Shown here: positions 1 through 64,000 of the stretch, in pieces
Position numbering within the stretch: the first letter of the stretch is position 1
Layout: each line of letters starts with the position of its first letter
NCBI GenBank assembly: GCA_945877765.1
Contig: CAMDWQ010000010.1
Span: forward strand, 5,679 to 69,678
Reading direction: 5' to 3'
Source of the DNA: Candidatus Omnitrophota bacterium
GTDB lineage: Bacteria > Omnitrophota > Gorgyraeia > 2-02-FULL-51-18
Length of the DNA stretch: 64,000 bases
Program-made: the position numbers and the translations under genes
The notes under the pieces: generated by a model
Databases searched by the model: none
Seen by the model: the letters and a program-made list of their open reading frames with translations, nothing else
What the model was told of the DNA's origin: nothing

Positions 1-247
1 GAACATCAAGGAAGCTACCGCAGACGCTTCGATCAAAAAGGGCGAAGTCATTAAGGGTGTTGTTGTTCGAACTAAAAATAAGATTCGCCGCAGCGACGGG
101 ACGTCGCTTCGCTTTGATTCAAACGCATTGGTAATTATCGATGCTCAAATGAATCCTCGTGGAACTCGTATTTTTGGACCTGTTCCCCGCGAACTTCGCG
201 ACAAAGGATTCATGAAAATTATTTCATTGGCACCGGAGGTTATTTAA
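1..247 (+). CDS. rplN: 50S ribosomal protein L14, 3' portion (gene starts upstream of window)
   Basis: Frame 2 reads ...[70 protein letters not shown] then TAA at 245-247. Sits in the conserved position before rplX. Confidence 0.9.
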
Positions 248-249
248 GC

Positions 250-567
250 ATGTCACTAGGAATTCGCAAGGGCGACAAAGTAAAGATCATAGCCGGCCGC
301 GACAAAGGAAAAACAGGGAAAGTGATTCATGTTTATCCTAAAAAAGGCAGGGCGTTGGTTGAAGGTATCAACATGGCAAAAAAACATGTACGGCGCAGTC
401 AGCAAAATCCGCAAGGCGGCGTGTTGAGCAAGGAAATCCCTATTCAATTATCTAACTTAAGTCTATTGGACTCTAGCACCAACAAAACAACCCGTATCCA
501 GACGCTCGTGGCCAAGGATGGATCCAAACAAAGAGTAGCGGCAAAAAGTAAGGCGGTATTCGCTTAA
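250..567 (+). CDS. rplX: 50S ribosomal protein L24 (KOW domain)
   Basis: 105 aa; GDKVKIIAGRDKGKTGKVI KOW motif; operon position. Confidence 0.95.
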   Translation: MSLGIRKGDKVKIIAGRDKGKTGKVIHVYPKKGRALVEGINMAKKHVRRSQQNPQGGVLSKEIPIQLSNLSLLDSSTNKTTRIQTLVAKDGSKQRVAAKSKAVFA

Positions 568-570
568 ACC

Positions 571-1167
571 ATGGAAAGAAAACTGACAACTCTTCAAAAA
601 ATGTACGAGAAGGAACTAGTTCCCCAGCTGGTTAAAAAATATGGGTATCAGAACGCGATGGAGGCTCCGCGCCTCAAAAAGATTGTTGTGAATATGGGTG
701 TGGGAAAAGGCGCCGAGGATATTAAAATTGTTGAACAGGCGCAGAATGAACTATCAAATATCACGGGTCAGCGCGCGGTGATTACTCGCGCCAAGAAAGC
801 AGTTTCGAATTTTAAAATTCGTGAAAAATCTCCCGTTGGCTGCCGCGTCACGCTCAGACGCCGCATGATGTATGAATTTTTGGAAAGATTGACTCGTGTC
901 GCACTTCCTCGTGTCCGTGATTTTCGCGGGTTGAATCCACGCGGCTTTGATGAAGCGGGAAACTTTACTTGCGGTATCCACGAGCAGAATATTTTTCCTG
1001 AAATTGAGAGCGATAAGGTCACACGTACTCAAGGAATGGACATTACCTTTGTGATTAACTCCAAGTCAAGAGAGGCCTCCTACGAACTCTTGGCTCTCTT
1101 GGGCGTGCCTTTTAGGCAGCGTGTAGAGAAACCAGTAACCCCTAAGCCTCAAGTAGTATCGGCTTAA
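571..1167 (+). CDS. rplE: 50S ribosomal protein L5
   Basis: 198 aa with conserved L5 sequence; operon order. Confidence 0.95.
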
Positions 1168-1180
1168 AGCAGGAACAATC

Positions 1181-1366
1181 ATGGCCAAACTTTCTTTAAT
1201 TATCAAGCAGCAAAGGGCCCCCAAATTTAAGACACAGGCTTATAATCGGTGCCAGCAGTGCGGTAAGACGAGGGGATATTATCGTAAGTTTAAATTATGC
1301 AGGATCTGTCTTCGCGAATTAGCCTCCAAGGGAGACATTCCGGGAATGGTTAAAGCGAGCTGGTAG
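1181..1366 (+). CDS. rpsN: 30S ribosomal protein S14, type Z (zinc-ribbon short form)
   Basis: 61 aa with a CxxC...CxxC zinc ribbon (CQQCGK...CRIC). Confidence 0.95.
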
Positions 1367-1429
1367 CAATAAAGAGAAAATATAAAAGATTAAAAATTAA
1401 AGATTAAAAAAGATAAAAGGGAAAAAAGT

Positions 1430-1828
1430 ATGTCGCTAAGTGATTCAATTGCAGATGGTTTGACGTGTATTCGAAACGCTAATCGCGTAAAAAAAGAGCG
1501 GGTAGACATCAAGGCCTCCAAAGCGCTTGTTGAGATCTTAAAAGTGATGCGCCAAGAGCGTTTCATCTATGATTATCGTTTGATTGACGATAAAAAACAG
1601 GGTATTTTACGTATTTATCTTCGCAAAGCCAGCGAGTCATTAAGAAAAATTAATAAGATAGTACGGGTTTCGCGCCCGGGCCTGCGTATTTATACGCAGA
1701 AAAGTGAAATACCAACCGTATTAAATGGTTTTGGAATTTGTATTCTGTCTACTCCCCAAGGCATTCTTTCTGGTGATGAGGCCCGAAAAAGAAATGTTGG
1801 CGGGGAAGTACTCGCAAAGGTCTGGTAG
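1430..1828 (+). CDS. rpsH: 30S ribosomal protein S8
   Basis: 132 aa; S8 signature; operon order. Confidence 0.95.
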   Translation: MSLSDSIADGLTCIRNANRVKKERVDIKASKALVEILKVMRQERFIYDYRLIDDKKQGILRIYLRKASESLRKINKIVRVSRPGLRIYTQKSEIPTVLNGFGICILSTPQGILSGDEARKRNVGGEVLAKVW

Positions 1829-1831
1829 ATT

Positions 1832-2371
1832 ATGTCAAGAGTCGGAAAAAAACCTATTGAGATACCAAAGGCAGTCAAGCTTTCTTTGGATCATGCAATG
1901 GTCAATGTGGAAGGCCCCAAGGGAAAACTTTCATTTCGTGTGAACTCACGAGTAAAAGCCTCTTCCAAAGAAGGCGTATTTACCGTACTTCCTTTTAGTG
2001 ACTCAAAAGTTGATCGTGCTCTTCAAGGGACTACACGTAGCTGTGTTTTTAATATGATTAAGGGTGTTACCGATGGATTTTCGAAAGAATTAACCATTGA
2101 GGGTGTCGGATTCAAAGCGGCAATTCAGGGCAAGTCTCTTAATTTGGCGCTTGGATTCACACACCCCGTTATATTTAACGTACCTGAAGGATTGACGGTT
2201 GAAACTCCAAAGCCCACAATTATTGTGGTCAAGGGTATTGATAAAGTGCTTGTCGGCCAATTCGCCGCCAAGATTCGTAAAGTATACGAAGCGGAACCTT
2301 ATAAGGGCAAAGGCGTACGCTATACAGGCGAAGTGGTTCGAAGAAAAGCCGGAAAGACGGTAACCAAATAA
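1832..2371 (+). CDS. rplF: 50S ribosomal protein L6
   Basis: 179 aa; operon order. Confidence 0.95.
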   Translation: MSRVGKKPIEIPKAVKLSLDHAMVNVEGPKGKLSFRVNSRVKASSKEGVFTVLPFSDSKVDRALQGTTRSCVFNMIKGVTDGFSKELTIEGVGFKAAIQGKSLNLALGFTHPVIFNVPEGLTVETPKPTIIVVKGIDKVLVGQFAAKIRKVYEAEPYKGKGVRYTGEVVRRKAGKTVTK

Positions 2372-2745
2372 TGAGACCAAAGATTAGAGAGAATTCGAGC
2401 CGTATCATTCGCCATTACCGTTTGCGTAAAAAAGTAGTGGGAACACCAGAACGACCAAGGCTTTGTCTATCACCAAGCATCAAGCATCTTGAAGCTCAAG
2501 TCATCAATGACTATGATCAAAAAACTTTGTTTGGAATTTCTACCAAATCGGAAGAATTTCAGAAAAAGTCAGGGATTAAATGCACGGGCAATGTGAAGGC
2601 AGCCGAAGCATTTGGAAAATATTTTGCCGAGCAAGCGAAAGCTAAGGGCATCTTGAAGGTAGCCCTAGATCGCTCGGGATTTTTGTACCATGGTCGCGTG
2701 AAGGCATTTGCCGAAGCGGCCCGGGCTCAAGGTCTTTCGTTTTAA
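2371..2745 (+). CDS. rplR: 50S ribosomal protein L18
   Basis: 124 aa; start overlaps the rplF stop; operon order. Confidence 0.9.
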
Positions 2746-2768
2746 CAAACAACCAAAAGGACTCTTTC

Positions 2769-3380
2769 GTGGATAAAAAAGATTTTAAACCTAAAGGCAT
2801 GGGAAAAGCACCAGCTAATTCCGATGTTATCAATACACCGTTAAATCAGGCAGCTGTTAGCGCCGTCGCGGCTGAGGTTGTTGAGACGGTAAAAAAGAAA
2901 GACCGACGCCCCCGTCGTAATAGCCAACAAGAAACTCAATCTGAGTTTATGGAAAAGGTTGTGGCTGTAAACCGAGTTGCCAAGGTAGTAAAAGGTGGAA
3001 AAAGATTTTCTTTCTCAGCTTTGGTAGTGATGGGCGACATGAAAGGACGCGTTGGTTTTGGACTGGGCAAAGCCAATGAAGTTCAGGATGCCATCCGAAA
3101 GGGAATTTTTCAGGCAAAAAAAAGTATGTTTAATGTCCGCATCAAGGGAACGACAATTCCTCATGAAGTCATGGGGCATTTCGGGGCGGCTAGAGTTTTA
3201 ATGAAGCCGGCGATGCCTGGAACTGGCGTTATTTCTGGGGGTGCTGTTCGCGCGGTGTGCGAATCCGCTGGGATTAAAGATATTTTAACGAAGTCACTCG
3301 GGTCCGATAATGCTCTCAATGTCGTGAGAGCCACGGCCGATGGTTTGATGCAGTTAATGGAGAGTACGACCAATGCTTGA
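2769..3380 (+). CDS. rpsE: 30S ribosomal protein S5, with a roughly 50-aa N-terminal extension
   Basis: 203 aa; core [25 protein letters not shown]...; the N-terminal Lys/Arg-rich extension is atypical. Confidence 0.9.
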
Positions 3381-3843
3381 TCAGCTAAAAAGACCCAAAG
3401 GGGCAAAAAAAAGACATAAAGTGGTGGGTCGCGGGCGCGGTTCAGGACATGGCAGAACCTCAGGACGCGGAAACAAAGGTCAAAACTCTCGTGCTTCAGG
3501 CGGAGTGCGTCCCGGATTCGAAGGTGGGCAGATGCCTCTTATACGTCGTATCCCCAAGCGCGGATTTACGTTTACGCCAAAAGCAAAATATGAAGTCGTT
3601 TCCTTGGAAAGTCTTTCAAAATTTAGTGCTGGTACTGAAATTACGCCCGAATTTTTGAAATCGGCTCGGTTGGTCAATCGCAAGGACCCCAAAGTTAAAA
3701 TTTTGGGAGACGGCATGCTCAAGCATGCATTGACGATTAAAGCGCACGCTTTTTCGAAATCCGCCCTTGAGAAAATTAAAAAATCCGGCGGCAAGGCCCA
3801 TATCATCGCAGCGGCCGGAAGTTCGGAACCCTCGGCGTCCTAA
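3373..3843 (+). CDS. rplO: 50S ribosomal protein L15
   Basis: 156 aa; Gly/Arg-rich N-terminus; overlaps rpsE by 8 nt, with no L30 gene between them. Confidence 0.9.
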
Positions 3844-5210
3844 TGCTCCAGGCATTTGTCGATTCGTTTAAAATTCCGGATTTAAAAAAGAAAATATTAA
3901 TTACATTTGGTATTTTTATTGTCTACCGCCTTGGCACATTTATTCCGACACCCGGGATTGATGGAGCGAAGCTGGCGATTTTCTTTGATAATTTAACCAG
4001 GACCCAGGGCAACAATTTGTTTGGGGTCATGAATTTATTTTCGGGCGGAGCGATTCACCGTTTGACGATTTTTGCATTAGGGATCATGCCTTATATTTCA
4101 AGCTCCATTATCATGCAGCTTTTGACAGTCGTGATTCCTGCTCTTGAAAAAACCGCCAAAGAAGGTGAGATGGGCCGCCGTAAAATTAATCAGTACACTC
4201 GTTACGGCACGATCATTCTTTCAATTATCCAGTCATTTTTTATCGCGTTATGGCTAGAAAATCCAGCGCGTTTTGGCGGCCTTGAGATCGTTCAGTTTCC
4301 TGGCTGGTCGTTTCGTCTGCTAACGGTATTAACGTTGACCACTGGTTCAGCATTTATTATGTGGCTGGGTGAGCAGATTCAGGAAAAGGGTATCGGCAAC
4401 GGGATGTCTCTTTTGATTACCGTGGGTATTTTGTCGAGGGTCCCAACGGCTGCTTTTCAGATGATTGAGCTGATGAAGCCGGGACATGCGGCTGCAAGCG
4501 GTGCGGGCCAGGTGGATGCGATTAAAATTATTTTTATGCTGGGTATTATGGTTGCCTCCATCATGGCGGTAGTGCTTTTGACTCAGGGCGAACGAAAGAT
4601 TCCCGTTCAATACGCCAAGCGCGTGGTGGGGCGTAAGGTGTTTGGTGGACAGTCCACTTTTATTCCTTTTAAGGTCAATAACGGTGGCGTCATGCCGATT
4701 ATTTTTGCGCAGTCTATTATTTTATTTCCAGCAACAATCGGTGTATTTGTGCCGAACCAATTTATTCAGCAGGCAGCATCAGCTCTTTCGCACGGGCATG
4801 TTGGGTACCAGTTATCCATCATGTTTTTGATTGTATTTTTTAGCTATTTCTATACGGCTATTGCCTTTAATCCAGTGGATGTGGCCGAGAATATGAAGAA
4901 ATACGGAGGCTTTATTCCTGGGGTGCGTCCGGGGACGCCAACAGTAGAATACTTTGACTACATCATTAATCGCATCACATTACCGGGCGGAATTTTTTTA
5001 GCAATCGTTGCAGTGACGCCTGATTTTCTAAGTTATGCTCTGCGTATTCCACCTCAAATTGCGGATTTCTTTGGCGGCACTGCGCTTCTGATTGTCGTGG
5101 GCGTCAGTCTTGATACGATTAAGCAAATTGAGTCGCAGCTCATTATGAGACACTATGAAGGATTTATGAAGCACGGCCGCATCAAAGGTAGACAGCGGGC
5201 GGCTTATTAA
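3843..5210 (+). CDS. secY: Preprotein translocase subunit SecY
   Basis: 455 aa polytopic membrane protein; conserved position after rplO. Confidence 0.95.
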   Translation: MLQAFVDSFKIPDLKKKILITFGIFIVYRLGTFIPTPGIDGAKLAIFFDNLTRTQGNNLFGVMNLFSGGAIHRLTIFALGIMPYISSSIIMQLLTVVIPALEKTAKEGEMGRRKINQYTRYGTIILSIIQSFFIALWLENPARFGGLEIVQFPGWSFRLLTVLTLTTGSAFIMWLGEQIQEKGIGNGMSLLITVGILSRVPTAAFQMIELMKPGHAAASGAGQVDAIKIIFMLGIMVASIMAVVLLTQGERKIPVQYAKRVVGRKVFGGQSTFIPFKVNNGGVMPIIFAQSIILFPATIGVFVPNQFIQQAASALSHGHVGYQLSIMFLIVFFSYFYTAIAFNPVDVAENMKKYGGFIPGVRPGTPTVEYFDYIINRITLPGGIFLAIVAVTPDFLSYALRIPPQIADFFGGTALLIVVGVSLDTIKQIESQLIMRHYEGFMKHGRIKGRQRAAY

Positions 5211-5228
5211 TAATTTAAGGAAGACTGT

Positions 5229-5909
5229 ATGAGGCTTGTTCTTCTAGGCCCTCCGGGCGCAGGCAAAGGAACGCAAGCGCAGGTTCTTTCTAAGGATTTA
5301 AATATTCCGCATATCTCAACGGGGGATATGCTCAGAGAAGCATTGCGAGCAGCTTCTCCTCTAGGGTTGAAGGCTAAAGGGTATATGGATCAGGGGGCTT
5401 TGGTACCCGATGACCTGGTGATTGAGCTTGTCAGGGAAAGGCTCTCGAAGCCGGACGCTGCTAAAGGATTTATTTTAGATGGTTTTCCGCGAACAGCAGA
5501 GCAGGGTGAGAGCCTCGGGAAAATGCTTGCAGGCTTAAGCATGCCTCTGGATGTCACGCTTTATTTTAAAACAAGCATGCTTGTCATTATTCGCCGCTTA
5601 GGTGGGCGTAGAATTTGCAGTAAGTGTGGTAAGACATACCACATGACCAATTTTCGACCGAAGGTTGATGGGGTTTGTGATGTTTGCCAGGGAAGCCTGA
5701 TGCAAAGACCCGATGACCGCGAAGAAGCGATTGAAAATCGCCTTGTAGTTTACGAGAAACAAACAGCACCGCTCATTGATTATTATAAAAAGAAAAATCT
5801 TCTTGAGGAGATTTCAGGCGACCTGGAAGTGGACGACCTGAACATCGCTCTAGAAATTATCTTTAAGAAAAGAAACCTTGTCGGGAATAGAATACAAAAC
5901 GCCGGCTGA
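5229..5909 (+). CDS. adk: Adenylate kinase (zinc-binding lid, CxxC...CxxC)
   Basis: GPPGAGKGTQA P-loop; lid CSKCGK...CDVCQ. Confidence 0.9.
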   Translation: MRLVLLGPPGAGKGTQAQVLSKDLNIPHISTGDMLREALRAASPLGLKAKGYMDQGALVPDDLVIELVRERLSKPDAAKGFILDGFPRTAEQGESLGKMLAGLSMPLDVTLYFKTSMLVIIRRLGGRRICSKCGKTYHMTNFRPKVDGVCDVCQGSLMQRPDDREEAIENRLVVYEKQTAPLIDYYKKKNLLEEISGDLEVDDLNIALEIIFKKRNLVGNRIQNAG

Positions 5910-6627
5910 GTTGTCCAAGATGCGTCAAGCAGGGCGCATTGTTTCTGAGCTATTAAAGCTCATGGAAAAAGAAGCCAAGCCTGGGGTAAAGACAATCACC
6001 TTGGACAAAATTGCGGAAGATTTTATCCGCTCTCAAGGCGCGCTGCCAGCGTTTAAGGGGTATTACGGCTTTCCGGCATCCATTTGCGCCTCAGTGAATG
6101 AAGAGGTTGTTCATGGAATACCGGGCCAAAAAATATTAAAAGATGGCGATGTCATTGGTATTGATGTCGGCGTTAAGCTTGATGGTTATTTTTCAGATGC
6201 AGCGCGAACATTTGGTATTGGAGTGGTGGATGCCGAAAGTCGCAAGCTCATGGAAGTAACACGAGCGGCTATGAATGAAGGAATAAGGCAAGCGGTGATT
6301 GGAAATCACGTATCTGATATTTCATGGGCCGTCCAGTCTTATGCCGAAAAAAATGGCCTCTCCGTGGTGCGTCAGTATGTAGGACACGGGATCGGCAGGA
6401 ATCTTCACGAAGATCCTCAGGTGCCCAATTTTGGAAAACCGCACCAGGGACCGAAACTCGTGGAGGGGATGGCGCTGGCGATTGAGCCGATGCTAAATTT
6501 GGGCACGGCTGATGTTGAAGTATTGAAGGATGGGTGGACGGTAGTCACCAAGGACGGCAAACGCTCAGGTCATTTTGAGCAAACAATTTTTGTAGGAAAG
6601 AATCAAGCCGAAGTAGTAACGGCATAA
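5878..6627 (+). CDS. map: Methionine aminopeptidase type I
   Basis: 249 aa; KTPAELSKMRQAG N-terminus and conserved metal-binding residues; overlaps the adk 3' end by 32 nt. Confidence 0.9.
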   Translation: MSGIEYKTPAELSKMRQAGRIVSELLKLMEKEAKPGVKTITLDKIAEDFIRSQGALPAFKGYYGFPASICASVNEEVVHGIPGQKILKDGDVIGIDVGVKLDGYFSDAARTFGIGVVDAESRKLMEVTRAAMNEGIRQAVIGNHVSDISWAVQSYAEKNGLSVVRQYVGHGIGRNLHEDPQVPNFGKPHQGPKLVEGMALAIEPMLNLGTADVEVLKDGWTVVTKDGKRSGHFEQTIFVGKNQAEVVTA

Positions 6628-6648
6628 CAGGTTTAGGGAGATTTAGGG

Positions 6649-6867
6649 ATGGCTAAAGAAGAAGCGATACAAGTCGAAGGAACCGTGAAGGAGTCGCTTC
6701 CCAATGCCATGTTTCGCGTAGAGCTTGAAAATCAACACTTGGTTTTAGCGCATGTGTCGGGTAAGATGCGTATGAATTTCATTCGTATACTTCCCGGGGA
6801 CAAGGTGATGTTGGAGTTATCACCGTATGATTTGACGCGCGGGCGTATTATTTACCGCGTGAAATGA
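6649..6867 (+). CDS. infA: Translation initiation factor IF-1
   Basis: 72 aa S1-like OB fold; [40 protein letters not shown]. Confidence 0.95.
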
Positions 6868-6877
6868 CAGCGTAGCT

Positions 6878-6942
6878 GTCATCCCCGAAGTGTTTGATCG
6901 GGGATCGTAATTAAGCTTGATTCCCGCTTTCGCGGGAATGAC
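6878..6942. repeat. REP family A doublet: GTCATCCCCGAagtgtttgaTCGGGGATC followed by the short variant GATTCCCGCtttcGCGGGAATGAC
   Basis: Two 8-bp-stem hairpins in the infA-rpmJ spacer. The same palindromic unit recurs at 7 other loci in the window. Confidence 0.8.
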
Positions 6943-6957
6943 ATTTGGAGAATCAAA

Positions 6958-7071
6958 ATGAAAGTAAGAGCGAGCGTTAAGAAAATTTGTGAACACTGCA
7001 AAATTGTGCGGCGCAAGAGGGTTGTGCGCGTGATTTGCTCTAATCCCAAACACAAACAAAGACAAGGATAA
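6958..7071 (+). CDS. rpmJ: 50S ribosomal protein L36
   Basis: [37 protein letters not shown]; under 60 aa, so missing from the ORF track. Confidence 0.9.
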
Positions 7072-7079
7072 TTACCGAT

Positions 7080-7496
7080 ATGCCGAGAATTGCCGGGGTC
7101 GATCTCCCAAAGGAAAAAAAGATTTATGTCTCTTTAAGTTATATTTACGGAATCGGCCGTCATAATTCGCTGGATATTTTAAAACAAGCGAGAATTAATC
7201 CGGATGTACGCGCTAAAAATCTTACCGATGAGGAAGCCTCCAGGATTGCAGCCATCATCCAAAAGGATTACAAAGTCGAAGGAAATTTGCGACGCGATTT
7301 AGCCTTGAATATCAAGCGTTTGATGGATATTCAATCCTATCGTGGAAGCCGTCACAAAAGAAGTCTACCCGTACGCGGTCAGAGAACACGTACGAATGCC
7401 AGAACGCGTAAGGGACCAAAGAAGACGATCGGCGCTCAGAGGAAAAAAGAAACGGCACCCGCCGCCAAACCCGCAGCTGCGTCGAAAGCTAAATAG
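7080..7496 (+). CDS. rpsM: 30S ribosomal protein S13
   Basis: 138 aa; [26 protein letters not shown]. Confidence 0.95.
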
Positions 7497-7511
7497 GAGG
7501 AAGTAAAGTAA

Positions 7512-7904
7512 GTGGCGAAAGCAAAAAAGTTTAAATCCAGAAAAAAAGTAGTAAGGAACGTCACTGAAGGTGTGGCTCACATCTTAGCAACGTTTAATAA
7601 TACACAGGTCACGATCACCGATCGTACAGGCAATGTGGTGTCTTGGGCAAGCTGTGGGTCATCGGGATTTTCAGGATCAAAGAAATCAACGCCCTTTGCG
7701 GCGCAGGTTGCTGCCGAACAGGCGGCTAAGAAATCTTTGGAGCATGGGATGAAAACCGTTGAAGTTTATGTCAAGGGTCCTGGCTCTGGAAGAGAATCTG
7801 CGATTCGCGCTTTGCAGGCCGCGGGTCTTTCAATTAGTTTGATTAAGGATGTGACGCCTATTCCGCACAACGGATGCCGTCCTCCCAAGAGAAGGAGAGT
7901 CTGA
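7512..7904 (+). CDS. rpsK: 30S ribosomal protein S11 (GTG start)
   Basis: 130 aa; AGGAGG ribosome-binding site 12 nt upstream. Confidence 0.93.
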
Positions 7905-7905
7905 T

Positions 7906-8529
7906 ATGGGCCGCTATACTGGTCCCGCGTGGCGTTTGAGCCGTCGGGAAAAAATAGATCTTTTCCCACGGAGCTCTTTGGGTTCCAAGTCGAAGTTTCA
8001 GGAGCGCAGCGATGTGCCCCCGGGCATGCATGGACTCAACCGGCAGAAGCTTTCCAACTATGGCTTGCAGCTGCGTGAGAAGCAAAAAGTAAAACGCATT
8101 TATGGTGTTTACGAAAAACAGTTTCGTAATTACTACGAGAAGGCAGCCAAATCTAAAGGCGTGACCGGTGTGACGCTTTTAGTGCTTTTGGAGCGTCGTC
8201 TGGACAATGTGATTTACCGTATGGGCATTGTCAATTCTCGCCGCCAATCTCGTCAGGCGGTAAGCCACGGTCATGTGCAGGTGAATGGCCGTAAAACGGA
8301 TGTGCCCTCTTTTCAAGTTGGCATCAATGATGTGATTACTATTCACACGGGCGACAAGATGAAGGAAACATTCAAAAAAGCTTTTGAGCAACACCGGGAT
8401 ACCGATGCTACTAATTGGCTGACAGTGGATATTGAAAATTTTAAGGCCACCGTCAAAAAGCTTCCCGAAAGAACCGATGTGCACATGCCAATTCAGGAAC
8501 AGCTAATCGTCGAACTTTATTCTAAATAA
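7906..8529 (+). CDS. rpsD: 30S ribosomal protein S4
   Basis: 207 aa with an S4 domain. Confidence 0.95.
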   Translation: MGRYTGPAWRLSRREKIDLFPRSSLGSKSKFQERSDVPPGMHGLNRQKLSNYGLQLREKQKVKRIYGVYEKQFRNYYEKAAKSKGVTGVTLLVLLERRLDNVIYRMGIVNSRRQSRQAVSHGHVQVNGRKTDVPSFQVGINDVITIHTGDKMKETFKKAFEQHRDTDATNWLTVDIENFKATVKKLPERTDVHMPIQEQLIVELYSK

Positions 8530-8604
8530 GAGCAAGGCGTCCGATACTGCGGCGGGACGAATGCGTCGCCGCGGAAATGAGCAATCTTTTAAAGGAGAAA
8601 TATC

Positions 8605-9609
8605 ATGGGGATAGCGTTAAGATCGTTTGAAATACCCAAAAAACTCGAATGCGATGAAGAATCGCTGACAAATTTTTACGGCAAGTTTTTGGCCGAACCG
8701 TTTGAACGGGGCTACGGAGTCACGATTGGAAATTCCTTGCGGCGTGTTTTGTTGTCATCGCTGGAAGGCTCTGCTGTCGTTACTATCAAAATCGAAGGCG
8801 TTTCGCACGAATTTGGAACGCTTCCTGGTGTGGTGGAGGATGTTACAGAGATCATTTTGAACATCAAGAATCTTGTGCTGCGCTCTCATACGCGCTCACC
8901 CAAGACTCTGCGTATCGAAGTGAACGAAAAAGGCGCTGTTACCGCCAAAGACATCATCACCGACGATACGATTGAGGTTGTAAACCCCGAACTTCATATT
9001 GCAACACTAACCAAGAACGTCCCTTTTCGCATGGAACTTGAAGTCCAGAAGGGCCGTGGTTATGTTCCTGCAGACCGCAATAAAAAAGAGGGTCAACCGA
9101 TCGGAGTCATCGCCATTGATTCGATATTTACTCCGGTAAAGCGCGTTAATTTCCATGTGGAAGATACGCGCGTTGGACAAATGACGGATTATGACAAATT
9201 GATCATGGAAGTCTGGACCAACGGAAGCATCAGCCCTAAAGATGCGATGCTTTTTGCCTCCAATATTTTCCAGAGACATTTGGATGTGTTTGTTAATTTC
9301 GGTAAGCTTCCGGAAGAAGAGACGGCAGCCGATATAACCGATGACAAAGAAAGAGATTTTTATAAGAGACTTGGGCAGCCTGTTTCAGAGCTCGAGCTGT
9401 CGGTGAGAAGCGCTAATTGTTTGCGCGAGGCCAACATTAAGACGATCGGGGATCTTGTATTCAAGAGCGAGATGGAAATGCTTAAATACCGGAATTTTGG
9501 CAAGAAATCTCTCACTGAAATTACCAATATCCTTAAAGAGATGGGTCTTGGATTTGGTGTAAGTTTGGACGCAGATAAGTTGAAGCAATACACCGGAGAG
9601 TCGCAATAA
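8605..9609 (+). CDS. rpoA: DNA-directed RNA polymerase subunit alpha
   Basis: 334 aa; N-terminal dimerisation domain plus C-terminal domain (ELELSVRSANCLREANIKTIGDL). Confidence 0.95.
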   Translation: MGIALRSFEIPKKLECDEESLTNFYGKFLAEPFERGYGVTIGNSLRRVLLSSLEGSAVVTIKIEGVSHEFGTLPGVVEDVTEIILNIKNLVLRSHTRSPKTLRIEVNEKGAVTAKDIITDDTIEVVNPELHIATLTKNVPFRMELEVQKGRGYVPADRNKKEGQPIGVIAIDSIFTPVKRVNFHVEDTRVGQMTDYDKLIMEVWTNGSISPKDAMLFASNIFQRHLDVFVNFGKLPEEETAADITDDKERDFYKRLGQPVSELELSVRSANCLREANIKTIGDLVFKSEMEMLKYRNFGKKSLTEITNILKEMGLGFGVSLDADKLKQYTGESQ

Positions 9610-10181
9610 TGAGACACAATCGCCGCAGCAAACGTTTCGGCCGCAGCTTGGCTGAGAGACGCGCGATGCTGGAGAACATGGTCACGAGTCTAATTTCCCA
9701 TCAGCAGATCACGACGACGCTGGCGAAGGCTAAGGAAGCGAAGCGCCTGGCAGACCGAGTGATTCACTTGGGAAAGACGGATTCGTTGGCTGCTCGCCGG
9801 CGTGTTTTTGCGTACCTTCAGGACCACACGCTAACGTCGAAAATTTTTACCGAAGTAGCGCCTCGTTTTAAGAGCCGTGAGGGAGGGTATACTCGAATTC
9901 TGCAACTTTCCCGCCGTAAAGGGGATGGGGCACAATTAGCTCTTTTGGAGCTCACGGAAAAAGAAATTAAAGTTAAGACCGTGGTGAAAAAGAAAAAGAA
10001 AGAGGATGTTTCTCAAGAGCATGACCATTCAAAACATGATCATGACCATGAACACGGTCACGACCATGAGGGGAAAGCGAAGGCGAAGCCTGACGCTGCC
10101 CCCACGAAGGGGAAAGGCTCTCAAAAGTCCGGCTTCTTAAAAAACATTGGTACGTTTTTTAGAAAGCAGGGAGGGAACTAA
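9609..10181 (+). CDS. rplQ: 50S ribosomal protein L17 with a roughly 60-aa His/Asp/Lys-rich C-terminal extension
   Basis: 190 aa against a typical length near 120; tail HDHSKHDHDHEHGHDHEGKAKAK. Confidence 0.9.
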   Translation: MRHNRRSKRFGRSLAERRAMLENMVTSLISHQQITTTLAKAKEAKRLADRVIHLGKTDSLAARRRVFAYLQDHTLTSKIFTEVAPRFKSREGGYTRILQLSRRKGDGAQLALLELTEKEIKVKTVVKKKKKEDVSQEHDHSKHDHDHEHGHDHEGKAKAKPDAAPTKGKGSQKSGFLKNIGTFFRKQGGN

Positions 10182-10202
10182 GAAACTATATCGTGTCATG
10201 TG

Positions 10203-10260
10203 TCATCCCCGAGATCTTTAATCGGGGATCAAGTATGATTCCCGCTTTTGCGGGAATGAC
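10203..10260. repeat. REP family A doublet (GTCATCCCCGAgatctttaaTCGGGGATCA plus TGATTCCCGCttttGCGGGAATGAC)
   Basis: Palindromic units immediately after the rplQ stop. Confidence 0.8.
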
Positions 10261-10268
10261 AATGGAAG

Positions 10269-10305
10269 AGAGCCTCTTTTGTTTAAGCGCAAAAGAGGCT
10301 TTTTT
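10269..10305 (+). terminator. Rho-independent terminator of the ribosomal/rpoA operon
   Basis: GAGCCTCTTTTG / CAAAAGAGGCT stem with loop tttaagcg, followed by TTTTTT. Confidence 0.65.
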
Positions 10306-10375
10306 GCTATAATATTTTCTGGTTTTTCGAGCCGGAGGCGGGTCCCTCTTTGGCGGATAATCACACAAATACCTT

Positions 10376-11575
10376 ATGAGTGTACCGATGAAAAACAATT
10401 TTAATTTTAAAATAGCCCAGCGCATGGCAAAAGTTTCTCCTTCGGCCACCCTTAAGTTAACCTCTAAGGCCAAGGAGATGAAGGCCAAAGGCTTGCCGGT
10501 GATCAGTTTTGGGGCGGGCGAGCCTGATTTTGACACCCCTGGAGCGGTAAAGGATGAAGCGGTTCGTTGTCTGAACGCCGGCTTCACCAAATACACGCCT
10601 ACTTCTGGAATTCCAGAGCTTCGATCAGCGGTGTGTGAGAAGTTTTCTGAAGATCAGGGTCTTCGCTATTCGCCTGAGAATATTGTGATCTCTTGTGGTG
10701 CCAAGCACTCTTTGTACAACCTCTTTCAGGTGCTGTGTGAGGCAGGGGATGAAGTATTAATCCCGGCGCCCTACTGGGTGAGTTATCCTGAGATGGTCTA
10801 TCTTGCCGGCGGAACGCCCGTGTTTATTCCCACCTTGCAAAGTGAAGGCTTTCGCCTGACCCCCGAGAGGCTGCGTCAAGCACTCACGCCCAAAAGCAAG
10901 ATTTTGATACTCAATAGCCCCTCCAATCCCACTGGCGGCATTATGGAAGAAAGCGATTTGCGGGCGATTGCGGAGATTGTCGTTGAAAAAAACCTCATTT
11001 GCATTAGCGATGAAATCTATGAATATTATCTCTATGACAATAAAAAGCACGTTTCCATCGCGTCATTTAACGAGGAAATTAAGAAGCGAACCTTTGTAGT
11101 GAATGGCACTTCAAAAAGCTATTCGATGACAGGCTTGCGTATCGGTTATTTGGCGGGTGATGCGGAGGTCGTCAAAAAAATTGGCATTTTACAGGATCAT
11201 TCAACGTCTAATCCCACTTCTATTAGCCAAAAAATGGCCGTGGCGGCGCTGAAACTGCCAAAAACCTACCGCGAAGAGGTGCGTCAAATATTTGAAAAAA
11301 GAAGCCGCTTGATGGTGGAGCTTATTTCTAAAGCCAAAGGGTTTAAACCGTTTGTGCCGCAGGGCGCGTTCTACGTGTTTTGTGATATTGAGAGCATCGG
11401 GCTTGGTTCGGAGGTATTGTGTGACCGTCTTTTGGAAGAGATTAACGTTGCTGTCATTCCGGGAAAAAGTTTTGGATCCGACAAGCATGTGCGTTTTAGT
11501 TTTGCCTCGAGCGAGAAAGATATTTTAGAGGGTATCGGACGGATCACGGATTGGACGAATAAAATAATTGGATAA
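10376..11575 (+). CDS. Class I/II (aspartate-type) PLP-dependent aminotransferase
   Basis: 399 aa; GEPDFDTP, the PLP-lysine region NGTSKSYSMTGLRIGY. Confidence 0.85.
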   Translation: MSVPMKNNFNFKIAQRMAKVSPSATLKLTSKAKEMKAKGLPVISFGAGEPDFDTPGAVKDEAVRCLNAGFTKYTPTSGIPELRSAVCEKFSEDQGLRYSPENIVISCGAKHSLYNLFQVLCEAGDEVLIPAPYWVSYPEMVYLAGGTPVFIPTLQSEGFRLTPERLRQALTPKSKILILNSPSNPTGGIMEESDLRAIAEIVVEKNLICISDEIYEYYLYDNKKHVSIASFNEEIKKRTFVVNGTSKSYSMTGLRIGYLAGDAEVVKKIGILQDHSTSNPTSISQKMAVAALKLPKTYREEVRQIFEKRSRLMVELISKAKGFKPFVPQGAFYVFCDIESIGLGSEVLCDRLLEEINVAVIPGKSFGSDKHVRFSFASSEKDILEGIGRITDWTNKIIG

Positions 11576-11620
11576 AAGATTAAAATAATAGATAAAAAAT
11601 AGAGAAGGGCAAGAAAAAAA

Positions 11621-12706
11621 ATGGCAAAAAAAATTACATTGATCCCCGGAGACGGAATTGGGCCTGAGGTATCTCTAGCCATGCAGCGCTGCGTGGATGC
11701 TACTGGCGTGGCGATTGAGTGGGAGATAGAGCATGCCGGAACGGATATCATGGAAAAGAAAGGCACACCGTTGCCTCAGGAAGTGCTCGATTCTGTGCGC
11801 AGGAATAAAGTGGCCATTAAAGGCCCTGTCACCACGCCCGTGGGATCTGGTTTTCGTTCTGTCAATGTAGCGCTTCGAAAAGAATTGGATCTTTACGCCT
11901 GTCTTCGTCCCTGCAAACTTTATCCCGGGGTCAAGAGCCGCTACGAAAACATTAATTTGTATATTGTCCGTGAAAATACAGAAGATCTTTATGCTGGGAT
12001 TGAATTTGAAGCTAAAAGCGCCGAATGTGAGCAGCTGATTGAAAAAATTAAACAGCTAAATCCAAAAGCAGCAATGCATCCCAACCCGGCGATTAGTATT
12101 AAGCCGATTTCTGAGTTTGGAACAAGGCGTATTGTTAAGGCAGCCTTTGAGACGGCCATTAAAAATAATCGGAAAAAAGTTACTGCGGTGCACAAAGCCA
12201 ATATCATGAAGTGTACTGACGGGCTTTTTCTGCGTGTTGCGCGCGAAGTGGCTAAGGAATATGAGGGGAAGATTCAATTTGAAGAGCGCATTGTCGATAA
12301 TATGTGCATGCAGTTGGTCCAATACCCCAACGATTATGATGTGTTGGTACTGCCCAATCTTTACGGGGATATTCTCTCGGATCTTTGTGCAGGGCTCATT
12401 GGCGGGTTGGGGATAGCGCCAGGCGCCAACATTGGGGATGGCATCGCGCTTTTTGAAGCGACACACGGCAGTGCTCCCAAGTACAAGGGGCTCAACAAAG
12501 CCAATCCTACCGCGATGATTCTTTCTAGCGTCTTGATGCTTGAGTATATCGGTGAAAACAAGGCGGCCGAGCGGCTTGAGGAGGCTGTCGCGTTGGTACT
12601 CAAAGAGGGTAAGTCCGTCACCTATGATTTGAAAAAAGACCGCAACGACCCTACGGCTGTGGGCACCAGCCAGTTTGCGGATGCCATCATCAAAGCTTTG
12701 AAATAA
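11621..12706 (+). CDS. Isocitrate/isopropylmalate dehydrogenase family enzyme (NAD-isocitrate-DH-like)
   Basis: 361 aa; GDGIGPEV, SVNVALRKELDLYACLRP, NLYGDILSDL. Confidence 0.8.
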   Translation: MAKKITLIPGDGIGPEVSLAMQRCVDATGVAIEWEIEHAGTDIMEKKGTPLPQEVLDSVRRNKVAIKGPVTTPVGSGFRSVNVALRKELDLYACLRPCKLYPGVKSRYENINLYIVRENTEDLYAGIEFEAKSAECEQLIEKIKQLNPKAAMHPNPAISIKPISEFGTRRIVKAAFETAIKNNRKKVTAVHKANIMKCTDGLFLRVAREVAKEYEGKIQFEERIVDNMCMQLVQYPNDYDVLVLPNLYGDILSDLCAGLIGGLGIAPGANIGDGIALFEATHGSAPKYKGLNKANPTAMILSSVLMLEYIGENKAAERLEEAVALVLKEGKSVTYDLKKDRNDPTAVGTSQFADAIIKALK

Positions 12707-12712
12707 ATCACC

Positions 12713-13657
12713 ATGTCTCGCCTTTTAGAGAAAATCGTTGCATCCGAGCGTCGTTTACCGGATTGGTTGAAACGCGACCTTTCTCCGGGGCTGGAAGCAC
12801 CTAAAACAGACGCTCTTTTAAAAGAGCTGGGGCTTCATACCATTTGCGAAAGCGGGCGATGCCCCAACCGTAATGAGTGCTATTCCCAGAAAACCGCTAC
12901 TTTCATGATCATGGGCGATACTTGCACGCGTACCTGCAAATTTTGCTCGGTGAGCATGGGGCGCCCTGAAGTGTTGGATAAGGATGAGCCGCGCCGTGTG
13001 GCAGAGGCGACAAGCCGCTTGGGTCTTAAGCACGTGGTCGTGACGTCGGTGAACCGTGATGATTTGGAAGATGAGGGTGCGGGTCATTTTGTGAATGTGA
13101 TTTCGGAGTTAAAAAAAATATCCCCTGAGCTCATCATTGAAATTTTAACCCCTGATTTTAAACGCACCCAGATGCTTGCCGTACGAAAAATCATGGAGGC
13201 GGGCCCCGATATTTTTAATCACAATGTGGAAACAGTGCCGCGGCTTTACCGGGGCGTGCGGCCGCAGGCGGTGTATGAAAAGTCGCTTCAGATTTTTCGT
13301 GAAATTCGTGCGGTGTCCTCAAAGGTGTTGACCAAGAGTGGGCTCATGCTGGGCCTGGGAGAAAAAAAAGAAGAAGTTTTAGCTGTTCTTGGGGATTTGC
13401 GCGCGCATGGATGCGACATGCTAACGCTGGGGCAGTATTTGCAGTCGAGCACCTTTGGTCTGCCAGTCGCGGAATACATCCATCCCGACACGTTTAAGAA
13501 TTATAAGCAAGAAGCGCTCAAAATAGGATTTACTTGGGTGGAGAGCGCGCCGTATGTACGAAGCTCTTTTCATGCCAAGGAGTCTTTCGAAGCCCTGTCT
13601 CGGTCCATATCCGCCAGAAAGAAGGCGGACTCGTCCATCGGCGAGCAGCAAAGCTAG
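12713..13657 (+). CDS. lipA: Lipoyl synthase
   Basis: Cys motifs CESGRCPNRNEC and the radical-SAM motif CTRTCKFC. Confidence 0.9.
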   Translation: MSRLLEKIVASERRLPDWLKRDLSPGLEAPKTDALLKELGLHTICESGRCPNRNECYSQKTATFMIMGDTCTRTCKFCSVSMGRPEVLDKDEPRRVAEATSRLGLKHVVVTSVNRDDLEDEGAGHFVNVISELKKISPELIIEILTPDFKRTQMLAVRKIMEAGPDIFNHNVETVPRLYRGVRPQAVYEKSLQIFREIRAVSSKVLTKSGLMLGLGEKKEEVLAVLGDLRAHGCDMLTLGQYLQSSTFGLPVAEYIHPDTFKNYKQEALKIGFTWVESAPYVRSSFHAKESFEALSRSISARKKADSSIGEQQS

Positions 13658-13663
13658 TTTTCG

Positions 13664-14344
13664 GTGAAGCCCCAAGACGTCTGCGTTATTATTCCCGGGT
13701 ACAACGAAGCTAAAAATATTCCTCGTGTCGTGACCGCCGTTAAAAATCTTGGCTTCCCCGTGCTTGTTGTGGACGATGGCTCCAAGGATGATATGGCCGC
13801 CCAAGCACGCCTGGCAGGGGCCCACGTTTTTTCCTATGCTCCCAACGAAGGAAAAGGGGCAGCGATACGCCGGGGGATTGAATGGTTTCTCAAAAAAACT
13901 TCCTACCAAGCCGTCGTTTTTATGGATTCCGATGGCCAACATGATGCGGCAGATTTACCAATTTTTCTAAAAGCGCTTGAAAATCCAGAAATTGATTTGG
14001 TGATTGGTAACCGGATGAATAATCCCAAAGGCATGCCTTTTGTTCGGCGCCATACCAATGTCATCATGTCCGCCCTAATTTCAGCCGCTGCGGGGCAGAA
14101 GGTGCCGGATACTCAGTGTGGTTACCGCGCCGCCAAACGTGAGGCGATCGGACGGCTTCAGCTTGAGAGCAGTCGTTTTGAAATTGAGTCAGAAATGATT
14201 CTTGAAGCGGCGCGCACGCATTCACGCATCTCATCAGTGCCCGTCCGTTCAGTCTACGAGGGCGGCACAAGTCACATCCATCCTTTGCGTGATACAGTAC
14301 GTTTTTTTAAATTTTTATTTAAATACCTTGCTTGCCGTAAATAA
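13664..14344 (+). CDS. Family 2 glycosyltransferase (polyprenyl-phosphate sugar transferase-like); GTG start
   Basis: VIIPGYNEAKNI...VVDDGSKDD; DxD region MDSDGQHD. Confidence 0.75.
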   Translation: MKPQDVCVIIPGYNEAKNIPRVVTAVKNLGFPVLVVDDGSKDDMAAQARLAGAHVFSYAPNEGKGAAIRRGIEWFLKKTSYQAVVFMDSDGQHDAADLPIFLKALENPEIDLVIGNRMNNPKGMPFVRRHTNVIMSALISAAAGQKVPDTQCGYRAAKREAIGRLQLESSRFEIESEMILEAARTHSRISSVPVRSVYEGGTSHIHPLRDTVRFFKFLFKYLACRK

Positions 14345-14379
14345 ATTTACTAGACTGATCTCGACAATTAAATAACAAA

Positions 14380-14520
14380 GATGACGGTGAGCCCCTAACC
14401 GGGCCTTAATAGGGAAGGCTGTGAAAATCAGCCGCGGTCCCGCCGCTGTAACCTCTATAGTTTTACTTTCGTTGAGAATGCCACTGTGAGAGTTTTCATG
14501 GGAAGGCCAAACGAAAGAAG
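14380..14520 (+). ncRNA. Cobalamin (AdoCbl) riboswitch
   Basis: AATAGGGAAGGCTGTGAAAATCAGCC...GGTCCCGCCGCTGTAACC plus a B12 box GAGAATGCCACTG...GGGAAGGCC, in the leader of a TonB-dependent receptor gene. Confidence 0.7.
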
Positions 14521-14582
14521 AGGGAGTCAGAAAACCTGCCATCATCTTTTCAAGATCAACCTTTCTTTACGAGGCATAAAGA

Positions 14583-16772
14583 ATGAAAAAATCCCTATTG
14601 GTTTCCTATTCCTGCACGTTCCTACTTCTTTTTTCTACTGCAAGCCAAGTATTGGCTGATGACCCAAAAAAAAGTAAACCAAATAACAATCAAACCCTAT
14701 TAACACTTCCTTTTGACGCCGCCGAGAAATTGATTGGGGCGACGTTTGATTTGGGAGGTATTTTTGTGGGAAGTAAGCGGTTGGCGAGTCCTTTTGGTGA
14801 GTTTGTATCGGACTCGGTGAGCTCCACGAGTGTGGTCACTCGAAAAGACATCGAGCGCTCCGGCTCAAGAAATGTTCCGGAGGCTTTGAACGAAATACCC
14901 GGAGTAGCTTTGACGGATTTGGTTGGTAACGGCGAAGAGCCGACGGTTGATTTTCGCGGCTTCAATGAGGGCGGGGATGTGGTCTATCTTTTAGAAGGCG
15001 TGCGCCTGAACGAACCCAAATCCAACAACATGAATTTCCCTCTCATTCCCACCAGCCTCATCGAGCGGATCGAAATTAGCCGCGGGAGTTCGTCGTTTCT
15101 TTATGGGGAGGGGGCCGTCGGCGGGACGGTGAATTTTGCGGGCCGGGCGCCTAAAAAAGACGGCTTTTTTGGCGAGGCCACAAGTCTTGTGGGAAGTTTC
15201 GGCCAGTGGGGTGAGAGTTTAGAAACAGGTTTTAGAAAAGAAAGCGTTTCTCTGTATCTAACCGGTGATGTTTATCACACGCGGGGTTTTCGTCAAAATA
15301 CCTCCGTCGAAAAAGAAAGTTTCTATACCAAAGGGTCGTGGGAAGTCTCCGAGAAAATCGGGCTGGGTCTTACGTATCTGCATGGCAGGGCTCATTTGGA
15401 CCGCTCGGGAAGCATCCGCGAGACGTATTTGCGGCTCTACGGCCCCGAAGCCACGGAGCGGCCGCGCAACTTTTCCGAACTTCAGTCGGACCTTGGCATT
15501 CTGGATTTCCGGCTGATGCCTCTAGAGGAAGTGGCGCTGACCGGGAATGTTTTTTTAAGAGACACAGCGGAGTTGTCGGTGGCCAATTTTGCCACTTTTG
15601 AAAGAGCTGACAATGAACTGGATCTGAATACGAGCAGTTGGGGCACTACTTTCCAGGCCGAGCATTCGAAGGAAATCCCCTGGAAATTAAAAGAGGATTT
15701 TCTTGTAGGGATGGATTATACCCATCACGATATTGATGAAGAAGATTTTAACCGCTCCAAATCGACTTTGCAGCGCCTGGCGCGCACGGTGGATTCGGAT
15801 TCAACGAAAGATGCTACGGGGATTTTTTCAAAGTTGGCCGTATCTTGGAATGAACGTGCGGGCGCTTATTACGGCGCACGGTACGACTGGATTGGGTTTC
15901 GAAATAACGATAGAATCAACCTTCAGAATAATGAACCTACCGATATTTCAAAACTAAGCCAGTCGGCCGGTGCTTCCTATCAGATTTTCGAGCCCTTGGC
16001 TGCTTCCGTCACGTACAGCCATTCGTTTAAAGCGCCAGCACTTAGCGATCTTTACGCGAATCCACTTTTTGGCGGAAATCCCGCTTTGAGGCCGGAGGAA
16101 TCTTCGGATTACGAAGCGGGACTCCGCTGGAAGCAGGGCGGAGTGATGCTTAAAAATACCTGGTTTTTAATCCGCCGGACCAATGAAATTGGTTTTGATC
16201 CAGGATTGACGGATGCCGAGCATCTTTTTGGCCGTAATAATAATTTTGGAAAGACCGAGCGTGTCGGTGTCGAGAATTTTGCGGAATGGAAACCCGTATC
16301 TTCTGCGAGGCTACGTATTTCTCATACGTACACGGAAGCGGTTTTTAAATCCAACCTAACCCCGGATCCATTTGCGACAGACCCTTTTGAAAACCAGATC
16401 AGCGGCGACCATATTCCGATGGTTCCGCGTAACCGTTTTACTGCGGATATCTGGGTAGAGCCAGTCAAAAATCTAGAATTGGATTTGGGCATGGTTTCCG
16501 TAGCCAAGCAGGTCTTGACGAACGATTTAAACAACGACCGCAACGGCCGCCGGCTCCCGGCGTATTTGGTTTTTAATTTTAGGACGTTTTATACATGTGG
16601 GCAATGGCGCTTTTCTTTTGAAGTCGATAATTTACTCGATGAGCGCTACGAGAGCGGCGGTAGTCTGGGGTTGGCGCCTTCTAGTTTTAATTCGGATCAC
16701 ACCGTAGAAGACAATTTTTTTGTGCCGGCGCCTGGGCGAAGCTATGCAGTGACGGTTAGCTATTCGTGGTAA
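14583..16772 (+). CDS. TonB-dependent outer-membrane receptor (BtuB-like, given the riboswitch)
   Basis: 729 aa; signal peptide, plug region and C-terminal aromatic residue (ends YSW). Confidence 0.85.
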   Translation: MKKSLLVSYSCTFLLLFSTASQVLADDPKKSKPNNNQTLLTLPFDAAEKLIGATFDLGGIFVGSKRLASPFGEFVSDSVSSTSVVTRKDIERSGSRNVPEALNEIPGVALTDLVGNGEEPTVDFRGFNEGGDVVYLLEGVRLNEPKSNNMNFPLIPTSLIERIEISRGSSSFLYGEGAVGGTVNFAGRAPKKDGFFGEATSLVGSFGQWGESLETGFRKESVSLYLTGDVYHTRGFRQNTSVEKESFYTKGSWEVSEKIGLGLTYLHGRAHLDRSGSIRETYLRLYGPEATERPRNFSELQSDLGILDFRLMPLEEVALTGNVFLRDTAELSVANFATFERADNELDLNTSSWGTTFQAEHSKEIPWKLKEDFLVGMDYTHHDIDEEDFNRSKSTLQRLARTVDSDSTKDATGIFSKLAVSWNERAGAYYGARYDWIGFRNNDRINLQNNEPTDISKLSQSAGASYQIFEPLAASVTYSHSFKAPALSDLYANPLFGGNPALRPEESSDYEAGLRWKQGGVMLKNTWFLIRRTNEIGFDPGLTDAEHLFGRNNNFGKTERVGVENFAEWKPVSSARLRISHTYTEAVFKSNLTPDPFATDPFENQISGDHIPMVPRNRFTADIWVEPVKNLELDLGMVSVAKQVLTNDLNNDRNGRRLPAYLVFNFRTFYTCGQWRFSFEVDNLLDERYESGGSLGLAPSSFNSDHTVEDNFFVPAPGRSYAVTVSYSW

Positions 16773-16792
16773 ACACAACCTTTTAAGAAATC

Positions 16793-16821
16793 TTGTAATA
16801 GGTGTATACACATAGTATACT
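16793..16821 (+). promoter_or_regulatory. Putative sigma70-type promoter (TTGTAA-17-TATACT) with a GTGTATACAC palindrome in the spacer, acting as a candidate toxin-antitoxin operator
   Basis: Hexamer spacing; perfect 10-bp palindrome; ribosome-binding site AAGGAGG at 16834, then ATG at 16846. Confidence 0.4.
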
Positions 16822-16845
16822 TACATCAGAACTAAGGAGGCAAAA

Positions 16846-17076
16846 ATGCCCAATATGACTTTAGCGATTCCGGCTGATTTAAAAGAAACGATGGACCATT
16901 TTAAGGAAATAAACTGGTCTGAGGTAGCCCGTCAGGCTATTCGTGAGAAGGCATTCTTACTGGAGAAGATGAATCATTTTTTCTCTAAAAGTAAACTTAC
17001 GGAAGCGGATATAGAAAAATACGGTCGCCAGATCAAAAAGAGCGTCTGGAAGAAACATAAAGCGGCAACTGCTTAA
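16846..17076 (+). CDS. Putative type II antitoxin (small alpha-helical, VapB-like by position)
   Basis: 76 aa; immediately upstream of, and 3 nt from, the PIN gene. Confidence 0.5.
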   Translation: MPNMTLAIPADLKETMDHFKEINWSEVARQAIREKAFLLEKMNHFFSKSKLTEADIEKYGRQIKKSVWKKHKAATA

Positions 17077-17079
17077 AAA

Positions 17080-17352
17080 TTGGAACTAGTCGTAGACGCT
17101 AATGTTCTTTTAGCCGCTCTCCTTAAAGGAGCGCTCACTCGAGAGCTACTTTTTGACAGCCGCTTTAAACTTTACGCTCCGGAACACTTAGTACTTGAAA
17201 TTCAACTTTTGCTTAAGCGCAATCTTTCAATTCAAAGAAGAACTGGATTGTCGGGAAAGGCATTGGAAGAAGTTTTCCATTTCTTGACCCAGAAAATAGA
17301 AATGCACCCGGAAAGCACCTACTCTTTGCATGTAGTGGCCACGTCTGTCTAG
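17080..17352 (+). CDS. PIN-domain protein (VapC-like), unusually short (90 aa); TTG start
   Basis: N-terminus ELVVDANVLLAAL is a typical PIN first strand and acidic residue; shorter than canonical PIN, so possibly truncated. Confidence 0.55.
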   Translation: MELVVDANVLLAALLKGALTRELLFDSRFKLYAPEHLVLEIQLLLKRNLSIQRRTGLSGKALEEVFHFLTQKIEMHPESTYSLHVVATSV

Positions 17353-17586
17353 ACCATTTTTAATACCAGATAATATTTGACAGGGCATAGTTTCATCGTA
17401 TATTCTCCCATTAGATTTGTTCCCCGTCTGACTTGCCCAAAAGGCCTCGGACGGGGTTATTTGTTTTAAGCGTACGGGGAGGGATCGTGCCAGACAGTGT
17501 AAAGAAGGTGTAGATTTTGTTGATGACCAAAATTTATTTTATGCTATCAGGGGAGTTTTTGGTCGAGGAGTTTATTGAATGGATTC

Positions 17587-17847
17587 TTAGAGATTTTTGT
17601 AGGAGTCTTTTCTGTTTTTTACTAAGTGGATATGAATTTGTTTATCTTTTGTGTTGGGAGAGTAGAGGATTCGGTAGTCTCCCTGTTGTAATCGGTAGAG
17701 ATTGTCTTTTCCGGATATTTTCTTGGTGCCGCTTGGAAATGGATTCTCAGAGAGGCCTTTGAAAACCTCTTTTATTTTTTTGACATCGTGGTCCGGGATC
17801 TTATCGAGCTCCTTGAAAATCTTTTTCTCATAAAAAATTTGGTACAT
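17587..17847 (-). CDS. RelE/ParE-family toxin
   Basis: 86 aa; NLYRLQQGDYRILY...IHLVKNRKDSY matches the RelE core. Confidence 0.8.
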   Translation of the reverse strand: MYQIFYEKKIFKELDKIPDHDVKKIKEVFKGLSENPFPSGTKKISGKDNLYRLQQGDYRILYSPNTKDKQIHIHLVKNRKDSYKNL

Positions 17848-18098
17848 TACCGAATGTTTCTTTTGGAGAGATATTGATCAAACTCCTTCTGAGAAACATA
17901 TTCAGCTGTTTTTAGACCAGCTTGAACCATGGAAATATCCTGGCTGTCTTGAGCGGTTTCCCGAAGCATTTCCTGGATGGCTTGGGTAATAAAATAGCCC
18001 ATTTTGATCCCATGATTTTTGCAGTATTCAGATAGTTTGTTTTTCAGGTCCATTGGAATCCTAGCAGATAAGAAAACTTGTTGGGCATGAACGGCCAT
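17847..18098 (-). CDS. Cognate antitoxin (RHH/DinJ-like) of the RelE gene
   Basis: 83 aa; overlaps the toxin start by 1 nt; a minus-strand promoter TTGACA-17-TATATT lies at 18158-18130. Confidence 0.55.
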   Translation of the reverse strand: MAVHAQQVFLSARIPMDLKNKLSEYCKNHGIKMGYFITQAIQEMLRETAQDSQDISMVQAGLKTAEYVSQKEFDQYLSKRNIR

Positions 18099-18197
18099 GG
18101 TGTCCCCCTTTGTTGTGTTATTATCTAAAAATATATCATTTTATCACGCATCTGTCAATAGAGTCAGGATGTTTTTTTTAGGGTATAATGTTCTCCT

Positions 18198-18866
18198 ATG
18201 AGGACTACAACCGCCGCCATTTTATTTTCTTTTTCAGCGCATGCTTTTTTGGGGTACTCCCTATTGCCGGGCATGCTGGGTGACTCCGCGCCGACTTCGG
18301 AGCCAATTCCCATTGCTCTTGTCCGCTATGAAAAGCCTCTTTCTGTTGAAAAGGTAGTTTCCGTTCCGGCTCTCCCGGTGAAGCAGACTCCGGTTGGCAA
18401 AAAGATCGAAGCGCGCCCAGAGCCTTCAAAAGTGATTGCTGCAAAATTGGCGGCATTGCCTGTACCAATTGCAGCTAAAAAGGAAACTTCCGCGTCGGGG
18501 GCAGCTCCATTGGCCGATCGGCCTAAGACGGCCATGGATTTTATGACGGACCCCCAGAAGGGAAAAGTTTTTTTTAGCTATTTTGGAAAGCTCAAGGAAA
18601 AGATACACCTCAACCTTCGCCGAAAATACCAGCAGGCTGATGATGCTCTGGGTGTCGTAACCATCCTTTTTGTATTAAATCCCGATGGTTCTTTGGTGAA
18701 AGCAAACGTGATTACAAAGGAGTCGGATGCCGCAGAACCTCTTCAGCGCATGGCTCTGGATTCGCTCAAGCGCTCCGCACCCTTTGGTGGTTTTCCCCGT
18801 GAGTTGGGAAATGTTCCCGTGGCCTTTAGTTTGAAAGTTTACTTTGATGAATTGAGGGAGGGATAG
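18198..18866 (+). CDS. tonB: Energy transducer TonB (C-terminal TonB domain)
   Basis: N-terminal transmembrane segment, Pro/Ala-rich spacer, C-terminal GVVTILFVLNPDGSLVKANVITKESDAAEPLQRMALDSLKRSAPF. Confidence 0.75.
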   Translation: MRTTTAAILFSFSAHAFLGYSLLPGMLGDSAPTSEPIPIALVRYEKPLSVEKVVSVPALPVKQTPVGKKIEARPEPSKVIAAKLAALPVPIAAKKETSASGAAPLADRPKTAMDFMTDPQKGKVFFSYFGKLKEKIHLNLRRKYQQADDALGVVTILFVLNPDGSLVKANVITKESDAAEPLQRMALDSLKRSAPFGGFPRELGNVPVAFSLKVYFDELREG

Positions 18867-18867
18867 A

Positions 18868-20778
18868 GTGGAGATAAAAAAGATGACATCCAAAATAGCA
18901 CCTGAAATTTTAAAGCAGAAGACCCCCTTCCTTTTATGGGTCCTTTTGGTGTTGGCGCTTGCTGTCAAGATTTTGTACTTAAAATCCAGCATGGGCGGGC
19001 CTTTTTATGATCCGCTTCTTTTGGATCCTAAATATTACCACCAGTGGGCTCTGCGTCTGGTTGGGGGTCAGTGGGATACCGGCGTGTTTTATGGCTTGCC
19101 TCTTTACCCTTATTTTCTAGCACTCTGCTACAAGGTTTCCGACAATTCCCTTTTATTTGTGAAGTCGTTTCAAATCGCCCTGGGGATGGGGACGCTATTT
19201 CTTATTTATAAAATTGGCTGTAAACTTCGGGATGTAAAAGTAGGGTTGTTGGCGGTTTTTTTTGCGGGGATTTACGGACCTCTATTTTTTAATGAGACGG
19301 TCTTGATTGCCGAGACGCTCAGTTTGCCGCTTTATGCCTTGTCATTTCTGTGTGTGTTGAGATTTATAGACGAGATCAATTTTAAAAATGCTATTTTTTT
19401 AGGCTTGGCCGCGGGTCTGGCGACTCTGACAAAGGCCGGTATCTTGCTTTTTATGACGCTCTTTTTTATATATTTATTTTTTTGTACATTGGGGAAAAAA
19501 GGCAAGCTATCGGCGGTGCTTGTTTGCCTTTTGTTTTATTTTGGAATATTGGCGCCGGTCACTATTCATAATTTTGTGCGGGGACAAGATCACGTTTTTC
19601 TTACTTCCCATGCCGGGTTTAATTTTTATATTGGTAATAACAGCCAATCTCAAGGCGTCTTTGTGGCCCCCGAAGGTACTGGATCCAATGTGGAGGCTCA
19701 AATTGCCGACTCGCGGCAAGTCGCTGAGGAGGAGATGGGCCGGCCGCTAAAACCATCGGAGATTTCTAATTTTTGGGCCCAGAAAGCATGGAGTTTTATT
19801 CGCGGAAACCCCAGGCAGTTTGCGGAGCTTTGCGGGAGAAAATTGGCGCTCTTTTTTGATAGTCGCGAGATTTCTGATGTGGATGATTATCAATTTGGAG
19901 CCAAGATTAATGAATTTCTTCAGATTCCCTGGATGAATTTTGCGGTGCTGGGGCCGCTGGTGTTCATGGGTTTTGTGTCGCTCATGCGCCAGCCGGGGTA
20001 TCGGGTGGTGACTTTTGCGTGGATAGGTACGTATTTGGTGGGACTGGTGAGTTTTTTTGTGACGGCACGTTATCGGCTACCACTTTTGCCTGTGTTTTTT
20101 CCTCTGGCGGCCATGGGGGTGTTGGATTTGTGGGAAAATTTAAAGAAATTTTCACTAATCAATAGCCTATTATTGCTGGCGGCGCTGGCAGGGGGCATTG
20201 TGGTTTCGAGGATGGAATTAGTCCATACCGATTGGTCCCGGAACTATATCAACGCTGGGGACGCGCTTTTGGAAAAAAGGGATACGCTGGCGGCCAAGGA
20301 TTTCTATAAGCAAGCTCTTGAAATTGACCCTTACTCGGGAAAGGCGAATCTGGCGATGGGTTTGGTGTTGACTCGGGAAGGCTCTTATGACGAAGCCAAG
20401 GATTACTATGTGCGAGCGATCGATATTGACCCCGAAAACTCCCAAGCTTTCAATAACCTGGGGCTTTGGTATGACCGCAAAGGCGAGGCGGATTCTGCCG
20501 AGAAATATTTTCTAAAGGCGATTGAGTTAAAGCCCAATTCTTCGCAGGCGCATAACAACCTAGGCATGGTTTACGGGAAACGCGGCGACAATGAGAAAGC
20601 GCTTAAAGAGTTTGAATTATCGCTGGCCCTCAACCCTAACAGCGCTCGAGCCAATACCAATTTGGGCTTGATTCTCCGGCGAGCGGGACAGACGGAGGAA
20701 GCCAGGCGGCTTTGGGAGAGGGCGCTAGAGATAGATCCTGAGTTTAATGAGGCCAAAAAGGCTTTAGAGCTTATTTAG
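18868..20778 (+). CDS. Polytopic membrane glycosyltransferase (GT39/ArnT/PMT_2-like) fused to C-terminal TPR repeats
   Basis: 636 aa; roughly 11 transmembrane segments; C-terminal NLGLWY..., NLGMVY..., NLGLIL... TPR units. Confidence 0.7.
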   Translation: MEIKKMTSKIAPEILKQKTPFLLWVLLVLALAVKILYLKSSMGGPFYDPLLLDPKYYHQWALRLVGGQWDTGVFYGLPLYPYFLALCYKVSDNSLLFVKSFQIALGMGTLFLIYKIGCKLRDVKVGLLAVFFAGIYGPLFFNETVLIAETLSLPLYALSFLCVLRFIDEINFKNAIFLGLAAGLATLTKAGILLFMTLFFIYLFFCTLGKKGKLSAVLVCLLFYFGILAPVTIHNFVRGQDHVFLTSHAGFNFYIGNNSQSQGVFVAPEGTGSNVEAQIADSRQVAEEEMGRPLKPSEISNFWAQKAWSFIRGNPRQFAELCGRKLALFFDSREISDVDDYQFGAKINEFLQIPWMNFAVLGPLVFMGFVSLMRQPGYRVVTFAWIGTYLVGLVSFFVTARYRLPLLPVFFPLAAMGVLDLWENLKKFSLINSLLLLAALAGGIVVSRMELVHTDWSRNYINAGDALLEKRDTLAAKDFYKQALEIDPYSGKANLAMGLVLTREGSYDEAKDYYVRAIDIDPENSQAFNNLGLWYDRKGEADSAEKYFLKAIELKPNSSQAHNNLGMVYGKRGDNEKALKEFELSLALNPNSARANTNLGLILRRAGQTEEARRLWERALEIDPEFNEAKKALELI

Positions 20779-20840
20779 AAGGGGGGTTGAAAATTAATTA
20801 GAATATGATAGAATATAAATGAAGCATAAGGAGGTCTCTC

Positions 20841-21083
20841 ATGTCGAAAGTGATTACGTTGAGGTTAAGTGATGAAGAGTATGGGCGCATTTCCGCGACA
20901 GCTCTTGTGGAGCATCGGCCTATTTCAAATTTTATAACCGCTGTTGTTTTAAGAAAAATAGACGACTCTTCCTATACGGATGCGATTGAAACGGCTCAAA
21001 TCCATTCGGATAAGAAATTGATGGCAAAGCTCAAAGCGGGGCATGCGGATGCGCGCCGCCTGAAAGGGAAGTTTGCAGGCTAA
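20841..21083 (+). CDS. Putative RHH/CopG-type antitoxin
   Basis: 80 aa; MSKVITLRLSDEEYGRI; overlaps the downstream RelE/ParE gene. Confidence 0.55.
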   Translation: MSKVITLRLSDEEYGRISATALVEHRPISNFITAVVLRKIDDSSYTDAIETAQIHSDKKLMAKLKAGHADARRLKGKFAG

Positions 21084-21354
21084 GTTTAGACTATTTGAGA
21101 CAGAGAGCTATCTTAAGGACTTAGAGAGCGATTTTGGCGGGAAGAGTTTTAAAATAAAATTAAAGCTTGCCGATGTTGTGTACTCTCAAATTCGTCAGAA
21201 TCCCTATTTTGGAAAAAATATCAAAAAGCTTCGAAACTATGAGCCCGAAACTTGGCGGTACCGTGTCGGTGATTTTAGGTTTTTTTATTCGATCGATGAT
21301 AGAGGCAAGACAATCTTAATGATTGCGGCTGACAACCGAGCGGACGCCTACTAG
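21073..21354 (+). CDS. RelE/ParE-family toxin
   Basis: 93 aa; WRYRVGDFRFFYSIDDRGKTILMIAADNRADAY. Confidence 0.75.
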   Translation: MQAKFRLFETESYLKDLESDFGGKSFKIKLKLADVVYSQIRQNPYFGKNIKKLRNYEPETWRYRVGDFRFFYSIDDRGKTILMIAADNRADAY

Positions 21355-21465
21355 CAATTTTATATGAGACGACCACATGATCGATGACCAGGTAGATTGG
21401 ACCCTTGAGTTCATTGATCAATCATTTCTTGCCAATCCAATCCTGGGTCATTAAAATGACCGAAT

Positions 21466-22815
21466 ATGAAATCCAAAGAATCCGAAACGCTTGAATTCAA
21501 AACCTCCACCTCTGAGCTCAAAGAAGCTGTTATTTCCATTTCCGCTATGCTCAACAAGCACGGTAAGGGCGAGCTCTACTTTGGAATCAAGGATGATGGC
21601 AGTGTTCTTGGGCAGATGATCGGCAGAAATACGATAAAAGATATCACCGAAGCCATTTCTGCGCACATCGAGCCCAAGATTTTTCCGCAGGTGAAAACAA
21701 AGAAAATCCAAGGCAAAGACTGCATCAAAGTCGAGTTTCATGGGAATCATCGGCCCTATTTTGCTTATGGCCGTGCTTACATGAGAGTCGGTGAATCGGA
21801 TAAGCAATTAAGCATCCAGGAGATGGAGGATCAGTTTGTCCGGAAAAATAAGATTTTTTGGGAGGAAGAAATCTCGAAAAAAAAGCTTTCAGACGTGAGT
21901 GTCAAAACCGTCAGAGAGTACATGCAAAAAGCCAATGCAGCCAAGCGTATTAATTTTAAGTATACCAATGTCAAAACAACGTTAAGTAAACTGGACCTTC
22001 TCAATCGAGGTCGCTTGACCCGTGCCGCCGAGATTCTGTTTTGCAATGAAAATTCGATGGAAGTCCAAGCCGCCGTTTTTGCCACGAACGATAAGATCAC
22101 CTTTATCGACATCCAGAAGTTTAGTGGAAATCTCTTCAGCCTGCGCACTCAATCGGAAGAATACATCAAGAAACATATCATGTGGCGTGCAGACATGAGC
22201 GAGAGCCGCCGCAAGGAAATCCCTGAAATCCCTGTCAGGGCATTTTCCGAAGCCATCGGGAATTCGCTTTGCCACAGGGATTATTCCAATCCTAAAGGTA
22301 ATGAGATTGCAATCTTTAAAGACAGAATTGAGATTTACAATCCAGGAAAGTTCCCTGAAGAAATTCACCTAGAAGATTTTTTTAAGGGCAAAGGACGCTC
22401 TATTCTACGCAATCCCCTGATTGCCGAAACCATGTACAAGTCCGAAGATATCGAAAAATGGGCAAGCGGGTTAAAACGAATTTACGATGAATGCCAAACC
22501 GCCGGGATACGAGTGGAGTTTGAATCAATCAGTACAGGATTTCTTCTGACTTTTCATCGGCCTAAGTGGGAACAGGGTGGCCAGAACAGGTTGGTAGAAG
22601 GGTTGGTAGATAGGTTGGTAGAAAAGTTGGCAGAAAACCAGAAGAAAATCATCAATCTGATAAAAAAGAATTCTTCTGTTTCCAAGAAAGAACTGTCGAA
22701 TAAAATTGGCATCAGCACCACCGCCATTGACAAAAATATCGATCAATTAAAGAAAAAAGGTTTACTCAGCCGGGTTGGCCCTGACAAAGGCGGTCATTGG
22801 GAGCTTTTGAAATGA
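21466..22815 (+). CDS. AlbA_2 / Schlafen-like divergent-AAA ATP-binding protein with a C-terminal winged-HTH (RecG-C-terminal-like putative regulator)
   Basis: 449 aa; N-terminal ETLEFKTS...ELYFGIKDDGSVLG; C-terminal triple repeat VEGLVDRLVEKL plus an HTH. Confidence 0.6.
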   Translation: MKSKESETLEFKTSTSELKEAVISISAMLNKHGKGELYFGIKDDGSVLGQMIGRNTIKDITEAISAHIEPKIFPQVKTKKIQGKDCIKVEFHGNHRPYFAYGRAYMRVGESDKQLSIQEMEDQFVRKNKIFWEEEISKKKLSDVSVKTVREYMQKANAAKRINFKYTNVKTTLSKLDLLNRGRLTRAAEILFCNENSMEVQAAVFATNDKITFIDIQKFSGNLFSLRTQSEEYIKKHIMWRADMSESRRKEIPEIPVRAFSEAIGNSLCHRDYSNPKGNEIAIFKDRIEIYNPGKFPEEIHLEDFFKGKGRSILRNPLIAETMYKSEDIEKWASGLKRIYDECQTAGIRVEFESISTGFLLTFHRPKWEQGGQNRLVEGLVDRLVEKLAENQKKIINLIKKNSSVSKKELSNKIGISTTAIDKNIDQLKKKGLLSRVGPDKGGHWELLK

Positions 22816-22896
22816 GGTACACTTTGGAAAGGGCCCTAGAGCTCATTTGACACCCGCCATGCCTGCGTCTATAATAAGAGGCTAAATTTTAAACAT

Positions 22897-22966
22897 GTCA
22901 TTCCCGAAAGTTTTGATCGGGAATCAAACCTAGACGTGATCCCCGATTAAGGATTTCGGGGACGAC
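22897..22966. repeat. REP family A doublet (forward ATTCCCGA variant plus reverse ATCCCCGA unit)
   Basis: GTCATTCCCGAaagttttgaTCGGGAATCA ... TGATCCCCGAttaaggattTCGGGGACGAC. Confidence 0.8.
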
Positions 22967-22987
22967 ACTATAAGGACATTTTTGTAA

Positions 22988-24067
<1,080 letters not shown>

Positions 24068-24068
24068 C

Positions 24069-25271
24069 TTGAAAAAAACCATTCGCGATTTTAATCTAAA
24101 GGGAAAACGTGTTCTTATCCGCGTGGATTTTAATGTCCCGCTGGACAAAGAACTGCGCATTACCGATGACAATCGAATTCAAGCCTCGCTTCCAACGATT
24201 CAGCATGCGCTGGAGCAGGGCGCGTATGTTATTTTGATGAGCCATTTGGGGCGCCCTGAAGGAAAGCAAGTTTCGTCGATGAGCCTGACTCCTGCGTCGA
24301 AAAGGCTATCGGAGTTGATTGGAAAAAATGTGATTCAATGCTCTGATTGCGTGGGTGCGCGCGTGAAGGAGGAGCTGAAGGTTTTGGACGCCGAGTCTCC
24401 TGTGGCGGTGCTTGAAAATCTACGCTTTTCTCCTCTGGAAGAAAAAAACGACGCTGAGTTTGCAAGGCAGTTGGCTGAAAACGGGGACATTTACATTAAT
24501 GACGCGTTTGGTTCAAGTCATCGCGCTCACGCCTCCATCGAAGCGATCACCAAATACCTTCCGTCTGGCGCTGGGTTTTTATTGAGCAAAGAAATCGAAT
24601 ATTTCGAAAAGGCTGTCTCTCATCCGGAACGTCCCTATATTACGATTCTCGGCGGTGCTAAAGTAACGGATAAAATCAAACTCATCTTGAGTCTCATGGA
24701 TCGAGCGGATACGATATTGATCGGTGGGGCTATGGCGTATACCTTTTACCGCGTCATGGGAATCAAAATTGGAAATTCGAAGTTTGAGGAAAAAGGTCTT
24801 CCGTTTGCTGAAGAAATTTTAAAAAAAGCCAAAATTAAAAATACGGACATCCAATTTCCTGTGGATCGCGTCATTTCTCAGGAGTTTAAGGAAAACGCGG
24901 TTTCAAGGATTGTCGAAGGTGATATTCCTGACGGCTGGATGGGAATGGATATTGGACCCAAAACCGTTGCTAAATATAAAGACACCCTTTCCAAAGCCAA
25001 GCTGATTGTCTGGAACGGCCCCATGGGTGTATTTGAGATGCGGCCTTTTGACAATGGGACTCGCGCGCTCATGGAGCATGTTGCCTCTTTGACGGGAAAA
25101 GTAACGACGATTATCGGCGGCGGCGACACAGCGGCGGCTGCAGCTCATTTCCATTTAGAAGACAAGATGTCGCATGTTTCGACCGGCGGCGGCGCCTCTT
25201 TGGAATACCTGGAAGGGACTCCTCTTCCTGGCGTTGTGGCCTTGGAAGATAAGGAAAAAGTTCATGCGTAA
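24069..25271 (+). CDS. pgk: Phosphoglycerate kinase (TTG start)
   Basis: 400 aa; RVDFNVPLD; C-terminal GGGDTAAA...STGGGASLE. Confidence 0.92.
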
Positions 25272-26034
25272 ACCGATTATTGCCGGTAACTGGAAATTAA
25301 ATAAGACAATCAATGAAGCGGCGCAATTGGTGACGCTTTTAAAGCGGCAAATCCCTGATACTCAGCACGTGGATGTGGTGATTTGTCCGGTGGTCACCGC
25401 CCTTGCGGCCGTGTCGGAAATTTTGATTGATTCGGATATTCAACTGGGTGCCCAGGATTTGTACTGGGAGGAGAAGGGGGCTTTTACCGGTCAGGTTTCC
25501 GGAAGTCTTCTAAAGGACGCGGGGGCCAAGTATGTCATCGTTGGCCACTCAGAAAGGCGTCAGTTTTTTAATGAAACTCATGAGACAGTAAATAAGAAGG
25601 CGAAGGCCGCGCTAAAGAATGGTTTGACGCCGATTGTATGTGTGGGCGAGATGCTGGCCGAAAGAGAAAGTCAGACGACGTTTCAAGTCATTGAGGCGCA
25701 ACTAAAAGGCGCTTTTGCAGGATTTTCAGCCGACGAGATGAGCCGGATTATTTTGGCGTACGAGCCGGTGTGGGCAATAGGGACGGGAAAAGTGGCAACG
25801 CCGGCCCAAGCCCAGGAAGTGCATTTATTTATTCGCAAAGAAATTTCAATACTATTTGGAGAAGAGGTCGCGCGCGGCATTCGTATTCAATACGGAGGCA
25901 GCGTGAAAGCGGACAATATTGCGGAGCTGATGAGGCAAGCGGATATTGATGGTGCGCTTGTCGGCGGCGCCAGTCTCGATGCCAATGGTTTTTCTGATAT
26001 CGTTAAAAACGCCCAAGTGGCGGCGTTAAAGTAA
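25264..26034 (+). CDS. tpiA: Triosephosphate isomerase (start revised to the ATG at 25264; the track ORF from 25174 overlaps pgk)
   Basis: [14 protein letters not shown]-terminus; IVGHSERR; AYEPVWAIGTG. Confidence 0.9.
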   Translation: MRKPIIAGNWKLNKTINEAAQLVTLLKRQIPDTQHVDVVICPVVTALAAVSEILIDSDIQLGAQDLYWEEKGAFTGQVSGSLLKDAGAKYVIVGHSERRQFFNETHETVNKKAKAALKNGLTPIVCVGEMLAERESQTTFQVIEAQLKGAFAGFSADEMSRIILAYEPVWAIGTGKVATPAQAQEVHLFIRKEISILFGEEVARGIRIQYGGSVKADNIAELMRQADIDGALVGGASLDANGFSDIVKNAQVAALK

Positions 26035-26045
26035 ATTGATGCAAC

Positions 26046-26115
26046 GTTATCCCCGAAATTTTTTATCGGGGATCATGCTTAGGTTTGATTCCCGATTAAA
26101 GCATTCGGGAATGAC
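26046..26115. repeat. REP family A doublet between tpiA and secG
   Basis: TTATCCCCGAaattttttaTCGGGGATCA ... TGATTCCCGAttaaagcatTCGGGAATGAC. Confidence 0.8.
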
Positions 26116-26153
26116 AGAGGAATGACAAAAGAATGACAATAGAGGAGTTTTAA

Positions 26154-26543
26154 ATGTATATTTTTCTGATGATTGTCCATGTGTTTGTGTGTTTTGTGCT
26201 TATCGCAGTCGTTTTGTTGCAGGCAGGACGCGGCGGCGGATTTTCCGAAATGATGGGCGGTGCTCAGCCGCAGAGTATTTTTGGAACGCAAACCAATATG
26301 TTTATGACGCGTGCCACTGAAGTGTGCGCGGTTCTTTTTATCGTGACGTCGCTTTCGCTTGGAATTTTGTCAACCCAACGTGGTAAATCGCTCATGGCAA
26401 AAGGAATGGACTTAGACATCCTAAAGAAAACAAGCGCTATAATGCCGGCCCAGATTCCCGCGGCACCTGTTGCGTCCGCTCCAGTTGCTGTGGCGGCGGT
26501 TGCGACCACTTCACCGGCAGCAGCGGATGCTCCTAAAAGCTAA
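26154..26543 (+). CDS. secG: Preprotein translocase subunit SecG
   Basis: 129 aa; two transmembrane segments with LLQAGRGGG; conserved gap-pgk-tpi-secG synteny; Ala/Pro-rich C-terminal tail. Confidence 0.8.
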   Translation: MYIFLMIVHVFVCFVLIAVVLLQAGRGGGFSEMMGGAQPQSIFGTQTNMFMTRATEVCAVLFIVTSLSLGILSTQRGKSLMAKGMDLDILKKTSAIMPAQIPAAPVASAPVAVAAVATTSPAAADAPKS

Positions 26544-28158
26544 AATTCGTCTGAAAAAAAATATTTTTGTATCCCCACCAACATTACTGGTGGGGATATT
26601 TTTTTTGACCGTCTCTCCCTGTCTGGCAGCCCCGGTGGAGGGGGACGCGTTTGTTACTTCTTCCATCAGCGAACCGTCAAACCTTATTCCTTTTTTGGCT
26701 TCCGACAGTGCCTCGCACGCGGTCACCGCGCTTATTTTTAATGGACTGGTCAAATACGATGAGAATTTAAAATTGATCGGAGACTTAGCCGAGCGGTGGG
26801 AAATCCAGGACGGCGGGCTGCGAATTCTATTTTATTTGCGTAAAAATGTGCGCTGGCAGGATGGTGAGCCGTTTACGGCTGAGGATGTGAAGTTTACTTA
26901 CCAGAAGCTGACAGATCCTGCCACACCAACTCCTTACGGCGGCGATTTTGAAAAAGTGAAGTCTTTGACGGTAGTAGACCCGTACACGATTGAAGTGATT
27001 TATAAAGAGACTTTTTCGCCGGGGCTTGCCAGCTGGTCGATGGGGATTGTGCCTAAGCATCTGTTGGAAAAAGAGAATCTACTCAAGACTGATTTTACAC
27101 GCCATCCGATAGGCACCGGACCTTATCGGTTAAAAAAATGGACAACGGGCCAGTCTTTGGAACTTTGGGCCAACGCCGATTATTTTGAGGGTAAACCGCC
27201 AATCAAACGCTATATCTATCGCATAATCCCTGATCAGACCACGAGCTTTTTGGAGCTGTCCGTGGGCAACATTGACATGGCGGCATTGACACCGCTTCAG
27301 CACCAAAAACAAACAGACACATTATTTTTCACAAAAAATTATCAGAAGTTTCGCTACCCTAGTTTTGGTTACTGTTACCTTGGCTATAATCTCAAACACC
27401 CATTTTTTTCTGATCAACGGGTGCGCAAGGCTCTGGGCTTAGCGGTCAATAAGAAGGAAATTATTGAAGCGTCCCTTTTGGGGCTTGGCAAAGTCTCGAC
27501 GGGTCCGTTTTTACCTGGGACTTGGGCATACAATCCCGATGTCCCTGAGGGCGTGTTTGATCCGGCGGCCGCGCGGACCCTCTTAAAAGAAGCGGGATTT
27601 ATCGCTGTCGGTCAGGACGGAATTCTTAGCCGAGACGGCAAAAAGTTTTCATTTACTGTTCTCACCAATCAAGGCAACGACCAGCGGAAAATGGCTTGCG
27701 AGATTATTCAAAAACGGCTCAGGGATGTGGGTGTCCAGATGGATATCAGGACCGTCGAGTGGGGGACTTTTTTAAAAGAGTTCATCGATAAGAGAAACTT
27801 TGATGCCGTGATGCTGGCGTGGCAGCTTTCGTATGACCCGGATATTTATGATATTTTTCATTCTTCCAAAACCAAACAGGGTGAGTTTAATTTTATCGGG
27901 TATAAAAACCAGGAAGTGGACGCGCTTCTGGATGAAGGCCGAAGGGAATTTGACGAAACGGTGCGCGCCAAGATTTATCATCGTATTCACCAAATCTTAA
28001 GTGATGACGAGCCTTATCTATTTCTTTATGTTCCTGAAGCGCTGCCTGTGGTGCACCGACGGTTTCAAGGGGTTCGGCAGGCGCCAAAAGGGGTTGGATT
28101 TAATTTCATTCATTGGTATGTGCCAAAGGATGAGCAAAAATATAAACTCAAAGCGTAA
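26527..28158 (+). CDS. ABC transporter substrate-binding protein, family 5 (OppA/DppA/NikA-like); start uncertain (track 26470; ATG 26527 preferred)
   Basis: About 543 aa; signal-peptide-like N-terminus; first gene of the permease-permease-ATPase-ATPase operon. Confidence 0.8.
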   Translation: MLLKAKIRLKKNIFVSPPTLLVGIFFLTVSPCLAAPVEGDAFVTSSISEPSNLIPFLASDSASHAVTALIFNGLVKYDENLKLIGDLAERWEIQDGGLRILFYLRKNVRWQDGEPFTAEDVKFTYQKLTDPATPTPYGGDFEKVKSLTVVDPYTIEVIYKETFSPGLASWSMGIVPKHLLEKENLLKTDFTRHPIGTGPYRLKKWTTGQSLELWANADYFEGKPPIKRYIYRIIPDQTTSFLELSVGNIDMAALTPLQHQKQTDTLFFTKNYQKFRYPSFGYCYLGYNLKHPFFSDQRVRKALGLAVNKKEIIEASLLGLGKVSTGPFLPGTWAYNPDVPEGVFDPAAARTLLKEAGFIAVGQDGILSRDGKKFSFTVLTNQGNDQRKMACEIIQKRLRDVGVQMDIRTVEWGTFLKEFIDKRNFDAVMLAWQLSYDPDIYDIFHSSKTKQGEFNFIGYKNQEVDALLDEGRREFDETVRAKIYHRIHQILSDDEPYLFLYVPEALPVVHRRFQGVRQAPKGVGFNFIHWYVPKDEQKYKLKA

Positions 28159-28300
28159 TTTCCTCCCCTTACGAAGGGGAGGTGCCGGAGGCGGAGGGGT
28201 TGTGGGGGTTTACGTATGCTGTTGACGTGTCAACCACCCCGTCGCCTTCGGCACCACCCCTCCTTCGAAAGGAGGGGAAAGAGTGCTCAATTTTCCCCTC
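28159..28300. repeat. Family B structured intergenic repeat, copy 1 (about 140 bp)
   Basis: About 92% identical to 35540-35700. Contains hairpins TCCCCTTACGAAGGGGAG and CCTCCTTCGAAAGGAGGG flanking a long imperfect stem GGTGCCGGAGGCGGAGGGGTTG...CAACCACCCCGTCGCCTTCGGCACC. Confidence 0.8.
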
Positions 28301-28313
28301 TATGGGATGAATA

Positions 28314-29294
28314 ATGACTAAATATTTTTTAAAAAAAACAGCAGGAACAGTACCACTTTTGATTGGGATCACCCTGATCACATTTTTGGTGATCCATCTG
28401 GCGCCGGGAAGCGCGGTGGATGCGAAGGCAAGTTTTAACCCGAAAATGACTGCTCAAGCCAAAGCCAAACTTGAAAGTCTTTATGGCCTTGACCGCCCGA
28501 TTCTTGTGCAATACGCCGACTGGATGGGGCGCTTGGTGCGGTGCGATTTTGGGACGTCATTTGTTGATGGGAAGCCCGTGACGGAGAAGATTTTACAAGC
28601 GGCTCCGGTCACGCTTGCGATTAACTTGGGTACCTTGCTGCTGATTCTTGTTCTTGGGATTCCGCTGGGCGTCTACGGCGCGGTTCGGGCGGGGACTCTT
28701 GGGGACAAGGTGCTAACGGTTGTCGTATTTGCTGGTTTTTCAGTGCCGACGTTTTGGCTGTCGTTGATTCTTATGTCCTTTTTTGGAGTGAGGCTTGGTT
28801 GGCTTCCAATTTCGGGGCTTCATTCGCTTTTTTATGACGAGATGGGGACGTGGCAGCAGTACTTGGATTTGGGGCGTCATTTGATCCTGCCTATTGGTGT
28901 AGCCGCTTTTACTTCTGTCGCGGGAATTTCGCGCTACGTGCGTAGCGGCATGATTCAGGTCCTAGAAAAGCCATATATCCGTACGGCGCGCGCGAAGGGG
29001 CTATCTCGAAATCGTGTGATTTATGGGCACGCCCTGCCCAATGTTTTTTTGCCGCTGATTACAATTTTAGGGCTTTCGATTCCGGGTCTTTTGGGGGGGA
29101 GCGTCATTTTTGAAACCATTTTTTCCGTGCCAGGAATGGGGCGTCTTTTTTTTGATTCTGTTTTTACGCGTGACTATCCGGTAATCATGGGGATTTTGAC
29201 TTTGGGCGCCTGCCTGACGCTTTTGGGAAATTTTCTGGCGGATATTGGCTATGCACTTGCGGACCCGCGGATCCGGGTGGGGGAGCATTCATGA
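28314..29294 (+). CDS. ABC transporter permease (OppB/DppB-like)
   Basis: 326 aa; 6 transmembrane segments; EAA-like region RTARAKGLS. Confidence 0.85.
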   Translation: MTKYFLKKTAGTVPLLIGITLITFLVIHLAPGSAVDAKASFNPKMTAQAKAKLESLYGLDRPILVQYADWMGRLVRCDFGTSFVDGKPVTEKILQAAPVTLAINLGTLLLILVLGIPLGVYGAVRAGTLGDKVLTVVVFAGFSVPTFWLSLILMSFFGVRLGWLPISGLHSLFYDEMGTWQQYLDLGRHLILPIGVAAFTSVAGISRYVRSGMIQVLEKPYIRTARAKGLSRNRVIYGHALPNVFLPLITILGLSIPGLLGGSVIFETIFSVPGMGRLFFDSVFTRDYPVIMGILTLGACLTLLGNFLADIGYALADPRIRVGEHS

Positions 29295-30076
29295 AGGCGG
29301 CGATTATTTGGTTGGGGGCGATTTTACTGGCGGCGGTGGCGGCGCCCTTTTTTTTAAGTAGCGCGTCGCAATCGATGAATCTTTTAAGCCCGCTAGAAGC
29401 CCCTTCATTGCATCACTGGATGGGGACGGATCCGCTCGGGCGCGATCTTTTTTTTAGAATTTTGTGCGGCGCTCAAGTTTCTGTCGGTGTCGGGTTTGCG
29501 GCGGTTTTAATTGCTACTGTCATGGGGATTTTGATCGGGACGGTGGCTGGTTATTTCGGCAGCTGGGTGGATCGGATTTTAATGTCATTGACGGATGCGA
29601 TGCTTTGCTTTCCTGTTTTTTTTCTGATTCTGGCGGTCATCGCAATTCTTGGGCCTGGAATGATTCCCATTGTGGTAATTATCGGCGCCACCGGATGGAT
29701 GGGCACGGCACGATTGATTCGGGCGGAGATTTTAACTTTAAAACACCGCGAATTTGTCCTGGCGGCGCGCGCCTTTGGTGCCTCTAACCGCTGGATTCTT
29801 ACCCGACACCTAATTCCTAACGCGCTGGGCCCGGTGATTGTTCATGCGATTCTTGGTGTTTCGGCAGCCATTCTAACGGAGACAGCTCTGAGTTTCCTGG
29901 GAATTGGCGTGCAGCCGCCAACGCCCAGCTGGGGAAATATTTTGATGGATGGCAAAGCGACTCTTGGCAGTGCGTGGTGGATGATGCTTTTTCCGGGGCT
30001 TGTGATTTTCTTAACCGTATTGTCGGTCAATGTGCTGGGTGAGAAAATTTCCCATCAAATGCGGGGGAGCCGGTAG
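29291..30076 (+). CDS. ABC transporter permease (OppC/DppC-like)
   Basis: 261 aa; overlaps the upstream gene by 4 nt. Confidence 0.85.
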   Translation: MKAAIIWLGAILLAAVAAPFFLSSASQSMNLLSPLEAPSLHHWMGTDPLGRDLFFRILCGAQVSVGVGFAAVLIATVMGILIGTVAGYFGSWVDRILMSLTDAMLCFPVFFLILAVIAILGPGMIPIVVIIGATGWMGTARLIRAEILTLKHREFVLAARAFGASNRWILTRHLIPNALGPVIVHAILGVSAAILTETALSFLGIGVQPPTPSWGNILMDGKATLGSAWWMMLFPGLVIFLTVLSVNVLGEKISHQMRGSR

Positions 30077-30975
30077 TGGAAGCAAAGCTGCCGATTCTTG
30101 AAGTTTTAAATTTAAGAGTTTCTTTTCAGGATCCCGTGAATCCTTCTCAAAAAATTGAAGCGGTCCGCGGTATCTCTTTTGAGGCGGCGGAGGGCTCTTT
30201 TACCGCCATCGTGGGAGAATCGGGGTCAGGGAAAAGTGTCACCAGTCTTGCTTTGACGCGTTTAACGCAAACAAAGGATGTGACCGGACAAGTTTTTTGG
30301 CGGGGGAGCCGCACCAAAAAGGATCTTTTGACTCTCAATGACAGTGAGCTTCTCGATGTTCGTGGAAAGGAAATCGCCTACGTATTTCAAGATCCCGCCT
30401 CATCTTTGAATCCTGTTTTGCGTGTGGGTCCTCAAATTGCTGAAGCCTATCGAGCCCATTTTGATGTCAGTCGTGACCATTCAAAAAATCGCGCACTGGA
30501 ATATCTGGAGGCTGTGCAGATGAAGGACGCTCTACGTGTCTATCAGAGCTATCCGCATGAGCTCTCCGGCGGTATGAGGCAGAGGGCGGCGATTGCCATG
30601 GCACTCATTGCCGAGCCGCGACTCTTGATTGCCGACGAGCCCACAACGGCTTTGGACGCCAACGTAGAAACAGAAATATTAAACCTTCTTTTGAAAATTA
30701 AGCGGGAAAGAAAACTAACCATTTTATTTATCACGCACAATATGGCTCACGCCTGTTCTTATTCGGATGTGATTTATGTGATGAATCAAGGAAAAATGAC
30801 TGAAAGACTCACGCCGAGTGCGGACGGTTTTCACCCGCGGACGGACTATGCCAAAAAACTATTTGCGGCGAGTTTTTGGAATGTGCCGCCAAAATCGATT
30901 CTTCCCTGTGTCAGTCCAAATGTCATTCCCGAAATCTTTAATCGGGAATCAAACCTTAAAACAAATCACCCATGA
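30076..30975 (+). CDS. ABC transporter ATP-binding protein (OppD/DppD-like); GTG start
   Basis: Walker A GESGSGKS, signature LSGGMRQR, Walker B LLIADEPT; C-terminus runs into a REP unit. Confidence 0.85.
   Translation: MEAKLPILEVLNLRVSFQDPVNPSQKIEAVRGISFEAAEGSFTAIVGESGSGKSVTSLALTRLTQTKDVTGQVFWRGSRTKKDLLTLNDSELLDVRGKEIAYVFQDPASSLNPVLRVGPQIAEAYRAHFDVSRDHSKNRALEYLEAVQMKDALRVYQSYPHELSGGMRQRAAIAMALIAEPRLLIADEPTTALDANVETEILNLLLKIKRERKLTILFITHNMAHACSYSDVIYVMNQGKMTERLTPSADGFHPRTDYAKKLFAASFWNVPPKSILPCVSPNVIPEIFNRESNLKTNHP
30922..30951. repeat. REP family A single unit (consensus form GTCATTCCCGAaatctttaaTCGGGAATCA)
   Basis: Lies inside the last codons of the ATPase gene. Confidence 0.75.
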
Positions 30976-31266
30976 GAACTAAAAGTTATTACGTGTATAT
31001 CATGGCAAGCGAATCTATGACATTGTACATAGGGGTGACATCCGATCTAATTAAGCGTATGCATGAACATAGTAATGGGTTGGTGCAAGGTTTCACAAAG
31101 AAGCATGAGGTAAAGAAGCTTTTATATTATGAAATATTTTAAGATCCTAGAAGTGCGATCCTAAGAGAAAAAAAGCTTAAGAGATGGAATAGGGGTTGGA
31201 AGTTGAGCCTTATTCAGAAAATAAATCCAATGATGAAAGATTTATATGAAGAAGCTATGGTTTGAT
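30972..31266 (+). pseudogene. Small GIY-YIG nuclease (COG2827-like) interrupted by an in-frame TAA at 31140-31142
   Basis: MRTKSYYVYIMASESMTLYIGVTSDLIKRMHEHSNGLVQGFTKKHEVKKLLYYEIF*DPRSAILREKKLKRWNRGWKLSLIQKINPMMKDLYEEAMV; both halves match the GIY-YIG family in one frame. Confidence 0.7.
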
Positions 31267-31426
31267 CCCCGATTAAAGATTTCGGGGATGACGGGGTGAA
31301 GGGTTCGGGGATGACACATTTAGAGTTTCGGGGATGACATCTTACTCCAACGTCATTCCCGAATGTACTTATCGGGAATCAAGCTTACGCAGCGTATGAT
31401 CCCCGATTAAAAATTTCGGGGATGAC
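31263..31426. repeat. REP family A cluster (3 full units plus 2 half-sites)
   Basis: Full units at 31263-31292, 31352-31381 and 31397-31426; TCGGGGATGAC half-sites at 31303-31316 and 31326-31340. Confidence 0.8.
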
Positions 31427-31437
31427 ATGTTGTTGTT

Positions 31438-32151
31438 TTGGGGATGATGGGGGTGTTTGTGTTACTTGAAGTCAAAAATTTAGCTAAGAGTTTTAAAAAA
31501 GGCGGCGTCAAAGCGCTTGAAGAGGCGTCGTTTTCTTTGGTTTCTGGCCGGACTCTGGGGATTATTGGTGCATCCGGGTCAGGAAAATCCACACTTTTAA
31601 AAATTATATTAAGGCTTGTGCCTGCCGACAGCGGCGAAATTTATTTTGAAGAAAAAAGAATTGATAACTTAAGCGAGAAAAAATTGAGAGATTTTCGCAA
31701 AAAAACGCAGATTATATTCCAAGATCCGTATCTATCGCTGGACCCGCGGATGAAAGTGGCTCAGCTTTTAAGAGAGCCTTTTATGATTTCTGGCGAGGAC
31801 AAAAAAACGCAGAGTGTGGATGAGAAAATTAGGGCGCTCTTGGATGCGGTGGGTTTGGCGGAGCGTTTTTTGGCCCGCTTTCCTCATGAATTGTCGGGGG
31901 GTGAATGCCAGAGGGTTGCCATCGCGCGGTCGATTAGTTTGGGGCCGAGGCTACTGCTTTGCGATGAGGCTGTTTCTTCACTGGATGCCGTGACAAAAAT
32001 TCAAATCTTAAATCTGCTTTTGACGCTGCAAAAGGAGCGTGCAATCAGCCTGCTGTTCGTCTCCCACGACGAGCGGGCGGTGCGCCATATGAGCGATGAA
32101 GTGCGGGTGATGAAGGATGGGATTCTTTCTTCGGCGATTTCCTTGAATTAG
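31438..32151 (+). CDS. ABC transporter ATP-binding protein (OppF/DppF-like); the true start is probably the GTG/ATG a few codons downstream
   Basis: Walker A GASGSGKST, signature LSGGECQR, Walker B LLLCDEA. Confidence 0.85.
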   Translation: MGMMGVFVLLEVKNLAKSFKKGGVKALEEASFSLVSGRTLGIIGASGSGKSTLLKIILRLVPADSGEIYFEEKRIDNLSEKKLRDFRKKTQIIFQDPYLSLDPRMKVAQLLREPFMISGEDKKTQSVDEKIRALLDAVGLAERFLARFPHELSGGECQRVAIARSISLGPRLLLCDEAVSSLDAVTKIQILNLLLTLQKERAISLLFVSHDERAVRHMSDEVRVMKDGILSSAISLN

Positions 32152-32218
32152 ACCTTCATCGGGATTATAATGACGAGACTTGTAAGTTTTCTAACCCATT
32201 TTCGGATAAATACTTAAG

Positions 32219-33448
32219 ATGAAAAAACTACTGACGTTTGTCATGGCTGGCGGCAAGGGAGAGCGGCTGTCTCCATTGACCAAAGACCGTGCAAAGCCTG
32301 CGGTGCCGTTTGGCGGCATTTACCGCATCATTGATTTTACCCTTTCCAATTGCATTAATTCTGGACTACGCCGTATTCATATTTTGGTGCAGTACAAATC
32401 CATGTCCCTTTCGCGGCATATTCGTATGGGATGGAATATTTTAAATGCGGAGGTCGGTGAGTATATCGATGTCGTGCCAGCCCAGCAAAGAGTTGATGAG
32501 CATTGGTATCAGGGGACAGCGGATGCGATCTATCAAAATCTTTATTCCATTGATATTGAAAATCCCGATCAGGTTTTAATTCTGGCCGGAGACCACGTGT
32601 ATAAAATGAATTATCAACCGATGATCGATCTTCACCGCGCGTCGAAAGCGGATCTTACGATCGGTGTGGTCCCCATGCCGATTGAAGAGGCGCCGCATGT
32701 GGGCGTGATAGAGACGGACGCGGCGGGCGTCGTGATTGGCTTTGAGGAAAAACCCAAGCAACCCAAGACGATTCCGGGGGATGCGGCGAATGTGTACGGC
32801 TCGATGGGCATTTATATTTTTGACCGCAAAGCGCTCGAGGAAGAATTGACCGAGGATGCCAAAAAAGACACGGCTCACGACTTTGGAAAAAATGTGATTC
32901 CTCAGATGATTCAAAAAGGCCAGCGCAAAATCATGTCTTACAATTTTGTAGATCCCAACACCAAAGAAGCTTTGTATTGGCGTGACGTCGGAAGCTTGGA
33001 TGCTTATTACGAGGCCAGCATTGATTTAGTCAACGTGATGCCGCAGTTTAATCTTTACGACCGTGATTGGCCGATTCGCACTCACCAACTACAGTATCCG
33101 CCCGCTAAATTTGTGTTTAATAATCAGCTCACCGGCGGCCGTCGCGGCGAGGCGCTGGACTCCATGGTGGCTGATGGATGCATTATCTCGGGTGGCTCGG
33201 TGCGCCGCTGTATTTTGTCTCCCAATGTTCGGGTGAACAGCTATGCCGAGGTGGAAAATTCGCTTCTTCTGGAAAGTGTGGAAGTGGGCCGTTACGTCAA
33301 AATTAAAAATGCGATTATCGACAAGCATGTCAAGCTCATGCCTGGTGCCACGGTAGGACATGATTTGGAATTGGATAAAAAACGTTTCACCGTGACGCCC
33401 AAAGGCATCGTGGTGGTTGAGAAGGGTGCGGTGGTAGAGGCGGTATGA
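32219..33448 (+). CDS. glgC: Glucose-1-phosphate adenylyltransferase
   Basis: 409 aa; [14 protein letters not shown]...RIIDF N-terminus; left-handed beta-helix C-terminus. Confidence 0.85.
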
Positions 33449-34236
33449 GCTCCCAGGATATTTTAAAAATAGGCTCTTATTCGCTCAAGTCCCGCTTGAT
33501 TGTCGGCACTGGCAAATATCCCACGTTCCAGATCATGGAAAAGGCGTTGGAGATATCCGGCGCCGAGATGGTGACGGTAGCGGTGCGCCGCGTGAACCTC
33601 GACAGGTCCAAAGAATCTTTGCTTGATTTTGTAGACCCCAAAAAGTATATTCTTCTTCCCAATACCGCGGGCTGCTATACCGCGGAAGAGGCGGTTCGCG
33701 TGGCTCGGTTGGGGCGGGCGGCAGGGCTTTCTAACCTCGTGAAGTTGGAGGTTATCGGCGATGAGGTAACGCTCATGCCGGATGTGTTGGGCCTCCTGGA
33801 AGCGACCAAAATTTTGGTCAAGGAAGGTTTTGTAGTGATGCCTTACACCACAGATGACCCCATCATGGCCAAGCGGCTTGAGGATGCCGGCGCCGCGTGT
33901 GTGATGCCTCTGGCGGCTCCTATTGGATCGGGGCAGGGCATTCAGAATTTATTGAATTTACAACTTTTGATCGAAAAAGTAAAAATTTCGGTGATTGTGG
34001 ATGCCGGCGTGGGGACGGCTTCTGACGCGGCGATCGCCATGGAATTGGGAGCGGATGGTGTCTTGATGAATACGGCCATCGCTGGTGCTAAAGATCCGGT
34101 GAAAATGGCCGAAGCGATGAAATTGGCGGTACACGCGGGGCGCTTGGCGTTTGAAGCGGGGCGCATTGAAAAAAAGATGCATGCCAACGCGTCGAGTCCG
34201 GCGGCGGACAAGGCGACGGCTCACGCGATTGAATAA
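33445..34236 (+). CDS. thiG: Thiazole synthase
   Basis: 263 aa; LIVGTGKY...VTVAVRR and conserved Lys region; overlaps the glgC stop. Confidence 0.85.
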
Positions 34237-34272
34237 TTTTATTAGTTGAACAGTGACACCTTGGGACAGGAT

Positions 34273-34385
34273 GTCATCCCCGAGATCATTAGTCGGGGAT
34301 CAAACCTGGGCATGATCCCCGATAAGAGATTTCGGGGATGACACTGTGTGATGTTTGATTCCCGATAAATACTTTCGGGAATGAC
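34273..34385. repeat. REP family A cluster (3 units)
   Basis: Units at 34273-34302 (forward), 34313-34342 (reverse) and 34356-34385 (reverse, ATTCCCGA variant). Confidence 0.8.
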
Positions 34386-34422
34386 GTTGGGATGAAAATA
34401 CGGACAGGAGAAGAAAGTAAAA

Positions 34423-35505
34423 ATGAAAAAAATGAATAAATCTAGAAATTATAAAATTGCGGTCATTGGCGGCGATGGCACCGGCCCTGAGGTTGTGCGC
34501 GAGGCCCTCAAGGTGCTTGCCGCGTCTTCTAAAAAAAATGGCTACAAGCTGGACCTAACTCCTTTTGATTTCGGCGGTGAGAGATTTTTAAAAACAGGCA
34601 AAGTTTTGTCCGACAAGGAAATGGCGGGACTTAAAAAATTTGACGCGATTCTTTTGGGGGCTGTGGGACACCCGGATGTGAAGCCGGGAATTCTTGAGAA
34701 AGGTCTTTTGCTAAAAGCGCGTTTTGGGCTTGAGCAGTACATCAATCTTCGCCCGGTGAAACTGTATCCCGGTGTTTGGACACCTCTTAAGGATAAAGGT
34801 CCTCAGGATATTGATTTTGTCGTTGTCCGTGAAAATAACGAAGGCTTATATGTTGGTGAAGGCAGTTTTAAAAATAAAGGCAAAAAAAATGAAGTCGCAA
34901 CCCAGATTTCGCGCAACACGCGTAAAGGGGTCGAGCGCTGTATCCGTTATGCTTTTGAGTTGACCCGCAAGCGTAACAAGAGAAAAAAGCTTACGCTTTG
35001 CGGTAAGACCAATGTCTTAACCTACGCGATGGATCTGTGGTGGAGAGTGTTTCAGGAAGTGGCCAAGGAATACCCCGACGTGACGGCGGACTACGCGCAT
35101 GTCGACGCTACTTGTATGTGGATGGTGAAAAACCCAGAGTGGTTTGACGTCATTGTGACCGACAATATGTTTGGCGATATCATCACGGATCTTGGCGCTA
35201 TGATTCAGGGAGGCATGGGAATCGCGGCGGGAGGCAATATCAATCCGGAGGGCGTGTCGATGTTTGAACCGATCGGCGGCTCGGCTCCCAAATATACAGG
35301 CAAAAACGTAATCAATCCGTTGGCTGCTATTTGCGCGGGCGGGATGATGATGGACAGTCTCGGCGAAACCAAAGCGGCTGAAGAAATTGAAAAAGCGGTG
35401 ATGAGTGTGACGCAGAATAAACTTAAGTCTTTGGCTGCGGGGAAGATGGGATATAGCACCACTCAGGTGGGTGATTTGGTTGTAAAAACACTTTCCTCCC
35501 TGTAA
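34423..35505 (+). CDS. Isocitrate/isopropylmalate dehydrogenase family enzyme (tartrate/3-isopropylmalate-DH-like paralogue)
   Basis: 360 aa; [35 protein letters not shown]. Confidence 0.75.
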
Positions 35506-35539
35506 TAAGGGGAAGTGTCGGGGGAGAAAGAGAACACAA

Positions 35540-35700
35540 TTTCCTCCCCTTACGAAGGGGAGGTGCCGCAGGCGGAGGGGTTGTAGGGGTTTACGCATGC
35601 TGTTTAATGTGTCAACCACCCCGTCGCCTTCGGCACCACCCCTCCTTCGAAAGGAGGGGAAAGGGCACTTGATTTTCTCCTCTTTTCAAAGGGAGGGGAA
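35540..35700. repeat. Family B structured intergenic repeat, copy 2
   Basis: Near-identical to 28159-28300; the track ORF 35597.. starts inside it, which is spurious. Confidence 0.8.
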
Positions 35701-35725
35701 AATAACTTTAAAATTTAGGATAATT

Positions 35726-36739
35726 ATGAAGAAAAAATCAGCTTACAACGTTGCCATTATGGGCGCCACGGGCGCTGTTGGCGAAGAAATGCTCAAAATT
35801 CTTGAGGAAAGAAAATTTCCAGTTGCCGAGCTAAGGCTTTTGGCGTCGGCGCGGTCGGTAGGGAGAAAATATTCTTTCAAGGGAAAAACCTACACCGTTG
35901 CGGAGCTAAAAGAAGATTCCTTTGATGGCATCGACATCGTACTTGCCAGCGCGGGCGGCTCTATTTCCAAAAAATTTGCACCCTTTGCAGTCAAGGCGGG
36001 GGCGGTGGTGATTGATAATACCAGCGCTTTTCGCATGGATGCCAAGGTGCCCCTGGTCATCCCGGAAATCAATCCCCAGGACATTCAGAAACACCAAGGG
36101 ATTATCGCCAATCCCAATTGTTCGACCATCATTATGCTGGTGCCGGTATTTGCCATTCACCGCAAAAACCGTGTTAAAAAGGCGATTATTTCGACCTATC
36201 AGGCTGCCTCTGGTGCCGGGGCTAAAGCGATGAAGGAGCTTGAAAACCAGGCGCGGGATATTTTGGGGGGAAAGCCAGCCAAGAAAGAGATATTCCCTCA
36301 CCAGATTGCATTCAACCTTTTTTCTCATAATAGCTCCGTCCAAGCCAGCGGCTATAATGAAGAGGAAGTGAAGATGACTAAAGAGACTCACAAAATTCTT
36401 CACGATGACAAAATCAAAGTGACTGCCACTTGCGTGCGTGTGCCGGTGTACCGTGCTCATTCCGAGTCGATCTATTTGGAGCTTACGCGTAAACCCGATG
36501 TGTCAGATATTCGTAAGATCATTAGCCGGTCGGCGGGCTTGAAGCTTGTGGATGACCGTCAGAATAATTATTTTCCCATGCCTATCGAAGCTTCCGGCAA
36601 GGATGATGTGCTGGTGGGTCGTCTTCGCACCGACGCTTCAGACCCTCACGGTTTGTGGCTTTTTGTGGCTGGGGACCAGATCCGCAAAGGGGCGGCTCTT
36701 AACGCGGTGCAGATCGCTGAGATTCTTTGCCAGAAATAA
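35726..36739 (+). CDS. asd: Aspartate-semialdehyde dehydrogenase (start revised to ATG 35726)
   Basis: MKKKSAYNVAIMGATGAVG Rossmann N-terminus; active-site Cys in IANPNCSTI. Confidence 0.88.
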   Translation: MKKKSAYNVAIMGATGAVGEEMLKILEERKFPVAELRLLASARSVGRKYSFKGKTYTVAELKEDSFDGIDIVLASAGGSISKKFAPFAVKAGAVVIDNTSAFRMDAKVPLVIPEINPQDIQKHQGIIANPNCSTIIMLVPVFAIHRKNRVKKAIISTYQAASGAGAKAMKELENQARDILGGKPAKKEIFPHQIAFNLFSHNSSVQASGYNEEEVKMTKETHKILHDDKIKVTATCVRVPVYRAHSESIYLELTRKPDVSDIRKIISRSAGLKLVDDRQNNYFPMPIEASGKDDVLVGRLRTDASDPHGLWLFVAGDQIRKGAALNAVQIAEILCQK

Positions 36740-37479
36740 AAAGTCCTCGCACCATCAAGCTTGTGCTGGGTTTTGACGGCACACGTTACGAAGGCTGGCA
36801 GAGCCAGAAAAATAACCGCACGATTCAAGAGCTTTTTGAAAAATGTCTCTGCAAAATTCTCTCTGAAAAAGTCGTTGTCTTTGGCAGCTCCCGCACCGAC
36901 AGCGGCGTCCACGCCAAGGGGTTTGTCGCTCATTTCCAGACACGCCACTTGCTTACCGATGCTAAAATTAAAGACGCGCTGAATCATTATTTGCCGGCGG
37001 ATGTGGTTGTGTTTAGCGCCAAGACAGTGCGGCCCAATTTCCATGCGCGATATAGCGCCAAATCCAAGATTTACCAATATGACATTTACAATAGCCCCAC
37101 AAGACCCCTTTTTGAGGCGCCCTTTGTGCTTTGGTACGCGGGTCCCCTTCGAATAGATCCCATAAAAAATGCGGCTAAGTTTTTTTTAGGCCAGCATGAT
37201 TTTTTATCGTTCAAGGATAGCGGGGATGACAAAAAAAATACCGTCCGCACGATCAAAAAAATTTCAGTGCAAAAAAAAGGCTGCCTTATTCGTATTCTTA
37301 TTGAGGGGGATGGTTTTTTGACGCATATGGTCCGTATTATTGCCGGGACCTTGATGGAGGTGGGTAAAGGCAGAATCGAGGCCGATAGTATTTCGGCAAT
37401 TATTCTTTCCAAGAAACGTGCGCGCGCAGGCGCTACGGCCAAAGCACAAGGCTTAACCTTGCTTAAGGTTCGCTATTGA
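36727..37479 (+). CDS. truA: tRNA pseudouridine(38-40) synthase
   Basis: 250 aa; GFDGTRYEGWQSQ, catalytic Asp in SSRTDSGVHA. Confidence 0.85.
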   Translation: MPEIKSPRTIKLVLGFDGTRYEGWQSQKNNRTIQELFEKCLCKILSEKVVVFGSSRTDSGVHAKGFVAHFQTRHLLTDAKIKDALNHYLPADVVVFSAKTVRPNFHARYSAKSKIYQYDIYNSPTRPLFEAPFVLWYAGPLRIDPIKNAAKFFLGQHDFLSFKDSGDDKKNTVRTIKKISVQKKGCLIRILIEGDGFLTHMVRIIAGTLMEVGKGRIEADSISAIILSKKRARAGATAKAQGLTLLKVRY

Positions 37480-37486
37480 GCTGATT

Positions 37487-37771
37487 TTATGAAGTTGCTC
37501 TTTTTTCCCATTCTAGGGGGGAGAAGGCACGAATCGTGATGCCGTGGATGCTGGAATTTTTGCCTATGGCGAGCGCTTCATAGATGGCGGCGTGTCTCTG
37601 AAGTAGTGATTTTCCTTCGAATCCCGCCGAAACAATCACCAAGTCCAACAGCATTTCCTTTTCTTTCATTGTCTCTGGATGACCGACGTGTGTGTGACTT
37701 TTATCCGTTAACTCCATTAGAAGGGGGGAGAAGTGACTTTCTAGCGTTGAGCGTATCTTTTCGAGGACCAT
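37487..37771 (-). CDS. BolA-family protein
   Basis: 94 aa; LDLVIVSAGFEGKSLLQRHAAIYEAL...IHGITIRAFSPLEW. Confidence 0.75.
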   Translation of the reverse strand: MVLEKIRSTLESHFSPLLMELTDKSHTHVGHPETMKEKEMLLDLVIVSAGFEGKSLLQRHAAIYEALAIGKNSSIHGITIRAFSPLEWEKRATS

Positions 37772-37861
37772 AGCATCATTGTACTACACGATTGACAGCG
37801 CACCGCTTTTGGGGGGTATAATAAAACTCTGGCGTTAGGGCGGTCAAAAAATGGAGGCTCC

Positions 37862-38647
37862 ATGAAAAAAACCTTACTTCGATTGATCGGCATCTTTTTT
37901 TTGGCCGCGGTGCTTCTGGTGGTGGGCAAGGACATGATTGCCAAGTCTGTCATTGCAAATATTTTTCAGAAGACGACAGGCTTGAGGCTGGGTATCGGCA
38001 ATTTTCACTCGAGTCTTCTTAAGTCGGTGATCAGCGTTAATGATTTGAATCTTTATAATCCAGCTGCCTATTCCGAAAAAGTGATGTTCTCTATTCCTGA
38101 GGCGCGGGTAGGTTTTGACCTCGGCTCTATTTTGACAGGCAAGCCACATCTAAAGGAAATCTACGTCCATTTGGCTGAGCTTAAGATTGAGCGCAATAAA
38201 GCAGGCAAGCTTAATCTTTCGGAGCTAAAGCCTCCCGGTGGTAAAAAGAAAGCGCCGAGAGCGGGAAGCACCGCCACAGTCAGTGTTGACGTAATGAGGC
38301 TACGCGTCGATAAGGTGATTTATAAAGATTTCTCGCGGGCGACTCCGTCGGTTCAGGAGTTTGCTCTCAATATCGACGAAACTTATCGTGATGTCAAAGA
38401 TGTCAAGGCGCTGGTTCCCATCATCATCGGCAGCGCGCTAAAAAGTAGTGCACTGCGCTCTCTAATCAATTTTAATGTGAGCGATCTTCTGTATAATTTT
38501 GAAGCTGGCGGTATTAACATCCGTGATTTGGGCCTTGATCAACTCTCCAATATTTTTAACTCCGGCGTTGGCCAGACGGCTCAGAGTGTCTTGGGTAGTA
38601 TTTCGGGTCAGTTAGACTCGTTGTTTGACTCTTCCCAAAAAAAATAA
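37862..38647 (+). CDS. Hypothetical membrane-anchored protein (N-terminal transmembrane segment; weakly AsmA-N-terminal-like)
   Basis: 261 aa; N-terminal hydrophobic anchor; no confident family assignment. Confidence 0.45.
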   Translation: MKKTLLRLIGIFFLAAVLLVVGKDMIAKSVIANIFQKTTGLRLGIGNFHSSLLKSVISVNDLNLYNPAAYSEKVMFSIPEARVGFDLGSILTGKPHLKEIYVHLAELKIERNKAGKLNLSELKPPGGKKKAPRAGSTATVSVDVMRLRVDKVIYKDFSRATPSVQEFALNIDETYRDVKDVKALVPIIIGSALKSSALRSLINFNVSDLLYNFEAGGINIRDLGLDQLSNIFNSGVGQTAQSVLGSISGQLDSLFDSSQKK

Positions 38648-38673
38648 ACCCCCGAGCCCCACATCACGCCAAT

Positions 38674-38743
38674 GTCATCCCCGAAATTATTTATCGGGGA
38701 TCATACCTTAGTTTGATTCCCGACTAGAGATTTCGGGAATGAC
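38674..38743. repeat. REP family A doublet upstream of the giant gene
   Basis: GTCATCCCCGAaattatttaTCGGGGATCA ... TGATTCCCGActagagattTCGGGAATGAC. Confidence 0.8.
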
Positions 38744-38855
38744 ACTGTGTGATGACATTGTGGGATGCGGGGTTAATCAAATTTAATCCATAACTAACGG
38801 TTCTTAAGCATTTTATATCCCACGTCATTTTATTTGATATTTAATCAAAAAAACA

Positions 38856-38884
38856 TTGACATTAAATTAATCGTGGTGTAATTT
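38856..38884 (+). promoter_or_regulatory. Putative promoter of the giant gene (TTGACA-N17-TAATTT, or TGTAAT) in an AT-rich leader
   Basis: Consensus -35 hexamer; weak -10; ribosome-binding site AAGGAG at 38951, ATG at 38962. Confidence 0.3.
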
Positions 38885-38961
38885 TAAAACCATGACAGAG
38901 GGAGCCGTTGATGGGGAGGGGTTGAGAATGATTTGTCAGAAAAGCTCTTAAAGGAGAATGA

Positions 38962-41900
38962 ATGCGCCGCTCGCCTTATTTAAAAATTATTTCGTTAGCT
39001 CTGATCATTAGCTTTTCCTTCTCCAACCTCCTCTATGCCGCCGACCCACGGGATCTCTTAAACGCCGCCAAAGCAGGCTTTGCCCTAGAAGACCAACGGC
39101 GTACCGGCGGGGAAGCGCCCCTAAATAATCAATCGCAAGGCTATGCCCAAGGATTGGTTGATCAGAAAAACAACCTAGCAGACCTAGAGCAATTAAACTT
39201 TTCTTTAACGACACAAAACGGAGATATTCTTAAGTATGCAGGCGATAAGCTAGCCCAGATCCAGCGGCCCGATGGAACGATTCTTCAAAATATTGTTTTA
39301 GCCGCGGACGGCAAAATCCAGAATGCGGATTTAAAACTCTTTGACGGTTCGATTCAGGTTTTTCAAAATGGCCAAGTCATAGGCTATGAGACTCCCGATG
39401 GAACCCAAGTCTTTTATGCCAACAGCCAGATACAAAAAACCATTTCTAAGAGTGGTGTTGAAACCCTCTACGCCTACACCAAAGACGCCAATGGGAAGGT
39501 CCTTGAGACTATCCTTGAGAACTCTCAAGCTAAAACCATCTATGATGCCCAAGGCAAATTAAAGGAAGTGTATCAGAAAGGACTATCTCAGCGGATGGTC
39601 TATCAGGCAGGAATTCTTCAAAGCATCACTCTGCAAGATGGCTCTCAAGCCCTTTTCCAAGCACAGACCATCAATAGCCAAGTCAAAGTTACGTTTAAGT
39701 CATATGTGGATGCGAATGGCAACACGTATGTGAATGATATGCAGTATCTTCTGAAAGATGGCTCTTCGCTAAAAAATATTATCTGGGGTAGTGATGGAAA
39801 AGTGGTTAATGCCTTACTCGAAAGCATCGACGGCAGCACCTACACTTTTACTAACAAGGTAATTACCGCCATTAGGCTTCCCAGCAATTGGGTACTCTCT
39901 TCCATCACCTGGGATACTCAAGACAAATTAAAAGACGGGATTCTTACGGATTTGGCTAATAACCAGTGGACCTATCAAGCGGGGGCACTGGTATCAATCA
40001 AGCTTCTGGACGGATCTATTCTATCGAGCATCACCTGGGATGCCCAAAATAAGATCAAAACTGCTAATTTAATAGACGCGCAAAAAAAGGAATACACTTT
40101 TGCCAATAATCAGCTCTCACAGCCTCTCAATGCGATCGCCTTTCAGCTTGATACCCAATACGGCCTTGTTGCCGGCAATAGCACCTACCAGTTCAACTGG
40201 GCGGGCAAGAATGAAAAATGGTTTAAGGCCAACAATAATACTTGGTATTTTATTCTCCCTGATGGCAAGGTGTATCTTTGGAATTCCGTTGCGGGTAAGA
40301 ACCTCACCACCTCCACGCTTGTAGTGACGCTAAACAGCAGTTATTGGGAAGATCCGGCATTTCTCTGTGATGCCTCCGATAGGGCAATAGTTCTCCAGCT
40401 TGATACTCAATATAGCCTTGTTCCCGGAAGCAGCACCTACCAATTCAACTGGGCCGGTCAGAATGAAAAGTGGTTTAAGGCCAACAACAATACCTGGTAC
40501 TATATTCTTCCCACAGGTCAATTGTATCTTTGGGATGCCAAGGGTGGTAAGAATCTCACCACCTCGACACTGGCAGCCACCCTCAACAGCCATTTTTGGG
40601 AAGACCCCACAAAGGTCCATCTTGCTTTTGAGAGAGCTGCTCTAGAAAGCACCGCGCTAAATCTAGATCGCCAGTACGCTCTTATTCCCAGTAGTAGTAA
40701 TTATTTCTTAAATTGGGCCGGTCAACAGGAAAAATGGTTTAAGAGTAGTAGCGGTACTGCCCAGTATTTTATACTCTCCGACGGAAGCTTGTATCTATGG
40801 AATCAACCCGCCGGAAAAAACCTCGCTACCTCCACAAAGCTTGCCACCCTCAGCGCTGATTACTGGGCAAATCCGACACTTCTTTGCCGCGCCTATGACC
40901 GCACAGTCGCAGTAGTCGTCACAAGCGCCTACACCGCAAAGATTATAGGTATCACCAAACCGCAAATTTCCGTGTCCAAAAGAACGCTCAGCGCGTCGAA
41001 ATTAAACATCGCTACTCTGAGCGCCGCTTTTTCGTTTAATTCAATTTTGTATAACACGGATGGAAGTTTTGCTCAGATCCTAGAAAAGGACAACACGACG
41101 CTTAATTTCAAAAATAATCTTTTGGTGGATGCCAAAGACGCGCAGGGAAAAATCATCCATTTTGATTTCACGGAGAGTGCTTTTGGAAATCTTTTAGGTT
41201 CAAGCCTCACGCAGAGCGGCGCGACATCCACCTATGATGAACAGGGAAATCTTTCCTCGGTAAAAGTGGGTGATACGACGATTCATTACAGCGCGGAAAA
41301 TAAAATCGAGTCCGTTGAGAAGGCGGACGGGACACGAGTGGAGAATATTATTTTTGATGCGCAAGGGAATATTCATGATGCCAAGATGACCGCGCCCGAT
41401 GGGACTCAGAGGACCTATCAGGCCAAAAAAATGATTCGTGAAAAAAAAGCTGATGGCACGGAGACTGATTTTGTGGACGGCAAGCCTTCGGTGACGCGGA
41501 TGGCGGACGGGCGGGTGTATGTCTATTCGCCGGCGGCTATTATCGGGAACTCTGCCGCTTTTAGGAGTATTTTGACGCAGTACGTCTCTGACGATGGAAG
41601 CGCTGTCTATGTCAATGACGGCATTCCCTTTAAAATCCAGACTAAGTCGGGCATGGTGTTGACAAATCTTGTGTTCGCGCTAGACGGTACTCTGACGGAT
41701 GCGATCGGATCTTTTACTGGGCCCGATGAAAATCAGATGACTTTAACCTATCAAGGTAAGGAAGTCAGGCAAATCATTTCCGCTGACGGCTCACGTCTAT
41801 TTTATGAAAATAATCGGCTTAAAAGCATGACCAAGCCCAATGGCGAGCAGATTATCTACGAATACACCCTCGATGGTGATGGGGAGATCTTGAAGATTAT

Positions 41901-44900
41901 TCTTAAAGACGCCTCTGGTACGCGGATTTATAATCCTGCTTTTGGAAAATCGTCCGAGCTTGTGGATGATGATTTGGTGAATCAGGACGGGGGAGAAGTC
42001 GATTTGGGACGCGCACTTCCTGCGATGGACCTATTGAGTTATTTCAAGGCGATCGAAAATACGACTACCCATTTGCCGGAAAGTCATGTGGGTATCAATG
42101 ACCCGCTGACTATTTCTTATACCTACGATGTGGCGCTGTATCTTTTGGCGGGAGCGTCTAGTGGCGGAGCTATTTTAGATTACATTATCAGTAACCCGGA
42201 AAAAATGATTAATACGACGTACGTCCCATCTGGCGGCATGTATAGCGATCTATCGACGTTGGGCGGTCAGGCGGGATTTGATCGAAACAGTGTGGTGGCG
42301 GGACCCAACGCGTGGATTGGTTTGGCTGCCTTGAAGCAATATCAAAAAACACAGGACGTAAAATATCTCAATTTTGCCAAAGCCCGAGCGGCCTTCATCA
42401 AGACGCTCTCGGATCCGTCAGGCGGTATCGTCATGGGGCCTGCAGGTCAATGGGGGATTCCCCCCTTCTCAGATCTTAAGTCCACGGAAAATAATCTATC
42501 CGCCCTCTATTTATACCAAGCGCTCTATACAGCGACCAATGACGCGCAATATCTTGCCGCGGCGGATAGTCTCTGGGCCTACGTAAAGACTCTTTATGAC
42601 CCGACCTTACACGCTTTTAGCCGCGGGGAACACAAGGGCGGCGGGGAGTGGCTTAAAGACAGTGCCAATGTTTTTGCCACGGACGTTTTGGCGTGGATGC
42701 CGTTTGAGCGCGTGGTGAATGATTCATTTTTTGGAGCGGATGTATTAGCCCGGCTAAAAGAAGTCGAGAATATGATTCGTGCCGCGGAGAAATACACGGG
42801 TCTTTTTACTCCGGTCGGTGATATTCAGGGTTTTAGTTATTCACCTGAGAGTAAAGATCGCAGTGTGATTTCCATTGAGTGGTCTGCTCAGATGGCCAAT
42901 CTTTATCTAAAAATTGCCCGCAGTTATAAGCAACTAGGAAATGACGTCAAATACCGTTTTTATGGATCTCGCTATCAAAAGTTGACCGCCTCGCTTGAGA
43001 CATTCGTCAAGACAGATGCTTCGGGTGTGAGTAGGGCTCCTTATGCTGTGTATCAAAATGGAAAAGGCGCTTACGGCGAGTTTACAGGGCATGGTTGGGC
43101 AACCCCTTCTCCCAAAAATCAAAATGGGGATGTTTTTAGCATGGCGAGTATCTATTATCAATTTTCACGTCAAAAAACAGATCCCTTGACCCTCGCCAAT
43201 GGATCCATCCTCTCGGCTAATTACATCAGCCAGGCCGATATTGATAAATATTCGGGCACGAGTTTACGCGATCAAAAATATTTTGACGCCGTGACCTCGC
43301 TTGAGCGCTATGAAAATGAAAAGTTTACGGCGGTATATTCCAAGGGCACTCTACGGAGTATCCAATATGAGAATATTTTGATCAACAATCCTGTGATTGA
43401 TGCCCGTGGATTTTTGGTGTCGGCAGAAATTCACACCCCTGATGGCCAGGTGTACACACTCAAAGATAGAAAATTGGCAACCCTCCTAAGGGCTAATGGG
43501 ACGCTTTTGGGTTATGAAGGAGACCTTATCGTGGATGTAACAGCGCCCAATGGAAAAAAAGTCCATTACACGTACACCAAAAATGCCCAAGGGTATGTGA
43601 CCGGCATCGCTGTGGAATACAACACCGGAAATGGGTGGATCGGTAAACCGATAGCGGAGTACTTATTTGATCCTGCCAACACCGAAGAAAAACCGATTCA
43701 TCAAACGAATTATCACTTGGCCGGTGATGACTACCGACAAGGTTCTGTTGGATCCTCAACAATTGGTAGCGGAGAATCGGAGTGGTTTGGTTCGGCGCAG
43801 GGACTGGACCCATTAGATCCCGAGGCCCGTCTTGTTTTTGATTCCAGCACGCTGGAGGGGACCGGTGACAGGAATTTTATAGATATTCAAGCGTATCGCT
43901 ACGATCTTGAATGGCCGGACAATATGCTTTCCGTCCAAAATGACAGTTTTGTATTTTTGAGAGCAAAAGAAACAAATTCTTCTACCGATGTTCATTTATC
44001 TCCCTATTGGATGACCGCGTCAGGATTATTGCTTTGGGTGCCGCTTCAAAATGGGTTTGATATCCCTCTCACTGATCAATATCAAAATCATCTGATTTCA
44101 ATCCAACCGGATGCGCTGGTTGTGGGTAGAAAAACATTTAACCTCCGCCTGGTTTTCGCGACGCCCATGCCCGCAGCCGCCCCATGGAAAATTTCTATCG
44201 CGGAGATGGATTATTTTCAATTAAAGCACATTGAGCCCGAGGATTACTTGCAGTACTTAAATCTTTCCCAAGAGCAGATGCTGGACGTTTCTAGGAAACC
44301 TTTAAAAAATGACGCCATGGATCTCCTTGAAGGGTCTCAGATCGTATCCAATTTTAATCATCAAAAGGAAGCCGAAAAGTTTTTGATCGCCATGGATCTT
44401 GACGCCAACTACAACTATTTATCCGGGACACGTGTGGATAAAAGTGTGGAGCGATATGCGGGCGGTAAGGTGGCAAGCCTGCTCAAGAATGGCTCTGAAG
44501 AGACCTACGAGTACGATGTCAACGGGCAGATCCAAAAAGTCATCAATAAAGACGCCGCGACTCAAGCGGTAAAGACAGTCACGTATTATCAATACGGACG
44601 CATCCGGCGGGTCGAGGACGCATCTGCGAAAGCGCTTTATACCTACAGCTACCAGACGGATTCTGCCAACAATGAAATTACACTCGTCAAAGATGAGGCA
44701 ACGGGGGAGCTAAAGCATTATCAAGGTAGTCGGCTCACGCAGATGGACAATGCCGACGGCACGCGAACGCTTTATTTTTATGAAAATACGGATGAGAGGA
44801 TTTCTCGCTCGCAGATCATGAGCGGTCAGAGTATCCTTGCAAAGTTTTCCTATTCCTATGAGGGCGCCAACACGCTTGTTACTGACGCTGATGGCGCCAC

Positions 44901-47900
44901 GAAAGTCTATGACGCCAACAACCTGCTTCTATCGATCATCACTCAAGGAGGTTTGGAATACCGGTTTAATCATTTAAAAGATGAGGCGGGCAATGCCGTG
45001 GAGGAGCAATTTTTGTATTCGGCCAAAACTGAGGATGGAATGACGCTCTTTTATAAAAATGACACCGTGGACAAAATTCAGCTAAAAGACGGGACCGTGA
45101 TTAATGTTTCCGAGGCGGATCAGGATTTGTATCAAAAAGTACTGATTAAGCAAGGCCTCGTGGACCAGGTGATTCATAAGACCGGGGAGCTTGCCGTTTA
45201 TATCCGTAATAATCGCGGGGATTTGAAAGAAGTCCGTGTCAGTAAAGCTGGGCAGGAGTACCGCTACACGCCCGATGGCCGTCTCGTAAGCCGCACAGAT
45301 GTTGGCGGCGTCACTTATCATTATGGATATATTTTGGATGGGGCTGGAAATATATCCAAGACGCGCGTGGTAAAGCGTACGGCAAAATTAATTGGGGGCG
45401 ATCTGCCAACAGTGGATCCGAATACCGGTGATTTTCTGAGACTGAGTGTTTTGTCTGCCGGGATTGTGGATGGGTGGAACGCAGGTCTATTTGCCAATGA
45501 CGAAGGTGTGGGGCATTTTGATACCAATTTCTGGCGGAATTCGTCGGATCAATGGACAGGCCGTGGGTATGACGTCGCCGTTGTCGATGCCAAAGGCAAA
45601 CTTATTAAGTCCGATCTTTTCGATATCTGGCAGCTTGGGGGCTCAGAAGCCGACCGGATGGCACAGTTTATTGAGCAAGTCCCTGTGGGAAATTATGTCC
45701 TCATGGCGGTCGGTGATGAAGGCGCTCTCAACATGACCGAGCGCGCTTACAAAGCCCTTGAGTCGCTGGGAAGCGCTCAGATACGAAATCTAAAGTTCAG
45801 GGGATCGTGGGGTCTTATTGGTAGAAAAGGTGCCGCTATTGGCACAGCCATCGAAGGTCTCCGAGATAGCCAAAAAGGCTACGTCTCTTTGCAAAATTAT
45901 GATACCGAGTATAGCTATTTTGATAAAAAGGGTGTTCCGATACCCTACGACCAATTCACCGCCGTTATTTCTCAAAATTGGAACAGTAGCTACCAGAGTT
46001 ATGTGGGGGATGCGGGGGAAATTCTTAAGACATCGGTCTATAGTGATGAATATGCTATCGCCTATCACAAAAATTATAATGAGCTCTATCCTGACTCCGG
46101 TTTTATTCAACTTTGGAATGACCGTTACCTTAATCAATTTACAGTCAATGAGTATGCCCAGGGAATCATAGATAAGGTTTCAACTACGGCTACCGCCAAA
46201 TATGTCTATTACGATAGCCGCTACCCGTTTAATTATGTCCACCCGCTTTTTGCAGTCGCTCTAAAAAATATTCTGGCGGCCAATGGCTTTCGGGTGATTG
46301 ATGCCAACCAGCTTGCGGAAGTCATGAAATTAGAAGGTTCTCACGCGGTGATTGTCTCGGCGCACGATGTGATGCCGGATACCATCTATGACCCCAATTC
46401 TATTTTTTCTATTTCTTATCGAAAGCTTTCGCGTACTTTTATGGAGAATGGCGGCACGCTCGTGTGGATGGGGGATCTGCCTTTTTATTACACGGGACAC
46501 GCGGACGGCAGTAAGACCATTGTCGGTGAGATCGGAGCGAAGACAGTTTTGGGGGTGATGCCTCTGGCGCGCGGCCTTCGTGCTCCGGTGAGTAGGACCT
46601 ATGTGCAAACTTTTGATGAATGGACGTTTATTAGCGGATGGATTCACGGAAATGGCGCGACGATTCAAAACGGGACTCTCCGACTGACTTCCCAATTGCC
46701 ATCAATAGTAGGCTCGGCAAGCGACCAAAACTTCAAGCCATCAACCGGGCTTTTGCGGTATACGGTTGATTTTAAAAATAATACGCTCAACTCAGGCTTT
46801 GAAACTTATCTAGAATTTCAAAATTTTACCCCTTATCAGACTCTGGGGATTCGCCAGGAAAACGGTGTGTTTAAATTTATAGGAAAGACTCCAGTGACCG
46901 GCGGATCGTCAGTGATTACCAATTTGGGCCAAGCTGCTTATGTTGCCGGCGTGGAATACACAGTGATTTTTGAAACCGAAAACAATGTCCTTAAAGTATT
47001 TTTATATCAAAAAAATCAGCCACAGCCCGAGGTGCCTACATTTTCAATCGCTAATGTGGACCCAAGCGTTGGGGCGAGTATTGGATTTAATATTCAGCAG
47101 GGTGAGGCGTTGGTCACAAGTCTTAAAAGAGATGAGAGGGAATACGAGATTATTTCTACGCAAGCGCCAAGCATTACTCCCGATTTTAGTTTGAAGGGCG
47201 GCGAGGCGGCGTTGGATACCTCCTTGCTTTATTTCGATACCAATGTCAATTTCCGGACGGTGCGTTGGGACAAGATTCAGGAATCGATTGGCTATTCGCT
47301 TGATAGCGATACGGCCGTGGTGTCCGATTACGATAAAAATGGTGATCTTATTTCCATTGCCAAGGCGGATCGCACGGTGACCACGTATGAAAACCAAAAA
47401 GTGCAGTTGGTGACGGACATCAACGGGTATGTTCTTGTGGAGTACGCTTACGATGCACAGGGTGCTTTGACTTCCATTACCAATGTCGGCCAAAGAAGAG
47501 AGCTCGCCGATCACATTGAGGACGCCAAAGACCGGGCCAATTTTGAGAAGCTATTTCTTTTTGAAGATGTTGCCATTGAGCATAATCTTACCGCTGGAGA
47601 GCCCATTGCTAAAAGTGCTCGCATCAGGTCGTTGGCGCACAGCGCCAATGTTCTCGACGGCGGACCTGAACCAGGAAGGTCATCGATGGGCATTGTTGCC
47701 GATGAGCTCATCAGTGAGCACGCAGAAAAATATCGCCAAGAGAATCCAAAGACGCTCGAGGGGGAAGTAGGAACAGACCCTTTCTGGATACAGGTTGCCG
47801 ATGGGTACTTGGCATACTCCAGCGCGAGACTGGAAGCGCTAAAAGTTTTACGTAGTACTCAAGATATCAAAGCCAAGAGCAGGGACGCCAAGAAAGAAAA

Positions 47901-50900
47901 GTCCAAGGCTCTTGACCGGGTGCGGGACATTATCCGAGATATCGACAACAGGGAAAATGAATATCACCAGACGGTGCTTCAAGCGATTTTCAATTTCAGC
48001 GCCGCTGTGCTCCAGCAGAAAAAAAATGAAATTGAGGCCGATTATCAAAAGGCATTTGATGCGCTCGCAGTGCAGACGAGCAATTTTGAAAAAGAAATCC
48101 AGAAAGAAGAGTCCAAGCCCGTCATCTCCGATTATTACCGCTCTATCTTAGGTCGCGATGCCACCAGCGCTGAGATTGAATCCTATTATCCGCAAATTGC
48201 ACAAAATGGAAAAATCAACGCCGCGGCTTTGGGCGTCAACTTGCGAAATTCAGCTGAGTTTATCCAAAGAACCAGTCGCGTTGGTAAGATTCGCGGGGAT
48301 GTCGAAGCGGCGCTGGATGAATATGTTTCTGCAGACACAGGCAAAAAAGCTACCCTTCTTGCCTCGCTAGGTCTTACTCCCTCCGAAGTCGTTAACCTCT
48401 CCGCGCAAGACATTCAAAAAATAAAAGATTACCTTCGTTCTCAAGCCCTGCATTTTGGCGAATCCGCTATCGAATCTTTGATGGCGCTGATCAAGTCCAG
48501 GGGGATTTCTCCCAACCGCGACGAATTGGCCGCCAAGCTCATTCTCATTGATATCTTCGCGGGCATCATTCACCCCTATTTGAAAGAAGGGGAGGAAATG
48601 CTCCTGTCGGCTTATTCGCTTCAGAAAGTCGCCGCTTTTTACGGGGTGGAAGCACAGACACTAAATCTTACCTATGAAGACATGCTCGCCATTTTTTCTG
48701 CAGGAACATCCTCTGCACGAGCGATTTTACACACAGAAGGTATTCATTATTCGGTGCTTACCGCGATCACCGCTGACCAAGTGACTATCCTTGAATACAA
48801 CGGTGATTCCCGCACCATGTCCAAGGCCGATTTTCTAAAATCGTGGAAGGGGGTAGCCCTTGTTGAAAAATCTACCGCCGCCCCCGTTCTCACCGGCCCC
48901 CAGAAATCAGCCACCGCACGTGTATTAAATTCAGATGAAGCCCGACAGATCAAGGGTGGATTCTTTATGTTTATCCCTTTTATCTTCACGATGCTTGCGC
49001 ATATAGCCGCGACCATCGGCGCCATCATTGCTAGCATCGGTACGATTATTGCCCAGATTGGCATCATGGTCGGCCAGATCCTACAGGGTTTGGGCGGCCT
49101 TCTATACCAGTTCGCCCAAGGCGTCGGCGCCGTTGTCAAAGGTCTCTGGACCGGCATCAAATTTGTCGGCATGAAAATTTTCACAGGCTTCGCCAAATTT
49201 TTCGGCCCGACCCTCGCCAAAGCCGCCGCCGGTGAGGCACTAAAGGTTACTGTTGGCCAGACCATTCTCAACAATGTCATCCGAATGGGTGTTAGCTACG
49301 TCGTCTCCAAAGGCCTCGACGCGCTGGGCGTGGACCCTATTGTCACGAGCATCATCTCAACGTTTGTGACAGGCGGGATGCACGGAGGATTTACCTCGCA
49401 AGGCTTCAATTTCGGCTTCAGCCTAGCCGACGGCCTCAAAGCAGGTCTCCAGTTAGGCGCCAAAACATTCCTCCAAGCCGCCGGGCTTGACCCCCAGCTT
49501 TCGGGAATCTTATCGATGACGACAGGCCCCTTGGTGAATGGGGTGTGGACGGGGAATGTGGGGGGAGAGTTATTTAAGATTGCGCCGGAGCTTACAACCA
49601 GCTTAGCTCAATACGGGATAGACAAACTCGGAAAATCGCTGGGGTTGGATCCGAGGCTGACAGGATTGATTTCAGCGCCAATCTCATTGGCGATAGGGAA
49701 AAATTTCCAGACTGGGAATATCTTCGGCCAAGATGTCATTAAGGCCGTCCAAGATGGCATTTTCCGAGGAGCTATCGCGTACGGCGTCGACTTTGCCGCC
49801 AATAGAATTACCGACAACAAGCTTCTTCAAGCCTTAAGCTCACGGCTTATCTCTGGAGCCATTGAAGGAACATTCCTTCAAAAAGATCTCTTTGCGGGAG
49901 TCGTTGGCGCCCTAAAGCAATCCGTTGTCGGCATTTTTGGAGCTAACCAAAGCGATGTTCTCGGCAATATTGTAAACTTCTCAACATTGGTGGCACAAAA
50001 TGGTTTTAAGAACGCCGCAGAGCTCTATTTGACCAATATCTTCAACAAACAGAGTATTGAAGCCATCTATCGCTTGGGCGGTATCGCAAGCGCTCTAGCG
50101 TCTCCTAAAACTCAAGTCACTCTCCCCGACGGAAGAGTTGCCTATCAGACAGTCACCTCCTCGGGAGAAGCGATAATCTTTGACGCCATGAACAACCTGC
50201 TCGGCTTTCAGAGAAACGGTCTTTATCAGATAGGAGGGTTTGGTATCACCAGCGCCGGATCCTTTGGGCTTATCAGTGGAAAATCTTTTGGAATGATCGC
50301 CGGCGGCTCATCATTTGAAGCCTCCATCCAAAATGGAAAAGTGACACAAATCACAACCTACACCGACCAAGTCCGCCTGGATATAGATTTGGGTGAAGGA
50401 ACGGATGGCATTCGTTTTGATTCCGACGGAAACCTGACCGATGGAAGGATGACGTTGGATGAGAGGATAGATTTTACGGTAGTCAATGGCACTGTTTACG
50501 GGATTGAGCTAGATAAAGAAAATCCAAATACAACCTCCGTTAACGATGCGTATGCGTTTGCTGAGCGTATTATTAGTGCTGTGCTGGATGGCTCGGGGAG
50601 TTCGAGTTCTGGGTCTAGCGTGATTGACCAATTGCAAAAAGAGCTCATCACTTACTATCTATTTGGTAATGGATTTGAGAATGAAAGAAGGAAAGAAGAT
50701 ACCCTTGATCCGCTTTTGAAGTTTTATACAGATAATCTGGAATTCGATGATCCTAAAGTGATTACTGAGGGTCAAAAAATTGTGGTGGATCTCTATGAAT
50801 TTACCAAAGTCGCCGGAAACGGTTTGGATTGGCTAGGGGATTTCAATCCCGTATTTTTAGTTTTGTTGTTAGGCGTGTTAGGCCTGACCTACGTCGCCGC

Positions 50901-51681
50901 CGATAGAATCATCCAAAAGGTGATCAACAACGAATCTCTGGATTCATCCGCCTCGGACGGAGAAAAATCTTTTTATCAAAAAGTACAAGATTACCTAAGA
51001 AAATTTAGCGAACAGACAGGTCTTGGCAATAATCTCGTACTTGAAACCATCAGACAAATGGAAGCATTGCAAGCCAAAAAAGGAAAGCTAAAAGATGCTA
51101 TCGCATTCGTTCACTCAGGGGCCACAGCCCCCGTTTTAAGTGCCATCGAGCAAATGCAATATGATGTAGAAACAGTGCTTATCTATGAAGGGCCCCACCC
51201 AAACTACACCGCACAATTTACAAATCCAAGCTTAAAGCGTATTATTCATGTCATGGGGTCGAGCCACGGCCTATTAGACAGCTCGCTCGAGGGAGACGCG
51301 CCTGTGCCGTTTTTGGGATGGGCAAACTTTAAAAACCCAGCCAACGTTGATTTTAAAAACATCAATATTGAAATTGAGGGTGCCTGGCACAGCGATTATG
51401 CCTATAACGCAGAGGAATGGGATAAAAAAATCGCTGCTGTTACAGGAAGCACCCCAACCGCGGTTGAGGCTGATCGAAATCGCATCAGAGCACTAAAGGA
51501 AAGAAATAGAAAAGTGAATTTATTCATGAGGGATTTGTATCAGGCGGCCTACAAAGATCAGACAAATCAAGGGCTCTTGGACGATTTTTTTGAAGATCTA
51601 AAAACAAAAGGCGCAGCCAATCTAGAGAGTGGCATCTGGAAAATTGATCCCACAAAATTAAGAGATGTGACCCCCCAATGA
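38962..51681 (+). CDS. Giant secreted multidomain protein (4239 aa) with YD/RHS-type repeats, a triplicated 83-aa module, a FAM3/ILEI-like domain, a DUF4214-like motif, an inactive C39-like peptidase fold, a Gly/Ala-rich hydrophobic region and a C-terminal GxSxG domain
   Basis: Uninterrupted ORF with ribosome-binding site and signal peptide MRRSPYLKIISLALIISFSFSNLLYAADP; many Y.YD..G repeats; the domain evidence is given in the findings. Confidence 0.85.
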   Translation: MRRSPYLKIISLALIISFSFSNLLYAADPRDLLNAAKAGFALEDQRRTGGEAPLNNQSQGYAQGLVDQKNNLADLEQLNFSLTTQNGDILKYAGDKLAQIQRPDGTILQNIVLAADGKIQNADLKLFDGSIQVFQNGQVIGYETPDGTQVFYANSQIQKTISKSGVETLYAYTKDANGKVLETILENSQAKTIYDAQGKLKEVYQKGLSQRMVYQAGILQSITLQDGSQALFQAQTINSQVKVTFKSYVDANGNTYVNDMQYLLKDGSSLKNIIWGSDGKVVNALLESIDGSTYTFTNKVITAIRLPSNWVLSSITWDTQDKLKDGILTDLANNQWTYQAGALVSIKLLDGSILSSITWDAQNKIKTANLIDAQKKEYTFANNQLSQPLNAIAFQLDTQYGLVAGNSTYQFNWAGKNEKWFKANNNTWYFILPDGKVYLWNSVAGKNLTTSTLVVTLNSSYWEDPAFLCDASDRAIVLQLDTQYSLVPGSSTYQFNWAGQNEKWFKANNNTWYYILPTGQLYLWDAKGGKNLTTSTLAATLNSHFWEDPTKVHLAFERAALESTALNLDRQYALIPSSSNYFLNWAGQQEKWFKSSSGTAQYFILSDGSLYLWNQPAGKNLATSTKLATLSADYWANPTLLCRAYDRTVAVVVTSAYTAKIIGITKPQISVSKRTLSASKLNIATLSAAFSFNSILYNTDGSFAQILEKDNTTLNFKNNLLVDAKDAQGKIIHFDFTESAFGNLLGSSLTQSGATSTYDEQGNLSSVKVGDTTIHYSAENKIESVEKADGTRVENIIFDAQGNIHDAKMTAPDGTQRTYQAKKMIREKKADGTETDFVDGKPSVTRMADGRVYVYSPAAIIGNSAAFRSILTQYVSDDGSAVYVNDGIPFKIQTKSGMVLTNLVFALDGTLTDAIGSFTGPDENQMTLTYQGKEVRQIISADGSRLFYENNRLKSMTKPNGEQIIYEYTLDGDGEILKIILKDASGTRIYNPAFGKSSELVDDDLVNQDGGEVDLGRALPAMDLLSYFKAIENTTTHLPESHVGINDPLTISYTYDVALYLLAGASSGGAILDYIISNPEKMINTTYVPSGGMYSDLSTLGGQAGFDRNSVVAGPNAWIGLAALKQYQKTQDVKYLNFAKARAAFIKTLSDPSGGIVMGPAGQWGIPPFSDLKSTENNLSALYLYQALYTATNDAQYLAAADSLWAYVKTLYDPTLHAFSRGEHKGGGEWLKDSANVFATDVLAWMPFERVVNDSFFGADVLARLKEVENMIRAAEKYTGLFTPVGDIQGFSYSPESKDRSVISIEWSAQMANLYLKIARSYKQLGNDVKYRFYGSRYQKLTASLETFVKTDASGVSRAPYAVYQNGKGAYGEFTGHGWATPSPKNQNGDVFSMASIYYQFSRQKTDPLTLANGSILSANYISQADIDKYSGTSLRDQKYFDAVTSLERYENEKFTAVYSKGTLRSIQYENILINNPVIDARGFLVSAEIHTPDGQVYTLKDRKLATLLRANGTLLGYEGDLIVDVTAPNGKKVHYTYTKNAQGYVTGIAVEYNTGNGWIGKPIAEYLFDPANTEEKPIHQTNYHLAGDDYRQGSVGSSTIGSGESEWFGSAQGLDPLDPEARLVFDSSTLEGTGDRNFIDIQAYRYDLEWPDNMLSVQNDSFVFLRAKETNSSTDVHLSPYWMTASGLLLWVPLQNGFDIPLTDQYQNHLISIQPDALVVGRKTFNLRLVFATPMPAAAPWKISIAEMDYFQLKHIEPEDYLQYLNLSQEQMLDVSRKPLKNDAMDLLEGSQIVSNFNHQKEAEKFLIAMDLDANYNYLSGTRVDKSVERYAGGKVASLLKNGSEETYEYDVNGQIQKVINKDAATQAVKTVTYYQYGRIRRVEDASAKALYTYSYQTDSANNEITLVKDEATGELKHYQGSRLTQMDNADGTRTLYFYENTDERISRSQIMSGQSILAKFSYSYEGANTLVTDADGATKVYDANNLLLSIITQGGLEYRFNHLKDEAGNAVEEQFLYSAKTEDGMTLFYKNDTVDKIQLKDGTVINVSEADQDLYQKVLIKQGLVDQVIHKTGELAVYIRNNRGDLKEVRVSKAGQEYRYTPDGRLVSRTDVGGVTYHYGYILDGAGNISKTRVVKRTAKLIGGDLPTVDPNTGDFLRLSVLSAGIVDGWNAGLFANDEGVGHFDTNFWRNSSDQWTGRGYDVAVVDAKGKLIKSDLFDIWQLGGSEADRMAQFIEQVPVGNYVLMAVGDEGALNMTERAYKALESLGSAQIRNLKFRGSWGLIGRKGAAIGTAIEGLRDSQKGYVSLQNYDTEYSYFDKKGVPIPYDQFTAVISQNWNSSYQSYVGDAGEILKTSVYSDEYAIAYHKNYNELYPDSGFIQLWNDRYLNQFTVNEYAQGIIDKVSTTATAKYVYYDSRYPFNYVHPLFAVALKNILAANGFRVIDANQLAEVMKLEGSHAVIVSAHDVMPDTIYDPNSIFSISYRKLSRTFMENGGTLVWMGDLPFYYTGHADGSKTIVGEIGAKTVLGVMPLARGLRAPVSRTYVQTFDEWTFISGWIHGNGATIQNGTLRLTSQLPSIVGSASDQNFKPSTGLLRYTVDFKNNTLNSGFETYLEFQNFTPYQTLGIRQENGVFKFIGKTPVTGGSSVITNLGQAAYVAGVEYTVIFETENNVLKVFLYQKNQPQPEVPTFSIANVDPSVGASIGFNIQQGEALVTSLKRDEREYEIISTQAPSITPDFSLKGGEAALDTSLLYFDTNVNFRTVRWDKIQESIGYSLDSDTAVVSDYDKNGDLISIAKADRTVTTYENQKVQLVTDINGYVLVEYAYDAQGALTSITNVGQRRELADHIEDAKDRANFEKLFLFEDVAIEHNLTAGEPIAKSARIRSLAHSANVLDGGPEPGRSSMGIVADELISEHAEKYRQENPKTLEGEVGTDPFWIQVADGYLAYSSARLEALKVLRSTQDIKAKSRDAKKEKSKALDRVRDIIRDIDNRENEYHQTVLQAIFNFSAAVLQQKKNEIEADYQKAFDALAVQTSNFEKEIQKEESKPVISDYYRSILGRDATSAEIESYYPQIAQNGKINAAALGVNLRNSAEFIQRTSRVGKIRGDVEAALDEYVSADTGKKATLLASLGLTPSEVVNLSAQDIQKIKDYLRSQALHFGESAIESLMALIKSRGISPNRDELAAKLILIDIFAGIIHPYLKEGEEMLLSAYSLQKVAAFYGVEAQTLNLTYEDMLAIFSAGTSSARAILHTEGIHYSVLTAITADQVTILEYNGDSRTMSKADFLKSWKGVALVEKSTAAPVLTGPQKSATARVLNSDEARQIKGGFFMFIPFIFTMLAHIAATIGAIIASIGTIIAQIGIMVGQILQGLGGLLYQFAQGVGAVVKGLWTGIKFVGMKIFTGFAKFFGPTLAKAAAGEALKVTVGQTILNNVIRMGVSYVVSKGLDALGVDPIVTSIISTFVTGGMHGGFTSQGFNFGFSLADGLKAGLQLGAKTFLQAAGLDPQLSGILSMTTGPLVNGVWTGNVGGELFKIAPELTTSLAQYGIDKLGKSLGLDPRLTGLISAPISLAIGKNFQTGNIFGQDVIKAVQDGIFRGAIAYGVDFAANRITDNKLLQALSSRLISGAIEGTFLQKDLFAGVVGALKQSVVGIFGANQSDVLGNIVNFSTLVAQNGFKNAAELYLTNIFNKQSIEAIYRLGGIASALASPKTQVTLPDGRVAYQTVTSSGEAIIFDAMNNLLGFQRNGLYQIGGFGITSAGSFGLISGKSFGMIAGGSSFEASIQNGKVTQITTYTDQVRLDIDLGEGTDGIRFDSDGNLTDGRMTLDERIDFTVVNGTVYGIELDKENPNTTSVNDAYAFAERIISAVLDGSGSSSSGSSVIDQLQKELITYYLFGNGFENERRKEDTLDPLLKFYTDNLEFDDPKVITEGQKIVVDLYEFTKVAGNGLDWLGDFNPVFLVLLLGVLGLTYVAADRIIQKVINNESLDSSASDGEKSFYQKVQDYLRKFSEQTGLGNNLVLETIRQMEALQAKKGKLKDAIAFVHSGATAPVLSAIEQMQYDVETVLIYEGPHPNYTAQFTNPSLKRIIHVMGSSHGLLDSSLEGDAPVPFLGWANFKNPANVDFKNINIEIEGAWHSDYAYNAEEWDKKIAAVTGSTPTAVEADRNRIRALKERNRKVNLFMRDLYQAAYKDQTNQGLLDDFFEDLKTKGAANLESGIWKIDPTKLRDVTPQ

Positions 51682-52175
51682 AAAATAAAGCTATTTTAAT
51701 ACTCGCAGGATCGCTACTCACTCTAATTTTGCTATTTATTTATTTTACAAACTCAAGAGCGACATATTCCAAGATAGCTGTTCGCTCAATCGATGAAAAT
51801 AAAATTTACGTTGGCGATGAAAAGCCAGGACTAGAATCAGCATCGGATGAGGCTAGTAGCTTTGCTAAGACTGTAGAGGGGCTTAACGAAGGTTGGGATA
51901 ATATTGGAACAGGAGAATCTTATTATAGAGCAGGGCAATATGAGGAGGCTGTAAAAGCTTATAAAAAAGCATACGATGTCGATCCTGGAAACAGGACTCT
52001 CTCAGGCAACAAATTGATCAACGTTTACGAAAAGCTCTCCCGATACGACGAAGCCATCGCCCTAGTAGATGAAATCTTAAAAACCCAACCACTTGTTGAA
52101 TATGGCATAGCGAAGTTCACCGCCATCCGCACTCGCCTCCTCGCCGCCAAAGTCCAATCTGCCAAAGCTGAATGA
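51678..52175 (+). CDS. Small membrane-anchored TPR-like protein, translationally coupled to the giant gene
   Basis: 165 aa; ATGA stop/start overlap; N-terminal transmembrane segment; helical repeats YYRAGQYEEAVKAYKKAYDVDP. Confidence 0.6.
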   Translation: MKNKAILILAGSLLTLILLFIYFTNSRATYSKIAVRSIDENKIYVGDEKPGLESASDEASSFAKTVEGLNEGWDNIGTGESYYRAGQYEEAVKAYKKAYDVDPGNRTLSGNKLINVYEKLSRYDEAIALVDEILKTQPLVEYGIAKFTAIRTRLLAAKVQSAKAE

Positions 52176-52355
52176 ATGAGTGGCAACGGATCCGCAAATC
52201 CATGCAAAATGTGAGATGATCCCCTCTAACTCGTGTTGCTGATTTTATTAAGACCTAAATAAATCGATTAATTTTTTATAAATGGTTAATCAGATAAAAA
52301 TTGGATACAATCTATATCAAGCGAATCAGTTTTTTAAAAAAATGAGGACATAGCA

Positions 52356-54437
52356 TTGACTGAAGAAATAGTTCCCATCGTATCACCCTCCGAAAGAAAA
52401 ACCCGCGCCACTAGTTACGAGTTGTCAATTAAGACTTTCTTAGAGGATCTCCAATTTAAAGATGTGGATGGGGCAAGAGATTCATTTTTAATAGGCGAAA
52501 ATCAGGTTGATGTTTGCGGAGGTCATGAGGATACACTCCTGATCATAGAATGCACGATGAAGCAAGCATTGGGGAAAAAATTGCTAATTGCCAAGATTGC
52601 GGAGTTAAGAGGAAAAAGGGATGTATTCCAAAAAGGCTTTAGAAAAAGCGAGAAGTATGGGCATTACAAAAATTTTAAATATATTCTTTCGGTGCGTAAT
52701 ATTCCGGTGCGTCGAGAAGATATTGATTATGCGAACAAAGACGAATGCAGAATTTATATATGGGATGATAACTGTATTGATTATTACAAGGATCTATATT
52801 CCAAAATCGGCGAATATGCCAAGTATGAACTTTTGGGTGAAATAGGGATTAGGCCGGCAAGTGGAAACACTGTTAGTATCCCAGCGGCTTGCACAAATAT
52901 TGCTGGATCTGATGTCTATTTATTTTTTGCAGACCCACGAACGTTACTCGAAGTTTCATGTGTCGCAAGACGTGAAAAGGGGCAAGAACGATACTATCAA
53001 AGGATCATAAACAAAAAAAAGCTTAAACAAATTGCTTCATATGTTGAGACTGGGAATATCTTACCCAATAACATCATAATAGGCATTAGTGAGCAATCCC
53101 GAAAATATTTAAAATTTACACCATGGCAAACCAAGCTTGATTACAAGCAACAATTATTGCAGTATGGTGTTAAATATGGAATTTTAGAATTTCCGAAAGA
53201 TTATCGTAGTTGCTGGATAATAGATGGACAGCATCGTCTCTACTCTTTTATAAACACAAAAAAACCTATTTATTTGCCTGTTGTTGCTTTTCATGATCTT
53301 AGCATGGAGAGACAATGCAAATTATTTTTAGACATCAATAAAAACCAGAAGCCTGTTCCTCCAGATTTAGTTTGGGATCTTAACGGTGACATGATTCCTT
53401 CCGAACCTGACGGCATTATTTCAAGCGTTGTCAAAAGTCTTAACGAAATGGAGCCGTTAGCTAGAAGAATCCACATTCCATCAAAGGGAATGCAAACATC
53501 TCACGGCTATTTAAAAATGTCGGGAATTTGTTTGAGTTTAAAAAGAACAAAATTAGGGACCCATGTTACGTATAGCAAGACTGAAAATCCATTTTGGAAT
53601 AAAAACCCCGATGAGACGGTTCGCCAACTCTCCAAAGCACTTTCAATATACTTTATTGTCATAAAAGATATTCTCAGAAAGGATTGGGAAAGGGGGGATA
53701 AGGGCTTGGCTCTTTCTAACGGGTCCAACTCGATATTAATTAGAATTTTTGAGAGAATTGTTTCCAACTGTGTGCTTAAAAAGAACGCTGTCAAAGCATC
53801 GGATTATGAAAAATATTTAAAGCCTCTTGGTAAATATTTAAACGAAAAAACGGATGAAGATTATAAAAAGATTCGTTTGATGGCCTCCAGCGAGGGCGGA
53901 AAAGATAACCTTTTGAGGGATTTTGTTTTATACATTCGAAAAGAAACAAATGACTGGCAATTTGGTGGAAATATAGATGCATCGGGATCCTCTGAAATAA
54001 AGTCTCTTGAAAAAAGATTTAAGGATTTGTTTGAATTAAAATTTAAAGAAGATAGGGCAGAGGATGTTCTTTCAAAGGATCTTTATGGCAAGGCATCAAA
54101 ATATCTTTCAACGCACGGCCTATCAAAACGTGATATTTATCGACAATTAACTTTTGGTGAGTGTGTTCGTGTTTTAAGGGAGAAAAAGGACATATTTTAT
54201 CCTAGTTTTGTTGGGTCTAATTGTGAATTTCATGCCGAAATTGATTTTGAGTCAGCATTAGGGCATATCACTAGGCACAGGAACAGCCAACTTTCACACG
54301 ATATTGGTGCGGCTGCTCGGGATACGGACGATCCGTTATTTAAAATTTACATTGATAAAATAAATAAATGTATAAATGGTATTTTGGGGGAAAGCGAAAA
54401 CGATGAGGAGGCAGAGGACGATAGTGATGAATTATAA
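52356..54437 (+). CDS. DGQHR-domain protein (DndB-like / ParB-nuclease superfamily) with an extra N-terminal nuclease-like region and long C-terminal region; TTG start
   Basis: Literal motif CWIIDGQHRLYSF at nt 53212-53250; ribosome-binding site GAGGA 6 nt upstream; acidic C-terminal tail. Confidence 0.7.
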   Translation: MTEEIVPIVSPSERKTRATSYELSIKTFLEDLQFKDVDGARDSFLIGENQVDVCGGHEDTLLIIECTMKQALGKKLLIAKIAELRGKRDVFQKGFRKSEKYGHYKNFKYILSVRNIPVRREDIDYANKDECRIYIWDDNCIDYYKDLYSKIGEYAKYELLGEIGIRPASGNTVSIPAACTNIAGSDVYLFFADPRTLLEVSCVARREKGQERYYQRIINKKKLKQIASYVETGNILPNNIIIGISEQSRKYLKFTPWQTKLDYKQQLLQYGVKYGILEFPKDYRSCWIIDGQHRLYSFINTKKPIYLPVVAFHDLSMERQCKLFLDINKNQKPVPPDLVWDLNGDMIPSEPDGIISSVVKSLNEMEPLARRIHIPSKGMQTSHGYLKMSGICLSLKRTKLGTHVTYSKTENPFWNKNPDETVRQLSKALSIYFIVIKDILRKDWERGDKGLALSNGSNSILIRIFERIVSNCVLKKNAVKASDYEKYLKPLGKYLNEKTDEDYKKIRLMASSEGGKDNLLRDFVLYIRKETNDWQFGGNIDASGSSEIKSLEKRFKDLFELKFKEDRAEDVLSKDLYGKASKYLSTHGLSKRDIYRQLTFGECVRVLREKKDIFYPSFVGSNCEFHAEIDFESALGHITRHRNSQLSHDIGAAARDTDDPLFKIYIDKINKCINGILGESENDEEAEDDSDEL

Positions 54438-54453
54438 AAGCTGAGAAGAATTT

Positions 54454-55221
54454 TTGCGCTTAAATTTTGATGTATCGGTTGTCAGGGGTTTGAGAAGCGC
54501 CTCCCAAAGAGCGCGAGTTTTAACTGAGGACTGGGTTGATAAGCAAGTTTATTGCCCTAATTGCGGGCTTGTCGATATAGATAAATATCCAAATAATAAT
54601 CCCGCCGCCGATTTTCACTGCTCGAATTGCCATGAAGACTATGAGCTCAAAAGCAAAAACTCTAAAATTGGCACAAGAGTCGTCGACGGAGCCTACAAGA
54701 CATTGATTCAGAAGTTGCGGGGCAGTACCAATCCCAATCTATTTTTGTTAAATTACGATCCGCGAAGTCTTGAAGTTCAAAATTTTTTTGTGATTCCAAA
54801 GCACTTTTTTATTCCTGAAATTATTGAAAAGAGGAAACCGCTTGTACTCACCGCTCGCCGTGCCGGGTGGGTTGGTTGTAACATTCTTCTGCATGGCATC
54901 CCGCAAACGGGGAAAATTTATTTTGTAAAAAATCGTATTGTTGAGTCGAAATCAAAGGTACTTTCCTGTTGGAAAAAAACACTTTTTTTGAGAGAAGAAA
55001 AAGAGCTTGTCGCCAAAGGCTGGCTTTTGGATGTGATGCGCTGTGTCGAGCAGCTTAGCCAAAGTTTTTCACTTGATGAAGTTTATTCTTTCGCGGGAGA
55101 GCTCGGGATCAAACACCCTGGGAATCGACACATCAAGGATAAAATCCGTCAACAGTTGCAGGTTCTGCGTGAGAGAGGCTACCTCGAGTTTATCGGGCGA
55201 GGCCGTTACCGGCGCCCTTGA
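54454..55221 (+). CDS. DpnI-family methyl-directed (Gm6ATC) type IIM restriction endonuclease
   Basis: 255 aa; strong similarity as recalled to S. pneumoniae DpnI (QRARVLTEDWV..YCPNCG...ADFHCSNCHEDYELKSK...ARRAGWVGCNI...HIKDKIRQQLQVLRE...GRGRYR). Confidence 0.7.
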   Translation: MRLNFDVSVVRGLRSASQRARVLTEDWVDKQVYCPNCGLVDIDKYPNNNPAADFHCSNCHEDYELKSKNSKIGTRVVDGAYKTLIQKLRGSTNPNLFLLNYDPRSLEVQNFFVIPKHFFIPEIIEKRKPLVLTARRAGWVGCNILLHGIPQTGKIYFVKNRIVESKSKVLSCWKKTLFLREEKELVAKGWLLDVMRCVEQLSQSFSLDEVYSFAGELGIKHPGNRHIKDKIRQQLQVLRERGYLEFIGRGRYRRP

Positions 55222-55440
55222 TCACTTGACTTGACACTTTTCCTTGATTGATCAATGATCGGATCATGCGAGTCCAAGAGTCTATAAACTTTAAAAAAAA
55301 TCTTGTTAGATTGCTAGATTATGTTTGGCGTGACGAATCCAAGCATTACCAAGAAAATCGAAAGCGTGACCATATATTTCTAACGATAAGAAGCTTGGCT
55401 CGTGAGGTAGGGTATGCCAAAAAGTGCAAGGGGTGAAAGC

Positions 55441-55701
55441 ATGACGAGGTCTTTTATTTTTATCACCGAAGAAGGGTTTACCTATCAACCCAAGTCAGTT
55501 TCACAGATGCCAGATGTTGATAATTTTCAAGTTCTTGGGTTTTCTCAGGGCCAGACAGAGGGAAAAGCGTTCAAGAATTTTTTATGTGAGAATGAATGGC
55601 TTGGTATAATGACATTTAGAAAAGTGAGCTGTTACGAATTAAAAGATAGGACCTGCAAAGAATTTTTAATTCCTAATTCTAGGGTCAAAAAATCCCCGTA
55701 G
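55441..55701 (+). CDS. Hypothetical small protein (86 aa from ATG 55441)
   Basis: ORF only; its C-terminus runs into a 65-bp repeat; no recognisable family. Confidence 0.3.
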   Translation: MTRSFIFITEEGFTYQPKSVSQMPDVDNFQVLGFSQGQTEGKAFKNFLCENEWLGIMTFRKVSCYELKDRTCKEFLIPNSRVKKSP

Positions 55702-55750
55702 AAAGAAACTTGATTATTTTTAGCCCAATTTAGCGATACCCACCGAGCTT
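55686..55750 (+). repeat. 65-bp direct repeat, copy 1 (GTCAAAAAATCCCCGTAGAAAGAAACTTGATTATTTTTAGCCCAATTTAGCGATACCC)
   Basis: About 93% identical to 58703-58768 in the same orientation. Confidence 0.75.
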
Positions 55751-55885
55751 CGACTAGCCACTTTCATAATCTTTAAATATTCCTCGTAAGAACTTAAATA
55801 TTTTTAAGAAGTGCTATTGACAGCTTGCATGCACTATGCCAGACTTCCCGCAGATTGAAAAACAAGAGCTAAAATCGAGGGGGGT

Positions 55886-56131
55886 TTGAATATGAAGGTA
55901 TTGGTGCTGGATGAGAAGAAGAACCATAGTTATTTTCTGACCTTCCCGAAAGAGATGAGTCAAAAGAATATTAAAGACATGCTAGAGGTCGACGATCACC
56001 GGTTAGCAACCTTTCTTCTCGCGAGGAAAGCCACTGGAAAAATTACTGTCCCTCCAAAAGCTCGAAAGAAAGCAAAGCTTGTGGCTAACTTTACCCTTGC
56101 CCAAGGTTATCGAATCGAACGGTTGGCTTAA
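55886..56131 (+). CDS. Hypothetical protein
   Basis: 81 aa ORF with a G-rich ribosome-binding site; no family recognised. Confidence 0.4.
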   Translation: MNMKVLVLDEKKNHSYFLTFPKEMSQKNIKDMLEVDDHRLATFLLARKATGKITVPPKARKKAKLVANFTLAQGYRIERLA

Positions 56132-56257
56132 ATGAGATCCGGTAATAATTCCTTGCCAGTGTTCTTTTAAATTCTTAAAATATCCCTTGGAATAAAAGAA
56201 TGCCCTGTTTTTTAAACAAGTGACTAAAACTTCTTGATGAATAATGATGGAGCTGCT

Positions 56258-56419
56258 AATGATTGACCTGCAGAGTCTTGTTGAAGCTATCAAAAAATTA
56301 AATGAAAATGAACAATACAGCCAGGGAGTCATCATCAAGCTCAATAAGAAAACTGCCTCCATCAAGCTTTCCGATGGACATGTCTGGAACGTATCTCCCG
56401 GGTTGTTAGAAAAAGCGTG
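56258..56419 (+). CDS. Hypothetical small protein (53 aa), stop overlapping the next gene's start (GTGA)
   Basis: MIDLQSLVEAIKKLNENEQYSQGVIIKLNKKTASIKLSDGHVWNVSPGLLEKA; its coupling to the next gene suggests a real gene. Confidence 0.35.
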
Positions 56420-57916
56420 ACCCCTCTTATCAGTCAACTGGATCGTTGTTTTAACTGCGGGGCTCGTCCGCGCAACATTTGCCCGGCAATGGACAAGGGG
56501 ATTTGCCCGTCTTGCTGCGGGTCTATGCGGGGATCTTCGATTGCCTGTGCCTCCGGCTGCGCTTATTTTCCATTTGCAGTGCCCGGATATGATCTGTGGC
56601 TTAAGACAGACAGCGCGCTTGCTCGAAAGATGCTTTCACGCATTAAAGAATGTTTTGGACAAAATCATTTTGAGAATTGGATGCATCGTATGTCTTTTGA
56701 AGACGATTCACTAGAGCATATGATGCAGACCGCGGCTGCCTCCGCGGCCTATAACATTCTTTTTATTGAACGATCTGCCAAAGGACTTAGCCCTGCCCGC
56801 GAATGGAAGGAAGAAGGCTGGCCTGGGCTGTCCAATGACGAGCGCCAGATGATGGAGTTCCGTCTGAGCTCCCGCGCCACAGTCATCGAGGTCCAAAGAG
56901 TCCTCGATCACCAGGCGATGGAATGCGTGGACGTACTCGATCCCGAAAGAGGAAGCTTTATTGTGCTGGATCGTAGCACGGCCTCTCAAGTAGTCAGATA
57001 CACCCGACTTTTGGCGTGGCTGACCCACTATCGCTATTTTAGCCGTATTGAAAACAACGGCGTTGAGATCATGGACAATATTTTTGACGATTTTTTAATG
57101 GAAACAAAAAAGCGATTGATGAAAGAAACGGTAAAAAGTCCCACCATAACCCAAAAGGAATGTCTCTCCCAAAACTTTGGTTTTTTCTGCGGCCTAGCCC
57201 AAAAGATGGCCAAAAAACGCAGTCTTATGATGTTAAGAAAAATGGATCTCTATGATTGCAAGGCCGTCTACCGGCTTTTAGTTCCCACGGAGGAGATCCT
57301 ACGGGTTTTGGAAAAAGAACCTGACTTTAAGAAAGAAAACGGACCGTCTTTTGACCAAAAACCAATTCCGGGGGCGCAATATTATTCCTGGCTACGTCGA
57401 GGCCGGTCCAAGGCTATTGAAAAAAAGATGAACAGCGCTTTTCATTCTGATGACGAACCATTTGGGGTGGGCATCCTGGGGTTCGTTGTCCTTTGTCCCG
57501 ACCGCATGATTATTGGGTCGTTTTCGAAGCTGAAATATAGATTCGCTAAAAAGATAGCCAAACAATATTTCAAAGGCATGATTTTATTGCAAGGAGAAAA
57601 AATCGTGGATTTGGCCAAGCAGATGGCTGAAAAAAAAGAGCCATTGGAGGCTGAGCACCAGGACAGGAAGCAATTGGAGAGTATGCTTGCCAGCCAATCT
57701 TATGAGCGAACCTATAAAAAATTTCCTGATGAGCCGATCCCCATGCTTGGCGGAAAAACGCCACGTGAGGCATCCCGTGATCCCCTCATGCATGCCAGTC
57801 TCGTCGAGCTTATGAAAATCCACATCAAAGGCATCGACAAGCAAAAAAAGGAAAAAGGGGTTGAGTTTAGTCTCAATGCGCTACTGGATGAATTAAATCT
57901 TCCCGAGCTTAAGTGA
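56417..57916 (+). CDS. Cys-rich (zinc-ribbon) protein with a C-terminal DUF2384-like (Xre/MbcA/ParS antitoxin-type) domain
   Basis: N-terminus CFNCG...CPSCCG...CASGC; C-terminus PIPMLGGKTPREASRDPLMHASLVELMKIHIKG. Confidence 0.45.
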   Translation: MTPLISQLDRCFNCGARPRNICPAMDKGICPSCCGSMRGSSIACASGCAYFPFAVPGYDLWLKTDSALARKMLSRIKECFGQNHFENWMHRMSFEDDSLEHMMQTAAASAAYNILFIERSAKGLSPAREWKEEGWPGLSNDERQMMEFRLSSRATVIEVQRVLDHQAMECVDVLDPERGSFIVLDRSTASQVVRYTRLLAWLTHYRYFSRIENNGVEIMDNIFDDFLMETKKRLMKETVKSPTITQKECLSQNFGFFCGLAQKMAKKRSLMMLRKMDLYDCKAVYRLLVPTEEILRVLEKEPDFKKENGPSFDQKPIPGAQYYSWLRRGRSKAIEKKMNSAFHSDDEPFGVGILGFVVLCPDRMIIGSFSKLKYRFAKKIAKQYFKGMILLQGEKIVDLAKQMAEKKEPLEAEHQDRKQLESMLASQSYERTYKKFPDEPIPMLGGKTPREASRDPLMHASLVELMKIHIKGIDKQKKEKGVEFSLNALLDELNLPELK

Positions 57917-58008
57917 TGGACAGAATTCAGAAGAATCCAGTAATGAGAGAAAACCTTGAATTCTGGCTCCCGACATGGTATTCTTACCAGTAAGAACTGG
58001 AGGATTCC

Positions 58009-58275
58009 ATGGAACATCTTGAAATTACAATGCTCTCATCCAAAGGTCAGATAGTGTTGCCCCAGACGATTCGGCTCAAGCTTCATCTGACCCAAGGTGA
58101 GAAGTTTATCGTTCTGGGTGAGAAAGACACCGTTATCCTAAAAAAGATCGAGCGCCCCGCTCTTGAAAGAGCCAAGAAATTGGTTAAAGAATCAAGGGCC
58201 TGGGCCAAGAAGGCGGGACTCACCCTGTCTGATGTCAGCGATGCTATCCGTAAGGTAAGAGCTGAATCAAAGTGA
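58009..58275 (+). CDS. AbrB/MazE/SpoVT-type antitoxin
   Basis: 88 aa; SSKGQIVLPQTIR swapped-hairpin motif; overlaps the PIN gene. Confidence 0.7.
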   Translation: MEHLEITMLSSKGQIVLPQTIRLKLHLTQGEKFIVLGEKDTVILKKIERPALERAKKLVKESRAWAKKAGLTLSDVSDAIRKVRAESK

Positions 58276-58676
58276 GGGTCGTTTTAGACACCAACGTCCT
58301 TATCTCGGGAATCTATTTTGGTGGAATTCCAGGCCGCATTGTTGATGCCTGGCTTGACGCCAAATTTACCGCGTGCATAACGCCGGACATCTATGACGAG
58401 TATCTTAAAGTCATTGATAGATTCAACAAAAAAGGCGCGAGTCCGATCATTGAACGTGATTGGCCAACCCTTCTTCCGGAGATATGTTATATGATCTCCG
58501 ACCAAAAATTAGCCCATCCTATCTCACGGGATACCAGTGATGATAAATTCATCGCCTGCGCCATGGGCGCAAAAGCTGGCCACCTTGTCACCGGCGACTT
58601 GGATTTAAAAACAATCCCCCCGCAGCCAGGCTTTAAGATCGTCTCCGTGGAAGAGTTTTGGAATATTTTAAAGTAG
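58272..58676 (+). CDS. PIN-domain toxin (VapC-like)
   Basis: 134 aa; MRVVLDTNVLIS...; acidic residues at the conserved positions. Confidence 0.75.
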   Translation: MRVVLDTNVLISGIYFGGIPGRIVDAWLDAKFTACITPDIYDEYLKVIDRFNKKGASPIIERDWPTLLPEICYMISDQKLAHPISRDTSDDKFIACAMGAKAGHLVTGDLDLKTIPPQPGFKIVSVEEFWNILK

Positions 58677-58702
58677 CCGACCACAAATTATTATTCTCGG
58701 TC

Positions 58703-58768
58703 TTAACGGCGTCAAAAAATCCTCGTAGACAGAAATCTGATTATTTTTAGCCCAATTTAGCGATACCC
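58703..58768 (+). repeat. 65-bp direct repeat, copy 2
   Basis: Matches 55686-55750; followed directly by the transposase remnant. Confidence 0.75.
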
Positions 58769-58774
58769 GCTTAG

Positions 58775-58900
58775 GAGTCTGGAGTCTGGGGACACGTACC
58801 TAATTCACCCTAACTTACTTTGGTTTTGGCCCAGGTTTGATTTTCCTCAATAAACTCGTCAGAGTCCAGAGGTCCGACTGACCAGGTATTGTTGTAGTGC
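58775..58900 (-). mobile_element. Decayed remnant of a second REP-associated tyrosine transposase (RAYT) element (left inverted repeat plus the 3' end of the transposase gene, with an internal deletion)
   Basis: GAGTCTGGGGACACGTACCTAATTCACCCTAACTTACTTTGGTTTTGGCCCAGGTTT...CTCAATAAACTCGTCAGAG matches 60140-60260. Confidence 0.7.
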
Positions 58901-58955
58901 TTGACATAGTATCTGCTGTAATGTATGCATAAAGAAGCCACTTATAGGAGACGCC

Positions 58956-59183
58956 ATGCTACATCTAAATATCACATTCCCTGAGGATTTGAAAGAGGCT
59001 TTGGATCAAGAGGTTAAGCGGGAGCATACTCAGCGTAGTACGCTAATCCAAAAAGCGGTCTGGGTCTACCTGGAAACAAAAAAGCAAAAAGACCTCAGAT
59101 CTAATCAAGTCCTCAAAAGTAAAATGCCATCAAGTCCGCTCTGTAGACAAGCAGAGGCTTTGAAGTTGCATTTGGGGTTTTAG
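58956..59183 (+). CDS. Putative RHH/CopG-family DNA-binding protein (orphan antitoxin-like)
   Basis: 75 aa; LKEALDQEVKREHTQRSTLIQKAVWVYLE. Confidence 0.45.
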   Translation: MLHLNITFPEDLKEALDQEVKREHTQRSTLIQKAVWVYLETKKQKDLRSNQVLKSKMPSSPLCRQAEALKLHLGF

Positions 59184-59244
59184 AAAATTTGAAAGCTTGG
59201 TGTGTCGCCTCGTCGCTGTGTGGTGATCGAGGATTCGATAGGAG

Positions 59245-60108
59245 GTGCTGATGGATATACTAAAAGGGATGATTATGGATATGCAGAAGTTTTACGATAT
59301 GGCAATTCTTTATTCTGTGAAGTACGGTTTGCAGGCGATCGTTGCGCTGATCATCCTTTTTATTGGATGGAAGTTGGCGGCCTGGGTTTCACGGCTCAGC
59401 TACGAAGCGCTTCAAAAAAAGCATCTGGACATCACGCTTAGTCATTTCATTGCGGGTATCGTGAAAATGGTCGTCATGGCCTTCGCGGTGCTCATGGCGC
59501 TGGATAAACTGGGCATCACGATCAATCCGCTTATCGCGACGATCAGTGCCGCGGTATTTGGCGCGAGCTTTGCCATTCAAGCCCCGCTATCGAATTATGC
59601 AGCCGGGTTATCGATCATCCTCACGAGGCCCTTCGTCGTCGGCAATACGATCACCGTCAAGAGCTACAGCGGTGTCGTGGAAGAAGTAAAACTCCCGTGC
59701 ACGGTTCTTCTTAACGGCGACGGCGAGCGCATCACGATCCCCAATAAGGATATTGTTGGCGAGGTCATCACTAATTCGTTCCTCAATCACGCGGCGGATA
59801 CGGTGATCGGGATCAGCTATTCGGACGACCCGGAAAAGGCGATCGCTGTGATTTTGGAGGCACTCAAAAAAATCCCCGCCGTATCGCAAGAGCTGGGACC
59901 GTTTGTGGGTGTTCAGTCGTTTGGCGAGTCTTCCATCAACATCAGTGCTCGTTATTGGGTGCCGACCACACAAGCGCGTTTGGCACAGCATGATGTTAAT
60001 CTTGCCATCTATAAGGCAATTCAAGCGGCGCGTATCACCATTCCGTTTCCGCGCAGGGATTTGCATGTGTTTCCCGCAGATAAGGCCTCGCTCTTGACCG
60101 GAAAATAA
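59245..60108 (+). CDS. Small-conductance mechanosensitive channel (MscS family)
   Basis: 287 aa; 3 transmembrane segments, then a conserved beta domain. Confidence 0.75.
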   Translation: MLMDILKGMIMDMQKFYDMAILYSVKYGLQAIVALIILFIGWKLAAWVSRLSYEALQKKHLDITLSHFIAGIVKMVVMAFAVLMALDKLGITINPLIATISAAVFGASFAIQAPLSNYAAGLSIILTRPFVVGNTITVKSYSGVVEEVKLPCTVLLNGDGERITIPNKDIVGEVITNSFLNHAADTVIGISYSDDPEKAIAVILEALKKIPAVSQELGPFVGVQSFGESSINISARYWVPTTQARLAQHDVNLAIYKAIQAARITIPFPRRDLHVFPADKASLLTGK

Positions 60109-60142
60109 GGAAGAATTGTCACACTCCGATAGTGCCCGAGTC

Positions 60143-60938
60143 TGGGGACACGTACCTAATTCACCCTAACTTACTTTGGTTTTGGCCCAGGTTTAATTTT
60201 TCTAAGCATTCTTCCAGTTTTATCTTCCAGCATCTCAATAAACTCGTCAGAGCCCAGAGGTTTGCCGCTGGAGAGATGCCCCTGGATTAGGTTTATTTCT
60301 TTGTTGCTTGCCGAGGCTAGGTAATCTGACCAATCTTGGATTTCTTCGGTAAGAAAAAAGTCACTAAGCAGTTCATCTTTAAGCTTTAGGACTCTTGTTC
60401 TGGCGCTAGACCAGGGGTAATCTTGAGCCTTGATTACGATAGCTGCTTTGACAGGGTTTGTCTCAACATAGCGAACCGCAGCATAAAGATGCTGTTGATC
60501 TAGAACATAGCTTAAGAATCGTCCCTGCCACAAATACCCACGCCATCTCTCCCGAAAATTAATCATTCGTGTATATCGTCTATGGGTTTGACCGAAAGCT
60601 GATCGGAGCGACTCTTCTTTCTTGGGAACGGCTACAAAATGGACGTGATTATCCATAAGGCAGTAGGACCAGATAACAACTCCAAAGCGTTCACATTGGG
60701 CTTTTAAGATCTCCAGGTAAGCTTTTTTATCGCTGTCAGCAAAGAAGACCCGTTGTCTTCGATTCCCGCGCTGGATGATGTGATGCGGTAGTCCCGGAAC
60801 TATGAGTCGTGCGATTCTAGGCATGTAAGTGTCCCTCCACCATACAGGACGACACAGAACCTCACTTTCGTCATAAATAAATCGGAAATTTTAGAACTAC
60901 TTACAACAAGTAACGTGGCGGTGTGGGAATTAGGTACG
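60143..60938 (-). mobile_element. RAYT / IS200-like HUH element, bounded by 22-bp inverted repeats TCTGGGGACACGTACCTAATTC
   Basis: Left inverted repeat at 60143-60164, right inverted repeat (reverse complement) at 60917-60938; CAGATGC repeats follow at 60939-60960. Confidence 0.75.
60171..60824 (-). CDS. REP-associated tyrosine transposase (Y1 HUH, COG1943/IS200-like)
   Basis: 217 aa; HUH motif LMDNHVHFV; catalytic Tyr region RYVETNPVKA; C-terminal WQGRF...DYPWSS. Confidence 0.8.
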   Translation of the reverse strand: MPRIARLIVPGLPHHIIQRGNRRQRVFFADSDKKAYLEILKAQCERFGVVIWSYCLMDNHVHFVAVPKKEESLRSAFGQTHRRYTRMINFRERWRGYLWQGRFLSYVLDQQHLYAAVRYVETNPVKAAIVIKAQDYPWSSARTRVLKLKDELLSDFFLTEEIQDWSDYLASASNKEINLIQGHLSSGKPLGSDEFIEMLEDKTGRMLRKIKPGPKPK

Positions 60939-61150
60939 TGTCCCCAGATGCGTGCAGATGCCCAGATGCGAAAAAGAAAAGGGCTCAAGCGACCCCTTTG
61001 TTGTTTGTTGGATTATAGGTATATACCCATAGAGCATTGAATTTTTTAGCGCTTAAAAAGTTCAACTCGCCCGTTAATCGAAAAAAAATCTAAATAAAGT
61101 TTTGACGAAAAGCAGGCCCTCTGTCGTCAAGTAAGTAAGGGGAGGGTATC

Positions 61151-61354
61151 ATGCAAATAAAAATAATCTTACGAGGTTTGAAATTTGTGGAGGCTTGCCA
61201 CGCGGCGCAGGCTTCGTATGAGGAATGGATCCAATGTTTCAGCGAGCCCGAGCTGAATCAATATTTTAGCCAGTTAGCCGCTATCCGGCAGGGCTTGGTC
61301 GAATTAGCCTCCAATGCCGCAGAAATTGTTGATCGATCTGAAATAGATGACTAG
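61151..61354 (+). CDS. Hypothetical small protein
   Basis: 67 aa ORF with ribosome-binding site GGGGAGGG; no family recognised. Confidence 0.3.
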   Translation: MQIKIILRGLKFVEACHAAQASYEEWIQCFSEPELNQYFSQLAAIRQGLVELASNAAEIVDRSEIDD

Positions 61355-61404
61355 GAGGCTAATAAAATATAAATTGTATATACAAATATATTGACATATA
61401 ATAC

Positions 61405-61662
61405 ATGAAAACCGTGCGTTGGCATTTTCTTAAGAATGAAAGGCTTAAAAAACTTAGGGGCGTGGGCTTCGAAGATATTCTTGGCTGGAATCATATTCAG
61501 ACGCTTCAACACCCCCTTAAATCCTATGAACAAATAATGTTGTATGAGCGGAATGGGCGCATTTGGGCAGTGCCCATCGTAGAAACGGAACGGGAGATTG
61601 TCCTAAAAACATTATATCCGAGTCGAAAGTTTACTAAAATGTACAAACAGGGGCGGTTGTGA
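61405..61662 (+). CDS. BrnT-like (DUF497) toxin
   Basis: 85 aa; VRWHFLKNERLKKLRGVGFEDI ... YPSRKFTKMY. Confidence 0.55.
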   Translation: MKTVRWHFLKNERLKKLRGVGFEDILGWNHIQTLQHPLKSYEQIMLYERNGRIWAVPIVETEREIVLKTLYPSRKFTKMYKQGRL

Positions 61663-61904
61663 GACGAATTAAATTATCAAAATATGAAAAATGGATTGAG
61701 GGGCATGCGGATGAGTATGTGCCTGTATCCAAAGAAGATCACCAGAGTATCGCGGATATCATTAAATCTTATCGAAAGAATGCTGTTCTTAATATCCGAG
61801 TTAACAGCACGGATCTTCAATGTCTCAAAGATAAAGCTAAAAAACTGGGAGTTAAATACCAGACATTTATTTCCCAGATTCTTCACCAGGTGGCTCAGAG
61901 CTAG
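61659..61904 (+). CDS. BrnA-like antitoxin
   Basis: 81 aa; NIRVNSTDLQCLKDKAKKLGVKYQTFISQILHQ; overlaps the toxin stop. Confidence 0.55.
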   Translation: MRRIKLSKYEKWIEGHADEYVPVSKEDHQSIADIIKSYRKNAVLNIRVNSTDLQCLKDKAKKLGVKYQTFISQILHQVAQS

Positions 61905-61956
61905 TTTGCGCAGGGTTGCCGCGCAAACTAGCCGTCAAGCGTTGCTTCGTTTCCCT

Positions 61957-62214
61957 CTATCCAGGTGAGCGTCTTGGGTCTTCCAGCAACCTCTGGACTT
62001 CCGAGGTGGTGGCTCCGAACTCCTTGGCGACGGCGATGATGTCGCTGCAGACTTCGTAACGTTCCTGACGCAGGGCGTCTTTGAGATAGAGGAGAGCGGT
62101 CAGCTTCACCGGGTGCTTTAAGCCCCCGACTCGCGCGCTCCCCGTATAAGGGATGGTTTTAATCATTTTATTTCTCCTTGTTGTGAATGTTCCGAAAACA
62201 AAAACCCCCGCCAC
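61957..62214 (-). CDS. Hypothetical protein
   Basis: 85 aa ORF (probably shorter, starting at MIKTIPY); no family recognised. Confidence 0.3.
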   Translation of the reverse strand: MAGVFVFGTFTTRRNKMIKTIPYTGSARVGGLKHPVKLTALLYLKDALRQERYEVCSDIIAVAKEFGATTSEVQRLLEDPRRSPG

Positions 62215-62245
62215 CTTTATCAGGTAGCGGGGGTTTTGGAACCTT
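62198..62245. terminator. Bidirectional rho-independent terminator
   Basis: CCCCCGCCACC / GGTAGCGGGGG stem flanked by poly-A on one side and poly-T on the other. Confidence 0.5.
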
Positions 62246-62487
62246 CGTTGTTTAGTGCTTGTTAGCTAGCTAAACCTTCCTTCACCCCGCCACCCGAGAC
62301 TTGCTTCGCCATAAGACGATAGCAATGGCAAAAAGACGCTGCCATAACCGGCCATACGGCGGTCGTAGCACGCTTCGCGGATAGAACGTTGTGAATTCGG
62401 TTTGAGACTAACATAGTATTGAGTATAATCATTTTTTGGCTGTTTTCAATGGTTTTTTTGAAATATTTTAGGAGGGTTGCTAACTCT

Positions 62488-62925
62488 TTGAAACGTATTA
62501 CGTTAGCTCTGTTAACTGGATTGCTTGTGGTCTCTATTTCCTTTGGGCTTTTAAAGCAAGTCAAAAAAAACTTTGATTGGTACCACCCATCCGCTCATCA
62601 AGAGCCAGGATCGGATCTAGTTTTGTGGCGAGATCGGATTCTGGGATTAATGAGTCCGGCGTATCGAACAAAGCCCATGCTGTATGTCCGAGAGCCTCGC
62701 TTGCCAGAATCCGACATTATTGCCGGGGAAGCTGGCTATATCGCCCAATATGCGCTGGCACCAATTTTAATCTTCAGGGGAAATGGTCAGCCCGGCCCCT
62801 ACGTATTTTTAGATTTTTTATCCAATGAAGAAGCCCAGGTATACGCTAAGGGTCAGAATTTGAGAATATTAGAAAAGGAAGCGGGTAGGGCCTTGGCGGT
62901 TCGGGAAGGGGAGTTTAGAGCATGA
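62488..62925 (+). CDS. Hypothetical membrane-anchored protein (TTG start after AGGAGG)
   Basis: N-terminal transmembrane segment LALLTGLLVVSISFGLL; stop overlaps the next start (ATGA). Confidence 0.4.
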   Translation: MKRITLALLTGLLVVSISFGLLKQVKKNFDWYHPSAHQEPGSDLVLWRDRILGLMSPAYRTKPMLYVREPRLPESDIIAGEAGYIAQYALAPILIFRGNGQPGPYVFLDFLSNEEAQVYAKGQNLRILEKEAGRALAVREGEFRA

Positions 62926-64000
62926 TGATTGAGATTTTTTTAATCTACGGACTTCTCCTATTGTGCGGATGGTTGGTTTGGCCGGGCAGCCAGTCAGAAG
63001 ATTGGAAGCTTTTACGCGTTTGCGCGGCGCCGCTTTTTGGATTTGGGCTCGCGGCGGCTATTTTATTTTTTAATCTCCTTATTTCGGGGTCTATTTTTTT
63101 GATGGCAGATCTATTGGTACTGATCTTTTTTTCAGTTGGTATATTTTTTAAAAATAAAAAAGCGCCAGTCTTTCCAATTTTTACTAAGAATGGATTTGGT
63201 TTTATGGACTGGTTTGTTTTGATGCTCTCAATTGTTTTATTTACTACCTGCTTTTTGAAATCTCCTTATGGAAATGGACTTGATGTCTGGGCGATATGGA
63301 AGCTTAAAGCCCGCTTTATTTATAGTGGATCCTGGCAGAGCCTATTCGACCCCAATGTGGATTTTTCGCACAACGCTTATCCTGTTTTGTATCCGCTTCT
63401 GCTTTGTTGGGGATGGATAGCCTCTGGCGGGGAGAGTATCGCCGCATCATTTTTAATCCTAGCGATCATCAATGTTGTTACGGCGGTTCTTTTGATCGCC
63501 GCTTCCAAAAAAATGGGTATCAAGCACTCATGGATCCCGGCTCTTTTTCTAGTTTCAGCGCCCGCGTGGACAGGTATCTCTTCGTCGCAGTATGCGGATG
63601 CGATTGTTGCCTGTTACACGCTTGGCGGAGTGGTTTATATGTATTTTGCTGTCAAAGAAGGGGAGGGTAGGGCTGCGTTTGTTTCCGGGCTGATGTTTGG
63701 TATAGGCACATTGGTAAAGAGTGAGGGGCAGATGATCATTTTCGCTGCGGCGATGGCTCTTTTGGCCGTCTTGTGCGTTGAACGTGACAAGCGGAGCGCC
63801 ATGAGGCTTTTTATTTCATTTCTTGCAGGAGCTTCTATTTTTTTGGTGGTGACACTGATCTTTAGGTTGAGATCGGGGGCAGCGGATGAGATGGTTTCCT
63901 GGGGTCATTTTACCGACCTTTGGATTCGGCCAGACAAATGGGAGAGATTGGGCGTAGTCGCGCACGCCTATTGGAGGGAAATTTTTGAGGAGAATAACTG
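62922..64000 (+). CDS. Polytopic integral membrane protein, 5' partial (continues beyond the window; absent from the ORF track)
   Basis: 359 codons with no stop; at least 8 hydrophobic helices. Confidence 0.55.
   Translation, partial: MMIEIFLIYGLLLLCGWLVWPGSQSEDWKLLRVCAAPLFGFGLAAAILFFNLLISGSIFLMADLLVLIFFSVGIFFKNKKAPVFPIFTKNGFGFMDWFVLMLSIVLFTTCFLKSPYGNGLDVWAIWKLKARFIYSGSWQSLFDPNVDFSHNAYPVLYPLLLCWGWIASGGESIAASFLILAIINVVTAVLLIAASKKMGIKHSWIPALFLVSAPAWTGISSSQYADAIVACYTLGGVVYMYFAVKEGEGRAAFVSGLMFGIGTLVKSEGQMIIFAAAMALLAVLCVERDKRSAMRLFISFLAGASIFLVVTLIFRLRSGAADEMVSWGHFTDLWIRPDKWERLGVVAHAYWREIFEENN

Follow-up and report, generated by a model that had tools for sequence, protein, structure and literature searches.

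The locus lies within a 64-kb stretch of DNA (the window) and comprises two adjoining open reading frames, ORF1 and ORF2, followed by a small AF_1447-like ORF (Table 1). The initial annotation had placed a protein of 693 residues beside a DpnI-family gene, and both reading frames were confirmed in an operon-like arrangement, on the same strand with an intergenic gap of 16 nt. Nothing resembling a terminator or a promoter lies in this spacer, and read-through from ORF1 probably accounts for the transcription of DpnI. The GC fraction is 0.368 in ORF1 and 0.439 in DpnI, compared with approximately 0.46 for the window.

Table 1. Genes, domains, and junction at the locus, in window coordinates.
Feature	Position	Strand	Details
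ORF1	52356..54437	+	693 aa; TTG start; GAGGA ~7 nt upstream; PD-(D/E)xK fold, ParB/DGQHR, HEPN
ORF1 N-terminal restriction-endonuclease PD-(D/E)xK fold	52383..52850	+	aa ~10-165
ORF1 ParB-like DGQHR domain	52896..53705	+	aa 181-450
ORF1 C-terminal HEPN-fold domain	53988..54431	+	aa ~545-692
Cassette/recombination junction and 16-nt spacer	54435..54453	.	98-99% identity with sister contigs L131-L134 from 54435 on
ORF2, DpnI-family m6A-dependent type IIM endonuclease	54454..55221	+	255 aa; TTG start; intact
ORF2 catalytic domain	54454-54996	+	aa 1-181
ORF2 winged-helix DpnI_C	55015-55212	+	aa 188-253
AF_1447-like ORF	55414..55701	+	95 aa; accompanies DpnI across loci

ORF1 is built from three domains. 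The first has the alpha-beta-beta-beta-alpha-beta core of the PD-(D/E)xK superfamily, which bears out the nuclease-like N-terminal extension proposed in the initial annotation, and a helical region (aa ~418-540) follows the central DGQHR domain. The C-terminal ~150 residues, overlooked earlier, adopt the four-helix HEPN fold and carry its Rx4-6H motif, here as a conserved Rx5H (R642-x5-H648, RNSQLSH, nt 54279-54299). The AF2 model of the protein has a pLDDT of 84.1. In a Foldseek search of the full-length model against the PDB, matches were weak because the query has several domains; none reached E < 0.001, and they lend qualitative support only. Neither ORF1 nor its family profile gave a useful match among PDB sequences. 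In Pfam, ORF1 did not match DUF262 (PF03235) or DUF1524 at E <= 0.1, nor did it match AIPR (PF10592).

The literal DGQHR pentapeptide reported earlier is present in the translation (aa 290-294, nt 53223-53237), and the surrounding domain scores 125.8 bits against TIGR03187 over aa 181-450 in an HMM search (cutoff 58.85) and 38.5 bits against Pfam DndB (PF14072; cutoff 29.1). Its motifs are RR205-206, QR215-216, DGQHR290-294, and F324xxxN328. The QR pair, the pentapeptide, and FxxxN are signature motifs of the DGQHR family (PMC4619093), and all three are invariant in 112/112 ORF1 homologs, across which the active-site-type residues of ORF1 are also conserved. ORF1 is nevertheless, as previously proposed, neither DndB nor DpdB, falling far below the equivalog cutoffs of both (TIGR03233, 15.7 bits against a cutoff of 328; NF041060, 67.9 against 300); the PADLOC DndB model gave 16.9 bits, and DGQHR_dnd_1 65.2 against a cutoff of 450. 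It is indeed about twice the size of these proteins, but this is no oddity: a three-domain architecture of ~680 aa is the norm in a family of ~330 clusters.

Candidate catalytic residues in the PD-(D/E)xK fold are E22, D52, and E65. The second motif string quoted in the initial annotation, ECTMK, is also found in the translation (aa 65-69, nt 52548-52562), where the usual position of the ExK lysine is taken by T67, with K69 at +4. Most relatives have the canonical form E...D...E-C-K; the lysine itself is present in 64 of the 112 homologs and replaced in the other 48, as in ORF1. Given this replacement, the N-terminal domain may serve to bind DNA and not to cleave it.

ORF2 matches PF06044 (DpnI) with 247.7 bits and PF17726 (DpnI_C) with 101.4 bits, both above cutoff, and the PADLOC model mREase_II with 351 bits. 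It aligns end to end with Streptococcus pneumoniae DpnI (4ESJ; E = 1.5e-75), with an intact Cys4 zinc site (CPNC...CSNC) and an intact catalytic D...ELK motif (ADF...YELKSK). By homology, it would be a DpnI-type enzyme that needs no partner to cleave Gm6ATC DNA. The observed/expected ratio of GATC in the window is 0.82, which is uninformative because other palindromes have similar values.

The absence of dnd, dpd, and ssp partners, noted earlier, holds within the window: among its 40 other ORFs, PADLOC models for Dnd, Dpd, Ssp, and methyltransferases gave no match at E <= 1e-5, and there is no dndCDE/dndA or dpdA/dpdC context. A six-frame translation of all 64 kb, searched with three HMMs, likewise contained no methyltransferase of the three corresponding classes. 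No tRNA or convincing flanking repeats surround ORF1 (52.2-54.4 kb); only one repeat pair is clear, with a length of 58 nt, and it encloses another segment, of 3 kb. A phage origin of ORF1 was considered and rejected, as phage and IMG/VR collections hold only relatives of 25-28% identity.

Evidence on how the two genes relate comes from four sister metagenome contigs (L131-L134), in which the gene order is TPR, AIPR, DpnI, AF_1447-like. Their DpnI is identical to ORF2 at 254 of 255 residues, and their AF_1447-like ORF is identical at 95 of 95. The gene preceding DpnI is in these contigs an unrelated 425-aa AIPR abortive-infection gene (AIPR, 93.7 bits), separated from DpnI by 157 nt instead of 16, and the TPR proteins encoded further upstream share only 37% identity with that of the window. 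DNA identity of 98-99% between the window and these contigs starts exactly at 54435, which is the ORF1 stop codon. Remote homology between ORF1 and AIPR was rejected: hhalign gave a probability of 0.85% when the family profile was compared with the AIPR of the sister strains, and blastp found only an 18-aa "IIDG.H" patch (E = 3). The slot upstream of DpnI is a variable cassette site, with ORF1 here and AIPR in the sister strains. The adjacency of ORF1 and DpnI reflects a cassette junction specific to this strain and does not represent a conserved two-gene system. This comparison offers a clean natural case of toxin-cassette displacement beside a restriction gene and is directly relevant to the old hypothesis of a coupling between immunity and abortive infection.

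The wider family gives a similar picture. Among 115 non-redundant family loci, DpnI-derived genes lie near five: one apparently full (L062, 69% identical to the DpnI of the window), three single-domain fragments, and one weak match (L014). The fragments are a 131-aa DpnI_C protein ~30 nt upstream of the family gene on the same strand (L106), a 77-aa DpnI_C protein, with an EVE protein also nearby (L087), and a DpnI catalytic domain alone (L055). Gene order and orientation vary among these five loci, which are dispersed over the tree. Conversely, all four DpnI homologs examined lack a DGQHR or AIPR neighbor; a small downstream ORF is their only companion. In L127, a 42%-identical counterpart of the AF_1447-like ORF lies 4 nt after DpnI. 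The initial annotation had proposed a two-component system of DGQHR protein and DpnI; its reading of ORF1 as distinct from DndB and DpdB, with a nuclease fold and an operon-like position, stands, but the specific system is not supported, as the two genes essentially fail to co-occur in other genomes and AIPR takes the place of ORF1 in the sister strains. The claimed system looks like an ordinary juxtaposition within a defense island.

On balance, we lean toward a reading in which ORF1 would act autonomously, as an NTP-gated nuclease effector, and DpnI would form a second, independent layer. The ORF1 family appears to consist of defense-type proteins in which a ParB-like NTPase core stands between a restriction-nuclease fold and a HEPN RNase fold of the Abi2/Swt1 type. 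ParB/DGQHR cores fused to PD-(D/E)xK, HNH, and HEPN nucleases and linked to restriction-modification (R-M) have been described (PMC3632139), as have ParB-HEPN fusions (PMC3710099), and in GmrSD and SspE the nucleases are activated by DUF262, which acts as an NTPase sensor (PMC12065111). By analogy with GmrSD/BrxU/SspE and with AIPR/AbiU1, the DGQHR domain would bind and hydrolyze NTP, serving as a DNA-dependent switch that permits the adjoining nuclease domains to attack foreign nucleic acid or, in a suicidal response, that of the host. Since the slot is variable and occupied by AIPR in the sister strains, the protection conferred by ORF1 and DpnI would be layered and independent. The locus is best read as a small low-GC defense islet in an ordinary chromosomal region, in which two separable defense genes have been joined by chance. 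To our knowledge, the ParB-NTPase-driven restriction enzymes described to date (GmrSD, BrxU, and SspE) all use an HNH nuclease; if active, the ORF1 family would add a new effector architecture, combining PD-(D/E)xK DNase and HEPN RNase folds.

A functional cooperation between ORF1 and DpnI is, in our estimate, rather unlikely. It could take two possible forms. In one, ORF1 would back up DpnI as an abortive-infection effector, set off by a block of DpnI or by the breaks that DpnI makes; in the other, the m6A-reading winged helix of DpnI would provide target recognition in trans for a nuclease chassis that itself lacks a reader. The shared strand and the 16-nt gap without a terminator favor such cooperation, and this spacing would also be expected of a functional operon; DpnI-derived genes adjoin other members (the five loci above), and AIPR, the alternate occupant of the slot, is likewise an R-M-linked toxin, which fits the concept of "toxin displacement" proposed for R-M-associated AIPR genes (PMC3506569). 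Against it, the breakpoint of the sister-strain swap coincides with the ORF1 stop codon, the DpnI homologs examined stand without such a partner, and the DpnI-linked loci follow no common order, orientation, or branch. DpnI is moreover extremely abundant (at least 7,935 clusters), so chance adjacency in defense islands is expected, its single-domain pieces may be mere remnants of decay, and, from its homology to 4ESJ, it is a complete enzyme alone. A looser functional coupling with DpnI is possible, because DpnI-derived modules are the commonest non-methyltransferase neighbor of the family (5 loci), because reader modules recur next to its members or fused to them, and because AIPR and ORF1 are both toxin-type genes associated with R-M.

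A broader form of this idea, which we consider quite unlikely, would see the PD-(D/E)xK-DGQHR-HEPN protein as a modular restriction chassis with interchangeable reader modules in cis or in trans. Modified-base readers (EVE, a TgMcrB-N-like YTH fold, HARE-HTH) are fused to some members, and DpnI_C, EVE, and McrB-N-like modules recur fused to or beside them. The fused readers would act in cis and stand-alone DpnI_C or EVE genes in trans; at this locus, DpnI or its winged helix would be the trans reader of a two-tier m6A-dependent system, in which DpnI would cut first and the ParB-NTPase-gated DNase/RNase would then be recruited or triggered at Gm6ATC DNA. If so, ORF1 and DpnI would form a previously undescribed pair.

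Also improbable is an R-M system with methyltransferase protection in which ORF1 would be the restriction subunit and the cognate methyltransferase would reside elsewhere in the genome or have been lost, leaving ORF1 as an orphan or attenuated nuclease. DNA methyltransferases are the usual neighbors in the family: they occur within 3 kb of 34 of the 115 family loci, and of 21 of the 39 that have at least 1.5 kb on both flanks. This strong association is, in some clades, more in keeping with a classical R-M nuclease than with an autonomous effector. Several clades show strict two-gene methyltransferase operons, often with overlapping genes: an N6_N4 methyltransferase lies upstream in L019, L023, L024, L099, L111, and L043-45, and a D12 methyltransferase downstream in L036, L039, and L125. 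In L056, the nearest relative whose gene context could be used (50% identity), a C5 methyltransferase lies 112 nt upstream, and distant plasmid relatives adjoin a radical-SAM/short-DGQHR modification-like cluster. Other neighbors in the family include NgoPII/HaeIII/BglII restriction enzymes, Vsr, GmrSD_N, and DUF499. However, the window itself contains no methyltransferase of the three classes, most members of its own clade stand alone even where the flanks extend to ~10 kb, and the conserved nuclease is accompanied by methyltransferases of three unrelated classes. An intact ExK lysine was rejected as a predictor of a neighboring methyltransferase (Fisher p = 0.10, with the opposite trend), and the reader-domain fusions indicate a modification-dependent logic in some members. 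Since its members occur in methyltransferase operons as well as in fusions with modified-base readers, the family would be useful for studying how a single nuclease module changes between methylation-protected and methylation-dependent action.

Finally, ORF1 shares its DGQHR domain with DndB, an ATP-modulated repressor, and with DpdB, an ATPase required to insert the 7-deazaguanine precursor preQ0 into DNA (PMC10853773, PMC12839542), but a role as such a regulator or ATPase of a DNA-modification pathway, and not as a nuclease, is very improbable given the equivalog scores, the window devoid of dnd, dpd, and ssp genes, and two additional nuclease-fold domains with conserved catalytic-type residues.

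Among the known systems nearest to ORF1 are the type IV enzymes GmrSD/BrxU/SspE (DUF262-DUF1524). Like ORF1, they join a nuclease to a ParB-superfamily NTPase that carries DGQ(Q/H)R, a QR pair, and FxxxN and precedes a helical middle domain, and they are single-polypeptide, methyltransferase-independent genes of defense islands. Modified-base readers occur in these enzymes as in some members of the ORF1 family. In contrast, the nuclease of ORF1 is an N-terminal PD-(D/E)xK domain instead of a C-terminal DUF1524 HNH domain, ORF1 has an extra C-terminal HEPN domain and matches neither DUF262 nor DUF1524 in Pfam, and many of its relatives, unlike GmrSD, reside in methyltransferase operons. DndB and DpdB have the same DGQHR domain (TIGR03187, PF14072), and DndB has been described as combining a ParB-like domain with HEPN (PMC3632139); ORF1 differs from both in its doubled size, its added PD-(D/E)xK domain, and the lack of dnd/dpd partners in the window.

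AIPR/AbiU1 and ParB-HEPN fusions such as Saro_3948, known from computational surveys, are, like ORF1, displaceable Abi-type toxin genes beside R-M genes, and AIPR occupies exactly the slot of ORF1 in the sister strain, although ORF1 has neither an AIPR Pfam match nor profile similarity to the sister-strain AIPR. A distant ORF1 relative on plasmid pNL1 of N. aromaticivorans is probably the catalogued ParB-HEPN fusion. We know of none of these toxin-type proteins with a demonstrated mechanism, nor of a described DpnI cassette that includes an upstream DGQHR gene. ORF2, in turn, is a full-length homolog of the enzyme of the S. pneumoniae DpnI (dpnC) cassette, with its catalytic and zinc sites conserved, and the pneumococcal locus also pairs DpnI with a small downstream gene, as seen for ORF2.

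The DGQHR gene (ORF1) and the DpnI-family gene (ORF2) are separated by a 16-nt spacer, with GAGGA ~7 nt 5' of the ORF1 start and GAGAAG ~5 nt 5' of the ORF2 start. Because this spacer displays no terminator-like or promoter-like site, co-transcription of the two genes is plausible. GC content is 0.355-0.396 at 52-55 kb, compared with ~0.46 window-wide, and the remaining window is housekeeping chromosome, encoding ribosomal proteins, SecY, RpoA, PGK, and TIM. The initial annotation of a DGQHR protein beside DpnI, lacking dnd, dpd, or ssp partners, holds for both ORFs: PADLOC returned no Dnd, Dpd, Ssp, or methyltransferase match among the 40 other ORFs of the window, and N6_N4, C5, and D12 methyltransferase HMMs found none in its six-frame translation. 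A giant ORF lies directly upstream of the islet. Downstream, a direct repeat flanks a 3-kb segment that may be an inserted element and carries an ORF without a Pfam match and a toxin-antitoxin pair; the right end of the window contains many mobile and toxin-antitoxin genes.

Coordinates of features in the window and at the collected homologous loci (L-numbers)
Feature	Coordinates	Strand	Remarks
ORF1	52356-54437	+	TTG start, 693 aa
ORF1 Cys66 codon	52551-52553
ORF2	54454-55221	+	TTG start, 255 aa
Giant ORF	38962-51681	+	4,239 aa
Small ORF	55414-55701		95 aa, AF_1447-like
Direct repeat	55684-55741, 58711-58768		58 nt, 93% identity
ORF in 3-kb segment	56417-57916		499 aa
MazE/AbrB-PIN pair	58009-58676
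MscS channel	59245-60108	+
IS200-like Y1 transposase	60171-60824	-
CopG-like antitoxin ORF	61659-61904	+
Small ORF	L127:5776-5994		72 aa, AF_1447-like
Small ORF	L129:5776-5967		Second family
Small ORF	L135:4777-4968		Second family
Small ORF	L136:4776-4934
Small ORF	L062:281-733		Second family
DpnI with R-M fragments	L127:4711-6472
DpnI with R-M fragments	L129:4711-6383
Distant ORF1 relative and cluster	L139 (pNL1):5683-12181
Distant ORF1 relative and cluster	L140:4695-11230

Judged by its sequence, ORF2 is an intact DpnI: it scores 247.7 bits against PF06044, 101.4 bits against PF17726, and 351 bits against PADLOC mREase_II, and can be aligned along its full length with S. pneumoniae DpnI (4ESJ; E = 1.5e-75), its Cys4 zinc site and D...ELK motif both being present. 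The DpnI family comprises at least 7,935 clusters, mostly at 66-71% identity, many of them from Patescibacteria. Every DpnI locus inspected carries a small ORF (52-150 aa) 4 to ~190 nt downstream, which may represent a real conserved companion of DpnI. These ORFs belong to two unrelated families, and the window and L127 members of the AF_1447-like family are 42% identical. In L127-L130, close DpnI homologs are flanked on one side by a 97-aa N6_N4 methyltransferase fragment and on the other by a DpnII- or MutH-like fragment, which looks like insertion into a decayed DpnII-type R-M locus.

Four sister metagenome contigs (L131-L134) provide a natural experiment on the gene pair. Their DpnI matches that of the window at 254/255 residues, but the gene upstream encodes a 425-aa AIPR protein (PF10592, 93.7 bits) in place of ORF1, with no similarity to the ORF1 family in a profile comparison. 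Identity of 98-99% between these contigs and the window begins at the ORF1 stop codon (54435), spans DpnI, and extends to at least 57098; the AF_1447-like ORF is the same in both (95/95 residues). Upstream of 54435, the giant gene's 3' end alone contains a similar stretch (77%), and the TPR proteins are just 37% identical. Hence, ORF1 and DpnI have separate histories, and ORF1 sits in a replaceable cassette slot.

Family neighborhoods were surveyed in 46 genome and 80 metagenome loci, yielding 115 non-redundant ORF1-family loci, in which DpnI was sought by tblastn with the window protein and by Pfam. DpnI-derived genes lie near only five, which are dispersed over the family tree: L062 (upstream C-terminus of a DpnI, sharing 69% identity with that of the window and separated from the DGQHR gene by a small ORF), L106 (131-aa DpnI_C protein ~30 nt upstream, same strand), L087 (an EVE protein and, on the opposite strand, a 77-aa DpnI_C), L055 (catalytic domain alone, opposite strand), and L014 (weak match). 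Conversely, none of four distinct DpnI homologs has a DGQHR or AIPR neighbor, while the small downstream ORF recurs beside them. The proposed novel DGQHR-DpnI system is therefore not borne out by these counts and the AIPR swap. Functional cooperation of ORF1 with DpnI is unlikely; in its favor are the operon-like arrangement of the two genes and the DpnI_C and EVE modules that recur in the ORF1 family.

The dominant neighbors of the family are methyltransferases of three classes (PF01555, PF00145, and PF02086), which make up 22 of the 165 directly flanking genes and occur within 3 kb at 34/115 loci, or at 21 of the 39 loci whose two flanks each extend 1.5 kb or more. Distant clades form strict two-gene methyltransferase operons, often with overlapping genes; the window's own clade (at least 40% identity) is mostly solitary, even where flanks reach ~10 kb, and methyltransferase presence does not track an intact ExK lysine. 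That ORF1 is an orphan R-M nuclease whose methyltransferase is encoded elsewhere seems still less probable than cooperation with DpnI.

ORF1 matches TIGR03187 (DGQHR) over aa 181-450 at 125.8 bits (cutoff 58.85) and falls far below the equivalog cutoffs for DpdB (67.9/300), DndB (15.7/328), and DGQHR_dnd_1 (65.2/450). It is thus a DGQHR-domain protein and neither DndB nor DpdB, both ruled out by these scores, and a role as a DndB/DpdB-like regulator is very improbable. The top Foldseek matches by probability are all PD-(D/E)xK nucleases, although no E-value is significant; the degenerate N-terminal PD-(D/E)xK module guessed initially was right, and a C-terminal HEPN domain had been overlooked. 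The latter is of Abi2/Swt1 type (AbiA 7.4, AbiF 7.0, Swt1 C-terminal domain 7.0, AF0298 6.6, 4nqf 6.0), and the ParB-like core resembles PadC (6.9), pNOB8 ParB-N (6.4), and KorB (6.0). Across 112 full-length homologs, RR205-206, QR215-216, DGQHR290-294, F324, and N328 are invariant, E22, D52, and E65 are conserved in 109, 110, and 107, and the HEPN Rx4-6H (R642-x5-H648 in ORF1) in 105. The canonical ExK lysine at position 67 is present in 64, being T in ORF1 (ECTMK) and its closest relatives. C66, which separates the candidate catalytic Glu from the Lys position (E-C-K/T), occurs in all 112 homologs; a cysteine inside E-x-K is unusual among PD-(D/E)xK motifs.

More than 100 full-length relatives (~680 aa, 36-54% identity) occur in highly diverse uncultured bacteria and archaea, and an exhaustive search among 1.84 billion representatives found 330 clusters at 50% identity (E <= 1e-30). 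About 13% of homologs carry additional N-terminal modules, including HARE-HTH (50.9 bits) and EVE (23.7 bits, cutoff 23). Methyltransferase operons and modified-base-reader fusions within one family imply opposite polarities. On alphaproteobacterial plasmids, a distant relative of 769-786 aa adjoins short DGQHR, radical SAM, and ATP-binding genes, a candidate DNA-modification module of which the long protein is a possible effector.

The most economical reading of the locus is a two-gene defence islet of independent modules: DpnI, which would be self-sufficient, and ORF1, a predicted autonomous multi-nuclease effector. Its nuclease activity would be gated by the putative ParB-NTPase and directed at modified DNA, unmodified DNA, or RNA. 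The remaining interest lies in a candidate ParB-NTPase nuclease variant and in a clean example of a cassette swap. The DGQHR motif is akin to the DGQQR motif of the GmrS DUF262 domain (PMC4619093), and DUF262 is an NTPase sensor that switches on nucleases in GmrSD and SspE (PMC12065111). Computational surveys have catalogued fusions of ParB/DGQHR cores with PD-(D/E)xK, HNH, and HEPN nucleases beside R-M systems (PMC3632139, PMC3710099). Makarova and Koonin put forward the association of AIPR with R-M and toxin displacement (PMC3506569), and the swap of the ORF1 slot in the sister contigs agrees with this idea.

Follow-up and report, generated by a model that had tools for sequence, protein, structure and literature searches.

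A putative stand-alone multidomain protein with a remotely DUF2384-like tail from a large uncharacterised family

In a 64,000-nucleotide stretch of Candidatus Omnitrophota DNA (the window), a + strand gene at 56417..57916 (stop included) encodes a 499-aa member of a large uncharacterised protein family. On balance, and with roughly even confidence, we read it as a soluble stand-alone multidomain protein that is neither one half of a toxin–antitoxin (TA) system nor dedicated to regulating the defence genes beside it. The gene is defined by its ORF, its homologues and an AF2 model. Its GTG start fits the homologues, which begin 5–9 residues ahead of their first Cys, and conservation spans the whole length, with full-length homologues at 31–49% identity and E values down to 1e-154 and beyond. 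This is clearly a real gene, beyond chance. An exhaustive profile search (E<=1e-3) gathered 2,969 family representatives, chiefly from Omnitrophota, Planctomycetia and Eisenbacteria MAGs. Many relatives run ~200 aa past the tail block (‘long forms’), and this C-terminal extension is not a hidden separate gene: its equation with a downstream gene split off at short-form loci was rejected because the extension-HMM match, which was to a SEC-C gene, vanished on removal of the distant relative P0167.

The protein is predicted to be soluble, with no TM segment, and nothing in Pfam, NCBIfam, PADLOC, PHROGs or PDB sequences matches it significantly. PADLOC anti-phage defence models gave no match at E<=1. 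Sequence searches of PDB did not recover MbcA, ParS or Xre, whether the query was the protein itself, the family profile or the tail profile. Mobile-element searches, including IMG/VR, did not find the family on plasmids, phages or viral contigs. AF2 modelled the full-length protein with a mean pLDDT of 86.6, and Foldseek returned no match to this model at E<=1e-3 in PDB or BFVD; TBP-like, CENP-N and DyP matches were judged to be noise (TM <0.2).

The predicted core comprises three domains for which neither sequence nor fold searches detected a relative. Model secondary structure and conservation delimit a helical domain (residues 55–150; 56579..56866, + strand) with near-invariant W130, D141 and E142 and no family or fold match. 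It is followed by a beta-rich, small-barrel-like domain of six model strands (residues 153–218; 56873..57070, +), also conserved, in which E158, D172, D185, R194, P206 and R210 are near-invariant. The sole Foldseek matches with a probability of ~0.9 are to short SH3/OB-type barrels (eIF5A, 1bkb/2eif; 64–65 columns, RMSD ~3 Å), at an E value of only 0.3; the Foldseek output carries no query coordinates, and we infer that these matches fall on residues 153–218. Two long model helices (residues 220–275; 57074..57241, +) join this domain to a conserved alpha/beta domain (residues 277–398; 57245..57610, +) with near-invariant D277, Y285, W325, E394 and D398. Its beta-alpha-beta-beta...alpha-beta order in the AF2 model is possibly ferredoxin-like, and low-probability Foldseek matches to ferredoxin-like folds (E 0.1–0.4; DyP/EfeB, the PII-like SbtB and the Lrp/AsnC protein PH0061) probably belong to it. 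In the models, a helix (399–407), a low-confidence loop (409–415) and a long helix (411–438) lead into the tail (57611..57730, +). Taken across the core, the near-invariant set is mostly acidic (D141, E142, E158, D172, D185, D277, E394 and D398) and further includes R194, R210, W130, Y285 and W325.

Ahead of the core lies a Cys module (residues 11–48; 56447..56560, +), recognised by its bimodal Cys pattern and modelled by AF2 as a beta-hairpin plus helix. Its eight Cys (C11, C14, C22, C30, C33, C34, C44 and C48) form two interleaved four-Cys sites in the order A-A-B-A-A-B-B-B. Site B (C22/C34/C44/C48) is universal in the family, and site A (C11/C14/C30/C33) is subfamily-specific and lost or gained as a set. 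Each quartet is inherited whole: all 8 Cys occur in 30 sequences, and 50 others carry precisely those of site B. Judged by sequence, each site has the two pairs of ligands expected of a zinc module, and the module may bind metal, putatively zinc or an Fe-S cluster. Like the zf-HIT (PF04438) and MYND cross-brace fingers, it has eight ligands in two quartets interleaved along the sequence. Unlike them, every ligand is Cys and His is absent, the spacing (C-x2-C-x7-C-x7-C-x2-C-C-x9-C-x3-C) departs from the HIT/MYND consensus, most of the wider family keeps one site only, and no zinc-finger HMM cutoff is reached. The zf-HIT matches are weak (2 of 26 members, E 0.02; DDX59 zf-HIT, E 0.5). An earlier note on this DNA had described an N-terminal multi-Cys zinc-ribbon; the Cys cluster stands, as eight Cys in two sites, and its assignment to a named zinc family is tentative, zf-HIT staying below cutoff.

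The C-terminal module (residues 439–499; 57731..57913, +) is the part for which a relationship can be suggested. It consists of a loop (PMLGGKTP), a short helix, a long helix and a terminal helix, and it contains the string PIPMLGGKTPREASRDPLMHASLVELMKIHIKG, the best-conserved block of the family, with T448, P449, R450, A452, R459, L462 and K467 conserved at >=90%. The earlier note had seen in this C-terminus the LGG..P core of the toxin-binding domain of antitoxins. Taken literally, the pattern ‘LGG..P...........V...L...G’ fits neither the 499-aa protein nor MbcA, so the likeness is approximate; ‘LGG’ itself departs from the family consensus, PAL[DN]GxTPR. The PF09722 HMM search, set beforehand as the refuting test, gave no match to the 499-aa protein even at E<=1 and none among its 25 closest homologues. 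Sub-threshold matches do recur in wider relatives, in 12 of 112 and 8 of 88, all below the gathering score of 24.5 bits (15.5–16.9 bits where displayed; best E 3.6e-4). PF09722 is the sole Pfam family to recur in these censuses, the others reaching at most 4 of the 112 and 2 of the 88, and its matches share a register in which the W and TP positions align consistently.

Other searches of the tail returned little. NCBIfam DUF2384 models had no match to the 499-aa protein and matched one family member each, close to noise level (E 0.04–0.09), the family tail profile recovered no DUF2384 structure from PDB sequences, and hhalign of the tail against an MbcA-subfamily alignment was in register and non-significant (prob 0.24%, E 0.25). 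These negatives have little power, because a control profile built from the true MbcA subfamily also misses ParS and the RES-Xre antitoxin in PDB. Modelled in isolation (pLDDT 82.9), the tail drew only 2 PDB matches by Foldseek from 350,542 chains, one of them ParS 6d0h_D. That match is weak (39 columns, RMSD 2.4 Å, target TM 0.42, E 9.5, prob 0.12) and, because Foldseek also weighs amino-acid similarity, it does not count as evidence separate from the sequence motif. HTH families had no match to the protein, and a lone HTH_17 match among 88 relatives (E 0.02) was noise. The DUF2384-like domain proposed by the earlier note thus survives in part: it goes unsupported by PF09722 in the 499-aa protein itself and is backed by the sub-threshold matches in relatives and the non-significant ParS match. 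In aggregate, the recurrent, register-consistent signal in relatives is suggestive of a tail remotely like DUF2384.

What the tail shares with the DUF2384 domain of Xre, MbcA and ParS is the order of its elements: an aromatic residue first (W in the matching relatives, F436 here), then an LxGx[T/S]P loop, a short helix, a turn and a long amphipathic helix. It differs in its own strictly conserved T-P-R...R...K signature and in an added terminal helix (LDELGLxELK), and no family member attains the Pfam cutoff. The protein is also four to seven times longer than the Xre, MbcA and ParS antitoxins, has no Xre-type HTH and, in contrast to RES-Xre, MbcTA and ParST, has no adjoining RES, MbcT or ParT toxin and no operon partner.

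It is unlikely, though a possibility that we take seriously, that the resemblance arose by chance or convergence. The tail would then be an ordinary helical hairpin whose ‘LxGxTP’ loop mimics DUF2384, in a lineage-restricted factor unrelated to TA biology, such as a zinc-dependent nucleic-acid-binding protein. The absence of PF09722 from the protein and its closest relatives, the non-significant profile comparisons and the high ParS E value would fit such a coincidence, as would the restriction of the Pfam matches to the front half (positions 5–37) of the 51-position model, the housekeeping-type neighbours of long forms and the absence of a toxin partner at any locus analysed. Against it, a chance motif would be less expected to make PF09722 the single recurrent Pfam family in both censuses, to map W and TP in the same register, or to place ParS among only two chains returned, and true DUF2384 members fail the same sequence tests in the MbcA-profile control.

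The view of the protein as a stand-alone unit draws on its genomic context. Immediately upstream in the window are two tiny ORFs, one at 55886–56131 in the ORF listing and one of 58 aa at 56244–56420, sharing the GTGA at the GTG start with the 499-aa gene. The earlier note had described them as coupled to the gene; both exist and one overlaps the start, and neither has a counterpart near any of 37 homologue loci. The 58-aa ORF is moreover a database orphan, with no relative in 5.8 billion clusters, and both were rejected as partners on these grounds. Rfam and promoter/terminator scans of 55.1–58.3 kb found nothing exceeding chance. Downstream, the AbrB-PIN pair of the earlier note is confirmed as a MazE/AbrB-type gene plus PIN_3 (58009–58676), and it is a complete pair of its own. 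Upstream lies a DGQHR-DpnI pair, for which a distinctly low GC (0.36–0.40) suggests separate acquisition. A giant RHS-type, polymorphic-toxin-like gene sits 5 kb upstream of the 499-aa gene; it has its own overlapping downstream ORF, and the DGQHR-DpnI pair intervenes.

When the ORFs of 28 loci (the window, locus L005 and 26 genome loci) were clustered all-versus-all, no neighbour family was common to more than 4 of them. Those that recurred were an AbiEi_4-like protein, at 4 loci, a Schlafen/AlbA_2-HATPase protein, at 3, and likely IS ORFs; they were rejected as a defined system because such recurrence is too sparse. Immediate neighbours (n=77, 25 loci) were heterogeneous, including PFK, SerRS and QueH as well as RhuM, AbiEii, BrnT and a DDE transposase, and distant long forms sit amid kinase, glycosyltransferase and sulfatase genes. 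At 26 or more related loci the immediate neighbours differ every time, while the protein keeps its full length and sequence. Small SEC-C proteins directly adjoin family members at two unrelated loci, and the C-terminal end of P0167 (1,003 aa) carries DUF1186 and a SEC-C zinc motif; the 499-aa protein, in contrast, has neither domain, and the adjoining SEC-C proteins were rejected as a conserved partner because the two examples share a 14-residue motif only.

No RES or ART gene was found beside the 499-aa gene, and neither family is among the recurrent Pfam families of the 77 immediate neighbours, bearing out the earlier observation that an obvious RES or ART partner is missing. With no neighbour family conserved over the 26 loci either, the suggestion of an atypical TA system goes unsupported: a two-gene system is not demonstrable here, there being no conserved, co-oriented, tightly linked partner. 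We regard the protein as stand-alone because no neighbour family is conserved across loci and its immediate neighbours are heterogeneous. Several loci nonetheless have TA or defence genes nearby (Fic, VapBC, AbiEi/AbiEii, BrnT and Schlafen-type ATPases), two MAGs gave two loci each, and two family copies appear IS-disrupted. An accessory or conflict role fits these TA/defence-rich islands, double loci and disrupted copies better than a neutral housekeeping one.

Such surroundings leave room for a reading that we consider improbable, in which the novel acidic core is an enzyme that arrests growth, kept inactive by cis docking of the DUF2384-like tail until a trigger, for instance phage infection, sets it free. 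The near-invariant acidic constellation, a most-conserved block that is remotely antitoxin-like, and the TA/defence genes around many loci, which in the window are DGQHR-DpnI and MazE-PIN, are consistent with a toxin and antitoxin on one chain, as are the double loci and IS-disrupted copies. Tail–core covariation (MI/APC) is weak and confounded by subfamily signal, its best pair ranking 58th; the best tail–core pairs all join residue 464 to the alpha/beta domain. The earlier note had raised a fused TA system, and here the proposal meets its main difficulty: the N-terminal ~400 aa have no sequence or fold likeness to RES, ART, MbcT or any toxin family. RES and ART Pfam models matched none of 26 + 88 members at E<=1. 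When the fold of this region was predicted and searched as the earlier note had proposed, no ART or RES fold appeared in the top 50 Foldseek matches of the full-length model. By eye, the conserved E158...R194...S209 do not appear to follow the R-S-E order. The PADLOC result, the family's absence from the plasmids, phages and viral contigs searched, and the housekeeping contexts of some members also count against a fused toxin.

CapRel(SJ46) is a fused, single-chain TA defence protein with a recognisable toxSAS toxin domain. The 499-aa protein is likewise one polypeptide with an antitoxin-like C-terminal region and no partner gene, and its family is likewise located in defence/TA islands in several genomes. 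It differs in that its 400 N-terminal residues resemble no known toxin by sequence or fold, and the family was not found on phages or plasmids. We hold it decidedly improbable that the family forms a new class of self-neutralised single-chain effectors, each an enzyme of unseen fold whose acidic active site is shut in cis by a diverged DUF2384 plug, and anchored or triggered by an interleaved double-zinc module; if so, it would be the first case of a RES/MbcT/ParT antitoxin domain working within one polypeptide, and with a non-NAD-type partner.

Highly improbable, in our estimate, is an orphan antitoxin or immunity protein whose tail neutralises in trans an NAD+-targeting toxin (RES, MbcT or ParT type) that is unlinked or comes from outside, for instance from a competitor or a phage. 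DUF2384 is known solely as the partner of RES-type toxins (PMC3482391), and the DUF2384-like tail signal and the RHS-type gene 5 kb away would agree with such a role. However, that signal is sub-threshold, no RES or ART gene lies near family members (77 immediate neighbours, 25 loci), the RHS gene has its own overlapping ORF and is separated by the DGQHR-DpnI pair, and a conserved core of 500–700 aa is unnecessary for simple neutralisation.

The earlier note's further suggestion, that the protein transcriptionally regulates the adjacent DGQHR-DpnI (upstream) or MazE-PIN (downstream) genes, is extremely improbable and largely refuted by the context analysis: although the gene sits between two defence/TA modules and its Cys module could, by its sequence, bind DNA, the protein stays conserved beside wholly different neighbours, housekeeping genes included, DGQHR-DpnI looks separately acquired, and MazE-type antitoxins regulate their own expression.

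For a stand-alone multidomain protein, the architecture suggests a mechanism that we offer with low confidence. The Cys module would bind zinc and anchor the protein to nucleic acid or to another protein, and the acidic core would bind a ligand or be a site of catalysis. With its invariant T-P-R, R459 and K467, the basic, DUF2384-like tail would serve as a docking element for either the core of the same protein or a partner encoded elsewhere, much as DUF2384 inserts into its toxin. The protein would therefore act as a self-contained unit and not with a neighbouring gene.

If the DUF2384 resemblance is coincidental, what remains is a hypothetical protein of the ordinary kind, situated by chance in a defence island. 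In the literature we found nothing on DUF2384 outside small antitoxins; if the tail is truly a diverged DUF2384, the domain's range extends beyond small HTH antitoxins and their NAD+-targeting toxin partners. A family of large stand-alone proteins, ~3,000 sequence clusters in all, would then use it as a docking module, and the search for antitoxin-like modules and single-chain conflict systems could be cast wider. The family itself is a sizeable blind spot: it has a confident multidomain fold prediction and strictly conserved acidic residues, has no relative in Pfam, NCBIfam, PDB or BFVD, and is concentrated in the poorly studied phyla Omnitrophota, Planctomycetota and Eisenbacteria. It merits at least a DUF entry and a structure.

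The gene at 56417-57916 (+) is a real open reading frame encoding 499 aa, and its GTG start is supported by homologues that begin 5-9 residues ahead of the first cysteine. The protein has no meaningful match at E<=1 in Pfam, NCBIfam, PADLOC or PHROGs and none among PDB sequences. A word-indexed search recovered 27 clusters, all ~500 aa and 31-49% identical across 95-99% of their length, every one annotated 'hypothetical' and none (0 of 27) carrying a Pfam domain. The family is much larger than this search shows: an exhaustive profile search returned 2,969 representatives at E<=1e-3 (390 at <=1e-30), many of them 670-730 aa long, with a further ~200 aa at the C-terminus that match nothing in Pfam. 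One relative, P0167 (1,003 aa), has DUF1186 and a SEC-C motif at its end. Genome matches lie in nearly all cases in Candidatus Omnitrophota MAGs, with some in Planctomycetia, Eisenbacteria, Spirochaetes, Chthoniobacterales and others, and two MAGs carry two loci each; the family was not found in 72,556 plasmids, 50,697 phage records or IMG/VR contigs. Two homologues in Eisenbacteria MAGs (L032:5373-6068 and L033:322-1017) are truncated and match residues 11-243 only. Both adjoin a minus-strand ORF family, a probable IS ORF also found in loci L012 and L027, and are probably IS-disrupted.

An AlphaFold2 model built from a 26-sequence alignment (mean pLDDT 86.6, pTM 0.67) predicts, from the N-terminus, a Cys module of hairpin plus helix (residues 11-48) and a helical domain spanning 55-150. 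In the model, a beta-rich domain of six strands (153-218) comes next, linked by a pair of long helices (220-275) to an alpha/beta domain (277-398). One further long helix (411-438) leads into the tail, where a loop is followed by three helices, one short (449-454), one long (459-480) and one terminal (487-492). The protein contains no transmembrane segment. At the N-terminus, the zinc ribbon proposed in the earlier note was roughly right as to class: eight cysteines (11, 14, 22, 30, 33, 34, 44 and 48) do cluster there. The label is imprecise; the ligands of two quartets interleave along the chain (A-A-B-A-A-B-B-B), and the metal is a prediction. The cysteine pattern is bimodal, with all eight present in 30 sequences and C22/C34/C44/C48 alone, without C11/C14/C30/C33, in 50, so that each quartet behaves independently of the other. 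Cross-brace double-zinc modules have likewise interleaved quartets, a likeness limited to the N-terminus, and weak zf-HIT matches (E 0.02 in 2 of 26 members; E 0.5 for DDX59 zf-HIT) agree with such an assignment.

The tail is where a DUF2384-like domain had been proposed. The C-terminal string quoted in support is present, whereas the pattern it was said to match (LGG..P, 11 residues, V...L...G), taken literally, fits neither the 499-aa protein nor MbcA, a bona fide DUF2384 antitoxin, so the resemblance is only approximate. An HMM search for PF09722, set beforehand as the refutation test, gave no match for the protein or its 25 closest homologues, and the protein cannot be assigned as a PF09722 member. 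Distant relatives score below the 24.5-bit cutoff in the equivalent block (P0167, E 0.0065, 16.9 bits; P0158, E 0.017). PF09722 is the commonest Pfam match in 112 diverse tail segments (12 members, best E 3.6e-4; next family 4) and the only recurrent Pfam family in 88 full-length members (8 versus <=2 for any other). These matches share one register, placing the family W at profile positions ~14-15 and 'TP' at ~26-27, and are confined to relatives with W at that position, where the 499-aa protein has F436.

Modelled in isolation (pLDDT 82.9), the tail returned just two PDB chains from 350,542 in Foldseek, one of them the ParS antitoxin 6D0H_D (39 columns, RMSD 2.4 A, 20% identity, TM 0.42 on target; E 9.5, prob 0.12). 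Alignment to the MbcA subfamily by hhalign was in register and non-significant (prob 0.24%), NCBIfam antitoxin models matched one member each (E 0.04-0.09), and the tail profile found no DUF2384 structure among PDB sequences. Such negative profile tests are weakened by a control in which a genuine MbcA profile (sequence checked against 6FKG_C) also missed the ParS and RES-Xre antitoxins in the PDB. Taken together, these results suggest but do not prove a remote likeness of the tail to DUF2384, through either true distant homology or a shared structural motif. We give about even credence to a stand-alone member of an uncharacterised family bearing such an interaction tail, not a toxin-antitoxin (TA) pair. 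That the motif is a coincidence and the protein unrelated would fit the negative HMM search and sits poorly with the common register in relatives; we consider this rather unlikely.

In Foldseek the full-length model found nothing significant in the PDB (best E 0.03, TM <0.15) or BFVD (best E 0.005), and no RES, ART or MbcT fold was among its matches. Short SH3/OB-type barrels (eIF5A) were the only matches at probability ~0.9; ferredoxin-like domains (DyP, PII-like, Lrp/AsnC) appeared at low probability. Because Foldseek reports no query coordinates, we infer that the barrels correspond to residues 153-218 and the ferredoxin-like matches to 277-398. Near-invariant positions across 88 diverse members (W130, D141, E142, E158, D172, D185, R194, P206, R210, D277, Y285, W325, E394 and D398) form a strikingly acidic set, which may point to an active site that depends on metal or to one that binds a basic ligand. 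The tail is basic and highly conserved (T448-P449-R450, R459 and K467). In an exploratory covariation analysis the best tail-core pairs all joined residue 464 to the alpha/beta domain, the best ranking only 58th with subfamily signal dominating. A fused, self-neutralised effector would draw on these features and recalls single-chain fused TA defence proteins in concept, but the 499-aa protein carries no recognisable toxin domain; we regard it as improbable, and slightly more so the specific version in which a DUF2384-type plug latches an effector of one chain.

Genomic context argues against a partner gene. When ORFs from 28 loci were clustered all-versus-all, no neighbour family exceeded 4 loci. 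The Pfam families of 77 immediate neighbours were mixed (PFK, seryl-tRNA synthetase, QueH and solute-binding proteins; RhuM, AbiEii, BrnT, DDE transposase and a Schlafen-type ATPase) and included no RES or ART, bearing out the reported lack of an obvious toxin partner of either type. Individual loci place Fic-HTH and VapBC (in Omnitrophota), SecB-HTH and AbiEi, or an AlbA_2 ATPase and a 1,813-aa helicase beside the gene, and long-form loci have Ser/Thr kinases, a glycosyltransferase and a sulfatase. Short-form loci do not carry the long-form extension as a gene of its own. SEC-C proteins directly adjoin family members in two unrelated loci (L022:9602-10201 and L036:5425-5943); as partners they were rejected, the two having only the motif in common, and the recurrence of SEC-C around the family, P0167 included, may be coincidence in SEC-C-rich phyla.

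Two small ORFs, called by gene finders in the 1.2-kb upstream gap (55886-56131 and 56244-56420, both +), do exist as ORFs. A strong Shine-Dalgarno sequence (GAGGGGGG) belongs to the first; the second, of 58 aa, overlaps the GTG start (GTGA). Neither has a counterpart around any of 37 homologue loci, and 5.8 billion clusters held nothing related to the 58-aa ORF. An independent transcript could start from a sigma-70-like site (56153-56181), which scores not above chance. With no conserved neighbour, unconserved tiny ORFs, an extension that is not split off and SEC-C proteins related by motif only, the gene is a stand-alone unit, and a two-gene TA system is unsupported. An orphan trans-antitoxin or immunity protein would make use of the tail and need no linked toxin; with the tail signal below the HMM cutoff, this reading is very unlikely. 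Regulation of adjacent defence genes, also raised earlier, finds no support in the heterogeneous neighbours of homologue loci and merits almost no credence.

Downstream, the AbrB-PIN pair noted previously is indeed present at 58009-58676 (+): an 88-aa antitoxin of MazE/AbrB type and a 134-aa PIN_3 toxin with a 4-nt overlap, a complete conventional type II TA independent of the 499-aa gene. Upstream, at 52356-55221 (+), a DGQHR/DndB/DpdB-like protein of 693 aa, with ~175 unannotated residues at its N-terminus, precedes a DpnI-type methyl-directed restriction enzyme. The low GC of this pair (0.36-0.40, versus ~0.45 for the 499-aa gene and ~0.46 for the surroundings) suggests a recently acquired defence pair, acquired separately from the 499-aa gene. 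Further upstream, within 38962-52175 (+), a 4,239-aa ORF with an ILEI domain, RHS repeats, a Peptidase_C39 domain and ~900 unannotated C-terminal residues looks like a giant polymorphic-toxin-type protein; a 165-aa TPR ORF (51678-52175, +) overlapping its stop is a possible immunity or accessory gene. On the far side, 30-nt inverted repeats (60133-60162 and 60927-60956) enclose a minus-strand gene for a Y1 (IS200-like) transposase (60171-60824), and a ~92-nt remnant at 58782-58873 is 96-97% identical to the end of this element (60133-60956). Lying between the two, a 75-aa RHH (CopG/HicB-like) ORF (58956-59183, +), with no toxin partner visible beside it, and the MscS-type channel gene that follows are thus flanked by direct repeats.

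The analysis shows the protein to be soluble and multidomain, with two Cys-quartet sites, a novel core in which an acidic residue set is invariant, and a basic, highly conserved tail; it has no partner gene. For the favoured stand-alone protein with an interaction tail, the Cys module would bind zinc and tether the protein to nucleic acid or protein, while the core would bind a ligand or catalyse a reaction. More tentatively, and by analogy with DUF2384 in a toxin active site, the tail might dock onto the acidic core of the protein itself or onto an unlinked partner. In MbcA, ParS and Xre, DUF2384 plugs into toxin active sites. The canonical pairing of this domain is with RES (PMC3482391). The likeness to DUF2384 antitoxins is confined to the tail; the 499-aa protein differs in having no HTH and no adjacent toxin. 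So far nothing demonstrates a system of a new kind, and the most fitting description of the protein is a new architecture in which an unclassified core carries a remote antitoxin-type module. The family is large, structurally confident and wholly unannotated, and useful for a DUF entry.
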